A stretch of 64,000 nt of DNA from the NCBI GenBank assembly GCA_937991945.1, contig CALKLO010000034.1:19270-83269 (forward strand). Reading direction: 5' to 3'. Positions 1-64,000 of this stretch are shown here, piece after piece (positions within the stretch are counted from its first letter, which is position 1; every line of letters begins with the position of its first letter). The stretch comes from an uncultured Granulosicoccus sp. (GTDB lineage: Bacteria > Pseudomonadota > Gammaproteobacteria > Granulosicoccales > Granulosicoccaceae). Under the pieces are notes generated by a model. That model was not told where the DNA came from and did no database searches. It was given only the letters and a program-made list of their open reading frames with translations. Both the position numbers and the translations under genes were made by a program.

Positions 1-342
1 TTCGTGGGTGCAGAAGCCGTAAATGCTGGCTTAGCGGACTACACAGGGACTCTAGACGAGATCTTGGGCGGAGACTTTGCGCAAACTAAAACCTCAAAAT
101 TACCCAGCACCATCGGAGCTCATATGAACACTAAAAGCACGACACAAACAGCGGTTGATGATTCCGCCGACATCTGGAACCACTCCTCCGCTAAAGAAGT
201 TGAGACCGAGCAAGTTGCAGAAACAGAATTCGACACCAACGCTGCGCTATATGAATTATTGCCTGAATCCTCGTTAGAAGAATCTGACTCAGATGACGAT
301 GACGACTCTGCAAATGTTTGGGATCAATACGCAGCGCGGTAA
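1..342 (+). CDS. S49 family peptidase (SppA/phage head-maturation protease-like), C-terminal part, 5'-truncated by the window edge
   Basis: Frame is open from base 1. FVGAEAVNAGLADYTGTLDEIL matches the S49 C-terminal G-x-x-A-(V/I)-x-x-G-L-A-D motif, followed by an acidic low-complexity tail. Catalytic residues are not visible. Confidence 0.6.
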   Translation, partial: FVGAEAVNAGLADYTGTLDEILGGDFAQTKTSKLPSTIGAHMNTKSTTQTAVDDSADIWNHSSAKEVETEQVAETEFDTNAALYELLPESSLEESDSDDDDDSANVWDQYAAR

Positions 343-401
343 AGAGCAAAAATGGGGTTGGCGAACACTGTGACGGTTGATACAGCCCTGGGGTGCTGTT
401 C

Positions 402-458
402 ATGGCGAGAATGCTCAGTCTCCAGAGCAATAGGGTATCCAAAATTCTCGCCATTTTT
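402..458 (+). terminator. Stem-loop/terminator between the convergent S49 and SIR2 genes
   Basis: Perfect 11-bp inverted repeat ATGGCGAGAAT (402-412) / ATTCTCGCCAT (444-454) followed by a T run. Confidence 0.5.
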
Positions 459-502
459 CATTAGAATTCAGAAGTGCTCTTGTTAACGCCAATCTGCTGC
501 CT

Positions 503-2284
503 TTAGAATCGCTCTTGGCGTCGATGGTACTTCAGATTCAAAATGAAAAGCTCCAAAATGCGACGGCATTGATTTGACAAACCAGCCATTTGCAATTCTT
601 CGATAAGCGTTTCACTTTCAAACTCTGCAATGAGTGCATTCCCTATGTCATAGGAACATACAGCATGGCCCAATGGCATCCACTCAATTTGCTCGTTGGC
701 TAGATGCCTGGCTTCCATGGTCGGAAGATCGGAGCCTACAAAATGCATGAAGGCACCAATTAATTCGAACCGTGCAAATAGGATCTGGAAATTAGGATCT
801 GTTCCAACAAAATGTGGCGACCATGCTTGTATGGCACCTGATAGATGCATATTAAATGGTATTTTTTTCGTGTTCTTTGAAAACTTGGGTAGTAGGTTCC
901 ATACACTTTTTTCACCTCCGCTCCATGCCCCAGGAAATAACTTAAATACTTTTGAGTCTCTTTCTTGATGGCTAGACTTTAAGTTGTGCAAGAGTAACCG
1001 ATGCAATGCTTCCCATTTATGCGCTGTTACTAATCCCAGGCAGTAAGTTGACAGTAACAATACTGCGGGATAGGCACCGAGACGCTTGAGCTGAACGAGA
1101 CCAGTGTTTTGCCTTTCCACCTGTTGCATCACAGCTTCAATTATATCGATAACTAAATGCTGTTCACTTTCGCCACCCCAGCGGCCGAGGATTCCGCACA
1201 TACAGGCTAGTGGCTCTGTACAGGCCTCGTAACGTGAAATTCTAACGGCTAATTCGTTAGCGTCTATTTTGTGGTTGTATTCGAATGCGTCATCGCTCAG
1301 GTGCGCTAACAAGCGTTGTTGTTCCTGTGCAAATAAATCATCTAGGTTAATTCTTTGCTCTTTAGACGCAATGTATTTTTTCGTAGAGTTAATCAACAGC
1401 TCGAGGCTTAACGGGTTGATTTTTGAGCTGTTCTGAATTGCTTCGACGCTTTCTTGTAAAGCGTGAAAGAAATCGTCAGCATTGGCGATTTCTACTTCTT
1501 TGGCTCTTCGAAGATCTGCTAGCGACTGAGCTTCTCCTATGAGCGGTCCCCGCGTAGTCCAATAAGTGGGATAACGTCTATTAGGTGCACGGGAAATCGC
1601 TGCTTTTAGAGCATGATCCCATTCACCCGACCAGCCACAGATAACCAATCCGAATTCGTCAAGGATGCGGTCAAGCAATTCGTTGTATTTATCTGGGTAG
1701 GCTGTTAATTCATCGTCTGTGTTTAGGATTCGTGCGTCTTTGTAGTCACCATGCAACTTAAATAGATAGCAACGACTGTGGGTGAGGGGGTCCGCACCTA
1801 GCAAAGTGTCCTCAGATGTTATTACGGTGGGTTCCACACCAGCATCACGGAGCGCTTTCTCCATGAGTCGGTCGAAATTAGTCGTCAGAATTACTCTTAC
1901 AAATCCGTCACTTACCAGCTTCGCGATGGCGTGATGAGCCTTGGTAGGTAGTTTTCTGCCTTCTTCTTTCTCCTCTTCAGACGGCTCAATGTAGCCTTCA
2001 AGAATCTTGCGACGTTCAGAAGCAGTTGTTGTTAATTCGTCGAGTAGTTGGGAATAGTTTGGTTCTTGGCCGAACTGATCTGTGTACCATTCATTCCAGT
2101 CAGTTTGCTCACCTTCACCTTTGGCCGTGGCGGCCTTCCTAACGAGATCTAGCGTTATGTCCCAGCCGGTAGGTATACCTGCAGACCTAGACACGCCGGA
2201 ACCTAGAAGCAGAGCATACACGCCCTTGTTTTCGTGCATGGAGAACGCGAGTTGAGTGGCATTGTCGTCCCTGAGTATGCTCAT
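503..2284 (-). CDS. SIR2-domain protein (SIR2_2-type predicted NADase) with an unassigned ~300-aa C-terminal region; candidate anti-phage effector
   Basis: LLLGSGVSRSAGIPTG (GxGxS), ILTTNFD and LFKLHGD sirtuin-fold motifs intact; 593 aa; located in a mobile element. Confidence 0.85.
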   Translation of the reverse strand: MSILRDDNATQLAFSMHENKGVYALLLGSGVSRSAGIPTGWDITLDLVRKAATAKGEGEQTDWNEWYTDQFGQEPNYSQLLDELTTTASERRKILEGYIEPSEEEKEEGRKLPTKAHHAIAKLVSDGFVRVILTTNFDRLMEKALRDAGVEPTVITSEDTLLGADPLTHSRCYLFKLHGDYKDARILNTDDELTAYPDKYNELLDRILDEFGLVICGWSGEWDHALKAAISRAPNRRYPTYWTTRGPLIGEAQSLADLRRAKEVEIANADDFFHALQESVEAIQNSSKINPLSLELLINSTKKYIASKEQRINLDDLFAQEQQRLLAHLSDDAFEYNHKIDANELAVRISRYEACTEPLACMCGILGRWGGESEQHLVIDIIEAVMQQVERQNTGLVQLKRLGAYPAVLLLSTYCLGLVTAHKWEALHRLLLHNLKSSHQERDSKVFKLFPGAWSGGEKSVWNLLPKFSKNTKKIPFNMHLSGAIQAWSPHFVGTDPNFQILFARFELIGAFMHFVGSDLPTMEARHLANEQIEWMPLGHAVCSYDIGNALIAEFESETLIEELQMAGLSNQCRRILELFILNLKYHRRQERF

Positions 2285-2286
2285 AT

Positions 2287-2325
2287 CTAAAGATCTCTTC
2301 TAGCAGCTTTGTCTAGGTGGGTGCG
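2287..2325 (-). pseudogene. Remnant 3' end of a second RHH gene copy (RTHLDKAARRDL*) directly upstream of SIR2
   Basis: 2301-2325 matches 2878-2902 at 22/25 nt and all three differences are synonymous. The stop codon lies 2 nt before the SIR2 ATG. No in-frame ATG/GTG/TTG before the upstream stop at 2401-2403. Confidence 0.7.
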
Positions 2326-2425
2326 ATGATTCAGTCGCGTTTGTGATGTCGTTGAATTTACGTAGGCGGCATATAAGCGAATCTCAACGCAGCATGGTGA
2401 CTACGAGTATGCGAATCTGATTCCG

Positions 2426-2851
2426 TTATTCCAGATTAGTTAGAGTGGCAGTGTGCTCGTTCATGGATACGCTAATCGGATATTCAAATGCAGATCCGTC
2501 AGCAATGACACGTAGCCGCCACTTCTCGATATCGTGATTTTGGTTTGCAGTAATTAGCCCTTTTATTATTTGCTCAGAATCGATTTGCATGTAATCAAAA
2601 CCAGCGGCATCGTCGATAAAGTCTTTTACATCCTGTACACAGTGGCTATCTTGGTTTTTCACCTTGAGATTCTCGGTAATGTCAGTGCTAATCGTCGCTA
2701 CAGAATTTTCGATTTCAATTTCAGTAATTTTTATTTGTAAGTCATGCCAGCTTCCATGACCTTTCCGCATGCGAAAATAAGCTAATTCCGGGCCTTTCTT
2801 CAAGGGTTTTTTCATTAAAACAATCTCCATTCGGGGGCCCTGACCGATCAT
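2426..2851 (-). CDS. Hypothetical protein (141 aa), mobile-element cargo
   Basis: ORF starts 6 nt after the RHH stop on the same strand; no recognisable motif. Confidence 0.6.
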   Translation of the reverse strand: MIGQGPRMEIVLMKKPLKKGPELAYFRMRKGHGSWHDLQIKITEIEIENSVATISTDITENLKVKNQDSHCVQDVKDFIDDAAGFDYMQIDSEQIIKGLITANQNHDIEKWRLRVIADGSAFEYPISVSMNEHTATLTNLE

Positions 2852-2857
2852 GCCAGG

Positions 2858-3052
2858 TCACTTACTCAATTCACGTGTAGCAGCTTTATCCAAGTGGGTG
2901 CGTACCCAGTCCGCTCTAGACTGACGTGTTTTCGCAGCTGCTTGGTCGTAGCTGGCAATTTGCTCTTCAGTGACTCTCACCGACCCAAGAGACTTGCTGG
3001 CAGGGTTTAGGCTTGGTGGCCGCCCAGGCTTCTTTTTGCTTTGTATTGGCAT
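2858..3052 (-). CDS. Ribbon-helix-helix DNA-binding protein (64 aa), probable repressor
   Basis: MPIQSKKKPGRPP...SVRVTEEQIASYDQAAAKTRQSRADWVRTHLDKAA: GRP arm, alternating beta-strand, then two helices. The ATG at 3052 is preferred because the longer ORF-track start runs through the promoter. Confidence 0.7.
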   Translation of the reverse strand: MPIQSKKKPGRPPSLNPASKSLGSVRVTEEQIASYDQAAAKTRQSRADWVRTHLDKAATRELSK

Positions 3053-3070
3053 CCGAGAATGATAACAAAC

Positions 3071-3127
3071 GCATATGCATAAATATATGCATTTATTATT
3101 GACTGCTATATATGCATATGCAACAAT
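3071..3127 (+). promoter_or_regulatory. Rightward sigma70 promoter overlapped by (AT)GCAT-based palindromic operators
   Basis: TTGACT (3099-3104)-17 bp-AACAAT (3122-3127). Palindromes GCATATGC 3071-3078, ATGCAT 3075-3080 and 3087-3092, TGCATATGCA 3113-3122. Confidence 0.6.
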
Positions 3128-3235
3128 CAATTCACTGGTCAAGGGTAAGGACCAAGAAACGGCAAGAAGTGGCCCGCTAAGGAGTGCAATCCAAAGCAGG
3201 CCGACGCCACAACTAACCTCACTAAGGATTTAGTT

Positions 3236-3421
3236 ATGACAAATCGCATTATACAGGCGTTCTCACGTGCACTTAATGACGCAGTTTCACACCTACTTCA
3301 ATACGAGGAGAAGTTGCCAGCAATCTTTATATCAGTGGTCATGGCCTCTATTGGGTTGGTTAGTATCGACAGTGCAATTGCAGTAATCGATATCAGTCAC
3401 TCTATTGGAGCCACGGCATGA
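3236..3421 (+). CDS. Small hypothetical protein (61 aa) with a hydrophobic segment
   Basis: AAGGA RBS upstream; ATGA overlap with the next ORF; lies downstream of the predicted promoter. Confidence 0.55.
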   Translation: MTNRIIQAFSRALNDAVSHLLQYEEKLPAIFISVVMASIGLVSIDSAIAVIDISHSIGATA

Positions 3422-3855
3422 ATAACAAAGACAACAATTTACAAAAAGACGGCGCTAAATCAAATAAAGTACAGCAGCCCTTAATGGGAATACGTCCTGA
3501 CATGGATTTAGAGTCACGAGATGACTGGCAACACTCCGACGCTTTGTACATTGACAAGTTCTTAATGAGAGCGTTTACAGCATCTACTCAGGAAGAAGCG
3601 CGAAATGCCAAAGACGGTTTATACAGCCTGCAGGAACAATGCCTTCTACACATGAGGTCTTTATCCGAGCTGGAAACAGTTCTTCGTAAGTACCAGGACA
3701 AGATTGGCTACGACCACGACGAGGTGGCATTCAATGAATTGATGTCGTTTCTATCAAGCGTGGGTGCCAGTCTGGCAGGCGTAACCCATCAGCTAGGTTT
3801 TACGTATGCTTTGAGCGAGGTGCAGGGGGCTGGCCGAGAGGGTGCAGGCGGCTAG
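3418..3855 (+). CDS. Hypothetical helical protein (145 aa)
   Basis: ORF coupled to the previous one; GGAG RBS; no recognised motif. Confidence 0.6.
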   Translation: MNNKDNNLQKDGAKSNKVQQPLMGIRPDMDLESRDDWQHSDALYIDKFLMRAFTASTQEEARNAKDGLYSLQEQCLLHMRSLSELETVLRKYQDKIGYDHDEVAFNELMSFLSSVGASLAGVTHQLGFTYALSEVQGAGREGAGG

Positions 3856-4069
3856 GTGCAATTGTCTGTTGAGGGCAAGTGCTAATATTAAACGGCGATT
3901 TATGGGGCTGTGTAGACTGCACGGCAGCAATAATGCCACCCCCGGTGTCGGCTGCAGCCCTTATGAATGCTGGGGATGTCGGGTATGTCGAAGTATCCAG
4001 CTATTTTTCGTTGAGGTCGGCTTTCCAGGATCGCTGAATGGGGTAGGGATGCTAAGCCTTAGCGTTTTC

Positions 4070-4624
4070 TCAAAAGAAAAACACATATACACCGGCTGAG
4101 CCCGCAATTAAAAATGGCAATAAGTAGTCTGTGGCTAAGGGCGAATTGATCACAAAACGGTTTATCGCGCACACATAGATACTTATTGCTTGGTGGGCGG
4201 TAATCCGAAATTCAGGCCTTGATAGTTCACTGCTGCTATCAGGTGTTTTTAAGTGGAAGCCTGCGCTGCCGCTATAACCAACAGAGTTGTAAACAGTTCC
4301 GCCTCGCACGTCGTAATTGCTTTTGTCTATTACTTTCTGGATGGAAACTGAAACATGTGCATACCAGCGGTGCCGCAATCCTAGCTCTGAGTCATAAAAG
4401 TACTGCCAGTAACGCAATAATGCGTAAAACCAAAGTAGACCTAATGTTTTTTTTACGACGTCAGGATTTTCGATTTCAGCAACCAAGCCGATCAAGTTAA
4501 GCTGGGTAAACTTAAATTCGCCGAGGTTCACCACGACGATAGCAAGACAAGCTAGCAGTAGGTTTCTGCGTTGCCGAAGTAGGCCTGGAGGGATTTCGTG
4601 CTCTTTCCTGGCGTGACCTGACAT
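4070..4624 (-). CDS. Hypothetical membrane protein (184 aa, about 3 TM segments)
   Basis: Hydrophobic stretches after RQRRNLL, around LLWFYALLRYWQYF, and at the C-terminus; located at the element end. Confidence 0.7.
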   Translation of the reverse strand: MSGHARKEHEIPPGLLRQRRNLLLACLAIVVVNLGEFKFTQLNLIGLVAEIENPDVVKKTLGLLWFYALLRYWQYFYDSELGLRHRWYAHVSVSIQKVIDKSNYDVRGGTVYNSVGYSGSAGFHLKTPDSSSELSRPEFRITAHQAISIYVCAINRFVINSPLATDYLLPFLIAGSAGVYVFFF

Positions 4625-4676
4625 TTTGATCCAAAATTTAACTACAAAAAGGTGTAACTAAATTCTCACTCAGAAC

Positions 4677-4712
4677 AACCCTGAAACTGTAGTTAACCCT
4701 AAAGTTAACCCT
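4677..4712. repeat. Direct repeats near the att junction (possible integrase arm-type sites)
   Basis: AGTTAACCCT at 4691-4700 and 4703-4712 (12-bp period); third AACCCT at 4677-4682. Confidence 0.55.
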
Positions 4713-4793
4713 TGGCGGGAAATTTGATTCTAAGCAGGAGTCCCGCTATACGAAGCAAGTGCATATTGCACTTGTATAGCAGGAAAAAGTAAG

Positions 4794-4869
4794 TGGCTCC
4801 CTGGGACGGGCTCGAACCGCCGACCCAATGATTAACAGTCATTTGCTCTACCAACTGAGCTACCAGGGA
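4794..4869 (-). tRNA. tRNA-Asn (anticodon GTT)
   Basis: Reverse complement TCCCTGGTAGCTCAGTTGGTAGAGCAAATGACTGTTAATCATTGGGTCGGCGGTTCGAGCCCGTCCCAGGGAGCCA: 76 nt, cloverleaf, TTCGA T-loop, encoded CCA. Confidence 0.97.
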
Positions 4870-4879
4870 ATCGGAGCGA

Positions 4880-4908
4880 AGTTTAAAGCGCTTATGTCTC
4901 TACGTCAA
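4880..4908 (-). promoter_or_regulatory. sigma70 promoter of tRNA-Asn
   Basis: Minus strand TTGACG-17 bp-TAAACT followed by a GC-rich discriminator. Confidence 0.7.
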
Positions 4909-4926
4909 TCACTTAGCGACTAATAA

Positions 4927-4956
4927 TTGAGTCTATTTTCATCTTGGATGTACAAT
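4927..4956 (+). promoter_or_regulatory. Putative sigma70 promoter of uvrB
   Basis: TTGAGT-18 bp-TACAAT; supports the ATG at 4986 as start. Confidence 0.45.
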
Positions 4957-4985
4957 TGGGCTCCCGATCAACCAGCTGGAGACAT

Positions 4986-7064
4986 ATGTCCACTGCATTT
5001 GACCTAAAAACGGCTTTTAAACCGTCAGGACATCAGCCAGCAGCCATTGAAAACCTAGTTTCAGGTATTGATGACGGCCTAGCCTACCAGACGTTACTCG
5101 GTGTCACAGGTTCTGGTAAGACGTTCACCATTGCCAATATTCTACAAAGGCAGCAACGTCCCGCCATCGTGCTAGCGCCGAACAAAACCTTGGCGGCTCA
5201 ACTCTATGGAGAGTTCAAAGAATTTTTCCCCAATAACGCGGTTGAGTATTTCGTGTCGTATTACGACTACTACCAACCCGAGGCTTATGTGCCAGCTAGT
5301 GACACTTTCATAGAAAAAGATTCGTCCATCAATGAGCACATTGAGCAGATGCGATTGTCTGCCACGAAAGCGTTATTCGAAAGACGGGACACCATAATCG
5401 TTGCAACCGTCTCATCTATCTATGGTTTGGGTGATCCACAGCAGTATCACAAGATGGTGCTCCACCTCAAACGTGGTGAAACGGTTAATCAGCGTGATGT
5501 GCTACGTCGCTTGGCAGAGCTGCAATACAGCCGAAACGATATGGAGCTGAAGCGCGGTACGTATCGTGTGCGTGGTGAGATTATCGATGTCTATCCGGCT
5601 GACTCAGAACGTGAGGCTATCCGAATTGAGTTGTTTGACGACGATATTGAATCCCTGAGCTTCTTTGACCCGCTAACCGGTGAAATCATGCGCAAGGTGC
5701 CTAGGCTGACCATCTACCCTAAGACGCACTACGTCACGCCTCGCCAACGTTTGCTGGATGCCACAGATCTTATCAAAGACGAGTTACGTGAGCGCTTAGA
5801 GCAGCTGACAGCGGCTGGAAAGCTAGTGGAGGCGCAACGGCTCCAGCAACGCACTCAATTTGATTTAGAAATGATTCATGAACTGGGGTATTGCTCGGGT
5901 ATTGAGAACTACTCGCGTTATCTATCGGGCCGAGAGCCTGGTGAGCCACCCCCTTGCCTGTTCGATTATTTGCCTGAGGACAGTCTGCTAATCATTGATG
6001 AAAGCCATGTGACCGTGCCGCAACTGGGCGCTATGTACAAAGGCGATAGATCTCGTAAAGAAAACCTCGTTAATTACGGCTTTCGAATGCTTTCCGCATT
6101 AGATAATCGGCCCCTCAAATTCGAAGAGTTTGTTGAAATAGCGCCTCAAACTATATTTGTATCTGCGACACCCGGTAAGTACGAGCAGGCACATGCCGAT
6201 CAAGTCGTAGAGCAGGTAGTCAGGCCCACAGGGTTGATCGACCCTGAAGTTGAAGTGCGCCCAGCGCGCACTCAAGTCGATGATGTGATATCCGAAATAT
6301 CAGATCGCGTCTCACGCAATGAAAGAGTGTTAATAACCACCCTTACCAAGCGCATGTCTGAGGATCTCACTGATTATTTGTCAGACCATGACGTGAAGGT
6401 TCGATATCTGCACTCAGACGTCGATACGGTTGAGCGTAGTGAAATAATTAGAGACTTACGACTCGGTGTTTTCGATGTCATCGTCGGGATAAACCTGCTC
6501 AGAGAGGGCTTGGATATGCCGGAAGTTTCTCTGGTCGCAATACTGGATGCAGATAAAGAGGGATTCCTGCGCTCCGATCGCTCGTTAATTCAAACTATAG
6601 GTAGAGCCGCTCGCAACCTACATGGGAAGGCCATCCTGTATGCTGACGTGGTCACAGGATCTATGCAGCGAGCCATGGACGAAACCAGCCGACGACGTGA
6701 AGTCCAGCTGGAATACAATAAAGAACATGGCATCACACCGCGCGGCATCGTCAAAGCTATCAACGATGTTATGGATACCGGCGGCAGTAGTAGTGGTCAA
6801 GACAAACGCCGTGGTCGTCGAGGTGGGAAAGCTGACAAAAAGCCAGTCGTGGAAGCAATGTCTGCTAACGACGCTGCTAAGAGAATGAAGCAGTTAGAGA
6901 AAGAGATGTACGAATGTGCACGTAATCTGGAGTTCGAACGCGCTGCGCAGTTGCGAGACGAACTTGAAGAGGTGCGTGCCGCTATATTCAAAGAGGGTGG
7001 GGGTGTGTCCAGATCCGGGACTACCAAGTCGTCTTCGAAGAAGCCGTCGAAAACAAACGCATAA
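4986..7064 (+). CDS. uvrB: Excinuclease ABC subunit B
   Basis: [10 protein letters not shown] Walker [14 protein letters not shown] beta-hairpin, IDESH, C-terminal UVR domain ([11 protein letters not shown]); GGAG RBS before ATG 4986. Confidence 0.98.
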
Positions 7065-7181
7065 AACACTGAATATTATTCGGTGCGGTAATGAATCAAG
7101 ATTCCTGGTGTCCAAAGGGCATTGGGTGAACAGCATTTTTATACGGTGCTTACACCGTCATTTATTATGAGGAATTCGTAA

Positions 7182-9788
7182 ATGTTAGAAGCCTATCGAC
7201 AACAGGTAGTGGAACGTAAAGCGCAAGGCGTCGTGCCACAGCCTTTGAATGCAGAGCAAACCGCAGCGTTAGTTGATTTGCTGAAAGCTCCGCCTGCTGG
7301 TGAAGAAGAGTTCTTGTTAGAGCTCCTGTCTCAGCGTATTCCCGCAGGTGTTGATGAAGCGGCCTACGTAAAGGCAGGTTTTCTTGCCGCGTTGGCTACT
7401 GGCGAGGCCAGCTCTCCATTGATAAGTAACGTCCGTGCTGTTGAGTTGCTGGGCACTATGCTGGGTGGCTACAACATCCAGCCGCTGATTGCAGCGCTCG
7501 ATGACAGCGCGCTAGCCGATGCAGCTGCGACGTCTTTATCGCACACGCTACTCATGTTCGATGCGTTCCACGACGTCGAAGAAAAAGCTAAATCAGGCAA
7601 TGCCGCCGCTGCCCGTGTTATGCAATCTTGGGCTGACGCTGAATGGTTTCTATCTAAGGAAGATGTGCCAGACAAGGTCACGGTAACTGTGTTCAAGGTA
7701 CCTGGCGAAACCAATACGGATGATCTCTCTCCGGCTGTTGATGCATGGAGTCGACCAGACATTCCACTGCATGCGCAAGCAATGCTCAAGTTCGAACGTG
7801 AAGACTTCACTGATAAGCCACTTGAGACCATCGAAGAGCTAAAGCAAAAAGGTTTTCCTATTGCTTATGTGGGTGATGTCGTTGGTACAGGCTCTTCTCG
7901 TAAGTCTGCCACTAACTCTGTGTTATGGCACATGGGTGACGATATCCCTTACATTCCCAATCGTCGCGACGGTGGTTTTGTACTCGGCAGTAAAATTGCG
8001 CCTATTTTCTACAACACGTTAGAAGATGCTGGAGCACTCCCTATCGAGTGTGATGTCAATGACATGGCCATGGGCGATGTTATCGATATATACCCTAACG
8101 ATATGAAGGTCACTCGTCATGATTCAGACGAAGTGCTGAGCACGTTTGAATATGGAAACGATGTGCTGCTTGATGAAGTGCGAGCAGGCGGTCGTATTCC
8201 TTTAATCATTGGTCGTGGTCTAACAGATCGTGCTCGTGAATCTCTAGGGCTTGAGTTCAGTAAGGTTTTCCGTCGTCCAGGTGCGAGCGATGTAAGCACA
8301 AAAGGTTATACGCTGGCTCAGAAAATTGTCGGTAAAGCATGCGGTACCGATGGCGTACGACCAGGACAATATTGCGAACCTAAAATGACGACCGTGGGTT
8401 CTCAAGATACGACGGGTCCTATGACTCGTGATGAACTGAAAGACTTAGCTTGCTTAGGCTTTTCTGCTGACTTAGTGATGCAATCTTTTTGTCATACGGC
8501 TGCCTACCCTAAGCCTATTGATGTGGATACTCACCACACCTTGCCTGACTTCATGTCGACTCGTGGTGGCGTTGCTTTGCGACCAGGAGACGGCATCATT
8601 CACTCTTGGTTGAACCGTATGCTTCTTCCTGACACCGTCGGTACGGGTGGCGATTCTCATACGCGTTTTCCTATGGGAATATCGTTTCCCGCGGGCTCAG
8701 GACTTGTTGCCTTTGCATCGGCTGTTGGCGTTATGCCGCTCAATATGCCTGAATCTGTTTTGGTGCGATTCAAAGGTGAGATGCAACCTGGTATCACATT
8801 ACGTGACCTGGTTAATGCTATCCCTTATGCCGCTCTCAAAAGAGGTTTGTTAACCGTTGAGAAAAAGGGCAAGAAAAATGTCTTCTCAGGTGCGTGTGTT
8901 GAAATTGAAGGATTAAAAGATCTCAAGCTCGAGCAAGCATTTGAACTGGCAGATGCCACGGCTGAGCGTTCGGCAGGTGGTTGTACGATCAAGTTAGACA
9001 TCGAGCCGCTCAAGGAATACATCACATCCAACGTTACGATGCTTCGCTGGATGATCGATCAAGGCTACGACGATGCTCGTACACTTGAGCGTCGTGCAAG
9101 AAAGATGGAAGAGTGGCTTGAGAATCCAAGCTTGCTGGAAGCCGATAGCGATGCAGAGTACGCAGAAATTATTGAAATTGATCTCAATGAAATCAAGGAA
9201 CCTCTGTTGGCTTGCCCTAATGATCCGGATGACGTTAAGCCGCTTTCAGAAGTGCAGGGTGTCAAAGTTGATGAAGTGTTTATCGGCTCGTGCATGACTA
9301 ACATCGGACACTACCGAGCTGCTGGCAAGCTGATTGAAAAGTCGGGCGAGTATGTGGATACCGTGCTTTGGATTGCACCCCCAACACGTATGGATGAGCA
9401 CCAGCTTAAAGAGGAAGGGTATTACAACATCTTCGGTGCAGCAGGCGCCCGCTTGGAAATACCAGGTTGTTCTTTATGTATGGGTAACCAAGCGCGTGTT
9501 AAGCCAGGCGCTACCGTTGTATCTACCTCTACACGAAACTTTCCTAATAGATTAGGCAAAGGGGCATTTGTATACTTAAGCTCAGCAGAGCTTGCGGCAG
9601 TGGCAGCTTTATTAGGCCGACTACCAACGGTTGAAGAGTATATGACCTACGTGAAAGATCTCGATGCAATGAGTGATGAGGTATATCGCTACTTGAACTT
9701 CAATGAAATTGCTGAATTCCAGCAATCAGCCGATGAAGCGAAAGTGAAGTTCAAAGACATTCCAGTGGCTATTCAAGTCACCGCATAA
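7182..9788 (+). CDS. acnB: Aconitate hydratase 2 / 2-methylisocitrate dehydratase
   Basis: MLEAYR N-terminus, [50 protein letters not shown]; 868 aa. Confidence 0.98.
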
Positions 9789-9803
9789 AATGTTCTAACG
9801 CTA

Positions 9804-9829
9804 GCCGAGGTGGCAACTGCCGCCTCGGT
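9804..9829. terminator. GC-rich hairpin between the convergent acnB and hflD
   Basis: GCCGAGGTGGC-AACT-GCCGCCTCGGT (with G-U pairs). Confidence 0.55.
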
Positions 9830-9839
9830 TCACAACGAC

Positions 9840-10463
9840 TTATGAAGATAAGTAACTTTCTGCCTGTTGAATATATTGTCGACGGCTGAGTACCAGCTTG
9901 GGTCTGCTTCCACCGCATTGACGCCATAAAACGACCGATCTTAAGCCGCCCAAGAGTGCGGCTCTAATGGTCGAAGCGATATCGTTATCATTGAGATAAT
10001 CGGGGTCTCCGCTGACCATGATGCGTGGAGTCAACTGGCTAATACTGCTTCTATACAGATTGGCAAAGTTGCTGATCATGGCTGGATCATCAACCGTCAA
10101 ATCCATTGCCTGTGCTCGGCTAATGCCTATTCTCAATTGCTCGACAGTGCTGTCATCGTTGAGAACATTGGTTCCCAATTGAATGAGTGCCAATGCGTAG
10201 CGGGCAATATCAAGATCCCGAGACTGGGTGTTTCCGTCTAACTGGCTTCTGAGTACGGACAAACCCGTGCCTATATTCTGTGGATTGCCACCATAAGCAT
10301 CTATAACGCGTTCGGTATTGAGCGTTAAGATTGAGCGCAAAGTCCCCGCAAGGGCTCCTTTGTCGCACGTGCCGGTGGTTGCCAGGGACTTGCACAGATG
10401 CACAGCCTGAAAGATGCCAGCCATGGCTAACGTCTGATTTTCAATGTTGGATAATGAGGTCAT
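9840..10463 (-). CDS. hflD: High-frequency lysogenization protein HflD
   Basis: QTLAMAGIFQA, ANLYRSSISQLTPRIMVSG, IRAALLGGLRSVVLWRQCGG; downstream of mnmA; start set at ATG 10463. Confidence 0.93.
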   Translation of the reverse strand: MTSLSNIENQTLAMAGIFQAVHLCKSLATTGTCDKGALAGTLRSILTLNTERVIDAYGGNPQNIGTGLSVLRSQLDGNTQSRDLDIARYALALIQLGTNVLNDDSTVEQLRIGISRAQAMDLTVDDPAMISNFANLYRSSISQLTPRIMVSGDPDYLNDNDIASTIRAALLGGLRSVVLWRQCGGSRPKLVLSRRQYIQQAESYLSS

Positions 10464-10491
10464 ACGAAGGAGTATAGGTTGTGCAAACAGT

Positions 10492-11619
10492 CTATTGAGG
10501 CAAATCACTAATAACGGCTCCGCCGAGGCAGTGCTCTTCGGAATAAAACACAATAGATTGGCCTGGAGTTGCCGCGCGTACAGGCTCGTCAAATTGGATG
10601 TCTAGTGTGCCGTTTCTATTATTGGTGACGGTAACGTGTTGATCGTTCTGGCGATATCGTACTTTCGCTGTACATCGAAATTGTGCGGATGCCATAGTGC
10701 CGCTAACCCAGTGAACATCGTGTGCGTTCAAATGTGAGCGAAACAAGATAGGGTGATCGTGCCCCTGACCGACAATCAGCTTGTTGTCGTCCAGGTCTTT
10801 GGCCAGTACATACCAGGGGGACTCATTGCTATTGCTCTTGCCTCCAATTCCCAGGCCTTGTCTCTGGCCTAAGGTGTAGAACATTAAGCCGTTGTGCCGT
10901 CCTATGTTGTCGCCGGCATCAGTGACGATATCGCCAGGCTGAGCGGGTAAGTATTCAGACAAAAACGAGGTGAATTTACGCTCACCAATGAAGCAAATTC
11001 CAGTGCTGTCTTTTTTACTGTGCACATGAAAACCGGCTTCTTGGGCTAATTGCCGAACCTTGGGTTTTTCAAAATCTCCAACAGGAAACAAGCTAGGTCT
11101 CAACTGTTGTTGATTGAGCGTATAGAGGAAGTAACTTTGGTCTTTATTGTTATCCAAACCTCGCATTAACGAAATGTGTTCATTGTCACCACCCGATCGG
11201 ACATAGTGCCCTGTTGCGATAGCGTCAGCGCCTTGAGCCCGTGCGTGATCGAGAAAGGCTTTGAATTTGATTTCCTTGTTACACAAAATATCGGGGTTTG
11301 GGGTTCGGCCGGCGCTGTATTCACTTAAAAAATGCTCGAAAACGCGTTCCCAATATTCTTCGGCGAAATTGACGGTGGTGAGTTCCATGCCCAGCTTTGC
11401 AGCAACTGAAGAGGCATCTCGATAATCCTGTCGTGCGGTGCAGTGCTCATCGTCGTCTTCCCAGTTCTGCATGAAAATGCCGGAGACGTTATACCCCTGT
11501 TGTTTTAGTAATAGGGCTGCAACGGAAGAATCGACACCTCCGGACATGCCGACAATGACATGCATGGAATGCACGTCGGTGCGCAATGGTGCGGCTAATG
11601 AAGTAGGCAGGGTAGACAT
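10492..11619 (-). CDS. mnmA: tRNA 2-thiouridine(34) synthase
   Basis: [45 protein letters not shown]. Confidence 0.97.
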
Positions 11620-11622
11620 GGT

Positions 11623-12600
11623 TTATAGGTTGGTAATTAGGGTGTCGCCACGGGTGTTGACGTTGCGTTTTAACGGTGGTGGCGCTGTTTGGCGTGCGAA
11701 GAAGTTGCCGTCCATCATTTCTAAAAATTGCTTGGCTTGGGCTGAGAGAAATTTCCCACGTCGTACCACAACCCCATACGAGCGATTCGGGAAGTAGGCG
11801 TCCATGGGCTTGACGGTTAGATTTTCAAACCCTCTCAGGCAAATGCTGGTGACGATACTGATGCCAGTGCCTATTTCTACATAACGTTTGATAACTTCCC
11901 AGCCTCCGGCTTCAAGGACCACATTATACGGAACGCCGTGTTGGCGAAAGACAAGATCAACTACGCTCCAGGTGCTCAAGTGCTTGGGGGGTAAAATTAG
12001 CCCATAGGGACTGATATCCTCAAGCGTGATGTTCTCTTTGTCTTCTAGCGGGTGGCCTTTGCACATAATAAGTGCAGGCTTGTAGTCATAGATAGGGTGG
12101 TAAACCATATCATCGGGCACATCGATCATTGAGCCAACAGCAAAGTCTACATCGTTAGCTCGCAGTAGAGCTAAGCCATCATGACCCGTGACGTTGTGAA
12201 GCCGAACGTCAATTTGCGAAAACTGATCGGAAAACGACTTTATGATGTCGGGCAAAATATAGAGAAGCGTTGCCTCACCAGATGCGATGTCTAGGGGGCC
12301 CGCATGAACCTCTCCCAACCGAGCTGAGAAACTGTCTGCTAATCGTGCAAACCCATCCACTAGCGGTTGCGCCATATCCAGAAGCAGTTCGCCAGCCGGC
12401 GTTAAGCGAATCTTTGGACCGCAGCGTTCGAACAGGAGGGTGCCTAAATCTTTCTCTAGGGCTTGGATTTGTAAGGACACCGTTGGCTGGCTTAATTTAA
12501 GCCTCAGTGCAGCTTTGGAGATACTGCCGGTCTGTGCCGCATGACAAAAAGCACGCAACTGTCTGTGCTGGTTCAGATTAGGTGTATCAATACTCGTCAT
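11623..12600 (-). CDS. LysR-family transcriptional regulator (CysB-like substrate-binding domain)
   Basis: N-terminal HTH SISKAA..LSQPTVSLQIQALE...LFER; GGWEVIKRYVEIGTGISI. Confidence 0.92.
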   Translation of the reverse strand: MTSIDTPNLNQHRQLRAFCHAAQTGSISKAALRLKLSQPTVSLQIQALEKDLGTLLFERCGPKIRLTPAGELLLDMAQPLVDGFARLADSFSARLGEVHAGPLDIASGEATLLYILPDIIKSFSDQFSQIDVRLHNVTGHDGLALLRANDVDFAVGSMIDVPDDMVYHPIYDYKPALIMCKGHPLEDKENITLEDISPYGLILPPKHLSTWSVVDLVFRQHGVPYNVVLEAGGWEVIKRYVEIGTGISIVTSICLRGFENLTVKPMDAYFPNRSYGVVVRRGKFLSAQAKQFLEMMDGNFFARQTAPPPLKRNVNTRGDTLITNL

Positions 12601-12640
12601 TGCGTTCGATTATTAGCTCAGTCAATGGTAATGATTTTGA

Positions 12641-12657
12641 CTATTGTAATCTAATAG
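12641..12657. promoter_or_regulatory. Possible LysR-type operator
   Basis: Interrupted palindrome CTATT-N7-AATAG containing T-N11-A, 40 bp upstream of the LysR start. Confidence 0.35.
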
Positions 12658-12805
12658 CGCTTCAGGCGACAGAGTTTGACGAGGCAATGCGCCAAAGTAG
12701 GGCGTTAAACGGGGGTGTTTACTATGATTTTTAGTTCTGCCTCAGCTTTGCTTGTGGCATAGATATAGGTAGACTTACCCGCCCCCTAACTCCGAATCTA
12801 TTTAT

Positions 12806-13648
12806 ATGCTCAGCCTTTTAAGAACTTGGCTGTTGGACCCCGCAGCACTGCTGTTTATTGCGTCCATAATTGTCGGGCTTATTCTGGTTAAATCCTCCAG
12901 AAATAGACTTCGGCGTAGGTCGGCGGGTTTTAAAACAGTGCGAGGGCGCTTTTCTCTGAACAGGCGAGATGTCGTTTCATTCAGAGCGATGATAATTCTG
13001 TGTGTCTGGTTTCTTATGTTTGCGGTCGCCTCGTCGCCAATATTCGTCAATCCGTTGGTTAATATTCTTGAGAAGAGGCATGCATCGACGGAGAGCTGTG
13101 CCGTGGGTAGTCATGTTGTGCTGCTTAGCGGTGGCGTAAGTTCACGCGCAAGAACCAATGATCAATTTGATAAAATGTCCTACGCCACTTTTGTGCGTGC
13201 TACTGAGGCGTATAAAATAATTAGCCAGGAGCCCGAAGCTACGCTAATTATTTCTGGAGGAGAGCTGTTCAGAGTGGCCGAAGCTCGAGTCATCGGAACC
13301 TACTTTGAAAGTCTTGGCGTGTCTAAAGACAGGATGATCCTAGAGTCTAGGTCCAAGAATACGCATGAAAACGCTGTAAGAGTTGCAGCTATTCTCGCTG
13401 ATGAAGACGTGGTAGGCCCAGTGCGTCTAGTGAGTTCTGCTATGCATATGCCGCGTGCCTTGGGCAGCTTTGAAAAGGCACTCGACGACACTGACGTGGA
13501 CCTATGCCCCGTCAGTGTCGATTTTTTAGGGATCGACCGAATGTTATGGTTCGGATGGGTGCCGCAAGTTACGGCACTCGTCAAATTTGATCACCTAATC
13601 CACGAAGTTGTTGCGTTAGTGGTTTACCGCTTTAAAGGTTGGCTCTAA
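12806..13648 (+). CDS. YdcF/ElyC (DUF218) family membrane protein
   Basis: [36 protein letters not shown] near the C-terminus; N-terminal TM segments. Confidence 0.9.
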
Positions 13649-14652
13649 ACCTTGTAATACTCAAGATACCACTCGACAAATTTACCGATGCCTTCTTCAA
13701 CAGAAGTGTCTGGCTTATAGTTCACATCGCGAACTAAGTCAGACACATCGGCGTAGGTATCAGGCACATCACCGGCTTGAAGTGGCAGCAGATTTTTCTC
13801 AGCAGTACGATTAAGGCAAGACTCCAGAGTACTAATGTAGTGCTCTAGGTCTATTGGCTGATTGTTGCCAATGTTATAGATTCTGTACGGAGCAGAGCTT
13901 GTCGCTGGATCGGGTGCATTGCTGTCCCATTCGCTATTCGGTTTTGCTGGGTTATCAAGCGTTCTCATAACGCCTTCTACGATGTCTTCGACAAACGTAA
14001 AATCACGTTTGTGTTTGCCATAGTTGAAAACATCAATAGGCTTGCCTGCCAAAATATTTTTGGTGAACAAAAATAGGGCCATGTCGGGACGTCCCCAAGG
14101 ACCGTACACCGTAAAGAAACGCAGCCCAGTCGTAGGAAGATTAAATAAGTGGCTATAGGTATGCGCCATGAGCTCATTCGCTTTTTTGGTCGCTGCGTAC
14201 AAGCTTACCGGGTGATCCACAGACTCGTGCACACTGAACGGCATGTTGGTGTGGTTGCCGTATACAGAGCTTGTTGATGCGTACACCAAATGCTCTACGC
14301 CAGTGTGACGGCAGTTTTCTAAAACGTTGGTGAAACCCGTGACATTGGCATCAATGTAGGCTTGTGGGTTCTCAAGTGAGTAGCGAACACCTGCTTGCGC
14401 GGCTAGGTTGACCACACGTTGTGGCTGATGCTTTTTGAAGGTCGCTTCCATTAGGTCGCGGTCTTCTAAGTTGCCTCGAACCTCGGTAAATCCAGCGTGA
14501 GCCTTAACGCGCTCAAGCCGGGCATGCTTCAAACTGACGTCGTAGTAGTCGTTTAAGTTGTCGATACCGATGACTTCATCGCCGCGCGCTAATAGTTTTA
14601 GAGCAAGCGTTGAGCCTATGAATCCGGCTGTGCCGGTTATAAGAATTTTCAT
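13645..14652 (-). CDS. NAD-dependent epimerase (UDP-glucuronate 4-epimerase type)
   Basis: [51 protein letters not shown]. Confidence 0.93.
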
Positions 14653-14672
14653 GGATTTAATGTTTTTGGCAA

Positions 14673-15953
14673 TTAGAGTCGTGCGTCAACGGAGTCTTTT
14701 GGCAGTATGCTTTTAATGTCATAAAGCACATTTTCAGGCTTACCAAACTCGCGAATTGCATCTACACCGAGGGACACGAATTGTTCGTGTGCAACTGCGA
14801 GAATAATAGCATCGTAGTGATTTTTCTTTGGCTCTGAAACCGGTGTGATTCCGTATTCTCGCGTCGCTTCGGCAGGGTCAACCCAAGGATCGTATATATC
14901 GACGTTTGCATGATAATTTTCGAGTTCAGCAACGATATCGACGACGCGAGTGTTGCGAAGATCTGGGCAATTTTCTTTGAACGCCAAACCCAAAATTAGA
15001 ATGTTGGCACCAACAACGTGAACGCGACGTTTGGTCAGCATTTTAATGACTTGTTCCGCAACAAAGGCTCCCATGCCATCGTTTATTTGGCGCCCAGATA
15101 AAATCACCTGTGGGTAATACCCAATTTCTTGGGCTTTGTGCGTCAAATAGTATGGATCGACACTGATGCAGTGGCCACCAACAAGACCTGGCCGGAAATT
15201 AAGGAAATTCCATTTTGTACCAGCGGCTTCGAGCACCTCAAGCGTGTCGATACCAAGTCTGTCGAATATCAATGCCAGTTCATTAATAAGTGCGATGTTG
15301 AGATCACGTTGAGTGTTTTCAATGACTTTTGCAGCTTCAGCAACTTTGATCGAGCTAGCCAAATGAGTGCCCGCCGTAATAATGCGCTGATATAAAGCAT
15401 TAACTGCCTCAGCAACTTCAGGTGTTGAACCTGATGTTACCTTCATGATGGTGCTAACCCGGTGTTCTTTATCGCCTGGATTAATACGCTCGGGGCTATA
15501 ACCTGCAAAAAAGTCTTGGTTGAAGACCATGCCAGATTCGCGTTCGAGGATAGGTATGCAGACCTCTTCTGTCGCTCCCGGATACACCGTTGACTCATAA
15601 ATCACAACCGCGCCTGATTTCATCACTCGACCAATGGTCTCGCTGGCTTTGACGAGAGGCGTCAAATCGGGCTGTTTGTGACTATTAATAGGTGTTGGAA
15701 CTGTGACGATGAATACTTTGCAATCGGCAAGGTCTGCAGGGTCACAGGTGTAGCTGATGTGTTCTGCCTCAGCCATCTCCTCTTTAGAGACTTCGAGAGT
15801 GCGGTCGTGACCTTTCTGTAATTCTGAAATTCTTGTCTCGTGGATATCGAAACCGATAGTCGGACTGCCTTTACCGAATTCGACCGCGAGGGGTAGGCCC
15901 ACGTAGCCCAGTCCGATTACTGCGATTTTATCGCTAACACCGATTGTAAACAT
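14673..15953 (-). CDS. tviB: UDP-N-acetylhexosamine C6-dehydrogenase (TviB/WbpO type)
   Basis: [51 protein letters not shown]. Confidence 0.88.
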
Positions 15954-16246
15954 TGAGTCGACAGATCCCGTCGTTGAGTTTGAGATGACATCATAAGTCC
16001 GCGAGATGATCTCGCGGGCACACGATTATAAACAACTGTATACGTTATGCCGTAGGAACGATTGTTCCGGAGGGTTCAGTGTTATGTTACTTGTCGTTGA
16101 CGCCAAACCCTATTCAGCCGAACAGGTTATACAGGGGTATCGGCTGGGATGCGAAAAACTGCGACGCTTAGTGTGCAAAGAGCGAGTCAGATCTCAATCT
16201 GACTCGGGCATTTTATTTGCTATGACACTGTGAGACGGGGTTACTG

Positions 16247-16852
16247 CTACTTAGGATCGGCAATAAATACGCCTTTTGAGCGAGCGCGGCGAATTTCTTC
16301 AGGTGTGGGTATGAATTCGCTCTGAGGTGCTTCTCGTAAAACCTGTTGGCCCCTTTGTCGGGCTTGCTGGTTTGTTTTCTTATCTAATATGAAGAATAGG
16401 ACGATGGTAGAAAAAATTACAATACAGGCGGTTAAGCCCCAGATAATTTTTCTGGTGGAGTGTGGCAGCCAGCGTCCTTTGTCAGGATCATCGTCGTCGT
16501 CTCGGGCGAGTGTGCTTGAGTCTAAATCGTTGCGTTTCACTTCACCTGCAGTTTTCGTAGGTTCATCGTGGGACGAATTCAGCTCTGCGTCAGGTCTGTC
16601 TTCTTGACGGTCTATATTTTCAAACGGGAGCCTGCCATGCAACCTCTGGAATTCCTTAAGATTATTGTACGATTTAGTCAGCGCAATAAACTGTTTTTGA
16701 GCTTGTTGTCTTTCTCGAGGTTTATCAGCATATCGGTCTGGATGCCAAATATGCACGAGCTTTTGATACTTCGCTCGAGCTGACTTCCAGTTTGCCGAAT
16801 TACTGAGTTTGAGGACGAGATAGTCCTTATTGAAATCGTCTGGTTCATTCAT
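16247..16852 (-). CDS. J-domain protein with a C-terminal transmembrane helix
   Basis: YLVLKL...YQKLVHIWHPDRY...FIALTKSY J-domain with HPD intact; hydrophobic helix IIWGLTACIVIFSTIVLFFIL. Confidence 0.85.
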   Translation of the reverse strand: MNEPDDFNKDYLVLKLSNSANWKSARAKYQKLVHIWHPDRYADKPRERQQAQKQFIALTKSYNNLKEFQRLHGRLPFENIDRQEDRPDAELNSSHDEPTKTAGEVKRNDLDSSTLARDDDDDPDKGRWLPHSTRKIIWGLTACIVIFSTIVLFFILDKKTNQQARQRGQQVLREAPQSEFIPTPEEIRRARSKGVFIADPK

Positions 16853-17146
16853 GTCTGTCAGCTTACCGTCCGTTAACCCTTTAAATTGTTGGAACCTAGG
16901 ATAATTGTCCGGCTCGAAAGAAGGACATCCTTTATTGAGGTGCGGGAAACATACACACTCTAGTTAGTGTGTAACGGCAGACCCCGTGTGAAGATTATAT
17001 ATTTAAGTATGTTAGCGTTAAATCAAGTGTTTTCGCAATCAGCCGCTAGCACTGTTCAGATTAAATAGTATTTTTGCTACACGTCAGTGCTTGTGACGTG
17101 TTCAACAGTTTGACTTAGTTCACGTGTCTTGGAGGCCAATGGATCA

Positions 17147-17770
17147 ATGAACGCACTGCGTATTGTTACACTACTGTTAGTTTGCACTTTAGCTGCATGC
17201 GGTGGGACTCGTGGTCCTTTGGACCAAGATGAACGTCCACCAGAACAAACCCGTGCTGTCGTTCCGGAGTTTCGCTTGGGCGCTGGAGACATTATTAGCG
17301 TAAGTGTATGGAAAAACCCAGATTTGACGGCGCGAGTGCCTGTCAGACCAGACGGATTTGTTTCTTTGCCGCTCGCAGGAGAGGTTGTTGCAGGCGGCCG
17401 AACACCCGCTGAGATTGCAAGGGACACCGAGCAGAAGTTGGCTCAATTTATACGTACGCCCAAAGTGTCGGTCATCATTGAGGAAATTCCCAGTGCTGAG
17501 TTCAAGAACCGTGTTCGCGTAGTCGGCGGTGTGGCAGAGCCTAAGTCGATCTCCCACAGAGAAGGTATGACGGTTATTGACTTGGTTTTGGAAGGGGGGG
17601 GCACTAACGAATTTGCTTCACCTAACGCGACAAAGCTGTACCGAACCATTGATGGGGTCGCTCGAGTCTTTGATATTTATTTAGACGACATATTGTCACG
17701 AGGCTTGCTAGATACTAACTATCCGTTGATTCCAGGCGACGTAATAACAATTCCGGAACGTCGGTTCTAG
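17147..17770 (+). CDS. Polysaccharide export OPX (Wza-family) lipoprotein, short form (XrtA/PEP-CTERM-associated type)
   Basis: Lipobox LAAC; GAGDIISVSVW...VRPDGFVSLPLAGEV Poly_export signature; one SLBB domain; ends GDVITIPERRF. Confidence 0.9.
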   Translation: MNALRIVTLLLVCTLAACGGTRGPLDQDERPPEQTRAVVPEFRLGAGDIISVSVWKNPDLTARVPVRPDGFVSLPLAGEVVAGGRTPAEIARDTEQKLAQFIRTPKVSVIIEEIPSAEFKNRVRVVGGVAEPKSISHREGMTVIDLVLEGGGTNEFASPNATKLYRTIDGVARVFDIYLDDILSRGLLDTNYPLIPGDVITIPERRF

Positions 17771-17839
17771 ACGAATAACAAATTTTTGTATTGGTGTGAA
17801 TGATTCACATGCAGCTACATTGAAGAAGCCACAAAATTT

Positions 17840-19408
17840 ATGAGTAATATAACGTTAGACGAGATGTTGCCACTGCTCAAGCGAGAAGCTTTCTCGCGCA
17901 GTGGTACTTTGCTCGCAATGTTCGTCGGTATTAGCCTGGTGTTCATGGTTATCGGCGCTGGATGGGAGAAAAAATACACCTCCTATGTCCAGCTGTACGT
18001 CGATGATCGTAACTTAGTTGGGCCGCTGCTAGACACGGTCCGAACCGCCAACCTAGACCAAGTGAAACTTGCAAAGCAAGAACTTTTTGCAAACGATATC
18101 CTTGATCAGGTTCTAGAAGGGGTTGGCTTAGCTGACGAAAATACAAACCCTGTCGAACGCGAAGAGCTGCGTGACGAACTGGTCGATGCTACTAGCGTGT
18201 TTAATCGAAGTAACCAGTTGTTGGAAATTGAATTCTGGAATGAAGATCCGCAAATGGCGTTCGAGACAACCAGCTTGTACGCTGAGTTGTTCCTGAAAAA
18301 GACAATGGCCTCAACTAATGTTGAGACGACGGAAGCGTTTGAATTTATTATCGATCAAGTTGAAACCTATAGAACCAAACTGGAAGATGCCGAACAACGA
18401 TTAGAGGATTTTCGTAACGATAATCCTGGTGTCAGTATGGAAGACGGTGGCGACGTAACGGCCAGAATTATCGAGCTGCAACGCGATTACGAGCAAACGT
18501 CTTTACTGTATGCGCAAGAGAGACAAACTCAAAAATCGCTACAAGCAGAATTGGCTAATGAGTCTTCGACCATTGCTCGCGACTTTCAGGTTAGTCGAGC
18601 TCGTGAACAAATTGCTGCATTGCAAGCTGAAATCGATGTGCTAAGCCTTTCGTACACAAATGACTACCCGGATATCATTCGCCTCAGGCAGCAAATTGAA
18701 GATGTCAAAACTCTGGCTGAATCCGAAGCATCACAACCCGCTGACACTGCTCCATCCTCAGTAAACATTAATGGGCGATTATGGAACTCTCCAGCTAACT
18801 TAAGCCCGGTCTATCAGCAATTACGCAGCGAAATGGCTAGAGCGGGTGCTGAGGCAGACGCACTGCAATCTAGACTTCGCCAAATTGATGTTTTAATCGA
18901 AAAAGAAATAGCCCGCTCTGAGTCGTCCTCGAAAGTTGAGCGTACTCTGAATGATTTGAGCCGCGATTATGAGATCAATAAAGAAATATTCGAAGAGCTG
19001 CTGAAGAAGCAAGAAAGCGCACGAATCACCATGACATTGGGTAGTGAGCAACAAGGCGTGCTTTACCGCGTTCAACAGAAAGCGAGCTTTCCGGTAAGGC
19101 CCAATGGGCTTCGCTTTTTACATGTGGTCCTACTAGGCCTTGTACTTGCAGCGACGTTACCCTTTGTTTATCTGATTGTATTTCTTAAGCTGGATCCAAG
19201 GATTCGGACAGGATCATCTGTCACAGATTTATTGGAATTACCTTTACTCACCGTTGTGCCTCATATGCGATCACCGAAGGAATCTGTTCCGTACTTTAGA
19301 CGGCCATCCGCTATTTTAGCGACGGTAGCTGTTGTCTGCGGCATGTACGTTGTGGTGTATCTATTGAAGCTGGCGTTTGAGGCGAGCAATACCGGAGCTG
19401 TACTATGA
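17840..19408 (+). CDS. Polysaccharide co-polymerase / chain-length determinant (Wzc N-terminal-like, no kinase domain)
   Basis: N-terminal TM, long periplasmic coiled coil, YPDIIRLR motif, C-terminal TMs and PLLTVVP. Confidence 0.88.
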   Translation: MSNITLDEMLPLLKREAFSRSGTLLAMFVGISLVFMVIGAGWEKKYTSYVQLYVDDRNLVGPLLDTVRTANLDQVKLAKQELFANDILDQVLEGVGLADENTNPVEREELRDELVDATSVFNRSNQLLEIEFWNEDPQMAFETTSLYAELFLKKTMASTNVETTEAFEFIIDQVETYRTKLEDAEQRLEDFRNDNPGVSMEDGGDVTARIIELQRDYEQTSLLYAQERQTQKSLQAELANESSTIARDFQVSRAREQIAALQAEIDVLSLSYTNDYPDIIRLRQQIEDVKTLAESEASQPADTAPSSVNINGRLWNSPANLSPVYQQLRSEMARAGAEADALQSRLRQIDVLIEKEIARSESSSKVERTLNDLSRDYEINKEIFEELLKKQESARITMTLGSEQQGVLYRVQQKASFPVRPNGLRFLHVVLLGLVLAATLPFVYLIVFLKLDPRIRTGSSVTDLLELPLLTVVPHMRSPKESVPYFRRPSAILATVAVVCGMYVVVYLLKLAFEASNTGAVL

Positions 19409-20274
19409 GCGACCAATCAAAGGCTGCCAATATCCGGTCTATGCTGAATCAGCAGCCGGGTAAGACATCTCGTCGGGCTCTGAAAAGTGGGCACTCGCTG
19501 GTTCCTGGTGCGCCAAAAAAGCGAAACAGTACTCAGCTTCGGGCCGCAAACGATAATGTCAGTCTTGCGGATCGTGCGAAGGCTGATATCGCAAACATGC
19601 AGGACGAAAGGCTGTTTAGTGATAGACAGCTCGATTTGCTAGGTATTGTCCATCCCCGCTCCAAAGACAGAGCGATGGTCGATGCAATGCGTCAGCTACG
19701 TACCAAGCTTTATAGCCTGAAGCCAGAAGGTAACTTCAGTGTTTTAATTAGCTCTGTTGTTCCTGAGGGTGGTGGTAGTTTCATCAGCTTAAATCTTGCT
19801 GCGACTATCGCGTTTGATAAGGCAAGAACGGCCATGCTAGTAGAGGCTAATTTGCATTCTCCTATCATGCACAAATTGATGAAGCTTATTGGGCAAGAAC
19901 ATTCTGCTGGATTGCTTGAGTACCTCGAACGACCAGAGCTAGGTGTTGAGCACATTGTTAACCCAAGTGGTATACCGCGAATGAGATGTGTACCTATTGG
20001 TCGGCATCAAGAAATCAGTGCTGAGCATTTCACGAGTGCTCGTTACAAGCAATTCATGCTGGATATAAAAGAGCGTTATGACAACCGATTTGTCATCGTA
20101 GATGGACCTTCAATGACCACATCTGCGGATGCGCGAATTTTGTCTGAAGTGTGTGATTTTACGGTTCTCGTCGTTCCTTATGGTGGCGTAACACCTGGCA
20201 CATTGGATCTAATTATCGACGAAATTGATGAGCGCAAGCTTGCTGGTGTTGTCATTAACAACGAACCAGTCTGA
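19405..20274 (+). CDS. Stand-alone BY-kinase-like (CpsD/CapB family) protein, predicted pseudokinase
   Basis: RQLRTKL, ISSVVPEGGGSFISLNLA (Walker A position lacks Lys), LVEANLHSP, VIVDGP; no C-terminal Tyr cluster; ATGA overlap with the PCP gene. Confidence 0.8.
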   Translation: MSDQSKAANIRSMLNQQPGKTSRRALKSGHSLVPGAPKKRNSTQLRAANDNVSLADRAKADIANMQDERLFSDRQLDLLGIVHPRSKDRAMVDAMRQLRTKLYSLKPEGNFSVLISSVVPEGGGSFISLNLAATIAFDKARTAMLVEANLHSPIMHKLMKLIGQEHSAGLLEYLERPELGVEHIVNPSGIPRMRCVPIGRHQEISAEHFTSARYKQFMLDIKERYDNRFVIVDGPSMTTSADARILSEVCDFTVLVVPYGGVTPGTLDLIIDEIDERKLAGVVINNEPV

Positions 20275-20318
20275 TCGCAATCCGCGTTCATACTATTTAA
20301 CCGACAGATCATTTCATC

Positions 20319-21764
20319 GTGAAGACAACAGACTACCGACGCTCAACATTATTTCTTGCGCTTCTAGTCAGCACTAGCTTCGGTGAAGTTAACGCGTTAG
20401 AAGTTGGGTTTGAAGGATCCGTTTCCTACGACTCGATTCAATCAACGGACAATACGGCTCTTTTTGGAGAGCAAGACTCTGAATTGAACCTCGGTATTGC
20501 GCAAATTACTGTCTTCGGTGAACAACGGACCCGAGCATTAAATGCCGGTTTTTCGGGGGAGTTTGAAACCCGAACAGGCTTCGAAGATGAAGACGACACG
20601 GTAAACACTGTCACACGTTTCACGGGCTCCGCTGATGTAGCGCTGTCGGCTCAATCCTTACGCTGGTATTTCGGTAACGTCCTCACCGGTGTGCGTAATG
20701 AAGATTCGGTGCGTATAGCTGATGATCTAAATCAGTTCTCGCGAAATATATTTATGACAGGTCCCACATACCGATCCACTACGGAAGGGTTTGGGACCAC
20801 TGAAGCTAGACTCTTCTATGTCAATCAGACACAAGAAGATGAAAACTTAGAAACGCTTTACAGTTTTTCTGCCAGTCATCAGCGTGAAACAACTATCGGT
20901 AGTTTTTACGGTATACGTTTTAACGATATTTACACCGATGAACCCGATACCTTTAGTGCGGATCCCACCGTGGCAGATCAAATTGGTGAAGATATTAATC
21001 GCATAACGGTGTCTATTTTTAATAACCGAGCCAGAGAATTAACTGGGCTGTATACAGAGTTAGGGGCTACGCGCTATCAAACTGACGATGAAGAGGTTGA
21101 TGGTCTGACGGCAATTGTTCGGGGTTCGCTTACGATGGGCCCAGAGACGACGCTGACTGCTGAGATCTCACACAGCCTAAACGATCAAACAATTAGGACA
21201 GTCGATGTGCTACTTGAGGGTGGTGGGGACGACGACGGGTTACAACCCGGAGCTAACGGTATCTTCGCTGAAACACGCTTCGATATTGGTTACAGTATTA
21301 ATAGACCCGTGTCAGAGATTGAGTTCTCTTTGAGTGTGGCACAACTAGATTACAGGCTTCTTACTGGTAACTCAGTTATTACCACAGACGCAGATTCTCA
21401 GGATCAGTACCAAGGCACAGTGGAGGCTACCTACGCTAGGCGTTTTGGTAGTCGTATTAATACAGCTCTATCAACCGCCTATGAGCGTGAAGAATTCATT
21501 AACCAACCGGCCTACACCGATGCAATTCTTTTTAGCGCTGAGCTGAATTACACATTAACGCGGACACTTTCGCTTGAAATGTCAGTTATTTACGATGCCG
21601 CTGAAGGGGTACGAAGTCAGGTAGTGGCAGCAAATGGTGCAGTAGCTAGTTTCAATGCTTTTCCCGTGGATGAGACGCAAACTCGGGCTTCGATTGGTAT
21701 TCGTTGGGCACCACCTTCACGAGCTGAACGTGGAATGGGTACTGGGCTAGTTTCTTTGCAGTAG
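20319..21764 (+). CDS. Outer-membrane beta-barrel protein associated with polysaccharide export
   Basis: Signal peptide, alternating-polarity strands rich in Y/F/G/T, last strand ASIGIRW; position in the EPS operon. Confidence 0.7.
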   Translation: MKTTDYRRSTLFLALLVSTSFGEVNALEVGFEGSVSYDSIQSTDNTALFGEQDSELNLGIAQITVFGEQRTRALNAGFSGEFETRTGFEDEDDTVNTVTRFTGSADVALSAQSLRWYFGNVLTGVRNEDSVRIADDLNQFSRNIFMTGPTYRSTTEGFGTTEARLFYVNQTQEDENLETLYSFSASHQRETTIGSFYGIRFNDIYTDEPDTFSADPTVADQIGEDINRITVSIFNNRARELTGLYTELGATRYQTDDEEVDGLTAIVRGSLTMGPETTLTAEISHSLNDQTIRTVDVLLEGGGDDDGLQPGANGIFAETRFDIGYSINRPVSEIEFSLSVAQLDYRLLTGNSVITTDADSQDQYQGTVEATYARRFGSRINTALSTAYEREEFINQPAYTDAILFSAELNYTLTRTLSLEMSVIYDAAEGVRSQVVAANGAVASFNAFPVDETQTRASIGIRWAPPSRAERGMGTGLVSLQ

Positions 21765-21913
21765 CTTAGTGCAATCCAGAGCAGGAGGGCATCTTTGAAA
21801 AATGCATTGATGCTGACGACAATGCCGACGTTGTAATTTTTGTGTTTCGTCAGCCTGTCGAAACCAACGATTCTAAAAACTGGCTTTTGCCAACAGTGAA
21901 CTTATAAGCGCAA

Positions 21914-23131
21914 ATGCATAATCCTTCGAGCGGTAGCATGATTAATGACTCTGATGAGAGCCTCAGCTTAGCGGCTAACGAGGCAAGCCCGACGTCGGGC
22001 GAACCTCGATTAGATGGCTTACGTATCTTGTTCGCCGTAGATTGCGAATTTCCTGGGCTGGGTGGTGCGGAAGCTCAGGCGTTGAAATTAGCTATCTCTA
22101 TGCGCAACCGAGGCGCATTCGTAGAATTTGTCACGCCTCGAATTTTAGACACGCAAAGCCTGGAAGAAACATTCCATGGGTTCACGATTCATCGAGTGGA
22201 TTATCCGCATGTACGATGGGTGGGTTCGCTGGTTTTGATGGCTTATTTCGCCCGTTACCTAATAAAAAATGCAGAGCGCTTTGATGCGGTTCATGTGCAC
22301 ATTACACACCTGATGGCAGCTACTGCAGGATTTGTAAGAGCTAAGACTGGGTTGTCTGTTACGACTAAAATATCTGGCTTTTATGAATTTGAAGGCGGTG
22401 TTCTAGATCAACGAAATCGCTTCAAGCCTCTTAATTTTTTTCTACGTCAAGGATTAGGCAAGGTAGATTTTGTACAAACCATCAGTGAGCAAACGCGCGA
22501 AAAATTGTTAGAAGCTAACTTCCGTGATGAACAAATACGATTTATTCCGAACGGAATCGACACGGTAGAGGCTCCAGTGGTTCGTGAGACGCCTGAAACC
22601 TTAGTGGTCGGGTATTGCGGCCGATTGCGAGAAGTAAAAGGCGTTCATGTTCTACTAGATGCCGTTGCAGAAGTGCTGAAGCGTCGACCCGATGCAAAAT
22701 TTAAAGTGTCGATTGCGGGTAGTGGTAGCAGTGAAAATGAACTCTTAGCTCAAGCAGAAACTTTAGCCATTACTGATTACATTGAATGGTTAGGCTTGAT
22801 TGAAGATACACAATCGTACTTTCGATCTATAGATATTTATATTCAGCCTTCGTTTGCTGAGGGTCTGCCCAATTCGGTAATGGAAGCTATGGTTGAACAA
22901 AAACCTGTCATAGCCTCTGATATTGGCGGCAACAATGATTTGGTTACCCATGAGATTTCAGGTCTGCGGTTTCCTGCAGGGGACTCTCAAAAATTAGCTG
23001 ATCATTTGTTACGCATGATTGATGAACCCGAGTTGCGTCAGTCGCTTGCCGTAGCTGGTAGGCAACTCATAGAGCAACGATATGATATTGAAAGAGTAGT
23101 GACTAAATTGACGGAGCTCTATCGTGTCTAA
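21914..23131 (+). CDS. Glycosyltransferase family 4
   Basis: GGAE, FIPNGID, GRLREVKG, PSFAEGLPNSVMEAM, SDIGG. Confidence 0.93.
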   Translation: MHNPSSGSMINDSDESLSLAANEASPTSGEPRLDGLRILFAVDCEFPGLGGAEAQALKLAISMRNRGAFVEFVTPRILDTQSLEETFHGFTIHRVDYPHVRWVGSLVLMAYFARYLIKNAERFDAVHVHITHLMAATAGFVRAKTGLSVTTKISGFYEFEGGVLDQRNRFKPLNFFLRQGLGKVDFVQTISEQTREKLLEANFRDEQIRFIPNGIDTVEAPVVRETPETLVVGYCGRLREVKGVHVLLDAVAEVLKRRPDAKFKVSIAGSGSSENELLAQAETLAITDYIEWLGLIEDTQSYFRSIDIYIQPSFAEGLPNSVMEAMVEQKPVIASDIGGNNDLVTHEISGLRFPAGDSQKLADHLLRMIDEPELRQSLAVAGRQLIEQRYDIERVVTKLTELYRV

Positions 23132-24050
23132 AATAGAAGACATTATTGTTACGGTTTCAATAGACACCGAGTGTGACCACGATGTCAATTGGGTTCGATC
23201 AAAGCCATTGGCTTTTGAATCTATTACAGAGGGCGTACCTAATCGCTTACAGCCGGCATTTGAAGAAGTCGGTGCGGTTCCAACATACTTACTAACCGTA
23301 GAGGTTATGGAAGATGAGGCAAGTGTCCAGGCGTTGAAAGATTTAAAGGGGCAATATGAGTATGGAACTCATTTGCATGCAGCCTTTATTGAGCCTGAGA
23401 AAAAATTCTATGACTATGCGGGTATCGATAGTCCTGATTTTCAATGCAGTTACGCGCCGGAAATAGAGTTTCAAAAGTTAGAGAATTTGACCAACCTCTT
23501 TGAGCAGCGATTTGGCTATCGCCCTACGAGCTTTCGTGCGGGTCGTTACGGAGCCTCTGCAGACTCGATCAATAGTTTGGAGCGTTTAGGGTATAAAGTC
23601 GATACAAGTGTGACGCCACACTTGAGATGGACGGAACCCAACGCTACCGTAGATTTTCGATCAGCACCTGAGCAACCGTATTTTCCTGCCGCAAATAAAA
23701 TTTCTGAGGCTGGGCCTTACTCGCCAACAAGAATATTAGAAGCTCCCGTTACTGTAAAGCCACGATTGTTTCGAGATCCTCGCTGGTTTCGACCATGGTT
23801 TGCATCGGTTGATCAGATGAAAGACATTTTCCGGTATCAATTGAAAAAACACAGCGATAAAAAGGTTTTATCGATAAATATGATGTTTCATTCGATGGAA
23901 GTTATTGAGAAAGCATCACCGTACCCTCAAACACCCGATGACGTAAAACGCTACATAGATGACATGCAGCAAGCATTGCGGTGGTGTGGAGAGGAGGGCG
24001 CAAGGTTTGCTCCCATGTCTGATTTATACGACGCCTTTCAAGTGTCGTAA
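23124..24050 (+). CDS. Polysaccharide deacetylase (CE4, WalW-like)
   Basis: VSIDTECD, EYGTHLH, PTSFRAGRYG, MMFHS. Confidence 0.8.
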   Translation: MSKIEDIIVTVSIDTECDHDVNWVRSKPLAFESITEGVPNRLQPAFEEVGAVPTYLLTVEVMEDEASVQALKDLKGQYEYGTHLHAAFIEPEKKFYDYAGIDSPDFQCSYAPEIEFQKLENLTNLFEQRFGYRPTSFRAGRYGASADSINSLERLGYKVDTSVTPHLRWTEPNATVDFRSAPEQPYFPAANKISEAGPYSPTRILEAPVTVKPRLFRDPRWFRPWFASVDQMKDIFRYQLKKHSDKKVLSINMMFHSMEVIEKASPYPQTPDDVKRYIDDMQQALRWCGEEGARFAPMSDLYDAFQVS

Positions 24051-24079
24051 GGTGTAATGAATTTTTCAGAACCAACGCT

Positions 24080-25549
24080 ATGCTAAGCCATTTGCGTAAC
24101 TACGCATCGGCTGGGGTTATTACGGGTGTCGTTGGTTTATTTAGTTTCCCGATACTCACTCGTAATCTGTCTGTTGCGGAGTACGGAATTGTAGGTCTGA
24201 TATTTTCGAGTCTTACCCTGTTTATAGCGCTAGGGAAGATGGGCGTACAACACGCCGTAGTTCGGTACTACGCACAAGTTAAGCATGCAAATACTCACTA
24301 CAGTATGTTGCAGCTCAACAGCACTGTGAGTGTTATCTTTTTCACACAGGCAACAATCACGACCTCGTTGTGGCTAGTCAGCGGTGTGTTCTTACTGCCT
24401 AACGTAATGCAGTACGAAAACTTACCCGAGCTATTCGCGTTAGCCGCGTCTATTGTTTTTATCAGGCTGATGGGAAGCTCGGCCATCAATTTTTTACGAG
24501 CCCAGCAACGCAGCGGTGATGTCGCAGTATCTCAGAGCATATCGCGTTGTTTAAACCTGATTTTTGTTTTAACCCTACTGGCTTTCTCTTCATTGAGTCC
24601 CTCTAGCGTTATAACGTGTCTGCTCATTGCCGAAGTGTTCGGTGTTGGATACGCATTTTATTGTTATTCGCCAAGTTTTAACTTCAGCTCTCGTGCCGTA
24701 CCTGGCAGCTTGGTAAAAGCCATGCTGGTTTACGGCTTCCCCCTCATGATTCTAGAATCGCTGGAATTGGCACTCAGGTTAAGCGATAGATACATGATTG
24801 AGTCGATGTTAGGCTCAGGTGCATTGGGGCAATACTCGGCATCCTATAACATCACGGGCTACATCGATCTGATTGTCATCGTCGCGATGGCTCAAGCCTT
24901 GAAACCTGCCTACATGAACTTGTGGGAGGCAGAAGGTAAGGAGGCGACTCAAGCATTTTTGTCCAAGTTTTTTCGAGTTTATCTGATCCTCGGAATCCCT
25001 TTTGTTGCAATATTTGCTGCTACAGCACCCCATTTGTTGAGATTGTTAGCCGGTGAGAGATACGCTCCTGGCACCGTGATTATTCCGTATCTTGCGATAA
25101 ATCATTTGTTGGTCGGCGCAATGCAGATATTGGCAGCAGGATTATTCATTTTTAAAGACACCAAGGTGCTGGTGACCTGGAGTGCCATAGCCACGGTTGT
25201 CAATATACTGTTGAACTTGATCTTCATTCCCATTTACGGGATCGTTGGTGCAGCGATCGTAACGTTGCTTTCGTTTGCAGTTTATACAGTTGGTGTGGCC
25301 TATTTGGCATTTCGTAATGTTAGTTTCCCTATTGATTTACGCGCTCCTTGCTTGATGGGGGTAGTGTCGTGCCTTGTTTTCTATTGGTTATGCAAAATGG
25401 ACTTTGGTGCGGAACAAATGAGTTTGTTGATTAAAGGGGCATTCGGTACACTTTCTTTGGCACTCACCATGTGGATAATTGAGCCAGAAGTTCGAACTTG
25501 GGTAAGGACACGCATATTGGCGTTCTGGCCTACTAGAGGTGGTAGCTAA
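24080..25549 (+). CDS. wzx: Wzx-type flippase
   Basis: Many TM helices; PILTRNLSVAEYG, DRYMIESMLG...LGQYS, LNLIFIPIYGIVGAAI. Confidence 0.88.
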   Translation: MLSHLRNYASAGVITGVVGLFSFPILTRNLSVAEYGIVGLIFSSLTLFIALGKMGVQHAVVRYYAQVKHANTHYSMLQLNSTVSVIFFTQATITTSLWLVSGVFLLPNVMQYENLPELFALAASIVFIRLMGSSAINFLRAQQRSGDVAVSQSISRCLNLIFVLTLLAFSSLSPSSVITCLLIAEVFGVGYAFYCYSPSFNFSSRAVPGSLVKAMLVYGFPLMILESLELALRLSDRYMIESMLGSGALGQYSASYNITGYIDLIVIVAMAQALKPAYMNLWEAEGKEATQAFLSKFFRVYLILGIPFVAIFAATAPHLLRLLAGERYAPGTVIIPYLAINHLLVGAMQILAAGLFIFKDTKVLVTWSAIATVVNILLNLIFIPIYGIVGAAIVTLLSFAVYTVGVAYLAFRNVSFPIDLRAPCLMGVVSCLVFYWLCKMDFGAEQMSLLIKGAFGTLSLALTMWIIEPEVRTWVRTRILAFWPTRGGS

Positions 25550-25601
25550 TGTTTATTGTTCACTTTGGTTTGTCATCATGCGTTTACGTTAGGAGCTACT
25601 C

Positions 25602-26423
25602 ATGAGTGTTGTGTTGATGTACCACTCTCTTTATGAGGGCAATGACACCAGTAATATCGATGATGAAGACCTACCATATGCCGTCTCCAAAGAGGATTTC
25701 ATTCAACAAATCGATCAAATAGCAGAGCTGAGCTCTGGTATTTACTCGAATGAGCGTCCCGAAGCTGGAACAATCATCATCACGTTTGACGATGGCCATA
25801 AAAGTAACTTGGATATCGCAGCGCCGCTGCTGCTGGAACGTAACTTATCTGCGTATTTTTTCATCACATCAGGGTTTATAGATTCGCGGCCCGGATTTAT
25901 GAGTTCGTATGATGTGCAAGCGTTGTCAGCCATTCCAGGTATGGTAGTGGGTAGCCACGGAGTAACTCATAAATTTTTTAATGACCTTTCACCCGAGGAG
26001 GCTCAAAGTGAGCTGAGTGAAAGTAAATTAATGTTAGAAAAGGTCACGAAACACCCTTGTGAATCAATGTCTTTTCCCGGTGGCCGATATAATCAACGTG
26101 TACTGGGTTATCTTACAGATTTAGGGTACTCGCAATGGTTCGGGTCAGATGTGGGGATCGTGGATGTCACTAAGCGATTCGGTGGTGAAAAAGGTACATT
26201 GGCTAATCCAGATGGGTTGCTGTTACCAATGAATGGAATACAGCCATTGTCTCGGGTTGCCATTCGTCGTACAACTCAGTTGGATGAGTTTGGTCGAATG
26301 ATCAACTCAGATCCCTCGTATTTCAGATCACAAATCTGGCGAAGTAACGCAAAGAAAGTGTTGCAAAAAACGCTAGGTAACCGGTTTTATTATGGCCTCT
26401 ACAAATCCGTTTCCGCGCGGTAA
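25602..26423 (+). CDS. Polysaccharide deacetylase (CE4/NodB domain)
   Basis: LMYH, ITFDDG, GSHGVTH, SFPGG. Confidence 0.88.
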   Translation: MSVVLMYHSLYEGNDTSNIDDEDLPYAVSKEDFIQQIDQIAELSSGIYSNERPEAGTIIITFDDGHKSNLDIAAPLLLERNLSAYFFITSGFIDSRPGFMSSYDVQALSAIPGMVVGSHGVTHKFFNDLSPEEAQSELSESKLMLEKVTKHPCESMSFPGGRYNQRVLGYLTDLGYSQWFGSDVGIVDVTKRFGGEKGTLANPDGLLLPMNGIQPLSRVAIRRTTQLDEFGRMINSDPSYFRSQIWRSNAKKVLQKTLGNRFYYGLYKSVSAR

Positions 26424-28368
26424 CAACGATACCTCAGGTATTCGTGATTCGGCCTCTGGTCGAACGGGCCCGCGTGGAGCCCAACAACCGGTGGGTAGGC
26501 GTCAAAAAAAATCGGGTAGTAAAAAGCCAGCTGGCTCAAAGCGTAATGCAATTGCCATTTTTGATGGTTGGCCACCCTTTGAAGATCTCAAGCCAACGCT
26601 GATATTTCTTCTCCTACCTGCAGCTTTGGGTATAGCCATCATAGTTTTTGGTGGTTTGCCAAAACCGGTTCTTGCAGGTTTTGGGTTAATTATTGGTATC
26701 TATGTGGCCTCTAGTACCTTTAAAACGGTGGACCTAACGGTTGCCTGTATTCTTTTATATTTGCCCTTTGCTAAGTCATTCGTCATTCCTGTACTACCCG
26801 GCCTTAACGGCACAAACATGCTCATCATGTTGGCTATTTGGACTGCATTTCTCAGAGCAAACCGTGAAAAAGATAAGTTTTTAGTCTTGCCGGGCGGTTC
26901 GGCTTATGTAGTTGGCTTTGCAATTTACACGTCAATATCGGCGTTTACGGTGTTTCAACACCCGGGTGGTGCCGCGGTATTTGCCGAGGATTTACTCAGC
27001 TATAAATCGTGGCTGGATCAGTTCATCATTTATTTTCTCCTTGCGGCACTCATCAGAGACAAGGCTGGTGCCAAAAAAGCCTTGGTGTACACCATGATCG
27101 GCGCTATGGCTGTGGTGCTGTATTCGGTGCCTGAGATGTTCGACAAAATGGGGCGATCCTCCATTGAGAAAAGCCGGATGATCGGGCCACAGTTACAGTC
27201 AAACAACTTTGGTGGTTTTGTCGCCTACACCATGTTGCCAATGATTGCTTTTTTCGTGGTGTTTATCAAAGACATCCGAGCGTGGTTGTTTACGCCGTAC
27301 TTTTTAATAGCACTGAAAGTACTGTTGACGACTTTCTCTCGTGGCGCATACCTGGCTTTTGCAGCCGGGGGCTTAATGGCAGTTTATTTCCGAGGAAAAG
27401 GGTTCCTAGGGATAATTCTTGTGATGACCACGTGTGTCTTACTGGCCTTTCCAGCCGCCATTCCTGACTCTATTTCAGACAGAATGGCATCAGTGATGGG
27501 GGGCGAGGCAGACACATTAAGGCCCGAAGAAGAATCGATTGATAAAAGCTCAGCTATTCGCCTAGACATGTGGAAGGCTGCCGGCAAAATGATGGTCGAA
27601 AGCCCCATTTTAGGTAAGGGCTTCAAGGGATTCAAACTCCTAAAGTCTGAATACCTCGAAATTGACTACATAGTCAGTGATCCGCACAGTATGTACATGT
27701 ATATCGGCTCCCAAATGGGATTGCCGGCGTTGTTCTTGTTCGTTTTCCTTATGTTTTTCATGTTCAAGGAGGGGCGGGCGCTCTCTATAAACGCGGAAGA
27801 TCAGTTCATAAGAGCCGCTGGCATTGGCTGCGCCGCGGCTGCGGTGTGTTACGGCGTCATTAATATCTTTGGATCGCGTGCAATTGCATTGAATTTCAGT
27901 ATTTATTTCTGGGCCTATTTTCTTATCATCCAGGTACTAAAAGATGCCACGGACCAAGAGGCTGCGGGTGTGAGTGGTGCTAAACGTAAGCGAGGTGCAC
28001 TGCAATTACAGGAATCAGCTGTTGCTGGGCAAGCTGCTGGCGCCGGAGCTTCCGCAGAGTTAGATGATGCACTACTCGTTAATTCTAAACTTGAGAATAA
28101 GAAGCGAGCCAAGAGCCGATCTGGAGGCCGAGTTCCTGCAAGAGGCGCGGCTGCCCACATGGCTCGCGAAGCAGAACGAACAGAAATTGAGGCGGAGGTT
28201 GCTGCCGAGCGAGTTAAGGCTAATCAGCAAAATAGCACCTACGGTTACGAATCATCAAACACTGATTCCACCGACGGCTACGAAACTCGTGGCGCTCGCA
28301 AGGCGAAAGCAGCATTTGAGACGAAAATGGGGCGAGCCACCCGTCGTCAGGGACCTACTAAGCGCTAA
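26392..28368 (+). CDS. O-antigen ligase/polymerase (Wzy_C) family protein with long polar N- and C-terminal tails
   Basis: SNNFG, TFSRGAYL, SSAIRLDMWKAA...PILGKG, DPHSMY...QMGL; about 10-12 TM segments. Confidence 0.88.
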   Translation: MASTNPFPRGNNDTSGIRDSASGRTGPRGAQQPVGRRQKKSGSKKPAGSKRNAIAIFDGWPPFEDLKPTLIFLLLPAALGIAIIVFGGLPKPVLAGFGLIIGIYVASSTFKTVDLTVACILLYLPFAKSFVIPVLPGLNGTNMLIMLAIWTAFLRANREKDKFLVLPGGSAYVVGFAIYTSISAFTVFQHPGGAAVFAEDLLSYKSWLDQFIIYFLLAALIRDKAGAKKALVYTMIGAMAVVLYSVPEMFDKMGRSSIEKSRMIGPQLQSNNFGGFVAYTMLPMIAFFVVFIKDIRAWLFTPYFLIALKVLLTTFSRGAYLAFAAGGLMAVYFRGKGFLGIILVMTTCVLLAFPAAIPDSISDRMASVMGGEADTLRPEEESIDKSSAIRLDMWKAAGKMMVESPILGKGFKGFKLLKSEYLEIDYIVSDPHSMYMYIGSQMGLPALFLFVFLMFFMFKEGRALSINAEDQFIRAAGIGCAAAAVCYGVINIFGSRAIALNFSIYFWAYFLIIQVLKDATDQEAAGVSGAKRKRGALQLQESAVAGQAAGAGASAELDDALLVNSKLENKKRAKSRSGGRVPARGAAAHMAREAERTEIEAEVAAERVKANQQNSTYGYESSNTDSTDGYETRGARKAKAAFETKMGRATRRQGPTKR

Positions 28369-28738
28369 CCCAATTGGCTGCGCTAGTCTTCTTTAACCCT
28401 GTACATTTCAGGTTAAACTCGTGACACTGCATTTCTGAGACGTACCTTACTTTGCTGTCTGGGTGCAGTCGACTATTCTTTCCCAAAGAGTGTCACCAGT
28501 CTCCTTTTAAGCAGCTCACCGAAGCTACACTTTTAACGCGCCGAAGGGTAAGTTAACCGTGTCAGGTTCTTTGGTTTCGAACAATTGAGTTACGTAAATC
28601 CGGCACCATGTTAATGGGGTACGAAAATTGCGATTGTTCGTCCAAGCGTGATCGTGACACTTCTCTTTCGTTTTACACGTATCAGTGATTGGCAGAGTCT
28701 TAAGTTTGGCCAATCGATCTCGCGGAATATTTTGATTC

Positions 28739-29056
28739 ATGAGTGAAGAAGACAATAATTTTGAAGATGGTTTAGCGGTAGAGACTGCCAAACCCAAGCT
28801 GGCTAAGCCGCCACTTTGGAAGGTAGTGTTGCTAAATGATGACTACACACCGATGGAGTTCGTAGTAGAGGTGTTAGAAGTATTTTTTACGTTGGACAGG
28901 GAGCAGGCCACACGAGTCATGCTGCATGTGCATCAGAAAGGAAAAGGCGTTTGCGGTGTATTTACACGCGAAATAGCCGAAACGAAGGTAGCGCAGGTGA
29001 CGCAATTAGCTCGGGAGCGAAAGCATCCACTAATGTGCGAGATGGAAAAGGCGTAA
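28739..29056 (+). CDS. clpS: ATP-dependent Clp protease adaptor
   Basis: [36 protein letters not shown]. Confidence 0.97.
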
Positions 29057-29173
29057 AGATTAGACAGTTAGATTGAACTCTGGGCCGACGTGGGAATCCA
29101 GAGTGTATAAAGCGGCGAAGGGTTGTCTATCCTTCTAATGCAAAATTAAGTTTCATGAGCGGACGATTAAATA

Positions 29174-31450
29174 ATGCTTAGCAAAGAGCTGGAATTCACT
29201 CTAAACAATGCGTTCAAAGAAGCGCGTGCTCGAAGGTTTGAGTTCATGACGGTCGAGCACTTGTTGCTTGCTCTTATTGACAACCCTACGGCTGCGCAGG
29301 TGTTGCGTGCGTGTGGTGGTGATCTCGAGACCCTTCGCGACGAGCTAGATAGCTTTGTCGACGAAAACACACCCTTGCTTGATGAAGACGATACTCGCGA
29401 AACGCAGCCTACGTTGGGTTTCCAACGTGTGCTTCAACGCGCCGTCTTCCATGTACAAAGCTCTGGCAAAAAAGAGGTTACGGGTGCCAACGTGCTGGTT
29501 GCCATTTTTGGCGAGCAGGACTCACAAACCGTATACCTACTCAATAAACAAAATATTACTCGACTCGACGTCGTGAACTATATTTCTCATGGAATTGCTA
29601 AAAATTCTGACGAGGAGCCGGAAGAAGCTGATGACAGTGCCGGTGAATATGGTGCAGAGGATGCCGAGAGCGATGCAAAGCCTCTTGATAAGTATGCAAC
29701 TAACTTAAATGTGAAGGCGCTAGCGGGTGAAATCGATCCACTAATTGGTCGAGATCACGAAGTAGAGCGAGCCTCGCAGGTATTGTGTCGTCGCCGCAAG
29801 AATAACCCTTTGCTGGTTGGTGAAGCCGGTGTTGGTAAAACCGCCATTGCAGAAGGTCTGGCTAAGAGAATCGTTGACGGCGAAGTGCCTTCGGTGCTCG
29901 CAGATGCGGTCATTTATTCATTGGATCTAGGTTCCTTGGTAGCAGGTACTAAGTACCGTGGAGACTTTGAAAAGCGTCTCAAAGCGATCCTTAACCAGCT
30001 TAAGAAGGAAGACGGCGCCATTCTGTTCATTGACGAAATTCACACCATCATTGGTGCGGGTGCGGCGTCAGGTGGGGTCATGGATGCGTCCAATCTCATA
30101 AAGCCTATGTTGGCAACCGGAGAACTAAAGTGCATCGGTTCCACGACCTATCAGGAATACCGCGGCATCTTTGAAAAAGATCGCGCGCTTTCACGACGAT
30201 TCCAGAAAATTGACGTCAAAGAGCCGACCGTTGATGAAACGTTTGAGATCCTAAAAGGCCTGAAGTCGCGTTACGAAGAGTTTCACGAGGTGAAATATTC
30301 CAACAACGCACTGAAAACAGCTGCAGAACTAGCAGGGCGATACATCAACGATCGTTTTCTGCCTGACAAAGCCATAGACGTCATTGACGAAGCTGGCGCT
30401 AATCATCGTGTCAAGGGTCTGGTCACGAAAGGCAAAAAGCAGATTACGGTTAAAGACATTGAAGCAATCGTTGCCAAAATAGCCCGTATTCCTGAAAAGA
30501 GCGTTTCTTCAACGGATATGGACAAGCTCAAAACACTGGCGCGTGATTTACGCATGCTCGTGTTTGGTCAGGATGATGCCATCGAAGCACTCGGCACTGC
30601 CATTAAAATGTCCCGTTCCGGCCTAGGTCCTCAAGACAAGCCGATTGGTAGTTTTATGTTTGCAGGTCCAACGGGTGTCGGTAAGACCGAAGTGACTAAG
30701 CAGTTGGCAAAAATCATGGGTATCGAGCTCATCCGATTTGATATGTCAGAGTACTTGGAGCGGCATACCGTTTCACGTCTAATCGGTGCGCCTCCTGGGT
30801 ATGTCGGTTTCGACCAAGGTGGGTTGCTAACCGATGCTGTCATTCAAAATCCTCACGCAGTTGTGTTGCTAGACGAAGTTGAAAAGGCGCATCCAGATGT
30901 GTTTAATCTGTTACTGCAGGTTATGGATCATGGAACGCTGACAGATAACAACGGACGTAAGGCAGATTTTAGAAATATCATTCTTGTGATGACAACGAAT
31001 GCGGGTGCCGAGTCAATTTCCAGAACAACGATGGGCTTTACTCAGCAAGACCACAGTACGGACGGAAATGAAGCAGTTAACAAACTGTTCACACCGGAGT
31101 TTCGTAACCGCTTAGACGCCATTATTCAGTTCAAGCCGTTAGACAAGAGCATAATTCTCAACGTCGTCGACAAATTCATTATTGAACTTGAAGCGCAGCT
31201 TGAAGAGAAGAACGTTTCTATCGATTTCAACGATGAGGCGAAGGTTTGGTTGGCTGAGCACGGTTTTGACCCGAAAATGGGCGCAAGACCAATGGCTCGA
31301 CTCATCAGTGAGAACGTCAAGAAGCACCTTGCTGATGAAATTCTGTTCGGCAAGCTAAGCCGCGGCGGGCGCGTCAACGTTATTCTCGATGAGAAAGGCA
31401 ACTTGGCCTTTGAGTTCGAGAGTAAGGAAAGTAAGGAGGCGACCGTATAG
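29174..31450 (+). CDS. clpA: ATP-dependent Clp protease ATP-binding subunit
   Basis: [36 protein letters not shown]; 758 aa; follows clpS. Confidence 0.98.
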
Positions 31451-31480
31451 CGTTAGGTAAGCCCTAACGTTGGTTGCTCA

Positions 31481-31522
31481 AAGCCACGCAGTCCGAAACC
31501 TGGTCTGCGTGGCTTTTTTTTT
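31481..31522 (+). terminator. Rho-independent terminator of clpA (probably bidirectional)
   Basis: AAGCCACGCAG...CTGCGTGGCTT stem followed by a long T run; A's on the 5' side. Confidence 0.85.
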
Positions 31523-31528
31523 GACTCT

Positions 31529-31747
31529 CTACCGACTTCGGTAGGTGATACGGCCTTTACTCAGGTCGTAAGGAGTCATCTGTACGGTGACTTTGTCGCC
31601 GGTAAGAATTCGAATGTAGTGCTTTCTCATCTTGCCGGAAATGTGAGCAGTAACTACATGTCCATTTTCGAGTTCGACTCGGAACATAGTGTTTGGAAGA
31701 GTGTCGACAACAACACCTTCCATCTCGATGGGTTCTTCTTTAGCCAT
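31529..31747 (-). CDS. infA: Translation initiation factor IF-1
   Basis: [48 protein letters not shown]. Confidence 0.99.
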
Positions 31748-31987
31748 TAATTCTCTTGTAAGCCTTTTTCGGTCTGGGCGTCTTCCACCCCATTACCGCT
31801 ATTATGCCAGCCATTACGCACAAGGGCGAATGGAACACAGCAACTACTGGGTATTTGCATGCGATTATATGGCGATTGCTTCATGTTATTACAAGTGTTT
31901 TGCCAATAGTGTCAATAAAACAGCCTGATTGGCGTCACTATGCGGGTAAATATAGGTTTGAACTCGACAACTTAGCCAACCATAATA

Positions 31988-32482
31988 GTGTGGATGTACA
32001 ACTCACTTTTGCATCGTCCTAAGACGACTGAGCGATTTACCACTTTGATGGAGATGTATGAGAAGAACTACGTTCTCATAAGGTTGCTAGCGCCTGAGTT
32101 AAAACAGATGGTTCAAGGCAGGTATGTCTCTTCGGTCGACGGAGCAATGCCTTTGGAACTGTTGGTAAGTGAGCATAGCCGCTATACCAGCACGTTTAAT
32201 TTAACGTACCGATTTTCTGATTCACCTGAGAAGGGGCGTCGGGATCGTGAGCCTGATTTGGCCATTCGCCTTTACCACGACTCTCGCAGTTGTGAGGTTA
32301 TGAGCGGTCTGCTACCCGAGGGGCGTATTGAAATTCGCCGAACACGTGATCTAGACGAAGGCAGGCGTTTGAACCGATTTTTGAATAAGTGGCTGAGTTA
32401 CTGTATCCGCCAAGGTCATACATTTTCTGGGCAGAGCGTTGAAGCTCTGCCAAAAGACGCCGTTTACTGCGTGCAGAATTGA
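31988..32482 (+). CDS. DUF1249 (YqiB-like) protein
   Basis: LMEMYEKNYVLIRLL, SRYTS, PDLAIRLYHD..SCEV, LNRFLNKWLSYC..QGH. Confidence 0.85.
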   Translation: MWMYNSLLHRPKTTERFTTLMEMYEKNYVLIRLLAPELKQMVQGRYVSSVDGAMPLELLVSEHSRYTSTFNLTYRFSDSPEKGRRDREPDLAIRLYHDSRSCEVMSGLLPEGRIEIRRTRDLDEGRRLNRFLNKWLSYCIRQGHTFSGQSVEALPKDAVYCVQN

Positions 32483-32973
32483 TCAAAGCTATTCTGATAT
32501 TCGGAAATATGCACAATCGTGTTGTCCATATCTTCGGCAGTAATCTGAGCCTGAAGTCTTCTTTCTAGCGATACAACGCGCTTGCGAAGGTCCTCGCAGC
32601 GATTTTGCGACTGGTTTGATTCCTTAAAGGCCATCTTATTCTGAACTGGCTGTGTTTGAAACGTTTGTACCTGCGAGTCGGTGCTCCACGTACCCATGAC
32701 TACATCAGATTTTTCGGTATCCGATGAAGTTGAATTAATCTCGAGTGCACCCGCTTCAGTGGGTTGGGCCGACGCTTTACCCAGTGTGGGTTCTCGGGCT
32801 GATTTGGAGGCGGCGTCACCAGTAATGTCGACGACGTCGTAATCGATACCGGCGGGAGGTTTATCAGGTGAGAATGTAATGGTGCCGTCAGCCTCGGCCC
32901 ATTTATACAAAGGCTCTGCAAAAGCCACGCTGCAGCACGTGAGAAGTAGGGCGTAGCAAGTTCGACGAATCAT
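32464..32973 (-). CDS. DUF4124-domain exported protein
   Basis: Signal peptide then LYKWAEADGTITFSPDKPP; start set at ATG 32973. Confidence 0.8.
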   Translation of the reverse strand: MIRRTCYALLLTCCSVAFAEPLYKWAEADGTITFSPDKPPAGIDYDVVDITGDAASKSAREPTLGKASAQPTEAGALEINSTSSDTEKSDVVMGTWSTDSQVQTFQTQPVQNKMAFKESNQSQNRCEDLRKRVVSLERRLQAQITAEDMDNTIVHISEYQNSFDQFCTQ

Positions 32974-33030
32974 AATAATGGACAAATTTACGCTAAAGTC
33001 TTGCTTACTCAAGATGCAAGGTCGGTGCCC

Positions 33031-33420
33031 ATGAATCTGGCAGTTAATTTTGCCTGTGTAGGTCTAGGAGGCGCATTGGGCGCCTGTTCACGCTACGCAA
33101 TTAGCTTACTGTTAGCTGGTGTGGATTCAAGGATTCCCTATGCGACTCTGAGCGTCAATGTGGTCGGCGCTTTGATCGCTGGTTTCTTGATGACAGTATT
33201 CGTCAGCAAGGGGTTGGTGCCCAGCGCGCTTCAGTTAATCCTTGTCGTGGGGTTTTTAGGTGGTTTCACCACTTTCTCCGCATTTTCAGTGGAGACGTTA
33301 CGTTTGCTTGAAACAGGGGACTCTGATTTAGCGCTCGTAAATTCACTGGCTAACCTTGTTGGATCCCTAATCGCCGTGAGCGTGGGAGCTTTTCTAGCCT
33401 CTCGATTTTTGGCCAACTAA
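33031..33420 (+). CDS. crcB: Fluoride efflux channel CrcB/FluC
   Basis: GGALGACSRY, PYATLSVNVVG, GFLGGFTTFSAFS. Confidence 0.95.
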   Translation: MNLAVNFACVGLGGALGACSRYAISLLLAGVDSRIPYATLSVNVVGALIAGFLMTVFVSKGLVPSALQLILVVGFLGGFTTFSAFSVETLRLLETGDSDLALVNSLANLVGSLIAVSVGAFLASRFLAN

Positions 33421-33507
33421 ACCGAGCTTAAATCGTGCCTAAGGCACTGATATACTCTCTATACACATTAACGCCACAGTTGATTGTTAGCTGTAGCACC
33501 TACCTGA

Positions 33508-34845
<1,338 letters not shown>

Positions 34846-34865
34846 AGTAACAACACTTAATAACC

Positions 34866-36815
34866 ATGCAGACACTTCCGAGCCTTCCACATTATCTGCT
34901 CAGAAACAGTGAGCAGTTTTCTAACCGAGTGGCGATGCGCCACAAGGATCTCGGTATATGGCGAGAATGGACTTGGGCAGAAGTATGCCAAGAGGTCCAG
35001 GAATTCGCCATAGGCCTTAAAGAGTTGGGTTTAGAGCCCGGCGATAAGGTTGCCATTATTGGGTCTAACCGTCCCAAACTGTATTGGTCGTTTGCAGCTA
35101 TTCAATCTATCGGGGCTATTCCAATCCCTATGTACGCAGATTCTGTGGCAGAGGAAATGGTTTACGTCCTAGAACACGCAGGCGTTAAATTTGCGATCTG
35201 TCAGGATCAAGAGCAAGTCGACAAAGTGTTGTCGGTTCAAGATCAACTACCACTGATCAAGAAACTCATTTTTGACGAGCCGCGAGGCCTACGTGACTAC
35301 GATTCTGATGTCATCGTCTCTATCGACGCCGTGCAGCATTTGGGTAAGAAGGCGGTTGAGCGTGATCAGCATCAAACCGTTCAATGGCGAATGGGTATTG
35401 ATAATCTGGTCAGTGACGAGCTGTGCGTCATGCTCTACACCTCGGGGACTACGGGTAGGCCCAAAGGGGTCATGTTGTCGCACAATAATTTGATCATCAC
35501 CTCCATCAATGCGAACTCCTTCGACAACCTTGATCATCGAGAGGAAACTATTGCCTACCTTCCGCTGGCATGGGTGGGTGATCACGTATTCAGTTATGGG
35601 CAATCGTTAACGGCAGGCTATTGTGTTTGCTGCCCAGAGAGTCTGGATACCATCACCTCTGATCGACGAGAAATAGCGCCAACGTATTTTTTCGCGCCTC
35701 CTAGAGTCTTTGAAACCTTGCTGACCAACATTATGGTGGCCATGGAAGACGCTAGTCGGCCCAAGCGTGCGATGTTTGATCATTTCATCAACGTGGCGAA
35801 GAAACACGGAGAGGCTGTGTTAAACGGTGAAGCGGTGGGCGCGCTATCGCGATTGCATTACGCATTAGGTGAATTTTGTGTTTATGGTCCTTTAAAAAAT
35901 CGCTTAGGTATGTCTAATGTTCGAGTCGCCTACACAGCGGGCGAAGCCATTGGCCCAGATATATTTCGGTTCTATCGCTCTTTGGGTATCAACCTCAAAC
36001 AGCTATACGGACAAACCGAGGCAAGTGTCTACATAACAGCACAGCCTGACGGACAAATCGATGCTAATACCGTGGGAACACCGTCTCCCGATGTAGAGCT
36101 AAAAATTGATGAAAATGGTGAGGTGCTTTACCGCTCCCCCGGTGTTTTCTTAGGCTATTTTAAAAACGATGAGGCAACAGCTTCAACTAAAACAGCTGAC
36201 GGGTGGGTGTATACCGGTGATGCGGGCTTCATAGATGACATAGGCCATTTACGCATAATCGATAGAGCGAAGGATGTCGGTAAGCTCAACGATGGCAGTT
36301 TGTTTCCGCCTAAGTACATCGAAAATAAATTAAAGTTTTTCTCCTCAATAAAAGAAGTCGTGGCGTTTGGTCATGAGCGTGATTACGTGACCGCTTTCGT
36401 CAATATTGATTTAACGGCTGTGTCCAATTGGGCTGAGAGAAATAACATCGTATACGCCTCGTATCAGGAGTTAGCGAGTCATCCATTGGTTTACGACATG
36501 ATCGAAGCACACATCGATCAAGTGAATGCCGATTTACTCGCCGAACCTCGCGTGGCAGGAGCTACTATCAAACGCTTTTTGGTATTGCACAAAGAGTTAG
36601 ATGCTGATGATGGTGAGCTGACCCGTACGCAAAAAGTCAGACGTAAATTTATCAACGAACGCTATGAGCCTCTTATAGAAGCGCTGTATACCGACAAGCA
36701 AACTCAGTTTGTTTCAACGACAGTGGTTTATGAAGACGGCCGAAAAGGCGCGATTGAAGCGGATGTCGTGCTGCGCACCATGCCTGATTCAACACAGCTA
36801 CGGAAAGCTTCCTGA
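34866..36815 (+). CDS. Long-chain acyl-CoA synthetase (FadD/AMP-binding family)
   Basis: LYTSGTTGRPKGV, YGQTE, TGDAG, IIDRAKD. Confidence 0.9.
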   Translation: MQTLPSLPHYLLRNSEQFSNRVAMRHKDLGIWREWTWAEVCQEVQEFAIGLKELGLEPGDKVAIIGSNRPKLYWSFAAIQSIGAIPIPMYADSVAEEMVYVLEHAGVKFAICQDQEQVDKVLSVQDQLPLIKKLIFDEPRGLRDYDSDVIVSIDAVQHLGKKAVERDQHQTVQWRMGIDNLVSDELCVMLYTSGTTGRPKGVMLSHNNLIITSINANSFDNLDHREETIAYLPLAWVGDHVFSYGQSLTAGYCVCCPESLDTITSDRREIAPTYFFAPPRVFETLLTNIMVAMEDASRPKRAMFDHFINVAKKHGEAVLNGEAVGALSRLHYALGEFCVYGPLKNRLGMSNVRVAYTAGEAIGPDIFRFYRSLGINLKQLYGQTEASVYITAQPDGQIDANTVGTPSPDVELKIDENGEVLYRSPGVFLGYFKNDEATASTKTADGWVYTGDAGFIDDIGHLRIIDRAKDVGKLNDGSLFPPKYIENKLKFFSSIKEVVAFGHERDYVTAFVNIDLTAVSNWAERNNIVYASYQELASHPLVYDMIEAHIDQVNADLLAEPRVAGATIKRFLVLHKELDADDGELTRTQKVRRKFINERYEPLIEALYTDKQTQFVSTTVVYEDGRKGAIEADVVLRTMPDSTQLRKAS

Positions 36816-37666
36816 TGACAGATATCAGTCAGACAGCAGACGCTGTTGAATCCCTTGATACGCAGAGCGACGTCGATGCGCCTGAAACATTGCGATACAC
36901 CGAAGAGTTGCTTCGGGTCGATAACGTATCGTTGTCTTTCGGCGGGGTAAACGCCATCACCGACATCTCTTTTAACATTATGAAGGGTGAGGTTCGCGCC
37001 ATTATCGGCCCCAATGGCGCCGGTAAAACGTCGATGTTAAATGTCATCAATGGTTTTTATCACCCGCAGAAAGGTGTCATTAGTTTTCGTGGAAAACCAA
37101 GGCGTCGTATGAAGCCTTATAAGGCAGCAGCGTCAGGTATTGCAAGAACGTTTCAAAACGTGGCCTTGTTTAAAGGGATGAGTACGTTGGACAACATTAT
37201 GTCCGGACGGTCGTTGAAAATGCATCGAGGTTTCTTATGGCAAGTGATCAACATAGGTCCTGCAAGAAACGAAGAAATTGAGCACAGAAAACGTGTTGAG
37301 GAAATTATCGATTTTCTGGAAATTGCGCATATACGCAAGCAGCCCGTCGGTAAGTTGCCCTACGGTTTGCAAAAGCGCGTAGAGCTGGGTCGTGCGATGG
37401 CTATGGAGCCCGAGTTGTTGTTGCTCGATGAGCCAATGGCTGGAATGAACCTAGAAGAAAAAGAAGACATGAGCCGGTTCATCATCGATCTTAATACCGA
37501 GTTTGGCACCACCATAGCGCTCATTGAGCATGACATGGGGGTTGTTATGGACCTAGCGGATAGGGTCGTTGTGCTTGACTACGGTAAAAAAATTGCCGAT
37601 GGCACACCAAAGGCTGTGCAATCCAGTCAAGAAGTTATTGATGCCTATCTAGGAGTGGCGCGCTAA
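36815..37666 (+). CDS. ABC transporter ATP-binding protein (LivG-like)
   Basis: GPNGAGKT, RTFQN, LPYGLQKRVE, LLLDEP, IEHDM. Confidence 0.93.
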   Translation: MTDISQTADAVESLDTQSDVDAPETLRYTEELLRVDNVSLSFGGVNAITDISFNIMKGEVRAIIGPNGAGKTSMLNVINGFYHPQKGVISFRGKPRRRMKPYKAAASGIARTFQNVALFKGMSTLDNIMSGRSLKMHRGFLWQVINIGPARNEEIEHRKRVEEIIDFLEIAHIRKQPVGKLPYGLQKRVELGRAMAMEPELLLLDEPMAGMNLEEKEDMSRFIIDLNTEFGTTIALIEHDMGVVMDLADRVVVLDYGKKIADGTPKAVQSSQEVIDAYLGVAR

Positions 37667-38622
37667 TGGAATTACTTAACTCCATATTTGTCGCGCCGTT
37701 TGTCGATATGGCAGCCTACCCAGACTTTTTAATACAAGTTATTTGGGAAGGATTCGTCGCAGGCGTTTTGTACTCGCTTATAGCCCTTGGGTTTGTGTTG
37801 ATCTACAAAGCCTCGGGTGTATTCAATTTTGCGCAGGGCATCATGGTGGTGTTCTCAGCACTAGCCTTGGTTAGTTTGCATGAAGCCGGTGTTCCGGCTT
37901 GGTTAGCCGTTGTGTTGGCAATAGGAATAATGGGTGTGTTGGCCGTCAGTATCGAACGCTTGGTGCTGCGAAAATTAGTTAACCAGCACGATGCTATTTT
38001 ATTGATGGCAACCATTGGCTTGACACTAATCCTTAAGGGCGTTGGCGAGTTGATCTTTGGTGGTGAACCCAAACCGATGATTACTGAGCAGCTTGGATTA
38101 CCCACAGGCTCTACAGACTGGGAAGTATTCGACGGTATCGTAATTTTTCAGCACATCGATATCGCAGCTGCGGTTATAGCCGTTTTAATGGTTATGGCGC
38201 TGGGTGTCTTCTTTTCCAAAACACGTATTGGCCGAGCACTACGTGCTGTGGCTGATGATCATCAAGCCGCGTTGTCAGTGGGTATTTCGTTGCACCAAAT
38301 TTGGGCTATCGTATGGTTTGCCTCAGGCATCGTGGCTTTGGTCACGGGCATTATGTGGGGCGCGCGTTCGGAAGTGTCCTTCGCGTTAGAAATCATTGCG
38401 CTTAAGGCACTGGCTGTGTTGATCTTGGGTGGGTTTACCTCCATCCCAGGAGCGATTGTAGGCGGCCTCTTAATTGGTATTGGTGAAAAGCTTTTTGAAG
38501 TGTATTGGGGAGCTTTGTTTGGTAGCGGTGTTGAGGCTTGGTTTGCCTATGTACTTGCGTTAATTTTTCTTCTGTTTCGTCCGCAAGGATTATTTGGTGA
38601 GAGGATTATTGAACGTGTTTAA
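37666..38622 (+). CDS. ABC transporter permease (LivH-like)
   Basis: YSLIALGFVLIYKASGVFNFAQG, TRIGRALRAVADD, ILGGFTSIPGA. Confidence 0.93.
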   Translation: MELLNSIFVAPFVDMAAYPDFLIQVIWEGFVAGVLYSLIALGFVLIYKASGVFNFAQGIMVVFSALALVSLHEAGVPAWLAVVLAIGIMGVLAVSIERLVLRKLVNQHDAILLMATIGLTLILKGVGELIFGGEPKPMITEQLGLPTGSTDWEVFDGIVIFQHIDIAAAVIAVLMVMALGVFFSKTRIGRALRAVADDHQAALSVGISLHQIWAIVWFASGIVALVTGIMWGARSEVSFALEIIALKALAVLILGGFTSIPGAIVGGLLIGIGEKLFEVYWGALFGSGVEAWFAYVLALIFLLFRPQGLFGERIIERV

Positions 38623-38678
38623 GTTATCTATTGACGTCACAATGATCATTCATCCCTCGCAAAGCTTGGAGCGTACCT

Positions 38679-39764
38679 ATGCTATATCGTGAAGCGGGGC
38701 AGTTCAAAACGAGCTATGCAGCCGATCAAGCAATGCTGCCTATTCTCCAAGACAGAATCGGCATTTTAGTCATACTGCTTGTGGCCTTTGTTGGCATCCC
38801 TGTTTTTGCAACAGATTTTTTTATGGGTTCAATCATGATCCCGTTTCTGGTGTTCGCGCTAGCAGCAGTAGGCTTGAATATATTGACCGGTTACGCCGGG
38901 CAGTTATCTCTGGGGACCGGTGCCTTTATGGGGGTGGGTGCTTACTCTTGCTACAAAATAACGACCTTATTTCCTGACACCAATATCATTATCGCCATTT
39001 TGTTATCGGGTGTTTTTTCCGCCATCATTGGTGTGATATTCGGACTACCTAGCTTGCGTATCAAAGGGTTGTATTTAGCCATAACGACGCTAGCTGCTCA
39101 ATTCTTTCTCGAGTGGTGTTTTATCAGAATTGGTTGGCTGTACAACTACAACGATTCTGGCGCGATCGAAGTGCCTCAACGAAAGATTTTCGATATTGCT
39201 GTAACGGGTGCATCTGCAACCCCAATGGTCAGATACCTCGTCATTGTTAGCATCGTGGCCGTGTTGTCCTTGGTGGCAGCCAATGTATTGCGCGGCAGAA
39301 TAGGGCGTAGTTGGATGATGATCCGAGACATGGACATTGCGGCGGAGCTCATGGGCATTCGTCCGTTGTATGCAAAGTTATCTGCTTTCGCTTTTTCCAG
39401 TTACTACTGCGGTGTTGCTGGAGCACTGATGGTGTTCATGTGGCTGGGCTCCGCTGAGGTAGAGGCGTTTGACATCAATCATTCATTTCTAGTGCTGTTC
39501 ATGGTCATCATTGGCGGCATGGGTTCCATCCTCGGCTGCTTCTTGGGTGCGGCTTTCATCTGGGTGTTGCCTATTGTTATGCGGGGGCTACCGTCTCTGA
39601 TGGGCTTGGATATTTTAGCGGCGACCACTGAACACATCACTAACATCGTTATTGGTGTGCTGATTATTTTCTTTCTCATTGTTGAGCCGCATGGTTTGGC
39701 AAGACTGTGGCAAATAGGCAAGGAGAAGCTGCGAAGCTGGCCTTTCCCTTATGCCAGCAGTTAG
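38679..39764 (+). CDS. ABC transporter permease (LivM-like)
   Basis: GLNILTGYAGQLSLG, LRIKGLYLAITTL, IIGGMGS. Confidence 0.93.
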   Translation: MLYREAGQFKTSYAADQAMLPILQDRIGILVILLVAFVGIPVFATDFFMGSIMIPFLVFALAAVGLNILTGYAGQLSLGTGAFMGVGAYSCYKITTLFPDTNIIIAILLSGVFSAIIGVIFGLPSLRIKGLYLAITTLAAQFFLEWCFIRIGWLYNYNDSGAIEVPQRKIFDIAVTGASATPMVRYLVIVSIVAVLSLVAANVLRGRIGRSWMMIRDMDIAAELMGIRPLYAKLSAFAFSSYYCGVAGALMVFMWLGSAEVEAFDINHSFLVLFMVIIGGMGSILGCFLGAAFIWVLPIVMRGLPSLMGLDILAATTEHITNIVIGVLIIFFLIVEPHGLARLWQIGKEKLRSWPFPYASS

Positions 39765-39905
39765 TGCTTACTCTCAGCTATTGAGACAATAAAATGTAGT
39801 AAGACTTAAAACTCAAACGTCGTATCAAAGGCCGTGTACCGACGACCTTAAGTTGAAGAAAGCTGCTGTTCGCAGTTAATAAGAAACCACAATTGGAGAA
39901 ATACC

Positions 39906-41207
39906 ATGAAGAGAAACACCCTCACATTGCTGGCTGCAGGTGTTATTGCTGCTTCCAGCTGGATCCCGGTTGCACAAGCTGAGGACAGCATGTACATGCC
40001 GTCTATGACGTACCGTACTGGTCCATTTGCAGGCGGCGGAACCCCGTTCGCTGATGGCTATGCTGATTACTTCAACATGCTGAATGAGCGAGACGGTGGA
40101 ATCAATGGCGTAAAAATTGTTGTTGATGAGTGTGAGACTGCCTATAACACTCAAAAAGGTGTCGAGTGCTACGAGTCTACTAAAGGCAATGGCGCTCTCG
40201 CCTACAGCCCGCTGTCTACAGGCATCACGCTTGCGCTAATTCCAAAAGCACCTGTTGATCAAATTCCTGTGTTCTCAATGGGCTATGGCTTGTCAGCAGC
40301 AGCTGCTGGCGAACAGTTTCCTTGGGCCTTTGTATACCCTGCATCGTATTGGAGTCAGTTATCTTCAATCCTGAAATACATCGACTCCAACGGTGGTATC
40401 GAAGGTAAGAAAATCGGCTTTATCTACCTCGATGTGGGCTACGGTAAAGAACCCATCCCGTTGTTAGATCAACTGTCTGAATCCATGGGTTTCTCTGTTG
40501 CCAAATTTCCTGTTGGCGTAAAAGAGATGCAAAACCAAGGCTCGCAGTGGTTAAACGTGCGTAAAGAGCGTCCAGATTGGATGATCATGTGGGGTTGGGG
40601 TGCAATGAACCCAACAGCCATTAAAGAAGCTGCAAAAATTCGCTTTCCTCTAGATCGTTTTATCGGTAACTGGTGGGCTGGGTCACACAGTGATCTTAAG
40701 GCCGTTGGTGAATCTGGAAAGGGCTATTTAGCTGCAAACTTTTCAGGTATCGGACAAGACTTTGGTGCAGTTCAGGACATTCTGAAGTACGTTGTTAACG
40801 AAGGAAAGAGCAAGGTAGGTTCACCTGATGATGTCGGTAATGTTTTATATAACCGAGGCATGTTCAACGCGGTTGTATTGGCTGAGGCCATCAAGGTAGC
40901 TCAAGACACTACCGGTAAGACAATCATCGACGGTGCTGATATGCGTGACGGTCTAGAAGCAATCAATCTTGATCAGGCACGCCTGACAGAATTGGGCCTA
41001 GAAGGGTTTACGGGTGACGTTCAAGGTTCATGTTCAGATCACGAAGGCAATGGTTCGATCTTCATTCAGCAGTGGAGTGGTTCTGATTGGGAGAAAATTT
41101 CAGATCTTATTCCACCTATGACAGATGTCGTTCGTCCTATGTTGGAAGAAGCGGCTGAATCTTATGTATCGGATAAGCCAGACTGGAAAGGTCAAGCTTG
41201 TAGTTAA
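39906..41207 (+). CDS. ABC transporter substrate-binding protein (type I PBP, Liv/aromatic-acid/fatty-acid-like)
   Basis: Signal peptide; RTGPFA, LNERDGGINGV, ECETAY. Confidence 0.9.
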   Translation: MKRNTLTLLAAGVIAASSWIPVAQAEDSMYMPSMTYRTGPFAGGGTPFADGYADYFNMLNERDGGINGVKIVVDECETAYNTQKGVECYESTKGNGALAYSPLSTGITLALIPKAPVDQIPVFSMGYGLSAAAAGEQFPWAFVYPASYWSQLSSILKYIDSNGGIEGKKIGFIYLDVGYGKEPIPLLDQLSESMGFSVAKFPVGVKEMQNQGSQWLNVRKERPDWMIMWGWGAMNPTAIKEAAKIRFPLDRFIGNWWAGSHSDLKAVGESGKGYLAANFSGIGQDFGAVQDILKYVVNEGKSKVGSPDDVGNVLYNRGMFNAVVLAEAIKVAQDTTGKTIIDGADMRDGLEAINLDQARLTELGLEGFTGDVQGSCSDHEGNGSIFIQQWSGSDWEKISDLIPPMTDVVRPMLEEAAESYVSDKPDWKGQACS

Positions 41208-41216
41208 GTTGTGATG

Positions 41217-41250
41217 TTGCTGCTTACGCTACTGACAGCGTAAGCAGCAA
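41217..41250. terminator. Perfect 14-bp hairpin after the SBP gene (mRNA stabiliser or partial terminator)
   Basis: TTGCTGCTTACGCT-ACTGAC-AGCGTAAGCAGCAA, then TTT. Confidence 0.75.
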
Positions 41251-41276
41251 TTTAAACCGTCAAAGGCTTGAGTAGC

Positions 41277-42113
41277 ATGGCAGATAAAACACCTGATTCG
41301 CAGATACAAAACGACATCATATTAAGCGTCAATAATATCGAGGTCATTTATGATCACGTTATTCTTGTACTTAAAGGCGTGTCTTTACATGTACCCAAAG
41401 GTGGCATTGTTGCCATACTGGGCGCAAATGGTGCAGGTAAAACCACCACATTAAAGGCCATTTCGAACCTCCTACATGCAGAGCGAGGCGAAGTGACCAA
41501 AGGCAGTATTGAATTTCGGGGAGAAGAAGTTCAATCACTATCCCCTAACGAGCTTGTTCGACGTGGCTGTATTCAAGTTATGGAAGGGCGTCATTGCTTT
41601 GGACATTTGAGCATTGAAGAAAATCTCCTAACAGGTGCGTTTACGCGCAAAGATGGCAATGCCGCTATCAAGAAAGATTTGGAAATGGTTTATCAGTATT
41701 TCCCTCGCCTACGCGAACGTAAAGGTTCTCAGGCAGGTTATACCTCAGGGGGTGAGCAGCAGATGTGCGCTATTGGGCGCGCCTTGATGTCCAAGCCTTC
41801 AATGATCCTACTGGATGAACCGTCCATGGGCCTAGCGCCTCAATTGGTCGAAGAAATATTCGATATTGTTAAGCAGCTTAATGTCGATACTGGCGTGTCA
41901 TTTTTATTAGCAGAACAAAACACCAATATCGCTTTGAAGTACGCCACTTACGGGTACATCTTAGAGTCGGGCCGGGTTGTGCTCGATGGCACAGGCGATG
42001 AGTTGCGTGAAAACGCTGATGTCAAAGAATTCTATTTGGGTACTGGGGGCGAGGAGCGACGTAGTTTTCGCACGGTCAAGCACTATAAGCGTCGTAAACG
42101 CTGGCTTGCCTGA
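41277..42113 (+). CDS. ABC transporter ATP-binding protein (LivF-like)
   Basis: GANGAGKT, SGGEQQM, LDEPSMGLAP, LLAEQN. Confidence 0.93.
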   Translation: MADKTPDSQIQNDIILSVNNIEVIYDHVILVLKGVSLHVPKGGIVAILGANGAGKTTTLKAISNLLHAERGEVTKGSIEFRGEEVQSLSPNELVRRGCIQVMEGRHCFGHLSIEENLLTGAFTRKDGNAAIKKDLEMVYQYFPRLRERKGSQAGYTSGGEQQMCAIGRALMSKPSMILLDEPSMGLAPQLVEEIFDIVKQLNVDTGVSFLLAEQNTNIALKYATYGYILESGRVVLDGTGDELRENADVKEFYLGTGGEERRSFRTVKHYKRRKRWLA

Positions 42114-42199
42114 TTAGTCAGTCTTCCTCGAGAAGCTGTGCTACCCCGTTCTATCGTGTCTGTAATTGGACTACTCCTAAACAGTAAGGGCCTTTTTCA

Positions 42200-43459
42200 A
42201 TGTTTGATGAGTTAGATACGCAAGCCTCCAATACGCGTGAAGCGGCCTTGTTCGAACAGTTTTCCCAACGGCTAGATTCGGCTGTGACGAACTGCTCAGG
42301 CTTAGCTAAGCATTTAGAAGGACATGCAATTGATGCCATAACCGATCGCTCGGCGTTGCAACAATTGCCGGTGCTGCGTAAAAGCGCGTTAATGCAGGCG
42401 CAACAGGATTTCCCGCCATTTGGTGGCTTTGTTGATGAAAAGGCTCTGGGTGGATGTCGAGTATTTATGTCTCCAGGTCCGGTGTGGGAACCGCAACTAG
42501 TCGGTTCAGATCCTTGGCAGAGTGCACGTGCTTTAGCTGCGGCTGGGGTACAACCGGGCCAACGATTACACAATGCCTTGTCGTACCATTTAACACCGGG
42601 TGGGTTCATCCTTGACGAAGGTGCCCGGGCATTGGGTTGCGTTGTATTTCCTGCAGGTGCAGGAGGGACTGAGGTTCAGGTGCAGGCTATTCGACATCTG
42701 CAATCACAGGTCTATGTGGGCACACCGGATTACCTACAAGTGATTTTGGACAAAGCTGCCGAAGAAGGTCAACCCATCGAGTCAATAACGCGTGCGTTGG
42801 TATCGGGTGGGGCATTGTTTCCTGCTATGCGTGCAAAATACTTGGAGCAAGGCATTCACTGTCAGCAGTGCTACGCCACCGCAGACTTAGGTGTCATTGC
42901 TTATGAAACTGCCACTGATGATGTTATTCATCCGGGTATGATTGTTAGCGAAGGCTTGATCGTTGAGATTCTAATACCGGGCACAGGCACACCGGTAACT
43001 CCGGGTGACGTTGGAGAAGTTGTCGTTACCCGTTTGGAAAGTGGGTATCCTCTGCTTCGATTTGCCACAGGTGATTTATCGGCACAAATACTAGAGCCAA
43101 GTCCGTGTGGACGCACACAAATGCGACTGGCGGGCTGGATGGGCCGAGCAGACCAACGGGCTAAGGTTCGCGGCATGTTTATCGATCCTCATCAGCTAGA
43201 GAATTTGCCTAAAGCGTTCCCAGAATTGGAGCGCTGGCGCGTGGTCATTGCCCGATCTAACAACTCTGACACGATGCAACTTCAAGTGAGCTTAAAGTCG
43301 ACGGTTAACATTGCCGCTGACAATTATGCCGGCTTTGAATCTAGGTTGGCAGACGCTTTGAAACAGGCCACTCAATTGAAAGGTAGCGCCAGCATCGTAG
43401 ATACGCTTCCGAACGATGGTGTCGTCATCGATGACCAACGAAACTACGAGACTGATTAA
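42200..43459 (+). CDS. Phenylacetate--CoA ligase (PaaK)-family protein with a divergent P-loop
   Basis: LPVLRK, YVGTPDY, YATADLG, RFATGDLS, GRADQRAKVRGMFI; SPGPVWEP in place of SSGTTGKP. Confidence 0.8.
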   Translation: MFDELDTQASNTREAALFEQFSQRLDSAVTNCSGLAKHLEGHAIDAITDRSALQQLPVLRKSALMQAQQDFPPFGGFVDEKALGGCRVFMSPGPVWEPQLVGSDPWQSARALAAAGVQPGQRLHNALSYHLTPGGFILDEGARALGCVVFPAGAGGTEVQVQAIRHLQSQVYVGTPDYLQVILDKAAEEGQPIESITRALVSGGALFPAMRAKYLEQGIHCQQCYATADLGVIAYETATDDVIHPGMIVSEGLIVEILIPGTGTPVTPGDVGEVVVTRLESGYPLLRFATGDLSAQILEPSPCGRTQMRLAGWMGRADQRAKVRGMFIDPHQLENLPKAFPELERWRVVIARSNNSDTMQLQVSLKSTVNIAADNYAGFESRLADALKQATQLKGSASIVDTLPNDGVVIDDQRNYETD

Positions 43460-43902
43460 TGTCTGATGCTGAATTGCCCTGCACCGATAACGACATAGAT
43501 CGGGAAAAAACACCGGCCTCATTACGCACTATTGCTATGCCATCGGACACCAATCCCAATGGCGATATTTTCGGCGGCTGGATACTATCCCAAATGGATT
43601 TGGCTGGCGGAACCCACGCGTTTTACGTCGCTCAAGGTCGGGTGGCCACCGTGGCGGTGACGGCAATGAAATTTTACAAGCCTGTGAAAGTCGGGGACGA
43701 GGTGAGTTGCTACTGTGCTACTCATGAAATCGGCACAACGTCTGTGACGGTTAGAGTGGAGACCTGGGTCAGACGCCGACGCTTAGCCGTAGAGGAGCAG
43801 GTAACCGAGGGCTTCTTTACTTTCGTGGCTATTGACCGTGATGGGCTGCCACGTCCCATCCTCGAATCAGCATCTGATTTCGATACGCGTTCAGACGTGT
43901 AA
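43459..43902 (+). CDS. Hotdog-fold acyl-CoA thioesterase (YciA-like)
   Basis: AMPSDTNPNGDIFGGWILSQMDLAG, PVKVGD, FTFVAID. Confidence 0.93.
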   Translation: MSDAELPCTDNDIDREKTPASLRTIAMPSDTNPNGDIFGGWILSQMDLAGGTHAFYVAQGRVATVAVTAMKFYKPVKVGDEVSCYCATHEIGTTSVTVRVETWVRRRRLAVEEQVTEGFFTFVAIDRDGLPRPILESASDFDTRSDV

Positions 43903-43987
43903 ACTTACACACTATTGGAATGAATAACGCTGTTTAGCACCTGCGGCGTTATGAGTGTGTAGGCGGCTTACTTAGGACCTCAAAAGA

Positions 43988-45970
43988 ATGAATTCCCAGA
44001 CGTGTTTATGGACACCATCGGCAGCTCGAGCTGATGCGGCTCATGTGTCTCTTTTTCGCAATAAAATTAATCAGCGCTTCAATATCGAGCTATCGGACTA
44101 TTCTGAGCTGCACCAGTGGTCTGTTGATCATTCGGTTGATTTTTGGCGGGAGATTTGGGACTACGCGGGTATTCAATCCGAAATCCGTGGCTCGGTTGTG
44201 CTGGAAAATGCTTCGGCAATGCCGGGCGCCCGATGGTTTCCGGAAGCCCGATTAAATTTTGCGCAAAATTTGTTGCGTCAAGATGTCGATGCGCCAGCAT
44301 TGATCTTTCAAGGAGAGGAGGGTGGGCCGCGCACGATATCTCGCGCGGAGCTTTACCAGCAAGTACGAGCGGTGGCAACAAAGCTCAAAAGTGTCGGTGT
44401 GGGTGTTGGGGATCGAGTCGCTGGGTTCATGCCTAATATCCCGGAAGCGTTAGTGGCTATGTTGGCTACCAGTAGTATTGGTGCTGTTTGGTCTTCGTGC
44501 TCTCCTGATTTTGGAATTAACGGTGTCAGGGATCGTTTCGGGCAAATTGAACCTAAAGTATTGTTTACCGCGGATGGTTACCGCTATGCCGGTAAAAATC
44601 ACGGATCACTCGCTGTTGTATCGGAGTTAGCGGAATCAATAGACGGGCTTCAAGCTATCGTCGTTGTGTCGTTCATTGACTCGCCTGATTCGCTCACAGG
44701 CACAGCTAAGGCCCTAGCTGTGCCGTATCAAAGCATCGTGGATACAGACATCGCTCTGGGTAAGCCTGATGCGCCTATCGAGTTTGAACAGTTACCGTTC
44801 GATCACCCGCTGTACATTATGTTTAGCTCTGGCACCACGGGAAAGCCTAAGTGCATTGTTCACGGAGCTGGAGGGACATTACTGCAGCATGTAAAAGAAC
44901 ACCTGATGCATGTGGATGTAAAACCCGGTGAGAAATTATTTTTCTTCACCACGTGTGGTTGGATGATGTGGAACTGGTTAGTCACAGCGCTGGCATCTAA
45001 AGCCACATTGCTCTTATACGATGGGTCGCCTTTTTACCCCAATGGCAATACGTTGTTCGATTTTGCGCAGAGCTCCGGCATGGATCATTTCGGCACATCG
45101 GCCAAATTTATTGATGCGTGTAGTAAAGCCGGTATATCGCCAATCAATACGCATCAGCTTCCCAATCTTAAGAGTGTTATGTCCACAGGCTCCCCTTTAG
45201 TACCTGAGAGTTTTGATTATGTGTACAAGCACATCGCTAAAGATGTTTGTTTGTCATCGATGTCTGGTGGAACCGATATCGTCTCGTGCTTTGTGCTTGG
45301 AAACCCCTCTATTGCAGTACATCGAGGAGAGTTACAAAGCAAAGGTTTGGGCATGGATATACAAGTCTATGGCGACGATGGCCAGCCAGTGGTAGTGGGC
45401 GAAAAAGGCGAACTGGTGTGTGCCCAACCGTTTCCGTGTATGCCAACAGGCTTCTTCGGAGATGACGATGGGAGTCGGTATCATGCAGCGTACTTTGAAA
45501 AGTTCGAAAACGTATGGTGTCATGGTGATTACATCGCAGAGACGCCAAGCCACGGCATGGTCATTTATGGTCGTTCCGATGCCGTGCTGAATCCTGGAGG
45601 GGTTCGCATTGGTACGGCTGAGATTTATCGGCAAGTGGAATCGTTCGATGAAATTGTAGAAGCCTTGGTTATCGGTCAGCAGTGGGAGTCGGATATTCGG
45701 GTGGTATTGTTTGTCCGTCTACGTGACGGCCTTACTCTGGATGCAGACTTGCAAACACGAGTCCGTGCGCACGTTAGAGAGCAAACAACACCTCGGCATG
45801 TACCGGCTCGTATCGTTCAGGTCACTGATATCCCGCGCACTCGAAGCGGTAAAATAGTGGAGCTTGCGGTTCGTAAAATTGTGCACGGAGAAAATGTGGA
45901 TAACATTGAAGCACTTGCTAATCCCGAAGCACTTGCCTTGTTTGCAGATATAGCCGAACTACAATCATGA
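43988..45970 (+). CDS. Acetoacetate--CoA ligase
   Basis: WFPEARLNFAQNLL, WSSCSPDFG, FSSGTTGKPKCIVH, SGGTDI, LNPGGVRIGTAEIY, RTRSGK. Confidence 0.93.
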   Translation: MNSQTCLWTPSAARADAAHVSLFRNKINQRFNIELSDYSELHQWSVDHSVDFWREIWDYAGIQSEIRGSVVLENASAMPGARWFPEARLNFAQNLLRQDVDAPALIFQGEEGGPRTISRAELYQQVRAVATKLKSVGVGVGDRVAGFMPNIPEALVAMLATSSIGAVWSSCSPDFGINGVRDRFGQIEPKVLFTADGYRYAGKNHGSLAVVSELAESIDGLQAIVVVSFIDSPDSLTGTAKALAVPYQSIVDTDIALGKPDAPIEFEQLPFDHPLYIMFSSGTTGKPKCIVHGAGGTLLQHVKEHLMHVDVKPGEKLFFFTTCGWMMWNWLVTALASKATLLLYDGSPFYPNGNTLFDFAQSSGMDHFGTSAKFIDACSKAGISPINTHQLPNLKSVMSTGSPLVPESFDYVYKHIAKDVCLSSMSGGTDIVSCFVLGNPSIAVHRGELQSKGLGMDIQVYGDDGQPVVVGEKGELVCAQPFPCMPTGFFGDDDGSRYHAAYFEKFENVWCHGDYIAETPSHGMVIYGRSDAVLNPGGVRIGTAEIYRQVESFDEIVEALVIGQQWESDIRVVLFVRLRDGLTLDADLQTRVRAHVREQTTPRHVPARIVQVTDIPRTRSGKIVELAVRKIVHGENVDNIEALANPEALALFADIAELQS

Positions 45971-46515
45971 GTCTCGACTCGTTGGACGACATTGCTCAGC
46001 TTGTTTCGCAAACGTCTTTGCCACCGGTGCATCAATGGAACCCTGATGTCACGCGTTCAATCGATATGCGCATTGAGCGCAATGGGGACTGGTTTTACAA
46101 CGGCTCTCTGATTCAACGTCTGCGAATGGTTAAGTTGTTTTCCACAGTTCTGCGTGTCGATAACGGGTTGACGTATTTGGTGACGCCTCAAGAGAGGCTA
46201 CTCATTGAGGTTGAAGATGCGCATTTCACTGCTGTGTTGGTTGAGCGGCACGGAGCTGGCGACGATCAATCATTGGTATTCACCACCAACATTGGTGACA
46301 AAGTTATTGCAGACGAACAACATTCGGTGTTTGTAGAGTATCTCGAAAAAGGCGGTGATCCTTCGCCGTATCTAGTGGTAAGAGATTCACTAAAGGCACT
46401 GATTAGTCGTGCCGTGTTCTACCAACTCGCTGAATGGGCTGAAGAGCGCGCCGGTGTATTAGGTGTTTCATCGCAAGGGTGTTTTATGCCGCTATCAGAA
46501 CCATCAGCATCATGA
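45967..46515 (+). CDS. DUF1285 family protein
   Basis: LPPVHQWNP, IDMRIERNGDWFY, VKLFSTVLR, LVTPQE. Confidence 0.88.
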   Translation: MSLDSLDDIAQLVSQTSLPPVHQWNPDVTRSIDMRIERNGDWFYNGSLIQRLRMVKLFSTVLRVDNGLTYLVTPQERLLIEVEDAHFTAVLVERHGAGDDQSLVFTTNIGDKVIADEQHSVFVEYLEKGGDPSPYLVVRDSLKALISRAVFYQLAEWAEERAGVLGVSSQGCFMPLSEPSAS

Positions 46516-47171
46516 GTTCCAGCGCCACCCTTATGCTTGAAGCCCAAGGTATTCAAATTTGGCGAGGCGAACATCTCATTATTGACGATGTGAGTGTGTC
46601 AGTACCCGCGTCGTCTATTGTTCAGATACAAGGTAGTAACGGTAGTGGTAAGACCACCTTGTTAAGAGCACTTGTCGGGTTGGCTGAAATAGACGAAGGG
46701 CAGTTATTCTGGCAAGGTGAGCCCATGACTCGTGTGCGCGATGAGTTTTATGCATCGTTGCTCTACCTGGGGCATAAGCCGGGTATTACAGCAGGCCTGA
46801 CACCGTACGAAAATCTTATGGCGCTATGCCCTGAGATTGTTGCCAATCAAACCGTCGAAAAAGAGACGCGTAAATGGGTGTTGGCTGTGCTGACTCAATT
46901 GGGTATTGGTGATCGAATCGATCTGCCGAGTGTTGCCTTATCAGCCGGTCAGCAACGTCGCGTGGCGCTAGCCCGATTAACACTGCAGCAGGCAACGTTG
47001 TGGGTACTAGATGAGCCGTTAACGTCTCTAGATGCTGAAGGCCAGCGTTGGGTTAAACAACAGATTCAGCAACATGTGGCAACTGGGGGATCAGTCGTTT
47101 TCACGACTCACCAACCTATAGAATTTGACGATGAGACGGTCATTACCTTGTCCTTGGCGCAGCCTTCATGA
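46512..47171 (+). CDS. ccmA: Heme ABC exporter ATP-binding subunit
   Basis: GSNGSGKTT, YLGHKPG, LSAGQQRRVALARL, LDEP; ATGA overlap with DUF1285. Confidence 0.93.
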   Translation: MSSSATLMLEAQGIQIWRGEHLIIDDVSVSVPASSIVQIQGSNGSGKTTLLRALVGLAEIDEGQLFWQGEPMTRVRDEFYASLLYLGHKPGITAGLTPYENLMALCPEIVANQTVEKETRKWVLAVLTQLGIGDRIDLPSVALSAGQQRRVALARLTLQQATLWVLDEPLTSLDAEGQRWVKQQIQQHVATGGSVVFTTHQPIEFDDETVITLSLAQPS

Positions 47172-47941
47172 CATCGAAGAAAAAAGAGGGGCCGGTGAAT
47201 ACAGGCGAATTTCCCTCGAAGCAAACGGTCGAGTTTGCGCGGGGGCAGCGCCATGATGCCTCTGCGGGGCATCTGTGTTTGCGTTTTTTCCAGCGTGATC
47301 TTCGCCTTGCGGTTCGCTCAACAGGTCAGTGGTTAAATCCGCTACTTTTTTTTGTGATTGTGGTGTCCTTGTTCCCGTTGGGCATTGGTCCTGGACCTGC
47401 AACATTGGCCACCATTGCACCGGGTGTGCTGTGGGTGAGTGCTTTGTTGGCCATGATGTTATCTCTCGATTCGATATTTGCTCACGATTATCGCGATGGC
47501 ACCTTAGAGCAAATGGTGGTGAGCGGTAATCCGGTCAGCGTTATGGTTATCGGTAAAGTAATGGCGCATTGGGTGACCAGTGGCCTACCGCTAGTGTTGC
47601 TGTCACCTCTTTTAGGGCTGATGATGCAGCTGCCTTCTGCGGCCTACTTAACGCTTGTTGTGAGTCTTTTGCTAGGTACGTTAAGCCTGAGTTTCATAGG
47701 GGCCATTGGTGCGGCGTTAACCGTTAGCATCAATCAGGGAGGGGTTTTACTCTCTTTACTGGTATTGCCATTGACCGTTCCGGTATTGATATTTGGCAGC
47801 AGTGCTGTTTCTGCTGTGGCTTCCGGATTAGAGGCATCAGCCCACCTCTCATTGCTAGCTGCGATTGCCACGTTATCCGCCTCATTAGCGCCTATTGCGA
47901 TAGCGGGGGCTATACGGATTGGTGTTGCCGCATCGCGCTAA
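47168..47941 (+). CDS. ccmB: Heme exporter membrane protein
   Basis: FFVIVVSLFPLGIGP, DYRDGTLEQ, LLSLLVLPLTVPVLIFG; ~30-aa N-terminal extension or a later start. Confidence 0.93.
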   Translation: MTSKKKEGPVNTGEFPSKQTVEFARGQRHDASAGHLCLRFFQRDLRLAVRSTGQWLNPLLFFVIVVSLFPLGIGPGPATLATIAPGVLWVSALLAMMLSLDSIFAHDYRDGTLEQMVVSGNPVSVMVIGKVMAHWVTSGLPLVLLSPLLGLMMQLPSAAYLTLVVSLLLGTLSLSFIGAIGAALTVSINQGGVLLSLLVLPLTVPVLIFGSSAVSAVASGLEASAHLSLLAAIATLSASLAPIAIAGAIRIGVAASR

Positions 47942-48021
47942 CACTTTGTTGAAGTCCAGAACGCTCTTGAGATCGTAAATCCGTCTAAACTACTCATCTG
48001 AGTTAACTAAGGTCTGCCGCA

Positions 48022-48765
48022 GTGTTTCAATGGATTCATAGGTTCGGTTCGTCCCCGATCATGTATCGCTTTGCCGAGCGGCTAGCGCCGTGGCTTGCGA
48101 TCTTGTGTGTGCTAACTCTTGCAGCAGGGCTCTACCTAGGTTTAGTGGTGGCACCCGCCGACTACGAGCAGGGTGATAGTTATCGAATTATCTACATACA
48201 TGTTCCTGCAGCGTGGATGTCCATGTTTGTGTACATGGTCATGGCCACCTCCAGTGCCGTTTTTCTTATTTGGCGGCTCAAAATAGCCGATATCGTGGCG
48301 GTAGCGTCTGCACCTATTGGTGCGGCCTTTACGGCAGTGGCTCTGCTAACAGGTTCTTTTTGGGGCAAACCCATGTGGGGGACTTGGTGGATTTGGGACG
48401 CTAGGCTGACGTCGGAGCTATTACTGCTCTTTTTGTACCTAGGCTATCTTGCGCTCAGAGGGGCTCTCGAGTCGCCGCAAAGCGCCTCTAAGGCGGCTGC
48501 TATTCTGGCTATCGTGGGCGTAGTTAACATACCCATCATCCATTTCTCTGTTGAATGGTGGAACACCTTGCACCAGCCAGCGAGTATCACCAAATTTGAT
48601 AAGCCATCCATGCATATCAGTATGTTACGGCCTTTGTTATTGATGGTTTTGGCGTTTCAATTGCTGTATTTCCACAATCTGATGGTGCGTGTTAGAGCCT
48701 TGATCTTGCAACGTGAAAACCGAGCAAGCTGGGTTGCCGAACTTGCTGAGAAAAACCATGTCTGA
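48022..48765 (+). CDS. ccmC: Heme exporter protein C
   Basis: YIHVP, WGKPMWGTWWIWDARLTSEL, HFSVEWWNTLHQ. Confidence 0.97.
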   Translation: MFQWIHRFGSSPIMYRFAERLAPWLAILCVLTLAAGLYLGLVVAPADYEQGDSYRIIYIHVPAAWMSMFVYMVMATSSAVFLIWRLKIADIVAVASAPIGAAFTAVALLTGSFWGKPMWGTWWIWDARLTSELLLLFLYLGYLALRGALESPQSASKAAAILAIVGVVNIPIIHFSVEWWNTLHQPASITKFDKPSMHISMLRPLLLMVLAFQLLYFHNLMVRVRALILQRENRASWVAELAEKNHV

Positions 48766-48931
48766 GCTGATGGAATTTCTGTCTATGGGAGGGTACGCAT
48801 TCTTTGTGTGGTCATCTTATGGTCTGACAACAATCATATTATTAGCCGTAGTGTTTTGGTCTTCGCGACAGCTTAAGCAATCGCGTACACAAGCCTTCCG
48901 GCGTGCCCTACAACATAGGAATAAGCAGTGA
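48758..48931 (+). CDS. ccmD: Heme exporter protein D
   Basis: FLSMGGYAFFVWSSYG, single TM, basic tail. Confidence 0.92.
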   Translation: MSELMEFLSMGGYAFFVWSSYGLTTIILLAVVFWSSRQLKQSRTQAFRRALQHRNKQ

Positions 48932-49401
48932 CACCGAAACGCAAGCAGCGCTTATTGATGGTTTGCCTCATGTTAAGTGGGGTGGGCGTAGCAGTCGCCT
49001 TTGGGGTTAATGCGTTTAAGCAGAACATCATGCTATTCCACTCTCCCTCAGATGTTGCAGCAGGCGCGGTAGAGCCTGGAACACCGTTTCGTGTCGGCGG
49101 TATGGTTATAGACGGTAGTGTGAATCGCAGTAGCGAAACTCTGGCTGTCTCATTTGGACTCACTGATCACGCAGAAAACATAACCGTCTCTTTTGAGGGG
49201 ATACTGCCTGATTTGTTTCGTGAAGGGCAGGGAATAGTCGCCATGGGGTCCATCGACGATCAAGGAACATTCAATGCCACTGAAGTCCTGGCTAAGCACG
49301 ACGAAAACTACATGCCACCGGAAGTCGCGGAGGCGCTAGAAAAGGCTGGAAAGATGCCCGGAACAGCCGCTAACTATGGAAGTAAGACAGTACAGCCATG
49401 A
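48928..49401 (+). CDS. ccmE: Cytochrome c maturation heme chaperone
   Basis: LPDLFREGQG, VLAKHDENYMP. Confidence 0.97.
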   Translation: MTPKRKQRLLMVCLMLSGVGVAVAFGVNAFKQNIMLFHSPSDVAAGAVEPGTPFRVGGMVIDGSVNRSSETLAVSFGLTDHAENITVSFEGILPDLFREGQGIVAMGSIDDQGTFNATEVLAKHDENYMPPEVAEALEKAGKMPGTAANYGSKTVQP

Positions 49402-51449
49402 TTCCTGAACTTGGACACTTCGCGTTAATTCTCGCGCTATGCACGGCCATCATTTTAGCGGTGGTGCCGATGCTAGGCAGCTTTACAGGCCACTCAGGCT
49501 TGATGGCTATTGCACGACCAGCCGCCAGTGCACAGGCTTTTTTTGTTTCACTGGCCTACGCCTGTTTGACTTGGGCGTTTATCAGTCACGATTTCAGTGT
49601 TCTGTATGTCGCCAATACGAGTAACACCTCCTTGCCACTCGTCTACCGAATCTCTGGAGTGTGGGGTGGGCATGAAGGATCCATACTTTTTTGGTGCTTT
49701 ATTTCAGCGCTTTGGACCGGGGCTGTGGCTGTCTTCAGCCGCTCATTACCGCAAGTGCTCTTAGCGCGTGTTTTAGCGGTGCTGGGTTTTGTCAGTGTCG
49801 GTTTCTTATTATTCGTATTACTCACATCTAACCCATTTGAGAGGCTTTTTCCTGTGCCTCTTGATGGTGCCTCATTGAATCCCTTGTTGCAGGACCCGGG
49901 TATGGCGATACATCCGCCGATGTTGTACCTAGGCTATGTTGGGTTTTCAGTAGCGTTCGCTTTTGCCATCGCAGCACTCATTGGCGGGCAGCTCGATACA
50001 GCAACATTGCGTTGGATGCGTCCTTGGACAAACATCGCTTGGATGTTTTTGACCTTAGGTATATCGTTAGGTAGCTGGTGGGCATATAACGAGTTAGGCT
50101 GGGGGGGCTGGTGGTTCTGGGATCCGGTTGAAAACGCTTCATTTATGCCATGGCTTGTGGGAACTGCGCTTATCCATTCGCTGGCAGCCTCTGAAAAGCG
50201 TGGGGTATTTAAGGCGTGGACTGTATTGCTAGCGGTGCTCGCGTTCTCGTTAAGCTTGCTGGGTACATTCTTAGTGCGTTCAGGTGTGCTGACCTCGGTG
50301 CATTCTTTCGCGGCTGATCCAACTCGTGGGCTGTACATCCTTTTGTTTCTGGGTGTTGTTGTTGGAGGCTCTCTCGTTCTATATGCTTTTCGCTCGCACA
50401 GGCTTAATTCCACTGCGACCTACGAGCTTGTGTCGCGAGAGACAGCGCTACTACTCAACAATGTTTTATTAGTCGTTGCTTGTGCAGCAGTACTACTAGG
50501 AACCCTATACCCATTGTTTGTAGATGCGTTGGGTTACGGCAAAATGTCAGTGGGTGAGCAATACTTTAACGCGGTGTTTGTACCTCTTATGCTCCCGATT
50601 TTGTTTATTGTCGGTTTGGGCGCGATGCTCAATTGGAAGCGAGACAAAATGAAAGGCCGCTCTGGTCCATTACTTATTTTAGCGGTTTTGAGTGTTGTCA
50701 CAGCTGGCGTGTTAGCGACTCAATTGTTGAGTTTTAGTTTCGCAGCCGTTGCCTCATTAGCTTTAGCGATCTGGATAACTGCATCAACGGTCTTTGGTAT
50801 TGTTCATCGCATTCGTAATAAGCGAAAGCGTTTGTCAGCTGTTATGCATACTCCCGCAGCATTTTGGGGAATGAGTATTGCCCATGTTGGTTTGGCTGTG
50901 TTCACGGTCGGCGTAGCATTGACATCCATTTACACCGAAGAACAAACCGTGCGAATGGAAGTCAACACAACTCATACTGTGGGTGGTTACACATTTACCT
51001 TTGCAGCATTAGACGAGGTACGCGGCAAGAATTTTAATGCGATTGAAGGTCGTTTCAATGTAGAACGCGATGGGGCCGATGTAGGCACGATCAGCGCTCA
51101 GAAACGTTTTTATGATGTTCGCCGTGACACCATGACGGAAGCGGGTATCGATGCTGGTTTCACGAGAGACTTATTCATCGCATTGGGTGAGCCGTTAGAA
51201 GGTGGACAGGCTTGGAGTGTCCGTATACAAACGAAACCGTTTATTCGTTGGATATGGTTGGGTACCATTTTTATGGGACTAGGTGGTTTGCTAGCAGCAC
51301 TTGATCGTCGATACCGCACGGTTTCATCGAGAAGTAAGGCGGCCAAAACCAGTACAGGTAAAGCCAAAAGCGCTCTAGACTCAATGGTTGCAGGATCTAT
51401 GGCTTCTACAGCCACAGCGACCGATACACCTCGTTCTTCGGGTGCCTAA
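49398..51449 (+). CDS. ccmF: Heme lyase CcmF
   Basis: WGGHEGS, LNPLLQDPGMAIHPP, WGGWWFWDPVEN, SVHSFA. Confidence 0.97.
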   Translation: MIPELGHFALILALCTAIILAVVPMLGSFTGHSGLMAIARPAASAQAFFVSLAYACLTWAFISHDFSVLYVANTSNTSLPLVYRISGVWGGHEGSILFWCFISALWTGAVAVFSRSLPQVLLARVLAVLGFVSVGFLLFVLLTSNPFERLFPVPLDGASLNPLLQDPGMAIHPPMLYLGYVGFSVAFAFAIAALIGGQLDTATLRWMRPWTNIAWMFLTLGISLGSWWAYNELGWGGWWFWDPVENASFMPWLVGTALIHSLAASEKRGVFKAWTVLLAVLAFSLSLLGTFLVRSGVLTSVHSFAADPTRGLYILLFLGVVVGGSLVLYAFRSHRLNSTATYELVSRETALLLNNVLLVVACAAVLLGTLYPLFVDALGYGKMSVGEQYFNAVFVPLMLPILFIVGLGAMLNWKRDKMKGRSGPLLILAVLSVVTAGVLATQLLSFSFAAVASLALAIWITASTVFGIVHRIRNKRKRLSAVMHTPAAFWGMSIAHVGLAVFTVGVALTSIYTEEQTVRMEVNTTHTVGGYTFTFAALDEVRGKNFNAIEGRFNVERDGADVGTISAQKRFYDVRRDTMTEAGIDAGFTRDLFIALGEPLEGGQAWSVRIQTKPFIRWIWLGTIFMGLGGLLAALDRRYRTVSSRSKAAKTSTGKAKSALDSMVAGSMASTATATDTPRSSGA

Positions 51450-52003
51450 TGAATATCGCTTTAAAACTACTCCCACTTGCCTTGTTTGTAGCCATAGCAG
51501 CATTTTTAGCCAAGGGTCTATCATTGGACCCTACACAGCTGCCATCGCCGTTGATTGATAAACCAGCGCCTGAATTCACAGTCGCGCGTTTAGGACGTGA
51601 GCCTGGTGATCCATCAGACGGCGATTTCATTAGTCAGGATATGCTGGGGCAGGTGTGGGTTTTGAATGTGTGGGCAAGCTGGTGCGGCCCTTGTATTGCG
51701 GAGCATCCTTATTTGGTAAGTCTTGCTCAGCAGCGTCCAATACCTGTTGTGGGTCTGAACTATAAAGACGAGCCTGGCGATGCCCAACAGTGGTTAGCGC
51801 GTTATGGGGATCCTTTCGCTCATGTTCTCGATGATCGTGATGGTGATGTCGGACTCGATTGGGGGGTGTATGGCGTGCCCGAGACGTTTGTCATAGATCA
51901 AAGTGGACGTGTGCGTTACAAGCATGTGGGCCCTGTCGATGAAGTAGGGTTGACCCAAAAACTAATTCCCATCATTGATCAGCTTCAGAAGGAAACCAGC
52001 TAA
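51449..52003 (+). CDS. ccmG: Thiol:disulfide interchange protein CcmG/DsbE
   Basis: NVWASWCGPCIAEHP, GVYGVPETF. Confidence 0.95.
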   Translation: MNIALKLLPLALFVAIAAFLAKGLSLDPTQLPSPLIDKPAPEFTVARLGREPGDPSDGDFISQDMLGQVWVLNVWASWCGPCIAEHPYLVSLAQQRPIPVVGLNYKDEPGDAQQWLARYGDPFAHVLDDRDGDVGLDWGVYGVPETFVIDQSGRVRYKHVGPVDEVGLTQKLIPIIDQLQKETS

Positions 52004-52479
52004 TGCTCAGAGCCGGCTTAGTGGCGATTTTATTGTCCTTGATGGTGCACGTGTGGGCGGCAGAGGTTACCGTCTCATTCGACACGCCAGAGCAGAGTGA
52101 GCTGTATCACAGTCTTTTGAAAGAGTATCGGTGTTTAAAATGCCAGAATCAAAATTTGTCCGATTCAAATGCAAGTCTGGCTGGAGACTTGAGACGAGAG
52201 ATTCGCGATCAAATCTTAGCAGGCAATGGTAAGCGTGATATCGATCAATATCTGATTGCACGCTACGGGGATTTTGTTCTTTATCGTCCACCGTTCTCGG
52301 CAAAAACAGCTGTTTTGTGGATCGGGCCCTTTGTTTTGTTGATTGTTGCGCTTGCTGGTGTATTTGTCATGATCCGGCGTCAAAGGCTTCGAGCCAGTGA
52401 AAAATCGCTACCAGTCGAGGAGTCTGATGAACTATTCCGCAGGAAATTAGAGAAAGCTAAAAGATTACTAGAGGACTAG
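52003..52479 (+). CDS. ccmH: Cytochrome c biogenesis protein CcmH (N-terminal redox domain)
   Basis: YRCLKCQNQNLSDS, RYGDFVLYRP. Confidence 0.93.
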   Translation: MLRAGLVAILLSLMVHVWAAEVTVSFDTPEQSELYHSLLKEYRCLKCQNQNLSDSNASLAGDLRREIRDQILAGNGKRDIDQYLIARYGDFVLYRPPFSAKTAVLWIGPFVLLIVALAGVFVMIRRQRLRASEKSLPVEESDELFRRKLEKAKRLLED

Positions 52480-52600
52480 CTTCAGTTATAACAGGGCGAC
52501 ATTTATTTTGAGATTCCGAGTCCCGTTATCTGAATGTCGTTAAGTGTAAAATGTTGCCTACTGCTCTTCCGTCGATGGATTGACGTGATATATTTTTGCA

Positions 52601-52627
52601 AATCGGGAAAGCGTTTGATTCCCGATT
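52601..52627. promoter_or_regulatory. Inverted repeat upstream of the XRE gene (possible operator)
   Basis: AATCGGGAA-N9-TTCCCGATT, ending 24 nt before the ATG. Confidence 0.45.
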
Positions 52628-52651
52628 CTATAAAATGGAGCGGCAAAATCA

Positions 52652-53023
52652 ATGATCACGCAGGAAGATTCTCACTCGGAAGTACCTTTACTGGATACAT
52701 TAACGACAGATGAATTTCTGTCTGTTGTTGGTCAGAGAGTGCGAAACCAGCGTTCCGAAAAAGGTATGTCTCGAAAGCGTTTAGCTGAAGTATCTGGCGT
52801 TTCTGAGCGGTATCTTGCTCAACTTGAGTCAGGACAAGGGAACATGTCCATAGCTCTACTACGCAAGGTTACAGCGGCGATTGGCATGTCTATGGGGTCA
52901 TTGATGTCCCCAGAAATCACTGAGGCTCAACCGTTGGGTGCTCACGGAATTTCATTAACTGCAGAATCCGACAAATCACCAAACAAAGCCGACGAGCAAG
53001 CAAACATCGTCGTAGAGATTTAG
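52652..53023 (+). CDS. XRE-family HTH regulator resembling the N-terminal domain of BzdR/BoxR
   Basis: GQRVRNQRSEKGMSRKRLAEVSGVSERYLAQLESGQGNMSIALL; no shikimate-kinase-like domain follows. Confidence 0.85.
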   Translation: MITQEDSHSEVPLLDTLTTDEFLSVVGQRVRNQRSEKGMSRKRLAEVSGVSERYLAQLESGQGNMSIALLRKVTAAIGMSMGSLMSPEITEAQPLGAHGISLTAESDKSPNKADEQANIVVEI

Positions 53024-53052
53024 TACTCTCAGGCTAGATATTGAATCTAGCA

Positions 53053-53083
53053 CAGTAGACCTGTCTAAGTGACAGGTCTACTG
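53053..53083. terminator. Perfect 13-bp hairpin between convergent genes
   Basis: CAGTAGACCTGTC-TAAGT-GACAGGTCTACTG. Confidence 0.7.
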
Positions 53084-53115
53084 CATCACACCCCTTTCAC
53101 GGGTTGAGCCAAAAA

Positions 53116-53625
53116 TTAGAAGCTTAGAATAATATTAGTCAGCGCCTCTTTGTCAGCGCCGACCGCATCTCTTTCATTATCATCATTAAATTGATGAATA
53201 ACGATCCCAGGTTTAGACGTTTCCCATGGATCAACGTCTTCTGTGTTGGTGCTATAACGAACATAGTCATTCATTGCCATCATCCGAGGCATGGCGTCAG
53301 ATTGAGCCATCGTGCGATAAAATTCATCCACTTCCTCAAAAGAATCGGTAGTTTCGAAAAGGACTATTTTTAAACCATTTTCGCCACCAACCCGATATTT
53401 ATTGCCATTGGGGTATAACGGGTAGGGGATAGTGGTGGCCCCATCTATTGCCGTCAAAGTGGCGTCTGTCTCGTTGGCAATGACGTTCGTCACCTCATTG
53501 TTACCGTTGAGAACTACCGGTGCGGTAATTTTCTTGGAGGAGGTGGCAGAGTCTTCACCACACGCTGCCAATACAGCCACGGCGGTTAAGGTAAGGCCTA
53601 ATGACACGCTACGTCGAATGTTCAT
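53116..53625 (-). CDS. Hypothetical lipoprotein (169 aa)
   Basis: Signal peptide with LAAC lipobox; PYPLYPNG motif; no family recognised. Confidence 0.75.
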   Translation of the reverse strand: MNIRRSVSLGLTLTAVAVLAACGEDSATSSKKITAPVVLNGNNEVTNVIANETDATLTAIDGATTIPYPLYPNGNKYRVGGENGLKIVLFETTDSFEEVDEFYRTMAQSDAMPRMMAMNDYVRYSTNTEDVDPWETSKPGIVIHQFNDDNERDAVGADKEALTNIILSF

Positions 53626-53755
53626 GATAATCCTGAAAAGTCAGTAAATTCCCAGTTGGGTCAATCTGAGTGCGAGTAGAAGCGCTCAGATAAATCCTCT
53701 GTTTGTGTAAAGAAGATAGACCATGGACGTACAAATGTGGTAGCGCAGGTTTAGT

Positions 53756-54529
53756 TTAATTGTTAAACATGATTTCTGGTAATGATTTCAGCGCATGGCC
53801 TTTTTCTAATAGTGCTTTTTTTATTAGCTTTGCCGTGTCGACAGCGTGTGAGTTATCGCCGTGAACGCAAATGCTATGAAACTCCGTGGGCAACACATCG
53901 CCGGTCTCGGTGACGACGCCTTGAGCCTCTATCATGGCTAGGACATGTGTGATGCATCCTTGTGCGGTATCTATAACCGCTCCTGGTTTGCGTCTGGAGA
54001 CTAACGAGCCAGTGTTGGTATAGGCGCGATCGGCAAACACTTCTAGGGCGACAGTAAACGAAGCCTCCTGAGCTGCGGCTGCAAGCTGCGAGAGTACGGG
54101 TGCTAAAAATATCAAATCAGGGTTGTAAGCTTTGCAAGCGGCAACAACAACGTCTGCCATAGCTCGGTCCTCACAAGCCATATTGTTTAAGGCACCGTGG
54201 GGTTTTACATGCGTCATGGGCAGCCCGCGCATGTTGCTCATGCCATCTAGCGCGGCAAGCTGATATTGAATCAGAGCGCTTAGCTCGGCATCGGGAATAG
54301 ACATAGGTCGTCTTCCGAATCCTTGTAAATCAGGGAATCCTGGATGAGCGCCTATGCTGACATGCGCGTTGTGTGCAAGATCAATAGTGTTAGCTATGAC
54401 TAGAGGGTCGCCAGCATGGAATCCACAGGCTACGTTCGCTGAATTAACAACGTCTAGCAAATGTATATCATCACCCATTGGCCAAGGACCAAATGACTCA
54501 CCTAAATCGGCATTAAGGTTTAACTGCAT
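53756..54529 (-). CDS. pxpA: 5-oxoprolinase subunit A (LamB/YcsF family)
   Basis: LNADLGESFG, ANVACGFHAGDP, GAHPGFPDLQGFGRR, HVKPHGALNN, CVHGD. Confidence 0.95.
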   Translation of the reverse strand: MQLNLNADLGESFGPWPMGDDIHLLDVVNSANVACGFHAGDPLVIANTIDLAHNAHVSIGAHPGFPDLQGFGRRPMSIPDAELSALIQYQLAALDGMSNMRGLPMTHVKPHGALNNMACEDRAMADVVVAACKAYNPDLIFLAPVLSQLAAAAQEASFTVALEVFADRAYTNTGSLVSRRKPGAVIDTAQGCITHVLAMIEAQGVVTETGDVLPTEFHSICVHGDNSHAVDTAKLIKKALLEKGHALKSLPEIMFNN

Positions 54530-54553
54530 ACAATGCGTTTCCCTGGAAAGTAG

Positions 54554-55591
54554 TTAGATTGGGTTGCCGTCCGTGACACCGCCAATTAGATTGTGTTTAA
54601 ACAATGTTTCATTGCTGATGGTGTTGTTGGTAACACAGCTAAGAGAGCCAATAGCTTTCTGAACTGTTTTATCTTGAACCCGTACGGCATTGATAGCGTC
54701 ATCTATAGAGACTGCACGAAAACTAAAAACAGTGCCTGGCCTGCGTAACCCCAGTAAGGGTAGATCTATGGACAAAACGGTAGCAACTTTCGGGTATCCG
54801 CCAGCGGTGTGTGCATCGTTAAGCAGCACGATAGGTTGGCCGGTACCAGGTACCTGAATTGAGCCGGGTACGATGGCATCAGATACGATGTCTTTAGCCG
54901 CCGCATTTTTATGTTGAACCTCGGGTCCTGTTAAGCGCACACCCATTCGGTCTGCATCAGTGCTAAGCGTGTAGTTACCATTCAGCAGGTTGTTAATGCC
55001 TTCATCGGAAAAGTGATCTTGCTGAGGCCCGAGAACAACTCTGATTTCATTTTGCTCGTAGTCTTTGAGCACGGGGTTGGTGCATTGATACTCTGCACCG
55101 CTCGTGTTTTCGTTAACGCAAATAACGTCGCCAGTTTTCAATACGGAGCCGTTCAAGCCGCCCAAGGTTGCCTTGGCGTAGGTCGATGAACTACCAAGCT
55201 GTTTTTGCACCTCAAGGCCTGAAAACGCGATGACCGCATGTCTATAGTTGCCGGTGCTACGTAATAGTATTGTGCTGTGCGAAGGGGCCAAATAGCTTTT
55301 TGCTGGTTGAAGTTTTTGCGTGCTAACACCATCGTTAAGCAGTAGCTCGACGCCCTCGTGTGCACAGAATGCAAATCTGACACTTTTGTCAGCAACCGCA
55401 ATGTCTAAGCCGCCTTCCCAGCTCTCTATAACGCTGTTATCTAAAGCGTTATCTACTAGGGCATTCGCCATTTTTTGCCAAACAGGGACTAGGCAGCCGG
55501 ACCACGGTATTCCTAAATGTCTTAGTTTGAACCTGCCACTATCTTGCACAGTACTTAACAAGCCAGGTCGGGTGACGGTAATTGTATTCAT
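54554..55591 (-). CDS. pxpC: 5-oxoprolinase subunit C (AHS2-like)
   Basis: TVQDSGR, DRMGVRL, VPGSIQVP..GQPIVL, HTAGGYPK; ATGA overlap with pxpB. Confidence 0.9.
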   Translation of the reverse strand: MNTITVTRPGLLSTVQDSGRFKLRHLGIPWSGCLVPVWQKMANALVDNALDNSVIESWEGGLDIAVADKSVRFAFCAHEGVELLLNDGVSTQKLQPAKSYLAPSHSTILLRSTGNYRHAVIAFSGLEVQKQLGSSSTYAKATLGGLNGSVLKTGDVICVNENTSGAEYQCTNPVLKDYEQNEIRVVLGPQQDHFSDEGINNLLNGNYTLSTDADRMGVRLTGPEVQHKNAAAKDIVSDAIVPGSIQVPGTGQPIVLLNDAHTAGGYPKVATVLSIDLPLLGLRRPGTVFSFRAVSIDDAINAVRVQDKTVQKAIGSLSCVTNNTISNETLFKHNLIGGVTDGNPI

Positions 55592-56352
55592 TGGCTCAAC
55601 GCCTGCGACGAGCACAGTGTTTCGCGATCAAATTGGCCCTGCAGTTTCAAGTCGTTGAGTGCGTCAAATTCATCCTTTTCTATGGATTTAAATCTGACGG
55701 TATCACCTGCCTTAAACAGTGCTGGCTGAGCCAGCGTGCCATCAAATAACGGAACAGGGCACTTGCCTAAAATATGCCATCCACCCGGGCTGTCCCACGG
55801 GTAGACGCCAGTGAGTTGCATTGCGATAGCAACACTTCCTTCCGGGACTCTGACTCTAGGTTCTGAGCGCCTAGGCAAATGAAGCTCTTTGGGGGTATCG
55901 CCCAAAAAAGCGAAACCTGGCAGAAAGCCCAGCATATAAACAGAGAATTCTGTTGCTTGATGCATTTCAATAACGCGCTGTTCGTCTAGTCCCGTTAGTG
56001 TTGCGACACTGTGCAAGTCTGGTCCTGATTCATCACCATAGTGGACAGGGATGACGAACTGAGTGCCTAAGCTGATTACTTTTTCACCCGTGTCGGAGTC
56101 GAGTAGGCGAAGCTGTTCAATGAGCTGATCTGGGTGAACGATTAAAGGGTCAAAAATAACGGCAAGAGAGCGAAAGGTAGGAACGCATTCAAGCACGCCT
56201 ACAAGCTTTTCTTCAATACTAGCGGCGCTGATTCGCGCATTCATAGCAACCACTTGGTCAACAAGCTTGCGCTCAATGGTGTTACCAAATTCGAGAATTA
56301 GGCAGCGTTCTCCCGCGTAGTGGGGTGTCCAAGATTCCTGTGTAAGCAGCAT
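55588..56352 (-). CDS. pxpB: 5-oxoprolinase subunit B (AHS1-like)
   Basis: VPTFRSL, GPDL, YMLGFLPGFAFL, LPRRSEPR, SPGGWHILG. Confidence 0.92.
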   Translation of the reverse strand: MLLTQESWTPHYAGERCLILEFGNTIERKLVDQVVAMNARISAASIEEKLVGVLECVPTFRSLAVIFDPLIVHPDQLIEQLRLLDSDTGEKVISLGTQFVIPVHYGDESGPDLHSVATLTGLDEQRVIEMHQATEFSVYMLGFLPGFAFLGDTPKELHLPRRSEPRVRVPEGSVAIAMQLTGVYPWDSPGGWHILGKCPVPLFDGTLAQPALFKAGDTVRFKSIEKDEFDALNDLKLQGQFDRETLCSSQALSQ

Positions 56353-56379
56353 GGTAAAGAGTGTTTAGCTATGTTGCCT

Positions 56380-57210
56380 TTACAGGATGAAGTGATGATT
56401 GGGGTTGGCCGATAAAACATCCGATAGCGCATTAAAATGTTGCTGCGCGTAGAAAGCCAAATTTTCCCGAAACTGTTCGGCTGTTTGTTGGGCTACGTCA
56501 TCAGGAATGATTTTAATCGGTGCGCCAGTTTGCATCGCAAAGACATGCTGCCTGCAGGCGCGTTCTAAATAATAAAGATCATCAAAAGCCATGGCCACTG
56601 AGCTGCCGTTAACGACAACACCATGATGGGCTAGAAAAAGTATGTCAACGTCAGATGATCGAGACGCTTTATCCGAAATACGTGCGCCTTCCTCTGCGTC
56701 ATGTGCCAAACCGCCGAAGTTGGGTTCATAGCCAATGCGGCCAAGAAAGCGAGTCGCCGTTTGGTGTGACATGGGAAGTATCGATGCATCCCCTTGTAAT
56801 AAAGTAAGAGTCGTTGCATACGGCATATGCGTATGAAGCACCGCTTTGTGCCTAGGGTTTGCCCTGTGGGCTGCGACGTGGATAAATAACGCGCTGTCTT
56901 CGACTTCACCAGCGCCACTCAATATAGTTCCTTTTCCATCTACCAGTAGTAGGGAGTCAGGCCGCATTTGAGACCAATGCACACCGTAAGGATTAATGAG
57001 GTAGCGTTCTTCGGGTCCATCTAATTGAACCGAGAAATGGTTGCAGATACCTTCGTGCAGTCCAAATCGTTCGGCAAGACGAAAAGCCAATGCTAATTGC
57101 TCGCGATCATGCTTCTCTGTTGAGTCAGGAGACTGGCCAGAATTCGCAGTGAGGGAGCTTAGTGTATTTGCAGGGATTGCCATACTGAGCAGCTTAGTGG
57201 TTGACGCCAA
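56380..57210 (-). CDS. Class II aldolase/adducin family protein
   Basis: EGICNHFS, LINPYG, FIH..H, VLHTHMPY, LAHHGVV. Confidence 0.9.
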   Translation of the reverse strand: MASTTKLLSMAIPANTLSSLTANSGQSPDSTEKHDREQLALAFRLAERFGLHEGICNHFSVQLDGPEERYLINPYGVHWSQMRPDSLLLVDGKGTILSGAGEVEDSALFIHVAAHRANPRHKAVLHTHMPYATTLTLLQGDASILPMSHQTATRFLGRIGYEPNFGGLAHDAEEGARISDKASRSSDVDILFLAHHGVVVNGSSVAMAFDDLYYLERACRQHVFAMQTGAPIKIIPDDVAQQTAEQFRENLAFYAQQHFNALSDVLSANPNHHFIL

Positions 57211-57315
57211 GCTGTCATGATATACCTAGCATGAAGCATAGATACCAACATTTTGTACGCAGATTTGCGAATTCCCGGTCGGCGGATACGATATCCGCTG
57301 ACCGGGCGGCGCAAA

Positions 57316-58074
57316 TTAAGCTGTAGCAGCTTCTCGCGTTTCTTCTTCTTCGTCAGCTCCAGCAGTTGTCGTCTCGATTGCAGAAAGCAACTTAGAGTCA
57401 ACTTTTGGTGCCGCAGCAGAATCGTCGTCCGACTTAGCTTCCATTTCATCAGCCCAAGTGCGCAGCTCACGGTACGCTGCTAGCAGACTGGCTGCTTGCT
57501 CTTTGAGTTCAGATAGGGTGTCGAGTTCTTCTTTTTGCTGCTTGTTCTCTTTCTTTAGCTTGCGGTTAGCGTCTTCTGCAGTTTTACGTGCATTAGCTTC
57601 GTCTAACTTTTGCTTTTTAAGAGTTTTGAGTTTTTTCAGGATGTTATCAGGGGTATCGGCCAACGCAGTGTTGATCGCCTTGAGTTCCCGCTGTTTGTCA
57701 TCCACCTGACGCTTGGCTTTAAGCAATGCTTCTGCATTGTCCTTTCGGCCTACGATCAGTGCTTGGTCAGCAGCTTCTTTCGCACGAATTGCTTCGTCAC
57801 GCTGTGCTTCTGCTTCAGCCTTAGATTTTAGGGTCTTTTTAACTTCCCCTTGCATGATGCCGATTTCTTCAGACGCTCGGTTTCGAGTGTCTCCCATGTT
57901 GGAATCAGCATCAGTGGCTCGTTTAATCGCTTGGTCGAGGGCAGATCTTAAGTCCTCGGCAGTAAAGTCTTCCTTTAACTTTAACGCAGAAGCGGCTTCG
58001 TTCATCAGCACTTGCTTGCTGATGGCTAGGTCTTTCCAAATTCTCAGTTGCTGTTCGCTGTCGGCTTGACTCAC
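57316..58074 (-). CDS. Hypothetical long coiled-coil protein (252 aa)
   Basis: GTG start; A/K/E/L-rich heptad pattern over most of the length; no TM or signal peptide. Confidence 0.8.
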   Translation of the reverse strand: MSQADSEQQLRIWKDLAISKQVLMNEAASALKLKEDFTAEDLRSALDQAIKRATDADSNMGDTRNRASEEIGIMQGEVKKTLKSKAEAEAQRDEAIRAKEAADQALIVGRKDNAEALLKAKRQVDDKQRELKAINTALADTPDNILKKLKTLKKQKLDEANARKTAEDANRKLKKENKQQKEELDTLSELKEQAASLLAAYRELRTWADEMEAKSDDDSAAAPKVDSKLLSAIETTTAGADEEEETREAATA

Positions 58075-58359
58075 GTAATAATCTCTTGAACGAAAAGGGT
58101 GATATCCAAAGCTAAAATAAGCTTAGGAATCGGTTTTGAATGAATGTGTGATTAGGGTGGCTGAGTGATTTACTATCTAACAGTATGAATTAAAACCCAA
58201 AAAGGTATTACCATCGGTGTGTCTGATGTGTTTGCTGGCATGAACGCCTTGGCCTTTTCCCGAAATCATATGCGACGAGCGTGATTCTGCCCCTACATAA
58301 CTCCCAAGTATACTGCTTTTTGGCGTCGCAATCAGCTCTCTTCTTAGAGACTCGCCCGA

Positions 58360-59604
58360 ATGCGTGACCAATTACTGACATTTAGCCTGTTTTTGAGCAG
58401 CAATGCTCGCTGGTTGGCAGGTGGCGTCCTGCTGACTTTTTTCTCAAGTGTGGGTCAAACTTTCTTCATTGCAAGCTTTGCAGGTGCCATTCGCGCCGAT
58501 TTTGACCTCTCTCATGGCGGTTTTGGACTGGTCTACATGATCGCCACACTGGCCAGTGCCGCAACCTTGGTGGTTATAGGGCGAGTACTTGATACCGTCG
58601 CTATCTACAAAGTCGCAGCTGTATGCATCGTACTGTTGGCTATAGCGGCGTATTTGATGGCTTCTGCACATTCGGTAACCATTCTTTTACTGAGCATCTA
58701 CTTTTTGCGATTGTTCGGCCAAGGAATGATGACTCATACGGCCATGGTTGCCATGGGCAAGTGGTTTGTCGCAGAACGTGGCAGGGCGGTGTCCATTACG
58801 ACGACCGGCCATCAACTTGGCGAAGGTCTCTTGCCGATCGCCTTAGTAGCGCTGCTGGCCGTTACAGACTGGCGTGTCGCTTGGCAACTGGCCTCAGTGA
58901 TTCTCATTTGTGTGGCGTTGCCTTTGAGCTACTTTTGCTTGTCAACACCACGCAGCCCAACTCGGCAAGATTTGGATATTTCTGAAAATGGTCGCCAGTG
59001 GCTGCGAGCTGAAGTGCTGCGAGATGCTCCGTTTTGGGCAGTCTGTACGGGTGTTCTTGCACCATCGTTCATTGGCACATCAGTGTTTTTTCACCAGGTT
59101 CATCTTAGCGAGATTAAACAATGGTCTTTAGAGGTGGTCGCAGCCTCTTTTGCCGTTATGGCAATTACCTCTGTTGTAGTGGGGTTGGCGACTGGGCAGC
59201 TTATTGACAAGTTCTCTGCGCGCAAGCTTTTGCCGTTCTTTCTATTTCCTTTGACGTTGGGTTGCGCTTTACTGTCAATTGCTACAGACGCTTGGACAAT
59301 GGTTGCGTTCATGTTTTTGCTAGGCAGTTCTTACGGGGTATCGGGTGCGGTGTTTGGTGCTATATGGCCGGAAGTCTACGGTACTAGGCATTTGGGAGCG
59401 ATTCGATCTGTCGTATCGGCTGCCATGGTCTTTGCCTCCGCATTAGGCCCAGGGATGACAGGTTGGTTTATCGATAGGGGAGTAGGGTTTGAGGCTCAAC
59501 TGTTGGTAATGAGCGCCTACTGCCTGGTGACCATGATGGTTTTGTATCGAGTTGCCAACACACTGGAAGTACGACTACAAATGCAGTTTGGCAACAGTTC
59601 TTAG
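58360..59604 (+). CDS. MFS transporter
   Basis: About 12 TM segments; FFSSVGQTFF, RLFGQG, WFVAERGRA, GQLIDKF. Confidence 0.9.
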   Translation: MRDQLLTFSLFLSSNARWLAGGVLLTFFSSVGQTFFIASFAGAIRADFDLSHGGFGLVYMIATLASAATLVVIGRVLDTVAIYKVAAVCIVLLAIAAYLMASAHSVTILLLSIYFLRLFGQGMMTHTAMVAMGKWFVAERGRAVSITTTGHQLGEGLLPIALVALLAVTDWRVAWQLASVILICVALPLSYFCLSTPRSPTRQDLDISENGRQWLRAEVLRDAPFWAVCTGVLAPSFIGTSVFFHQVHLSEIKQWSLEVVAASFAVMAITSVVVGLATGQLIDKFSARKLLPFFLFPLTLGCALLSIATDAWTMVAFMFLLGSSYGVSGAVFGAIWPEVYGTRHLGAIRSVVSAAMVFASALGPGMTGWFIDRGVGFEAQLLVMSAYCLVTMMVLYRVANTLEVRLQMQFGNSS

Positions 59605-59607
59605 CGC

Positions 59608-60552
59608 CTAAATAAAACCGTTGGTTGCCAGATACAAATACACCGTTACGCTGGCTATTGAACATAGCGTGGATAAAACCACGGCGCTGGATGCGCGTTC
59701 TTCCCACACCTTATATTGTTGAGCAATAACGAAAACATTCGTTGCAGAAGGCAAGGCTGCTAATAGAACAGCCGAGTGGAGCCAAAGAGTGCTAACTCCG
59801 GGTATGTTGCTTACGAGTACATAAACAAGCAGTGGATGAACAATTAACTTGATTGGAATCAAATAGCCAAGCTCTGCGGGAATGCGTTTGAGTGGCCTAA
59901 TTGCCGCGGTAACGCCCATCGCAAAAAGGGCGCAAGGCGCTGCTGCGTTCGACAGCGACAACAATAATTGATTAAGCGCTGCTGGAAGTGGCTGGTTTAA
60001 CCAAGCGACTCCCATGCCGGCTAGCGTCGCCAATATAAACGGGTGAGTTATTATTTTATGAACAATGCCCGATACGATTTTTAGTACGGACTGGGGTTTC
60101 TTGCTGCTTATAGCCATAAGCGTGGGTGCTAACGTGAAATGCATTGCGTTATCTAGGCAGAATACCAAGGCAACAGGTACGCCGGCTTCTGGTCCAAACG
60201 CAGCAATTGCTAATGGTGGCCCCATGTAACCGATGTTGCCGTAAGCGCCGGCAAAGCCCTGGATGGTCGCTGTTGGTATATCTGTTTTTCGTGCAAGCTT
60301 TGCGATGCAAAAGCACAAAACAAATATTAAAAAGGTGCCAAGGCTTGTTGCGATTAAAAAACGTACGTTTGCGAATTCAGATACCGGTGTATCACTGAGC
60401 AGCCTGAATATAAGCGCTGGTAGCGCTAAGTACACGATGAAGAAATTTAACCAGGCGAGTCCATCCAATGGAATGCGCTTGAATCGGCCTGCTAAATAGC
60501 CGAGAAATACCAGTCCGAATAAAGGGATTACAAGCCCAGCTACTTGTTGCAT
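59608..60552 (-). CDS. AEC (auxin efflux carrier) family transporter
   Basis: LALPALIF, GNIGYMGPPL, HPFILA, NAAAPCALF, ALPSATNVFVIAQQY. Confidence 0.92.
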   Translation of the reverse strand: MQQVAGLVIPLFGLVFLGYLAGRFKRIPLDGLAWLNFFIVYLALPALIFRLLSDTPVSEFANVRFLIATSLGTFLIFVLCFCIAKLARKTDIPTATIQGFAGAYGNIGYMGPPLAIAAFGPEAGVPVALVFCLDNAMHFTLAPTLMAISSKKPQSVLKIVSGIVHKIITHPFILATLAGMGVAWLNQPLPAALNQLLLSLSNAAAPCALFAMGVTAAIRPLKRIPAELGYLIPIKLIVHPLLVYVLVSNIPGVSTLWLHSAVLLAALPSATNVFVIAQQYKVWEERASSAVVLSTLCSIASVTVYLYLATNGFI

Positions 60553-60574
60553 GTTAGATAGTCAAATGAGGCGC

Positions 60575-62005
60575 TTAAATGATCTTGCCAGGATTTAAAA
60601 TACCAGCAGGATCTAGCGTTTGCTTCAACGTTTTCATCAGCTCTACTTCAGCAGGTGTTCTGGAGTAATGCAAATAGGCTTTTTTAGTTAGACCAATACC
60701 GTGTTCGGCGGAGATCGAGCCACCTAAGTCTTGGAGTGGGATGTAAACAATATCGTTGCTGATGTTTTGCCAATTACAACGAGTCTCTTCATCAACAGGG
60801 CTCTCACAAGGTGGGGCAACCAGTACGTGAAGGTTCCCATCAGCTAAATGCCCGTACACGTAGACTATGACTCCCGGCCATTGTTTTTCTAGTGTCGAAA
60901 TGGTGGTCTCGACATAGTGGCCCATGTCAGCAATGGGTAAACTGATGTCATAAACAAATACGGGGTTGTGACTTAGCGCGATGTCGATATGTTCACGTAT
61001 ATGCCATATGTTAGTACGTTCTTTTTCTGACTGAGCAATGACGGCATCTTGGATGAGTCCATTGTTCATCGCATTTTCTAACGCCTGCTGAAATTGATCT
61101 GTGGCGCTATCAGCTTGGTTGCTACGAGTCTCGACAATTGCGTACAGCGGGTAGCTCGCTGGTAAGGGGGCCGTACTTGTGCCTTCAATTTTAGGGTTTG
61201 TATTGAGCTGGTAAAAAGGTTGCCAGATAACTTCAAATGCATCTAGAGAGGAGTTGAGTGATGCACTGATGTCATTGAGTAGGTCGGTAACTTGCTCAAA
61301 TGAGGAGAAAGCCAGCATAGCGGTATCGACGTGCGGTGTTGCAGCTCTTAGCCTTAGTACTGCACGAGTAATGACACCGAGTGTGCCTTCGCTACCGATA
61401 AATAAATGCTTTAAATCGTAGCCGGCATTGTTCTTCATCATTTGGTTCATTGAAGACAACACAGTGCCATCTGCAAGCACGACTTCCAAACCCAGAACTT
61501 GTTCTCGTGTCATACCGTAGCGAAGCACTGAAAGCCCACCTGCATTGGTAGAAATATTCCCACCGATGGTGCAGGAGCCTCTCGCGCCTAGATCAAGCCC
61601 GAATTGAAGATTTGTTTTAGCGGCCGCCTCTTGTATTTTTTGTAAAATAGCGCCAGCTTGCACGACCATTGTGTGGCCTTTTTCGTCCACAGACTCGATT
61701 GCAGTCTGCCTTTCAAGAGACAAAACGATATCGGCATCGGTTGTGTGATTGCCGTCTACCAAGCCTGTTAGGCCTCCATGCGTTACAACGACTTGGGAGG
61801 CTTCGTGACAAAGTTTTAAAACGTCTGAAGTCTGCTGGGTATTTGCGGGTCTGACGAGCGCTTTAGCGATTAGCGGCGAACTGTCCCAAAAGTGAGTGGC
61901 TCGTTGATTGACTTGATCGCCAGTGAGTACATGCGCTTGTCCAACAATTTGGATAAGCGCATCCAGTAGTTTTTCGCTCTCACTTGTCGTGCTGTTAGAG
62001 CTCAC
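60575..62005 (-). CDS. FAD-binding oxidoreductase (D-2-hydroxyglutarate/D-lactate dehydrogenase family)
   Basis: [61 protein letters not shown]; GTGA overlap with the gcdH stop. Confidence 0.9.
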
Positions 62006-63237
62006 GAGAAGGCCTGCAACCCCGTTTGGCAACGACCTAAAATAAGTGCATGAACATCGTGGGTGCCTTCATAAGTGTTGACAGCTTCCAAGTTCATAAC
62101 ATGACGTATGACATGATATTCATCTGATACGCCATTGCCTCCTAACATGTCCCGTGCTTGGCGAGCAATGTCTAGTGCTTTGCCTGCATTGTTTCGTTTC
62201 ATCAATGAGATGAGTTCCGCTGAGGCATTGTGTTCGTCCATCAGACGCCCAAGTCTGAGTGAGCCTTGCAACCCTAGAGTGATCTCAGTTTGCATATCCG
62301 CAAGCTTTTTCTGGATCAATTGGTTTGCGGCTAATGGTTTGCCGAATTGTTTTCTATCTAGTGTGTAGGTTCTAGATTGATGCCAGCAAGCTTCAGCGGC
62401 TCCCATTGCCCCCCAGCTTATGCCGTAACGGGCCCGATTAAGACATCCGAAGGGCCCCGCTAAGCCTGATGCATTGGGTAGGATTTTGTCCTCACCGACC
62501 ACTGCATCTTGCAATTGAATCATGCCGGTTATTGATGCTCTGAGAGAAAACTTGCCTTCGATTTTAGGTGTGCTTAAACCAGGATTGTCTCTATCGACTA
62601 GAAACCCTTTGATCTTGCCTTCATGCGCGTCAGATTTTGCCCAGATAACGCAGACATCGGCGATCGGAGAATTGGTGATCCAGTTTTTCGCACCACTAAG
62701 ACTGTAGCCGCCATCGACTTTGGTGGCTCTAGTAATCATGCTTGAAGGGTCTGAGCCGTGGTCTGGTTCAGTCAGACCAAAACATCCGACCCATTCGCCC
62801 GAGGCAAGCTTTGGCAGATAATGTTGTCTTTGCTCCTCTGAGCCGTAGGCGTAAATTGGGTGCATGACTAATGAGGATTGAACTGACATTGCAGAGCGGT
62901 AGCCCGAATCGACACGCTCTACTTCTCGTGCGACTAATCCGTAACTAACATAGGAAGCACCGGCACAACCGTATTTTTCCGGCAGCGTCATTCCAAGTAA
63001 CCCTAGGCTACCGAACTCGGTCATGATGTCTCTATCGAAACGCTCATGGCGATTAGCGTCGATGACTCTGCTCATCAAGCTGCTCTGGCAATAGTCTCTA
63101 GCCGTGTCCCTAATGAGTCGTTCTTCGTCATTAAGTTGCTGATCGAGCAGGGCTATGTCATCCCATACCGGCTGAACAGGTTTTGCACGCGCTGTTTCGG
63201 GCGTCATATGCGTTACCGCCTCGGGGTTAGCTGCCAT
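62002..63237 (-). CDS. gcdH: Glutaryl-CoA dehydrogenase
   Basis: [62 protein letters not shown]. Confidence 0.93.
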
Positions 63238-63310
63238 GTCATGTTCCTCAGGTTCGTGTGTCTATTGTAGCGCTAAGGTGCCTCGCATGGGCAGCTAGCA
63301 ACTGGTTGTG

Positions 63311-63326
63311 TGGCCTGTAAGTTGCA
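63311..63326 (+). promoter_or_regulatory. Candidate sigma54 (-24/-12) promoter
   Basis: TGGC-CTGTAAG-TTGCA has the canonical GG-N10-GC spacing and lies 38 nt upstream of ATG 63365. Confidence 0.5.
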
Positions 63327-63364
63327 AATTTGGCAACGACAGAACCCATTTTACGGATCCCACA

Positions 63365-64000
63365 ATGAATTCAGATGTAATCAGCAGAGCAAAGTCTGTA
63401 TCACCGGCCGAATCGGCTGATGCTGCGACACAGTGGCTAAGCTGGTTATCGTTGTTACTCAATGATCGACAATGGTTGTGTTTATATGAATTCGGTCCTG
63501 AACCTGATGTGTTACTCCGGCGTCACGGGTGTCCAGAGCAGATTAAAGCGCCTGAGGTAGCATTGTCATTGGCTCGTAAGGCGAGGGCAAGCCTTACGCC
63601 TGTAGCAATGAAACTAGCAGAGTCGACAGGCGAAAATACGCCAGAAATAACGTTAACTGCATTGCCCTTAGGTGACTCTGCCGATCGTGTTTTACTCATG
63701 CAAGGTTCAGTGCAAAGCCTGGAGCAACAAGCGGGTATGTTTCGGCTTTGCCGCTGGGCGGCTCAAAGGCTTGATACGCCAAGTGCTGCAAATGTTGGGC
63801 AGGAAGATTCAACACATCAAGGCTTGGACTCGTTGTCTTCTGCCGTATTAAAAGCATCTTTCGAGGATTCAACCTCTGAAGCGATAGCGCTTTCAATCGT
63901 CAACACCGTAAAGCGCCTTTGCGGCTGTTCAAGGGTAACACTGGCTACGCTTGAGGCTGGTGCAATGGTTCAATCGCTGTCGATCATAGCCTTGTCAGAT
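63365..64000 (+). CDS. 3'-truncated ORF; probable GAF-domain/HlyD-type secretion adaptor N-terminus
   Basis: Manually translated 212 codons open to the edge (MNSDVISRAK...ALSIVNTVKRLCGCSRVTLA...IIALSD); the last part resembles the start of GAF domains in HlyD-family adaptors; absent from the ORF track. Confidence 0.5.
   Translation, partial: MNSDVISRAKSVSPAESADAATQWLSWLSLLLNDRQWLCLYEFGPEPDVLLRRHGCPEQIKAPEVALSLARKARASLTPVAMKLAESTGENTPEITLTALPLGDSADRVLLMQGSVQSLEQQAGMFRLCRWAAQRLDTPSAANVGQEDSTHQGLDSLSSAVLKASFEDSTSEAIALSIVNTVKRLCGCSRVTLATLEAGAMVQSLSIIALSD

What the first reader, a model, noticed from the sequence alone, without database searches (positions are those of the whole stretch)
2282..2902. 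Duplicated repressor 3' end marks a cargo-capture hotspot: both cargo genes sit right behind an RHH tail
Seen: 2301-2325 (tagcagctttgtctaggtgggtgcg) matches 2878-2902 in the RHH gene at 22/25 nt. On the coding strand the differences (CTA/TTG Leu, GAC/GAT Asp) are all synonymous, so this looks like the tail of a diverged RHH allele (RTHLDKAARRDL* vs RTHLDKAATRELSK*) rather than a fresh tandem duplication. The remnant stop lies 2 nt before the SIR2 ATG, and the intact RHH stop lies 6 nt before the 141-aa ORF. Inference: cargo genes are exchanged or stacked by recombination in the repressor's conserved 3' end, so each lands co-transcribed with (and possibly translationally coupled to) the constitutive repressor. 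This would give an integron-like array of candidate defence genes without an integron integrase.
Basis: partly seen in the sequence, partly recalled or inferred. Interest (0 to 1): 0.85.

Follow-up and report, generated by a model that had tools for sequence, protein, structure and literature searches.

The report
Regulator-gene relic in a satellite defence slot
A 39-base leftover of a second copy of a small regulator gene sits directly in front of a SIR2 defence gene in a marine phage-satellite-like island, marking an old recombination joint in a slot where related elements carry different accessory genes; this is a clear example of a known kind of defence hotspot, not an integron-like system.

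Summary
2301-2325 matches 2878-2902 at 22/25, with none expected by chance. In frame the match extends to 12 codons plus a stop (2287-2325, RTHLDKAARRDL*), 2 nt before the SIR2 ATG. Of 9 nt differences from the intact tail, 10/12 residues are kept (P about 0.002). So the relic comes from a diverged, once-functional allele, not from a fresh duplication.

The setting is a tRNA-Asn island with AlpA, a D5-type primase and a head-maturation protease. A small RHH-like regulator is transcribed divergently from a conserved 61/145-aa operon. Behind this regulator, related contigs and runs carry at least six unrelated sequences, and one relative carries nothing. Near-identical regulator alleles (96% nt) stop resembling the window at 2872-2883. 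Most junctions overlap the stop codon or lie within 2 nt of it. SIR2 is PADLOC candidate PDC-S65.

The "variable cargo slot behind the regulator" is therefore supported. The "integron-like" reading is not: there is no site-like DNA conservation, since only synonymous sites vary, and no relics occur in the other arrays. Ordinary recombination between related elements explains the data. Co-transcription is inferred, not shown.

This is a new member of a known kind (P4/P2/PICI defence hotspots; lambda cI-rexAB).

The parts
2287..2325 (-). Relic of the 3' end of a second RHH-like regulator allele: 12 codons (RTHLDKAARRDL) plus a TAG stop. It is now non-coding, with no in-frame start upstream. It forms the 5' leader of SIR2, including the purine-rich GAAGAG 10 nt before the ATG.
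2858..3052 (-). Intact RHH-like regulator gene, 64 aa (MPIQSKKKPGRPP...RTHLDKAATRELSK*). The conserved block matching the relic is 2878-2902. No Shine-Dalgarno sequence precedes the ATG.
   Evidence: ORF. Family hits are weak: Pfam RHH_1 E 0.06, PHROG 876 'transcriptional repressor' 6e-4, NCBIfam VapB 0.003. Homologues were found in L001, L006, L095, L103 and L186.
2426..2815 (-). First cargo gene, most likely 129 aa starting at Met13 (the mechanical ORF of 141 aa starts at 2851). Function unknown. It belongs to a small family of roughly 130-aa proteins.
   Evidence: 12 distant homologues at 25-34% identity. No Pfam, PADLOC or NCBIfam hit. The AF2 model has pLDDT 69 and no significant PDB match.
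2326..2425 (-). 100-nt spacer between the 129-aa gene and the relic. Its origin is unknown. No terminator-like or sigma-70-like site was detected on this strand.
   Evidence: fold z = +0.8; no match in any fetched locus.
503..2284 (-). SIR2-domain protein, 593 aa. It is a member of the PADLOC candidate single-gene defence system PDC-S65.
   Evidence: PDC-S65, E 6e-208, profile positions 15-583 of 592. (SIR2_2, 53 bits against a cut-off of 24.5). (5645 homologues).
3053..3235 (.). Divergent control region between the RHH gene and the 61/145-aa operon. It holds palindromic operator-like repeats (GCATATGCAT..., 3071-3134) and a rightward promoter-like site at 3099-3127.
   Evidence: (D3, I7, I16). 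The same motifs stand upstream of the RHH gene in L001 and L006.
3236..3855 (+). Conserved partner operon of the regulator: a 61-aa ORF (3236-3421) and a 145-aa protein (3418-3855).
   Evidence: Homologues of the 145-aa protein lie next to RHH homologues in L001, L006, L095 and L186. In L184 the homologue precedes a Phage_pRha/ANT antirepressor gene.
343..502 (+). Right flank of the cargo slot: the intergenic stretch after the convergent protease gene. It contains a terminator-like hairpin (402-412 / 444-454) followed by a T run.
   Evidence: Read from the sequence. Partly conserved in run X8: 354-389 at 80% or more (run X10: 343-389), and about 73% onward in the 30-nt loose end.
4..342 (+). 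3' end of the element's head-maturation-protease gene (346 aa in full). It converges on the cargo genes.
   Evidence: L002; phrog_53, E 4.5e-48.
4794..4869 (-). tRNA-Asn (GTT). Its 3' end faces the island.

Best explanation
What it is. The 39-nt stretch is the surviving 3' end of a second, diverged allele of the island's small RHH-like regulator gene. It marks a recombination joint.

The setting. The island is a phage-satellite-like element at tRNA-Asn, with an AlpA-type excisionase or regulator, a D5-type primase, a repressor-like protein and a head-maturation protease. Its RHH-like regulator and a divergent 61/145-aa operon form a conserved control module. The stretch between the regulator's stop codon and the convergent protease gene is the element's accessory slot, and here it holds defence genes.

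Inferred history. One ancestor had the regulator (ending ...RTHLDKAARRDL*) joined directly to the SIR2 gene, with 2 nt between stop and ATG. A related element had regulator-129aa. An illegitimate join between the two put the 129-aa gene and its 100-nt trailer in front of codon 51 of the other allele. The two elements could have been tandem copies or co-resident. This stacked both genes behind a single intact regulator gene. The relic probably persists because it now serves as the SIR2 leader and ribosome-binding region.

How the slot turns over. Content is exchanged by ordinary recombination between related elements. The regulator gene is the left homology arm and the protease-side flank is the right arm. 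The left joints fall within the last 15 or so codons of the regulator or at its stop.

Expression. The cargo is most likely transcribed by read-through from the regulator's promoter. In several alleles it appears translationally coupled to the regulator.

Shown: the relic, its coding-type divergence, the variable content of the slot, the clustered joints and the gene identities.
Inferred: the order of events, the recombination mechanism, co-transcription and the regulator's role.
For: The repeat is real and non-random.

The relic diverged as a coding sequence. It has 9 nt differences from the intact tail but keeps 10/12 residues. P = 0.002 against the window allele and 0.0001-0.0003 against L001 and L006. 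Its tail fits the family pattern A-A-x-[RKY]-[EDAT]-L seen in seven alleles.

The 5' edge is sharp, at codon 51.

Table of what follows RHH:
- Window: 129-aa gene, then relic plus SIR2.
- L001: ATGA overlap to a 170-aa membrane protein, then SIR2 (58% identity).
- L006: ATGA overlap to a 177-aa membrane protein (37% identical to the L001 protein), then a 178-aa protein, then SIR2 (62% identity).
- Run X8, allele a: 96% nt identity over 2880-3038, tail AAKRALSSP*, then unlike sequence.
- Run X8, allele b: tail AAKKELSR*, TGA directly followed by ATG.
- Runs X12, X13, X15, allele c: 96% identity in X15, tail AAKKTLDN*, TGATG overlap.
- Run X1: allele a' breaking at 2872.
- L186: a distant homologue followed by another ORF 30 nt later.
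- L095: a distant homologue with nothing behind it; a convergent gene ends 10 nt away.

The left side of X8's element is 93% identical to the window from 3023 to 3987. Part of the right flank is kept as well.

Element identity rests. SIR2 = PDC-S65.

No terminator-like site lies on the minus strand between RHH and SIR2.

Precedent: in P4 and P2 hotspots, small core-gene pseudogene fragments are read as remnants of intense recombination, and systems are swapped rather than decaying (PMC13586616). Satellite hotspots are described in PMC9122126.
Against: - No element with the predicted ancestral junction (RHH ...RRDL* directly before SIR2) was found in any collection.
- L001 and L006 carry genes between RHH and SIR2 without any relic, so insertion does not always leave one.
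- The cargo genes behind alleles a, b and c could not be read beyond 30 nt. 'Unrelated' means under 80% nt likeness to the window and different start sequences, not characterised genes.
- X8's RHH contigs are not physically linked to its flank contigs.
- The promoter scan also fails to find a promoter for the RHH gene itself, so its silence in the spacer is weak evidence for read-through.
- The RHH fold is not established. All family hits are below curated cut-offs, and the AF2 monomer model shows one long helix.
- The family is very rare (3 close loci plus a few run contigs), so the statistics on joints are thin.
Confidence: 0.65

Rival explanations
1. The RHH protein is not the island's master regulator but the dedicated regulator (or antitoxin-like partner) of each defence cassette. 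On this view the relic comes from a mobile two-gene 'RHH-SIR2' module placed behind an 'RHH-129aa' module, and the variable C-terminal tails reflect partner specificity.
For: Among the fetched PDC-S65 loci, a subset carries a small XRE-HTH gene next to SIR2. In L007-L010, L012, L018, L021, L022 and L078 its stop overlaps the SIR2 start by 4 nt. In L011 the overlap is 1 nt. In L013 and L014 it ends 47 nt upstream. So regulator-SIR2 pairs exist in this family. Stop/start overlaps behind RHH resemble toxin-antitoxin operons, and there is a weak VapB-type hit (E 0.003).
Against: The RHH gene always sits divergently beside the 145-aa-family operon, with shared palindromic operators (window, L001, L006, L095, L186). 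In L095 it has no downstream partner. In L103 a relic lies beside that operon without any SIR2. The tail after the conserved helix is only 4-7 residues, too short for a toxin-binding domain (own knowledge of type II antitoxins). None of the 80 fetched genome loci with PDC-S65 has this RHH.
Confidence: 0.17
2. Integron-like site-specific capture. The conserved 24-nt block at the RHH 3' end is a recombination site at which promoterless cassettes are inserted and stacked by a dedicated recombinase.
For: Joints cluster at or next to this block. Cargo is promoterless-looking and co-oriented. One array carries a second copy of the block.
Against: Across five alleles the block varies at six synonymous positions and at none of the non-synonymous ones, so its conservation is protein-level. 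There is no inverted-repeat or attC-like structure around it. Joints lie on either side of the block and also at the stop codon, not at one fixed point. The arrays in L001 and L006 have no second copy. No recombinase gene lies in the 9.7 kb available.
Confidence: 0.06
3. In-situ tandem duplication of the RHH 3' end, for example during insertion of the 129-aa gene, followed by neutral decay of one copy.
For: Two direct copies lie 577 nt apart and bracket one gene.
Against: Identity is only 75% over 36 nt, with 7 of 9 differences synonymous and both replacements conservative (P about 0.002 under random substitution). The rest of the region shows no comparable decay. The relic's tail differs in length from the intact one.
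Confidence: 0.05
4. Chance similarity between a short non-coding stretch and the RHH tail.
For: The match is short. About 0.2 pairs at 22/25 would be expected among all pairs of positions in 64 kb (my estimate).
Against: No shuffle reached it. It is in frame, ends in a stop, follows the family's tail motif for four further codons, and sits exactly at a gene boundary 577 nt from its partner on the same strand.
Confidence: 0.01

Closest known systems
[quoted passage not shown]
   Same: A phage-satellite-like element carries a fixed slot, flanked by conserved core genes, whose content differs between close relatives and consists of defence genes. Turnover is by swapping. Small relics of core genes in the slot are read as scars of recombination.
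   Different: The element family is different: marine metagenomes, tRNA-Asn, an RHH-like regulator and no P4 markers tested. The slot begins inside or at the last codons of a regulator gene. The cargo is co-oriented with that gene and often overlaps its stop codon.
Phage lambda cI-rexA-rexB operon (own knowledge)
   Same: Defence genes lie directly behind the maintenance regulator on the same strand and are expressed with it. The regulator's ATG lacks a Shine-Dalgarno sequence, and a -10-like TATCAT lies 6 nt upstream, reminiscent of the leaderless cI transcript from PRM.
   Different: Neither repressor function nor co-transcription is shown here. The regulator is a 64-aa RHH-like protein, not a cI-type HTH repressor.
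PICI and capsid-forming PICI accessory regions carrying immune systems (own knowledge; satellite surveys in PMC10085698)
   Same: An AlpA-type gene, a primase, a packaging or capsid-related gene and an accessory region next to one attachment end. The relative L095 has terminase, capsid, portal and integrase genes like a capsid-forming island.
   Different: The integrase and the far end were not available. Membership in any PICI class was not tested with the published marker sets.
Integron cassette arrays
   Same: Promoterless, co-oriented genes are stacked behind one upstream promoter.
   Different: There is no IntI, attI or attC. The junction sequence is conserved only as protein, and the joints are not at one fixed point.
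PADLOC PDC-S65 SIR2 proteins paired with a small XRE-HTH gene (loci L007-L014, L018, L021, L022, L078)
   Same: The same SIR2 family. A small DNA-binding protein gene stands immediately upstream, and in most of these loci it overlaps the SIR2 start, as inferred for the ancestral RHH-SIR2 junction.
   Different: The regulator has a different fold (HTH rather than RHH-like), and the carriers are different (ICE-like regions).

Membership tests
PDC-S65 (PADLOC candidate single-gene defence system; SIR2_2 domain) | Full-length match to the PDC-S65 profile and a SIR2_2 domain above Pfam's threshold | tested here: met
   PDLC05061 E 6.3e-208, residues 5-585 on profile positions 15-583 of 592. PF13289 at 53.2 bits against a cut-off of 24.5.
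PDC-S65 (PADLOC candidate single-gene defence system; SIR2_2 domain) | Protection against phage | not testable with these tools
   Needs expression and phage challenge. No paper in the held library mentions PDC-S65.
Ribbon-helix-helix (CopG/Arc/MetJ) DNA-binding proteins | Sequence match to an RHH profile above threshold | tested here: inconclusive
   Pfam RHH_1 at 13.8 bits against a cut-off of 20.5, E 0.06. NCBIfam VapB 18 bits against 60. PHROG 876 'transcriptional repressor' E 6e-4. No PDB sequence match.
Ribbon-helix-helix (CopG/Arc/MetJ) DNA-binding proteins | Strand-helix-helix fold that forms a dimer | tested here: inconclusive
   The AF2 monomer model (2-sequence alignment) has pLDDT 73, one helix over residues 29-63 and no strand. 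A dimer could not be modelled.
Phage satellite (P4-like or PICI-like in the broad sense) | Integration next to a tRNA, an AlpA-type regulator or excisionase, a primase/replicase, few structural genes | tested here: met
   tRNA-Asn. HTH_17 / phrog_66, D5_N primase / phrog_864, and a head-maturation protease as the only structural-type gene in 9.7 kb.
Phage satellite (P4-like or PICI-like in the broad sense) | Integrase, second attachment site, total size below a phage genome | not tested
   The element runs off the window and off contig L002. No second copy of the tRNA 3' end is in the sequence held.
Mobile-element defence hotspot | Different gene content in the same slot between conserved flanks in related elements, with defence genes among the content | tested here: met
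   At least six unrelated sequences lie behind RHH alleles and one site is empty. The left flank is 93-96% identical in X8. The right flank is partly kept. SIR2 = PDC-S65, and Gabija lies next to the slot in L006.
Integron | IntI-type integrase with an adjacent attI and promoter | tested here: not met
   No integrase gene lies in the 9.7 kb around the array.
Integron | attC-type imperfect inverted repeats at each cassette boundary, conserved as DNA or as structure | tested here: not met
   No such repeats were found. The spacer fold is no better than shuffles. The boundary block varies only at synonymous sites. There are no boundary repeats in L001 or L006.

The most novel reading that the evidence does not exclude
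The last 8-15 codons of a satellite's regulator gene act as a shared in-frame 'docking' segment. Because the protein tolerates any short tail after ...LDKAA, new genes can be joined there by crossovers in the conserved block. They instantly acquire the regulator's promoter and, through stop/start overlap, its ribosomes. This would give a recombinase-free way of building regulator-driven defence operons, and it would be general to a family of marine satellites.
Probability: 0.15. Interest if true: 0.6.

Novelty: new member of a known kind. Interest (0 to 1): 0.42.

Why it matters
It gives a clean, dated scar of how a defence operon was assembled in a mobile element. The scar's synonymous-only divergence shows that two functional regulator alleles from different elements were brought together. 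The related junctions show that the slot behind the regulator turns over between near-identical elements in marine metagenomes. This extends the hotspot picture worked out for E. coli P4 and P2 to an uncharacterised marine satellite family. It also nominates several genes as candidate defence or counter-defence genes: the 129-aa protein, the 170-178-aa membrane proteins and the unread cargo in three run alleles. It does not reveal a new mechanism of gene capture.

Tried and rejected
- Searches for close RHH relatives gave almost nothing. The protein database gave 1 cluster. GTDB genomes, IMG/VR and JGI metagenomes gave none by protein patterns. Plasmids gave only 36-47% identity hits and phages none. 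IMG/VR gave none by DNA pattern.
- A degenerate DNA pattern for RTHLDKAA in metagenomes gave 88 hits. Of these, 87 are unrelated proteins or non-coding, and one (L103) is a real second relic.
- I tested whether the relic extends upstream as a decayed gene. The similarity is not significant, even though tblastn shows a weak gapped alignment (TSQTRLNH against TRQSRADWV).
- None of 80 genome loci with PDC-S65 has this RHH or its tail upstream.
- No contig in runs X1-X3 and X11 joins RHH directly to SIR2 by skipping the 129-aa gene. Contigs do drop rare variants.
- No RNA run holds the locus.
- The structure of the 129-aa protein gave only non-significant PilZ-like or beta-barrel matches.
- The spacer, the 129-aa gene, the 61-aa and 184-aa genes and the right flank match nothing in any fetched locus.
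- The two L006 membrane proteins are not detectably paralogous.
- A transposon-type target-site duplication was considered and rejected: a fresh target duplication would be identical, whereas these copies are only 75% identical and their differences are mostly synonymous (own knowledge of transposition).
Full report
**1. The observation**

The 25-mer at 2301-2325 recurs at 2878-2902 with three mismatches. These are the only two matches with up to 3 mismatches in the window, and 100 dinucleotide-preserving shuffles gave none. It is the strongest direct repeat in the first 5 kb, and the repeat tool extends it to 32 nt.

On the minus strand the downstream copy reads RTHLDKAARRDL, then TAG, two bases, and the ATG of the 593-aa ORF 503-2284. 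The upstream copy is the end of the 64-aa ORF 2858-3052 (...RTHLDKAATRELSK*). Over the 12 codons, 27/36 nt and 10/12 residues are identical.

Upstream of codon R51 there is no significant similarity to codons 1-50 of three RHH alleles (local alignment against 1000 shuffles, P 0.07-0.86). The relic has no in-frame start codon after the nearest upstream stop (sequence). It is therefore a non-coding remnant with a sharp 5' edge.

**2. Is it the tail of a diverged, once-functional allele?**

Starting from the intact tail and placing nine random substitutions keeps at least 10/12 residues without a stop in only 0.18% of trials. For the L001 and L006 tails the figures are 0.03% and 0.014%. For the first eight codons alone, three substitutions are all synonymous in 1% of trials.

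The four codons beyond the 25-mer (R-R-D-L) fit the pattern seen at the same place in other alleles: TREL, KREL, EYDL, KRAL, KKEL, KKTL, KRDL, ARDL. This rules out chance and a fresh in-situ duplication followed by neutral decay.

**3. What the genes are**

- The 593-aa protein is a full-length member of PADLOC's candidate single-gene system PDC-S65 (E 6e-208) and has a SIR2_2 domain.
- The 64-aa protein has only sub-threshold matches: RHH_1 (E 0.06), a PHROG of transcriptional repressors (6e-4) and a VapB-type RHH antitoxin model (0.003). A monomer AF2 model is uninformative. I call it RHH-like, by inference.
- The ORF between them is mechanically 141 aa. Gene callers use Met13 (129 aa), a GGAG lies 9 nt before that ATG, and distant homologues of about 130 aa align from residue 13. 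The true gap after the RHH stop is therefore probably 42 nt, not 6. Its function is unknown: there are no family hits, and the AF2 model (pLDDT 69) has no significant PDB neighbour.

**4. The element**

A public contig identical to window 1-4933 extends 4.7 kb further (L002). Beyond SIR2, on the other strand, it carries:
- a head-maturation protease (phrog_53, 4.5e-48);
- two unknown genes;
- a repressor-like protein with a LexA-type DNA-binding domain;
- a D5_N/DUF5906 primase;
- two small genes;
- an HTH_17/AlpA-type excisionase or regulator.

The 3' end of tRNA-Asn (4794-4869, minus strand) faces the island. This is the gene set of a phage satellite in the broad sense. The integrase and the far end are not in the sequence held.

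The RHH gene is transcribed divergently from a 61-aa and a 145-aa gene, across a 180-nt region with palindromic repeats.

**5. Relatives**

The RHH family is very rare. Loci were reached through SIR2, through the 145-aa neighbour, through a DNA pattern and through sequencing runs.

- (a) L001: RHH (81% aa identity...AAKRELKK*), ATGA overlap, a 170-aa membrane protein, 47 nt, then SIR2 at 58% identity.
- (b) L006: RHH (...AAEYDLKK*), ATGA overlap, a 177-aa membrane protein (37% identical to the L001 one), ATGA, a 178-aa protein, 242 nt, then SIR2 at 62% identity. After that come protease fragments, a Gabija pair and a transposase.
- (c) Run X8 holds two alleles. One is 96% identical to the window over 2880-3038 and then unlike it; the loose end reads ...AAKRALSSP*. 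The other is 80% identical, ending ...AAKKELSR* with TGA directly followed by ATG. X8 has no sequence at least 80% like 2250-2879.
- (d) Runs X12, X13 and X15: an allele (96% identical in X15) that breaks at 2883, with tail ...AAKKTLDN* and a TGATG overlap into the next ORF.
- (e) Run X1: a variant of type (c) that breaks at 2872.
- (f) L186/L185: a distant homologue (...AAWVKESLDKCAKHTPKQ*) followed 30 nt later by another same-strand ORF.
- (g) L095: a terminase/capsid/portal/integrase contig with a distant homologue (...AAWVKRNLDRAAARDLK*) beside the 147-aa homologue. Nothing lies behind it; a convergent gene ends 10 nt away.
- (h) L103/L091: a 5'-truncated relic (QAAKVREQPLSAWVRTHLDKAAKRDLKK*) beside the 152/128/205-aa operon.

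The position behind this regulator is thus occupied by at least six unrelated sequences and is empty once. The joints with the window fall at codon 51 (the relic's edge), at codons 58-61 (c, d, e) or at the stop codon (a). Five of seven junctions have stop/start overlap or a gap of 2 nt or less.

**6. Flanks**

On the left, X8's element is 93% identical to the window from 3023 to 3987.

On the right, X8 keeps 354-389 (run X10: 343-389), and at about 73% identity the next 30 nt. This lies just after the protease stop and leads into a terminator-like hairpin (402-412 / 444-454 plus a T run) (sequence). The slot is therefore bracketed by conserved sequence, as expected for exchange by double crossover between related elements. 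Physical linkage of X8's contigs could not be shown.

**7. Is the conserved block a DNA site?**

Across the window gene, the relic, L001, L006 and L103, the 24 nt encoding RTHLDKAA vary at six positions. All six are synonymous, and none of the non-synonymous positions varies. There is no inverted repeat or stable fold around the relic. The joints do not fall at one point. L001 and L006 have no second tail. No recombinase gene is nearby. The integron analogy therefore fails on every defining feature tested.

**8. Expression**

No terminator-like site lies on the minus strand between RHH and SIR2, and no sigma-70-like site lies in the 100-nt spacer. The same scan also finds no promoter for the RHH gene itself, so this is weak evidence. 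No RNA run holds the locus. Co-transcription and coupling are inferred from strand, spacing and overlaps.

The relic supplies the only purine-rich stretch (GAAGAG, 10 nt before the ATG) upstream of SIR2. That may explain why it has been kept.

**9. Context in the SIR2 family**

In 80 genome loci with PDC-S65 at 44-52% identity, none has this RHH. A subset has an XRE-HTH gene next to SIR2, and in most of those loci its stop overlaps the SIR2 start by 4 nt. A small regulator fused to the front of this SIR2 is thus a recurrent arrangement. This makes the inferred ancestral RHH-SIR2 junction plausible. It also keeps alive the rival that RHH is a cassette regulator.

**10. Comparison with what is known**

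[quoted passage not shown] Marine satellites are abundant and poorly characterised (PMC9618062). Defence genes expressed with a prophage repressor are classical (lambda cI-rexAB; own knowledge).

The present case is a new family-level example. Its particular feature is that the slot begins within the last codons of a regulator gene and the cargo is often overlapped with its stop.

**11. Verdict**

- Observation: confirmed.
- Interpretation: partly supported. The relic of a diverged allele and the variable slot are supported; the integron-like mechanism is not; co-transcription is untested.
- Novelty: new member of a known kind.
- Interest: moderate.

Noticed in passing
window 3988-4741 (184-aa ORF 4070-4624, minus strand): There is a second variable slot, between tRNA-Asn and the end of the 145-aa gene. 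In run X8 these 754 nt are replaced by 741 unlike nt, while both sides stay alike. L001 has an unrelated 184-aa gene and an IS66-type transposase fragment at the same place. The window's 184-aa protein has no family hit.
   Followed up: partly
window 3053-3135: The RHH ATG (3052) has no Shine-Dalgarno sequence. A -10-like TATCAT ends 6 nt upstream of it, so the mRNA may be leaderless, as for lambda cI from PRM. Palindromic GCATATGCAT-type repeats (3071-3134) recur upstream of the RHH gene in L001 and L006.
   Followed up: no
L103 2182-2267 (and the same element in L091): An independent 5'-truncated relic of the RHH gene (last 28 codons plus stop) lies 25 nt from the start of the divergent 152/128/205-aa operon. 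Here the regulator's promoter and N-terminal half were lost, while the tail survived.
   Followed up: partly
L006 5987-11400: Next to the SIR2 gene lie fragments of the S49-type protease gene, a complete Gabija pair (GajA E 4e-293, GajB E 2e-242) and an rve transposase fragment. This looks like a decaying copy of the element turned into a defence island.
   Followed up: partly
L007-L014, L018, L021, L022, L078: PDC-S65 SIR2 genes in ICE-like regions (ParA, RPA, DUF2958, DUF3363 neighbours) are preceded by a roughly 100-aa XRE-family HTH gene. In most of these loci its stop overlaps the SIR2 start by 4 nt. In L011 the overlap is 1 nt, and in L013 and L014 the gene ends 47 nt upstream. The PADLOC 'single-gene' candidate may often be a regulator-effector pair.
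   Followed up: partly
L095 1-10027: This contig has an unusual gene order: HNH, small and large terminase, two small genes, then the RHH/147-aa switch module, then capsid, S78 protease, portal and integrase. It is possibly a capsid-forming satellite. Here the RHH homologue has no cargo behind it.
   Followed up: no
L184 802-1545: In one relative the 145-aa-family gene is followed by a Phage_pRha/ANT antirepressor gene. This fits the idea that the operon opposite the RHH gene is the element's early or induction operon.
   Followed up: no
window 81-342: The acidic C-terminal part of the protease/scaffold-like protein (the DSDDDDDS-rich tail) is unlike in run X8, although 1-80 and the stretch after the stop are alike. 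This is a variable tail in a core gene.
   Followed up: no

Follow-up and report, generated by a model that had tools for sequence, protein, structure and literature searches.

A probable single-protein anti-phage defence of the candidate family PDC-S65, with an all-helical C-terminal domain shared by SIR2, TIR and caspase proteins

Our analysis of a Granulosicoccus contig (the window, that is the whole stretch of 64,000 nucleotides examined) revealed a gene (503..2284, minus strand; a complete ORF with an ATG start and its stop codon at 503-505) whose 593-aa product, as judged by profile comparison, is a member of the PADLOC family PDC-S65, a single-gene "phage defence candidate". The protein joins an N-terminal SIR2 domain to an all-helical C-terminal domain (C-domain), and is probably, to judge from these features, an NAD-destroying anti-phage protein. 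The explanation that we favour, with a probability of roughly 0.6, is a single-polypeptide defence of the abortive-infection type, in which a trigger perceived by the C-domain would switch on the SIR2 NADase; we infer the NADase activity, the phage protection, the trigger and the oligomerisation that this implies.

The gene and its family

Thousands of homologues of the 593-aa protein were found, the best of them matching over the full length (about 593 aa, E down to 1e-247), and we therefore regard the gene as real. The PDC-S65 HMM matches it with E=6.3e-208 (residues 5-585 aligned with profile positions 15-583 of 592), and both members of the profile pair PDLC05061 / PDLC05060 recognise it, the other one with E=3e-180. 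The preliminary description had assigned the protein to no catalogued family, which this full-length PADLOC match corrects. A full-length match to a described system, which by that description would have counted against its own reading, was found at the level of the HMM, although PDC entries are predictions only; the earlier reading as a whole is partly supported.

PDC-S65 is one of the 145 phage defence candidates of PADLOC, called untested by their authors (10.1101/2024.01.29.577857); its prediction goes back to genes lying inside BREX, DISARM, type I RM and Hma systems. Some PDC candidates tried by other groups gave no protection in the hosts and against the phages used. In the literature that we searched there is no mention of the name PDC-S65, which exists as an HMM label only, no experimental study of a family member, and no description of its C-domain or of the fusion of this domain to other effectors.

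The SIR2 effector domain

The N-terminal effector domain (residues 1-287; 1424..2284, minus strand) is of the SIR2_2 type with a Rossmann fold. It is recognised by Pfam PF13289 (E=4e-14, 53.2 bits against a cut-off of 24.5), by the Aga_SIR2 models of PADLOC (E=4e-28) and by Foldseek, whose best match is the Sir2 chain of SPARSA (8y80_E, E=3e-11, with 24% identity over 326 aligned columns only), accompanied by KomC, ThsA and the SIR2 domain of DSR2. In the full-length AlphaFold2 model (pLDDT 82.9) a Rossmann-type domain extends to about residue 287 and residues 294-592 form helices only; the pTM of 0.54 makes the geometry between the two domains uncertain.

The three motifs that had been read as intact in the preliminary description are so, and their core residues (G28, S29, G30, T134-T135-N136-F137-D138 and K176-L177-H178-G179) are invariant in a 44-sequence family alignment. 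They are, in the translation, the glycine-rich NAD-binding loop GSGVS (residues 28-32; 2189..2203, minus strand), TTNFD with the catalytic-type Asn136 (residues 134-138; 1871..1885, minus strand), which aligns to TTNFD of the SPARSA Sir2, and KLHG with the catalytic-type His178 (residues 176-179; 1748..1759, minus strand), which aligns to KIHGD of the same protein.

Assignment to the classical sirtuin deacylases (CobB/Sir2) was rejected: no CxxC motif of a Zn-ribbon is present anywhere in the 593 aa, the CobB models reach 14-20 bits where their cut-offs are 243-395, and PF02146 reaches 14 bits against a cut-off of 24. The characterised members of SIR2_2 are the defence NADases of SPARSA, ThsA, DSR2 and KomC, as the titles of the PDB entries agree. 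On this comparison, the SIR2 domain described here belongs to the group of defence NADases.

A C-terminal domain with no recognisable fold relative

The remaining part of the protein (residues 294-593; 506..1405, minus strand), proposed as a sensor or regulatory module, is all-alpha in the AlphaFold2 domain model, as expected from the helical region of about 300 aa noticed earlier. The sequence LINSTKKYIASKEQRINLDDL begins at residue 297 of the translated protein, and a conserved motif, KKYIASKEQRINLDDL, marks the N-terminus of the domain (1334..1381, minus strand; K302, R311 and L314). When the C-domain was modelled alone, the prediction was confident (pLDDT 85.7, pTM 0.89) and contained 17 helices. 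The Foldseek comparison of this model, which had been proposed as a check, identified no relatives in the PDB (best E=0.049, TM<=0.26) or in BFVD (best E=0.24), the C-domain profile matched no PDB sequence, and no Pfam family reached its cut-off over the domain. A match to the Pfam family bpX2 across the domain boundary was dismissed as noise (E=0.097, 12.8 bits against a cut-off of 23.6). Membrane anchoring through the helix containing YPAVLLL was rejected as well, given a maximal 19-residue hydropathy of 1.58 and the burial of this helix in a confident globular model. Since the C-domain has no recognisable relative, its sensor role is proposed solely on the logic of the architecture.

The two parts of the protein evolve at different rates: mean pairwise identity is 58% for the C-domain versus 81% for the SIR2 effector, and large parts of the C-domain are hypervariable. 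Such faster evolution is what would be expected of a surface that tracks phage targets. Several motifs of the C-domain (K302, R348, G395, YPxxL at 405-409, E507 and G539) are strongly conserved in all the effector fusions described below.

These conserved positions could form a fixed interface, and this is one of the observations behind an alternative explanation, in which the C-domain, instead of contacting a phage molecule itself, docks on a host protein or complex, or serves as a constitutive oligomerisation scaffold, and SIR2 fires when a phage modifies or destroys the host target. The lack of a nearby partner gene would fit a conserved host factor encoded elsewhere. The hypervariability of much of the domain argues against such a guard or adaptor function, and so does the range of its carriers: the gene has spread on plasmids in Proteobacteria, Firmicutes, Actinobacteria and haloarchaea, which disfavours a lineage-specific host partner. 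We consider this alternative unlikely.

The C-domain joined to other effectors

When the C-terminal 302 aa alone served as query, the word-indexed homologue search gave no hits; we take this for an artefact of the index, because an exhaustive profile search with the C-domain retrieved 1989 cluster representatives. Among the best 150 of these 1989, at least six clusters were fusions with a TIR domain (P0143, present on three contigs, P0270-73 and P0304), a single cluster (P0265) joined the C-domain to a caspase whose His/Cys dyad is intact, and another single cluster (P0137) joined it to a ParA-like ATPase. The suggestion, made in the preliminary description, of a swappable effector-sensor family is thus borne out, in that the K[KR]Y..RI.L.DL region does follow TIR, caspase and ParA-like ATPase domains; K302 and L314 are invariant across the SIR2, TIR, caspase and ParA fusions. 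As the C-domain is fused to TIR and caspase as well, which are likewise effectors activated by proximity, it looks like a reusable trigger-sensing module.

Two further candidate architectures were rejected. Stand-alone C-domain proteins of about 310-330 aa proved, in both examples checked, to be pieces of split genes: in one of them the C-domain ORF lies behind a 267-aa SIR2_2 ORF with a 44-nt gap, and in the other an IS separates the C-domain piece from the SIR2 piece. P0171, a CagE/TrbE fragment with a C-domain so truncated that the first 55 profile positions are missing, was not counted.

At the P0137 locus, a TIR gene overlaps the start of the gene for the ParA-like ATPase with the C-domain. 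This arrangement would suit a signal receiver resembling Thoeris or CBASS, with the C-domain as the receptor of a small-molecule messenger, whose producing enzyme would be encoded elsewhere, and with SIR2, TIR and caspase as the activated effectors; type I and type IV Thoeris indeed use SIR2 and caspase effectors. Against this, no TIR, CD-NTase or cyclase gene is conserved beside the genes for SIR2 with the C-domain at 80 loci, the window and contig L001 encode no signal-producing enzyme, Foldseek detected no resemblance of the C-domain to SLOG, Macro, CARF or SAVED folds, and a fast-evolving helical domain of 300 aa is atypical for a nucleotide pocket. A receiver of this kind is therefore very unlikely.

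A broader proposal, which goes beyond the favoured single-polypeptide defence and which we advance tentatively, as something nearer to a one-in-three chance than to an even one, is that the C-domain is a recognition module not described before, indifferent to the effector attached to it, whose fold resembles no solved structure and which needs neither an NTPase nor a partner gene. It would drive SIR2, TIR or caspase or, in a two-gene form, a ParA-like ATPase together with a TIR protein, through trigger-induced assembly on a conserved phage component.

Comparison with known defence systems

The protein shares its design logic with DSR1/DSR2, in which a single polypeptide likewise carries a SIR2 NADase at the N-terminus and a helical sensing region at the C-terminus, and has no partner gene. 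The SIR2-only chains of DSR2 superpose on its SIR2 domain (TM 0.67-0.70, target-normalised; rmsd about 4.5-4.8 A), whereas superpositions of full-length DSR2 on the 593-aa protein exceed an rmsd of 20 A. The protein is also, as had been pointed out, much shorter than the DSR proteins (593 versus about 1000 aa), and no Dsr model of PADLOC matches it at E<0.1. A DSR2-like C-terminal domain was rejected, since no DSR2 chain is among the Foldseek matches of the C-domain model. DSR2 itself is reported to sense the tail tube protein.

The SIR2-APAZ protein of SPARSA provides the closest SIR2 domain both by structure (8y80_E, above) and by sequence (PDB 8jkz/8in8, E=1.7e-10), and its length (584-587 aa) is near that of the protein described here. 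The systems differ in that no pAgo gene is present in the window or on contig L001, or conserved across the 80 loci. APAZ has a mixed alpha/beta fold. Reading the C-domain as APAZ, which the likeness in length and in the SIR2 domain had prompted, was rejected, because its model is all-alpha and the Aga_SIR2-PNTD models align with residues 14-282 only.

ThsA, too, has a regulatory domain fused C-terminally to its SIR2 NADase effector (Foldseek E about 1e-8, PADLOC ThsA E=1e-8), but the ThsA models match the SIR2 part only (residues 111-199), and the protein has neither a SLOG domain nor an adjacent ThsB/TIR gene. SIR2-HerA (Nezha) and Avs5 (SIR2-STAND) share the use of a SIR2 NADase as anti-phage effector; they differ in that no HerA gene is found here, and no NTPase domain occurs in the 593-aa protein or its neighbours. 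Sensing by a nucleoid-associated protein, as in PANGU, was rejected, because PANGU requires a conserved adjacent gene, which is absent in this case.

Distribution and neighbourhood of the homologues

Relatives were detected in only 360 of 185,579 species genomes, a count that is a lower bound because the scan was pattern-limited. The homologues occur sporadically in proteobacteria, and full-length copies reside on plasmids of Cupriavidus, Bradyrhizobium, Rubrobacter, Bacillus and Halobacterium. Among viral contigs the C-domain retrieved one truncated copy only, and in phage genomes the matches to the SIR2 domain were partial only.

Across 80 homologous loci no partner gene is conserved. The commonest neighbour family was present at 12 of them, all 12 on one shared mobile element, and the neighbours seen in the window were absent from all 80. 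The homologues often stand beside, or inside loci with, restriction-modification, Hachiman, Lamassu, DISARM or PARIS genes (PADLOC: REase_I, MTase/REase_III, HamA/B, LmuB, DrmD, AriA, PtuA and other PDCs), and IS and ICE genes are also found among their neighbours. Together with the island described below and the plasmid-borne copies, these neighbourhoods agree with the mobile and defence-related context anticipated for the gene and its homologues.

The same mobility could be interpreted otherwise. In a role unrelated to phages, the protein would be a toxin-like or regulatory sirtuin (an ADP-ribosyltransferase or a deacylase) serving addiction, competition between elements or metabolic regulation; islands, plasmids and IS-flanked segments carry the gene, several of its copies are split or IS-interrupted, as would be expected of a costly gene, and in the window PADLOC found no known defence gene adjacent to it. 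What makes such a role improbable, slightly more so than the guarding of a host target, is the membership in SIR2_2, whose characterised members are defence NADases, the frequency of defence genes near the homologues, the sharing of the C-domain with TIR and caspase proteins, which are typical immune effectors, and the absence of an antitoxin-like conserved neighbour.

The island carrying the gene

In the window the SIR2 gene converges with the 3' end (4..342, plus strand) of a gene for an S49-type prohead-protease/scaffold-like protein, which has 346 aa in full on contig L001 and matches the head maturation protease phrog_53 (E=4.5e-48). On its other side lie four cargo ORFs of no assigned function, at 2426-2851 (minus strand), 2858-3142 (minus strand), 3418-3855 (plus strand) and 4070-4624 (minus strand), which have no significant match in Pfam, PADLOC or NCBIfam and were not found by tblastn at any of the 80 homologous loci; by this sequence comparison none of them is a conserved partner of the SIR2 gene. 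They are followed by tRNA-Asn (GTT; 4794..4869, minus strand; ARAGORN, Rfam tRNA 67.5 bits), directly after which come uvrB and acnB. Because the 3' end of this tRNA gene faces the island, it is the probable integration site and the right border of the island.

The genes of the island, in the window and beyond its left end, include those for AlpA, a P4-type primase, a repressor-like protein and the prohead protease, and the best explanation is that the SIR2 gene is cargo of a phage-satellite-like island that has tRNA-Asn as its insertion site. Within the 9.6-kb contig L001, beyond which the far end of the island and its integrase would lie, no att repeat matching the end of tRNA-Asn was found. 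Scans for related islands with the protease returned only phage proteases (31-37% identity). Neither the window nor the 4.7 kb past its left end contains adjacent pAgo, HerA or TIR genes, so that the description of a stand-alone SIR2 gene, one without ThsB, HerA or pAgo beside it, holds here.

It might be asked whether the copy in the window is an inactive relic on a decaying island, given that nothing closely related to the island backbone turned up in the scanned collections and that promoter and terminator scans gave signals at chance level. We regard this as the most improbable of the alternatives: the ORF is full length and keeps all the family-invariant residues, and the identical 593-aa protein occurs on at least five contigs from several marine samples.

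Proposed mode of action

In the single-polypeptide defence that we favour, the SIR2_2 domain would be the effector, a predicted NAD+ glycohydrolase, which the all-helical C-domain of about 300 aa would hold silent while awaiting a trigger. Upon infection, the C-domain would bind a phage-derived cue, most likely a protein, and the resulting conformational or oligomeric change would turn the NADase on. NAD+ would then be depleted and phage replication would fail.

Conclusions

SIR2 NADases recur as effectors in bacterial immunity, and it is the sensor, which differs between systems, that decides which phages are seen. The sensor-like C-domain described in this study is compact, has no recognisable fold relative and belongs to a family known only as a database label. 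Because this domain is shared by SIR2, TIR and caspase proteins, evolves faster than the effector and has reached plasmids of Firmicutes, Actinobacteria and haloarchaea, the PDC-S65 family is a tractable one in which to look for a new phage trigger and a new activation mechanism. If protection is confirmed, one of the 145 candidates of PADLOC would become a validated system, and the family would illustrate how effectors are exchanged in nature while the sensor stays fixed.

The copy in the window shows a PDC-S65 gene of a marine bacterium carried by a satellite-like island. Should the C-domain prove to be an effector-agnostic module, it would define a new family of compact pattern-recognition proteins that satellites and plasmids have spread among bacteria and archaea.

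SIR2 gene and its product

The SIR2 gene (503..2284, minus strand) is an ATG-started ORF of 593 aa, which fits exactly the limits proposed in the preliminary description, where its strand was not stated. Translation placed the motifs GSGVS, TTNFD and KLHG at residues 28-32, 134-138 and 176-179, respectively, and the first residue of the segment LINSTKKYIASKEQRINLDDL at 297; the glycine loop, T134-D138 and K176-G179 were invariant in an alignment of 44 full-length homologues. The fold predicted by AlphaFold2 with this 44-sequence alignment (mean pLDDT 82.9) is of the alpha/beta Rossmann type up to residue ~287 and consists of helices only at residues 294-592. The earlier view of intact motifs followed by ~300 aa of mostly helical sequence is borne out by both translation and modelling. 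That the gene is an inactive relic appears highly improbable.

In Pfam, only SIR2_2 (PF13289) was recognised (residues 131-260, E=4e-14), with no significant match for the C-terminal half. The protein is not a classical sirtuin, since CobB and similar deacylase models of NCBIfam reach only 14-20 bits (cut-offs 243-395) and the CxxC zinc-ribbon motif is absent from the whole 593-aa sequence. In PADLOC-DB, the family PDC-S65 was matched over the full length (E=6.3e-208; residues 5-585 versus profile positions 15-583 of 592), while pAgo-associated SIR2 (E=4e-28), ThsA, generic SIR2 models and LmuA gave far weaker matches, limited to the SIR2 domain; none of the DSR models was matched. The PADLOC run proposed in the preliminary description placed the gene in a candidate family that was already listed. 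Such phage defence candidates (PDCs) were derived from genes lying within BREX, DISARM, type I RM and Hma loci and entered into PADLOC as predictions (Payne et al. 2024, bioRxiv 10.1101/2024.01.29.577857). Since PDC-S65 is listed as a prediction, is mentioned by name nowhere in the literature searched and is not among the PDCs tested in the studies consulted, the family is already catalogued, with the status of a candidate.

The nearest solved structures by sequence were those of the SPARSA Sir2 subunit (8jkz, 8jl0, 8in8; E=1.7e-10, aligned residues 116-248), in which TTNFD pairs with TTNFD and KLHGD with KIHGD. SPARSA Sir2 was also the top structural match (8y80_E; E=3e-11, 326 aligned columns, 24% identity), followed by ThsA, KomC and DSR2, and SIR2-only chains of DSR2 superposed well (target-normalised TM-score 0.67-0.70, rmsd 4.5-4.8 Å). 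All four are NAD+-consuming effectors of anti-phage systems, and we take the Asn of TTNFD and the His of KLHG to be the counterparts of their catalytic residues. We infer that the SIR2 protein is an NADase.

The C-domain and its reuse with other effectors

Modelled alone, residues 286-593 form a confident, compact domain of 17 helices (pLDDT 85.7, pTM 0.89), referred to here as the C-domain. The preliminary description looked to Foldseek for relatives of this part; the comparison gave none, either in the PDB (best E=0.049, TM<=0.26, designed armadillo repeats) or among the viral structures of BFVD (best E=0.24), and the C-domain profile found nothing in PDB sequences (best E=0.13). Because these searches yielded no neighbour, identification as an APAZ, SLOG or DSR2 C-terminal domain was ruled out. 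A membrane anchor is likewise unsupported: hydropathy peaks at only 1.58, in the stretch YPAVLLLSTYCLGLV, which forms a conserved helix of the core.

No homologues were returned when the C-domain served as the query of a word-indexed search, but this reflects the index: when 1.84 billion cluster representatives were searched exhaustively with a profile, 1989 proteins matched at E<=1e-3, 138 of them at E<=1e-30. Architectures were classified for the best 150 of the 1989, using local HMMs of both halves, Pfam and PADLOC. Most full-length members in this set combine SIR2 with the C-domain (SIR2 + C), the latter starting at residue 283-295. Three other partners were found: a TIR domain in P0143 (460 aa; TIR_2 12-125, C-domain 163-458), a caspase with an intact His/Cys dyad in P0265 (579 aa; Peptidase_C14 16-241, C-domain 292-571), encoded inside an 82-kb contig, and a ParA/MinD-like P-loop domain resembling PADLOC PDC-M28B in P0137 (645 aa; C-domain 337-644). 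The P0143 gene is complete on three independent metagenome contigs, and at least five diverged relatives (P0270-P0273, P0304) also join TIR to the C-domain without SIR2. Since the TIR domain of P0143 shows 60-75% identity to the members of a large family of ~300-aa TIR proteins (P0276-P0378; PADLOC PDC-S66-like), whereas its C-domain shares only about 40% identity with SIR2 + C proteins, comparison of the sequences points to a relatively recent exchange of effector modules between two candidate systems.

Directly before the P0137 gene, and overlapping its start by 4 nt, lies a TIR gene (210-aa protein), the two forming a two-gene variant. This adjoining TIR gene is the sole hint that the C-domain might receive a second messenger, a role that we regard as very unlikely, given that no signal-producing neighbour is conserved.

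Twelve residues (K302, L314, R348, G395, L402, Y405, P406, L409, L465, P476, E507, G539) are invariant over the SIR2, TIR, caspase and ParA fusions, and the motif K[KR/TE]Y..R[IV].L is present in every fusion compared. The swappable effector-sensor family, suggested earlier from a similar motif region behind other effectors, is thereby confirmed as far as sequence architecture goes. Seemingly stand-alone C-domain proteins were rejected as a further architecture, since the two traced to their loci derive from SIR2 + C genes that are split or broken by an IS. The reuse of the C-domain with TIR, caspase and ParA-like partners is absent from the literature searched, although it may have been described earlier under another name.

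Within the family, sequence change in the C-domain far outpaces that in the effector (pairwise identity on average 58% vs 81%; window protein against other members 37.5% vs 66%).

Distribution and genetic neighbourhood of the family

Scanning one genome per species revealed at least 360 relatives in 185,579 species, chiefly alpha-, beta- and gammaproteobacteria, a lower bound because the scan was pattern-limited. Full-length homologues reside on plasmids of Cupriavidus, Bradyrhizobium, Rubrobacter and Bacillus mycoides, and eight Halobacterium plasmids (NZ_CP038633.1, NZ_CP038632.1 and six others) encode full-length SIR2 + C (32.5% identity, residues 7-586); the family thus crosses the boundary between bacteria and archaea. 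Phage genomes gave only partial matches, to the SIR2 domain.

ORFs called within 6 kb of the gene in the 80 best loci were clustered, and no neighbour family occurred in more than 12 of them. These 12 loci (L064-L078) share a near-identical segment of at least 12 kb with the SIR2 + C gene, in genomes of Afipia, Bradyrhizobium, Rhizorhabdus, Sphingorhabdus, Hyphomicrobiaceae and Xanthobacteraceae; the segment is a mobile element carrying the gene across genera. In all 12, a 621-aa ORF lies 73 nt downstream of the SIR2 + C gene. Another element is common to a second group of eight loci. The four ORFs adjoining the window gene had counterparts in none of the 80 loci and matched no PADLOC defence model. 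As the preliminary description held for ThsB, HerA and pAgo, no pAgo, HerA, ThsB or NTPase partner was found in the window or the 80 loci. In the absence of any conserved neighbour or known partner, the SIR2 protein therefore acts alone or with unlinked factors.

Defence-related families matched by the neighbours of homologues (133 proteins) include type I and III restriction-modification, Hachiman HamA/HamB, Lamassu LmuB, DISARM DrmD, PARIS AriA, Septu PtuA, several other PDCs and HEC-01; further matches were to IS21 and ISL3 transposition proteins, a plasmid replication initiator and DUF932. A mainly core-genome setting, which had been proposed to speak against a defence system, was not found: homologues lie by defence and IS genes and on plasmids. 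A non-defence role on mobile elements, as a toxin or regulator, is in our judgement quite unlikely.

Several copies are split into separate SIR2 and C-domain ORFs or interrupted (L009-L011, 5154-6945; L012, 3984-6984; L124, 5095-7432; Marinibacterium plasmid CP031591.1), which suggests that the gene is costly and often inactivated. The copies of L012 and CP031591.1 are interrupted by ISs with annotated transposases; that of L124 is cut off by a 326-aa ORF without annotation, which we guess to be an IS.

The island carrying the gene

The identical protein is encoded on at least five contigs from marine metagenomes, one of which (L001) reaches 4.7 kb past the left end of the window. In the region 3' of the SIR2 gene, L001 has, in convergent orientation, genes for an S49-type head-maturation-protease/scaffold-like protein (346 aa; phrog_53, E=4.5e-48), a LexA-DNA-binding-type repressor-like protein, a P4/D5-type primase (phrog_864, E=5e-57) and an AlpA-type excisionase/regulator (phrog_66), as well as small ORFs. 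The opposite flank of the SIR2 gene holds four orphan ORFs and then tRNA-Asn (4794..4869), whose 3' end points toward the island; beyond the tRNA lie core genes (uvrB, acnB, an exosortase-A/PEP-CTERM polysaccharide locus, clpA and others). With the AlpA, primase, protease and repressor genes on one side and tRNA-Asn, then core genes, on the other, the SIR2 gene sits as cargo at one end of a phage-satellite-like integrative island located at a tRNA gene. Such a position is typical for defence genes.

The island is covered by window 1-4869 and L001:4592-9523, its integrase and far att site lying beyond this sequence. Its S49 prohead-protease/scaffold-like protein has a very acidic C-terminal tail (...EESDSDDDDDSANVWDQYAAR), resembling the lambda C/Nu3 arrangement. 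Three of the orphan ORFs, at 4070-4624 (-), 2426-2851 (-) and 3418-3855 (+), are cargo between the defence candidate and the att-side tRNA, none of which matched Pfam, PADLOC, NCBIfam or PHROGs significantly; the 184-aa protein encoded by one of them, with hydrophobic helices close to the N-terminus, may be membrane-bound. The small ORF at 2858-3142 (-), whose real start is likely an internal Met (MPIQSKKKPGRPPSL...), has an AT-hook-like KKPGRPP N-terminus and a weak VapB-antitoxin match (E=0.007). On our own reading, its C-terminal half looks ribbon-helix-helix-like, and this small ORF may regulate the 141-aa ORF lying downstream of it as well as the SIR2 gene, all on the same strand.

The exosortase-A (XrtA)/PEP-CTERM-type exopolysaccharide locus (~12800-28400), with a TviB-like UDP-GlcNAc 6-dehydrogenase (14673-15953), a chain-length determinant (17840-19408) and an O-ligase-like protein (26392-28368), belongs to the usual chromosomal content of the marine host.

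Proposed mode of action

Several indirect strands argue that the C-domain is a recognition module: it is the constant part across exchanges of the effector, its divergence outpaces that of the effector, the neighbourhood encodes no alternative sensor candidate, and its partner effectors SIR2, TIR and caspase are all activated by induced proximity or oligomerisation. We favour, with a probability of roughly 0.6, a one-protein abortive-infection system, in which the C-domain would keep the SIR2 NADase inactive, recognise an infection cue and thereby switch on NAD+ hydrolysis. A guard or adaptor role of the C-domain is unlikely.

The one-protein system proposed here would be closest in its working mode to DSR2/DSR1, in which a single chain unites SIR2 with a helical sensor, yet by the criteria for that family the window protein is no member. 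SPARSA SIR2-APAZ has the SIR2 domain most similar to that of the window protein, which, however, lacks both APAZ and pAgo and belongs to PDC-S65. The effector logic is thus familiar and the family already flagged, while the sensor-like domain is without known relative. Nothing in these findings conflicts with current understanding, and the SIR2 + C family offers a well-defined, testable way in to a new trigger-recognition module.
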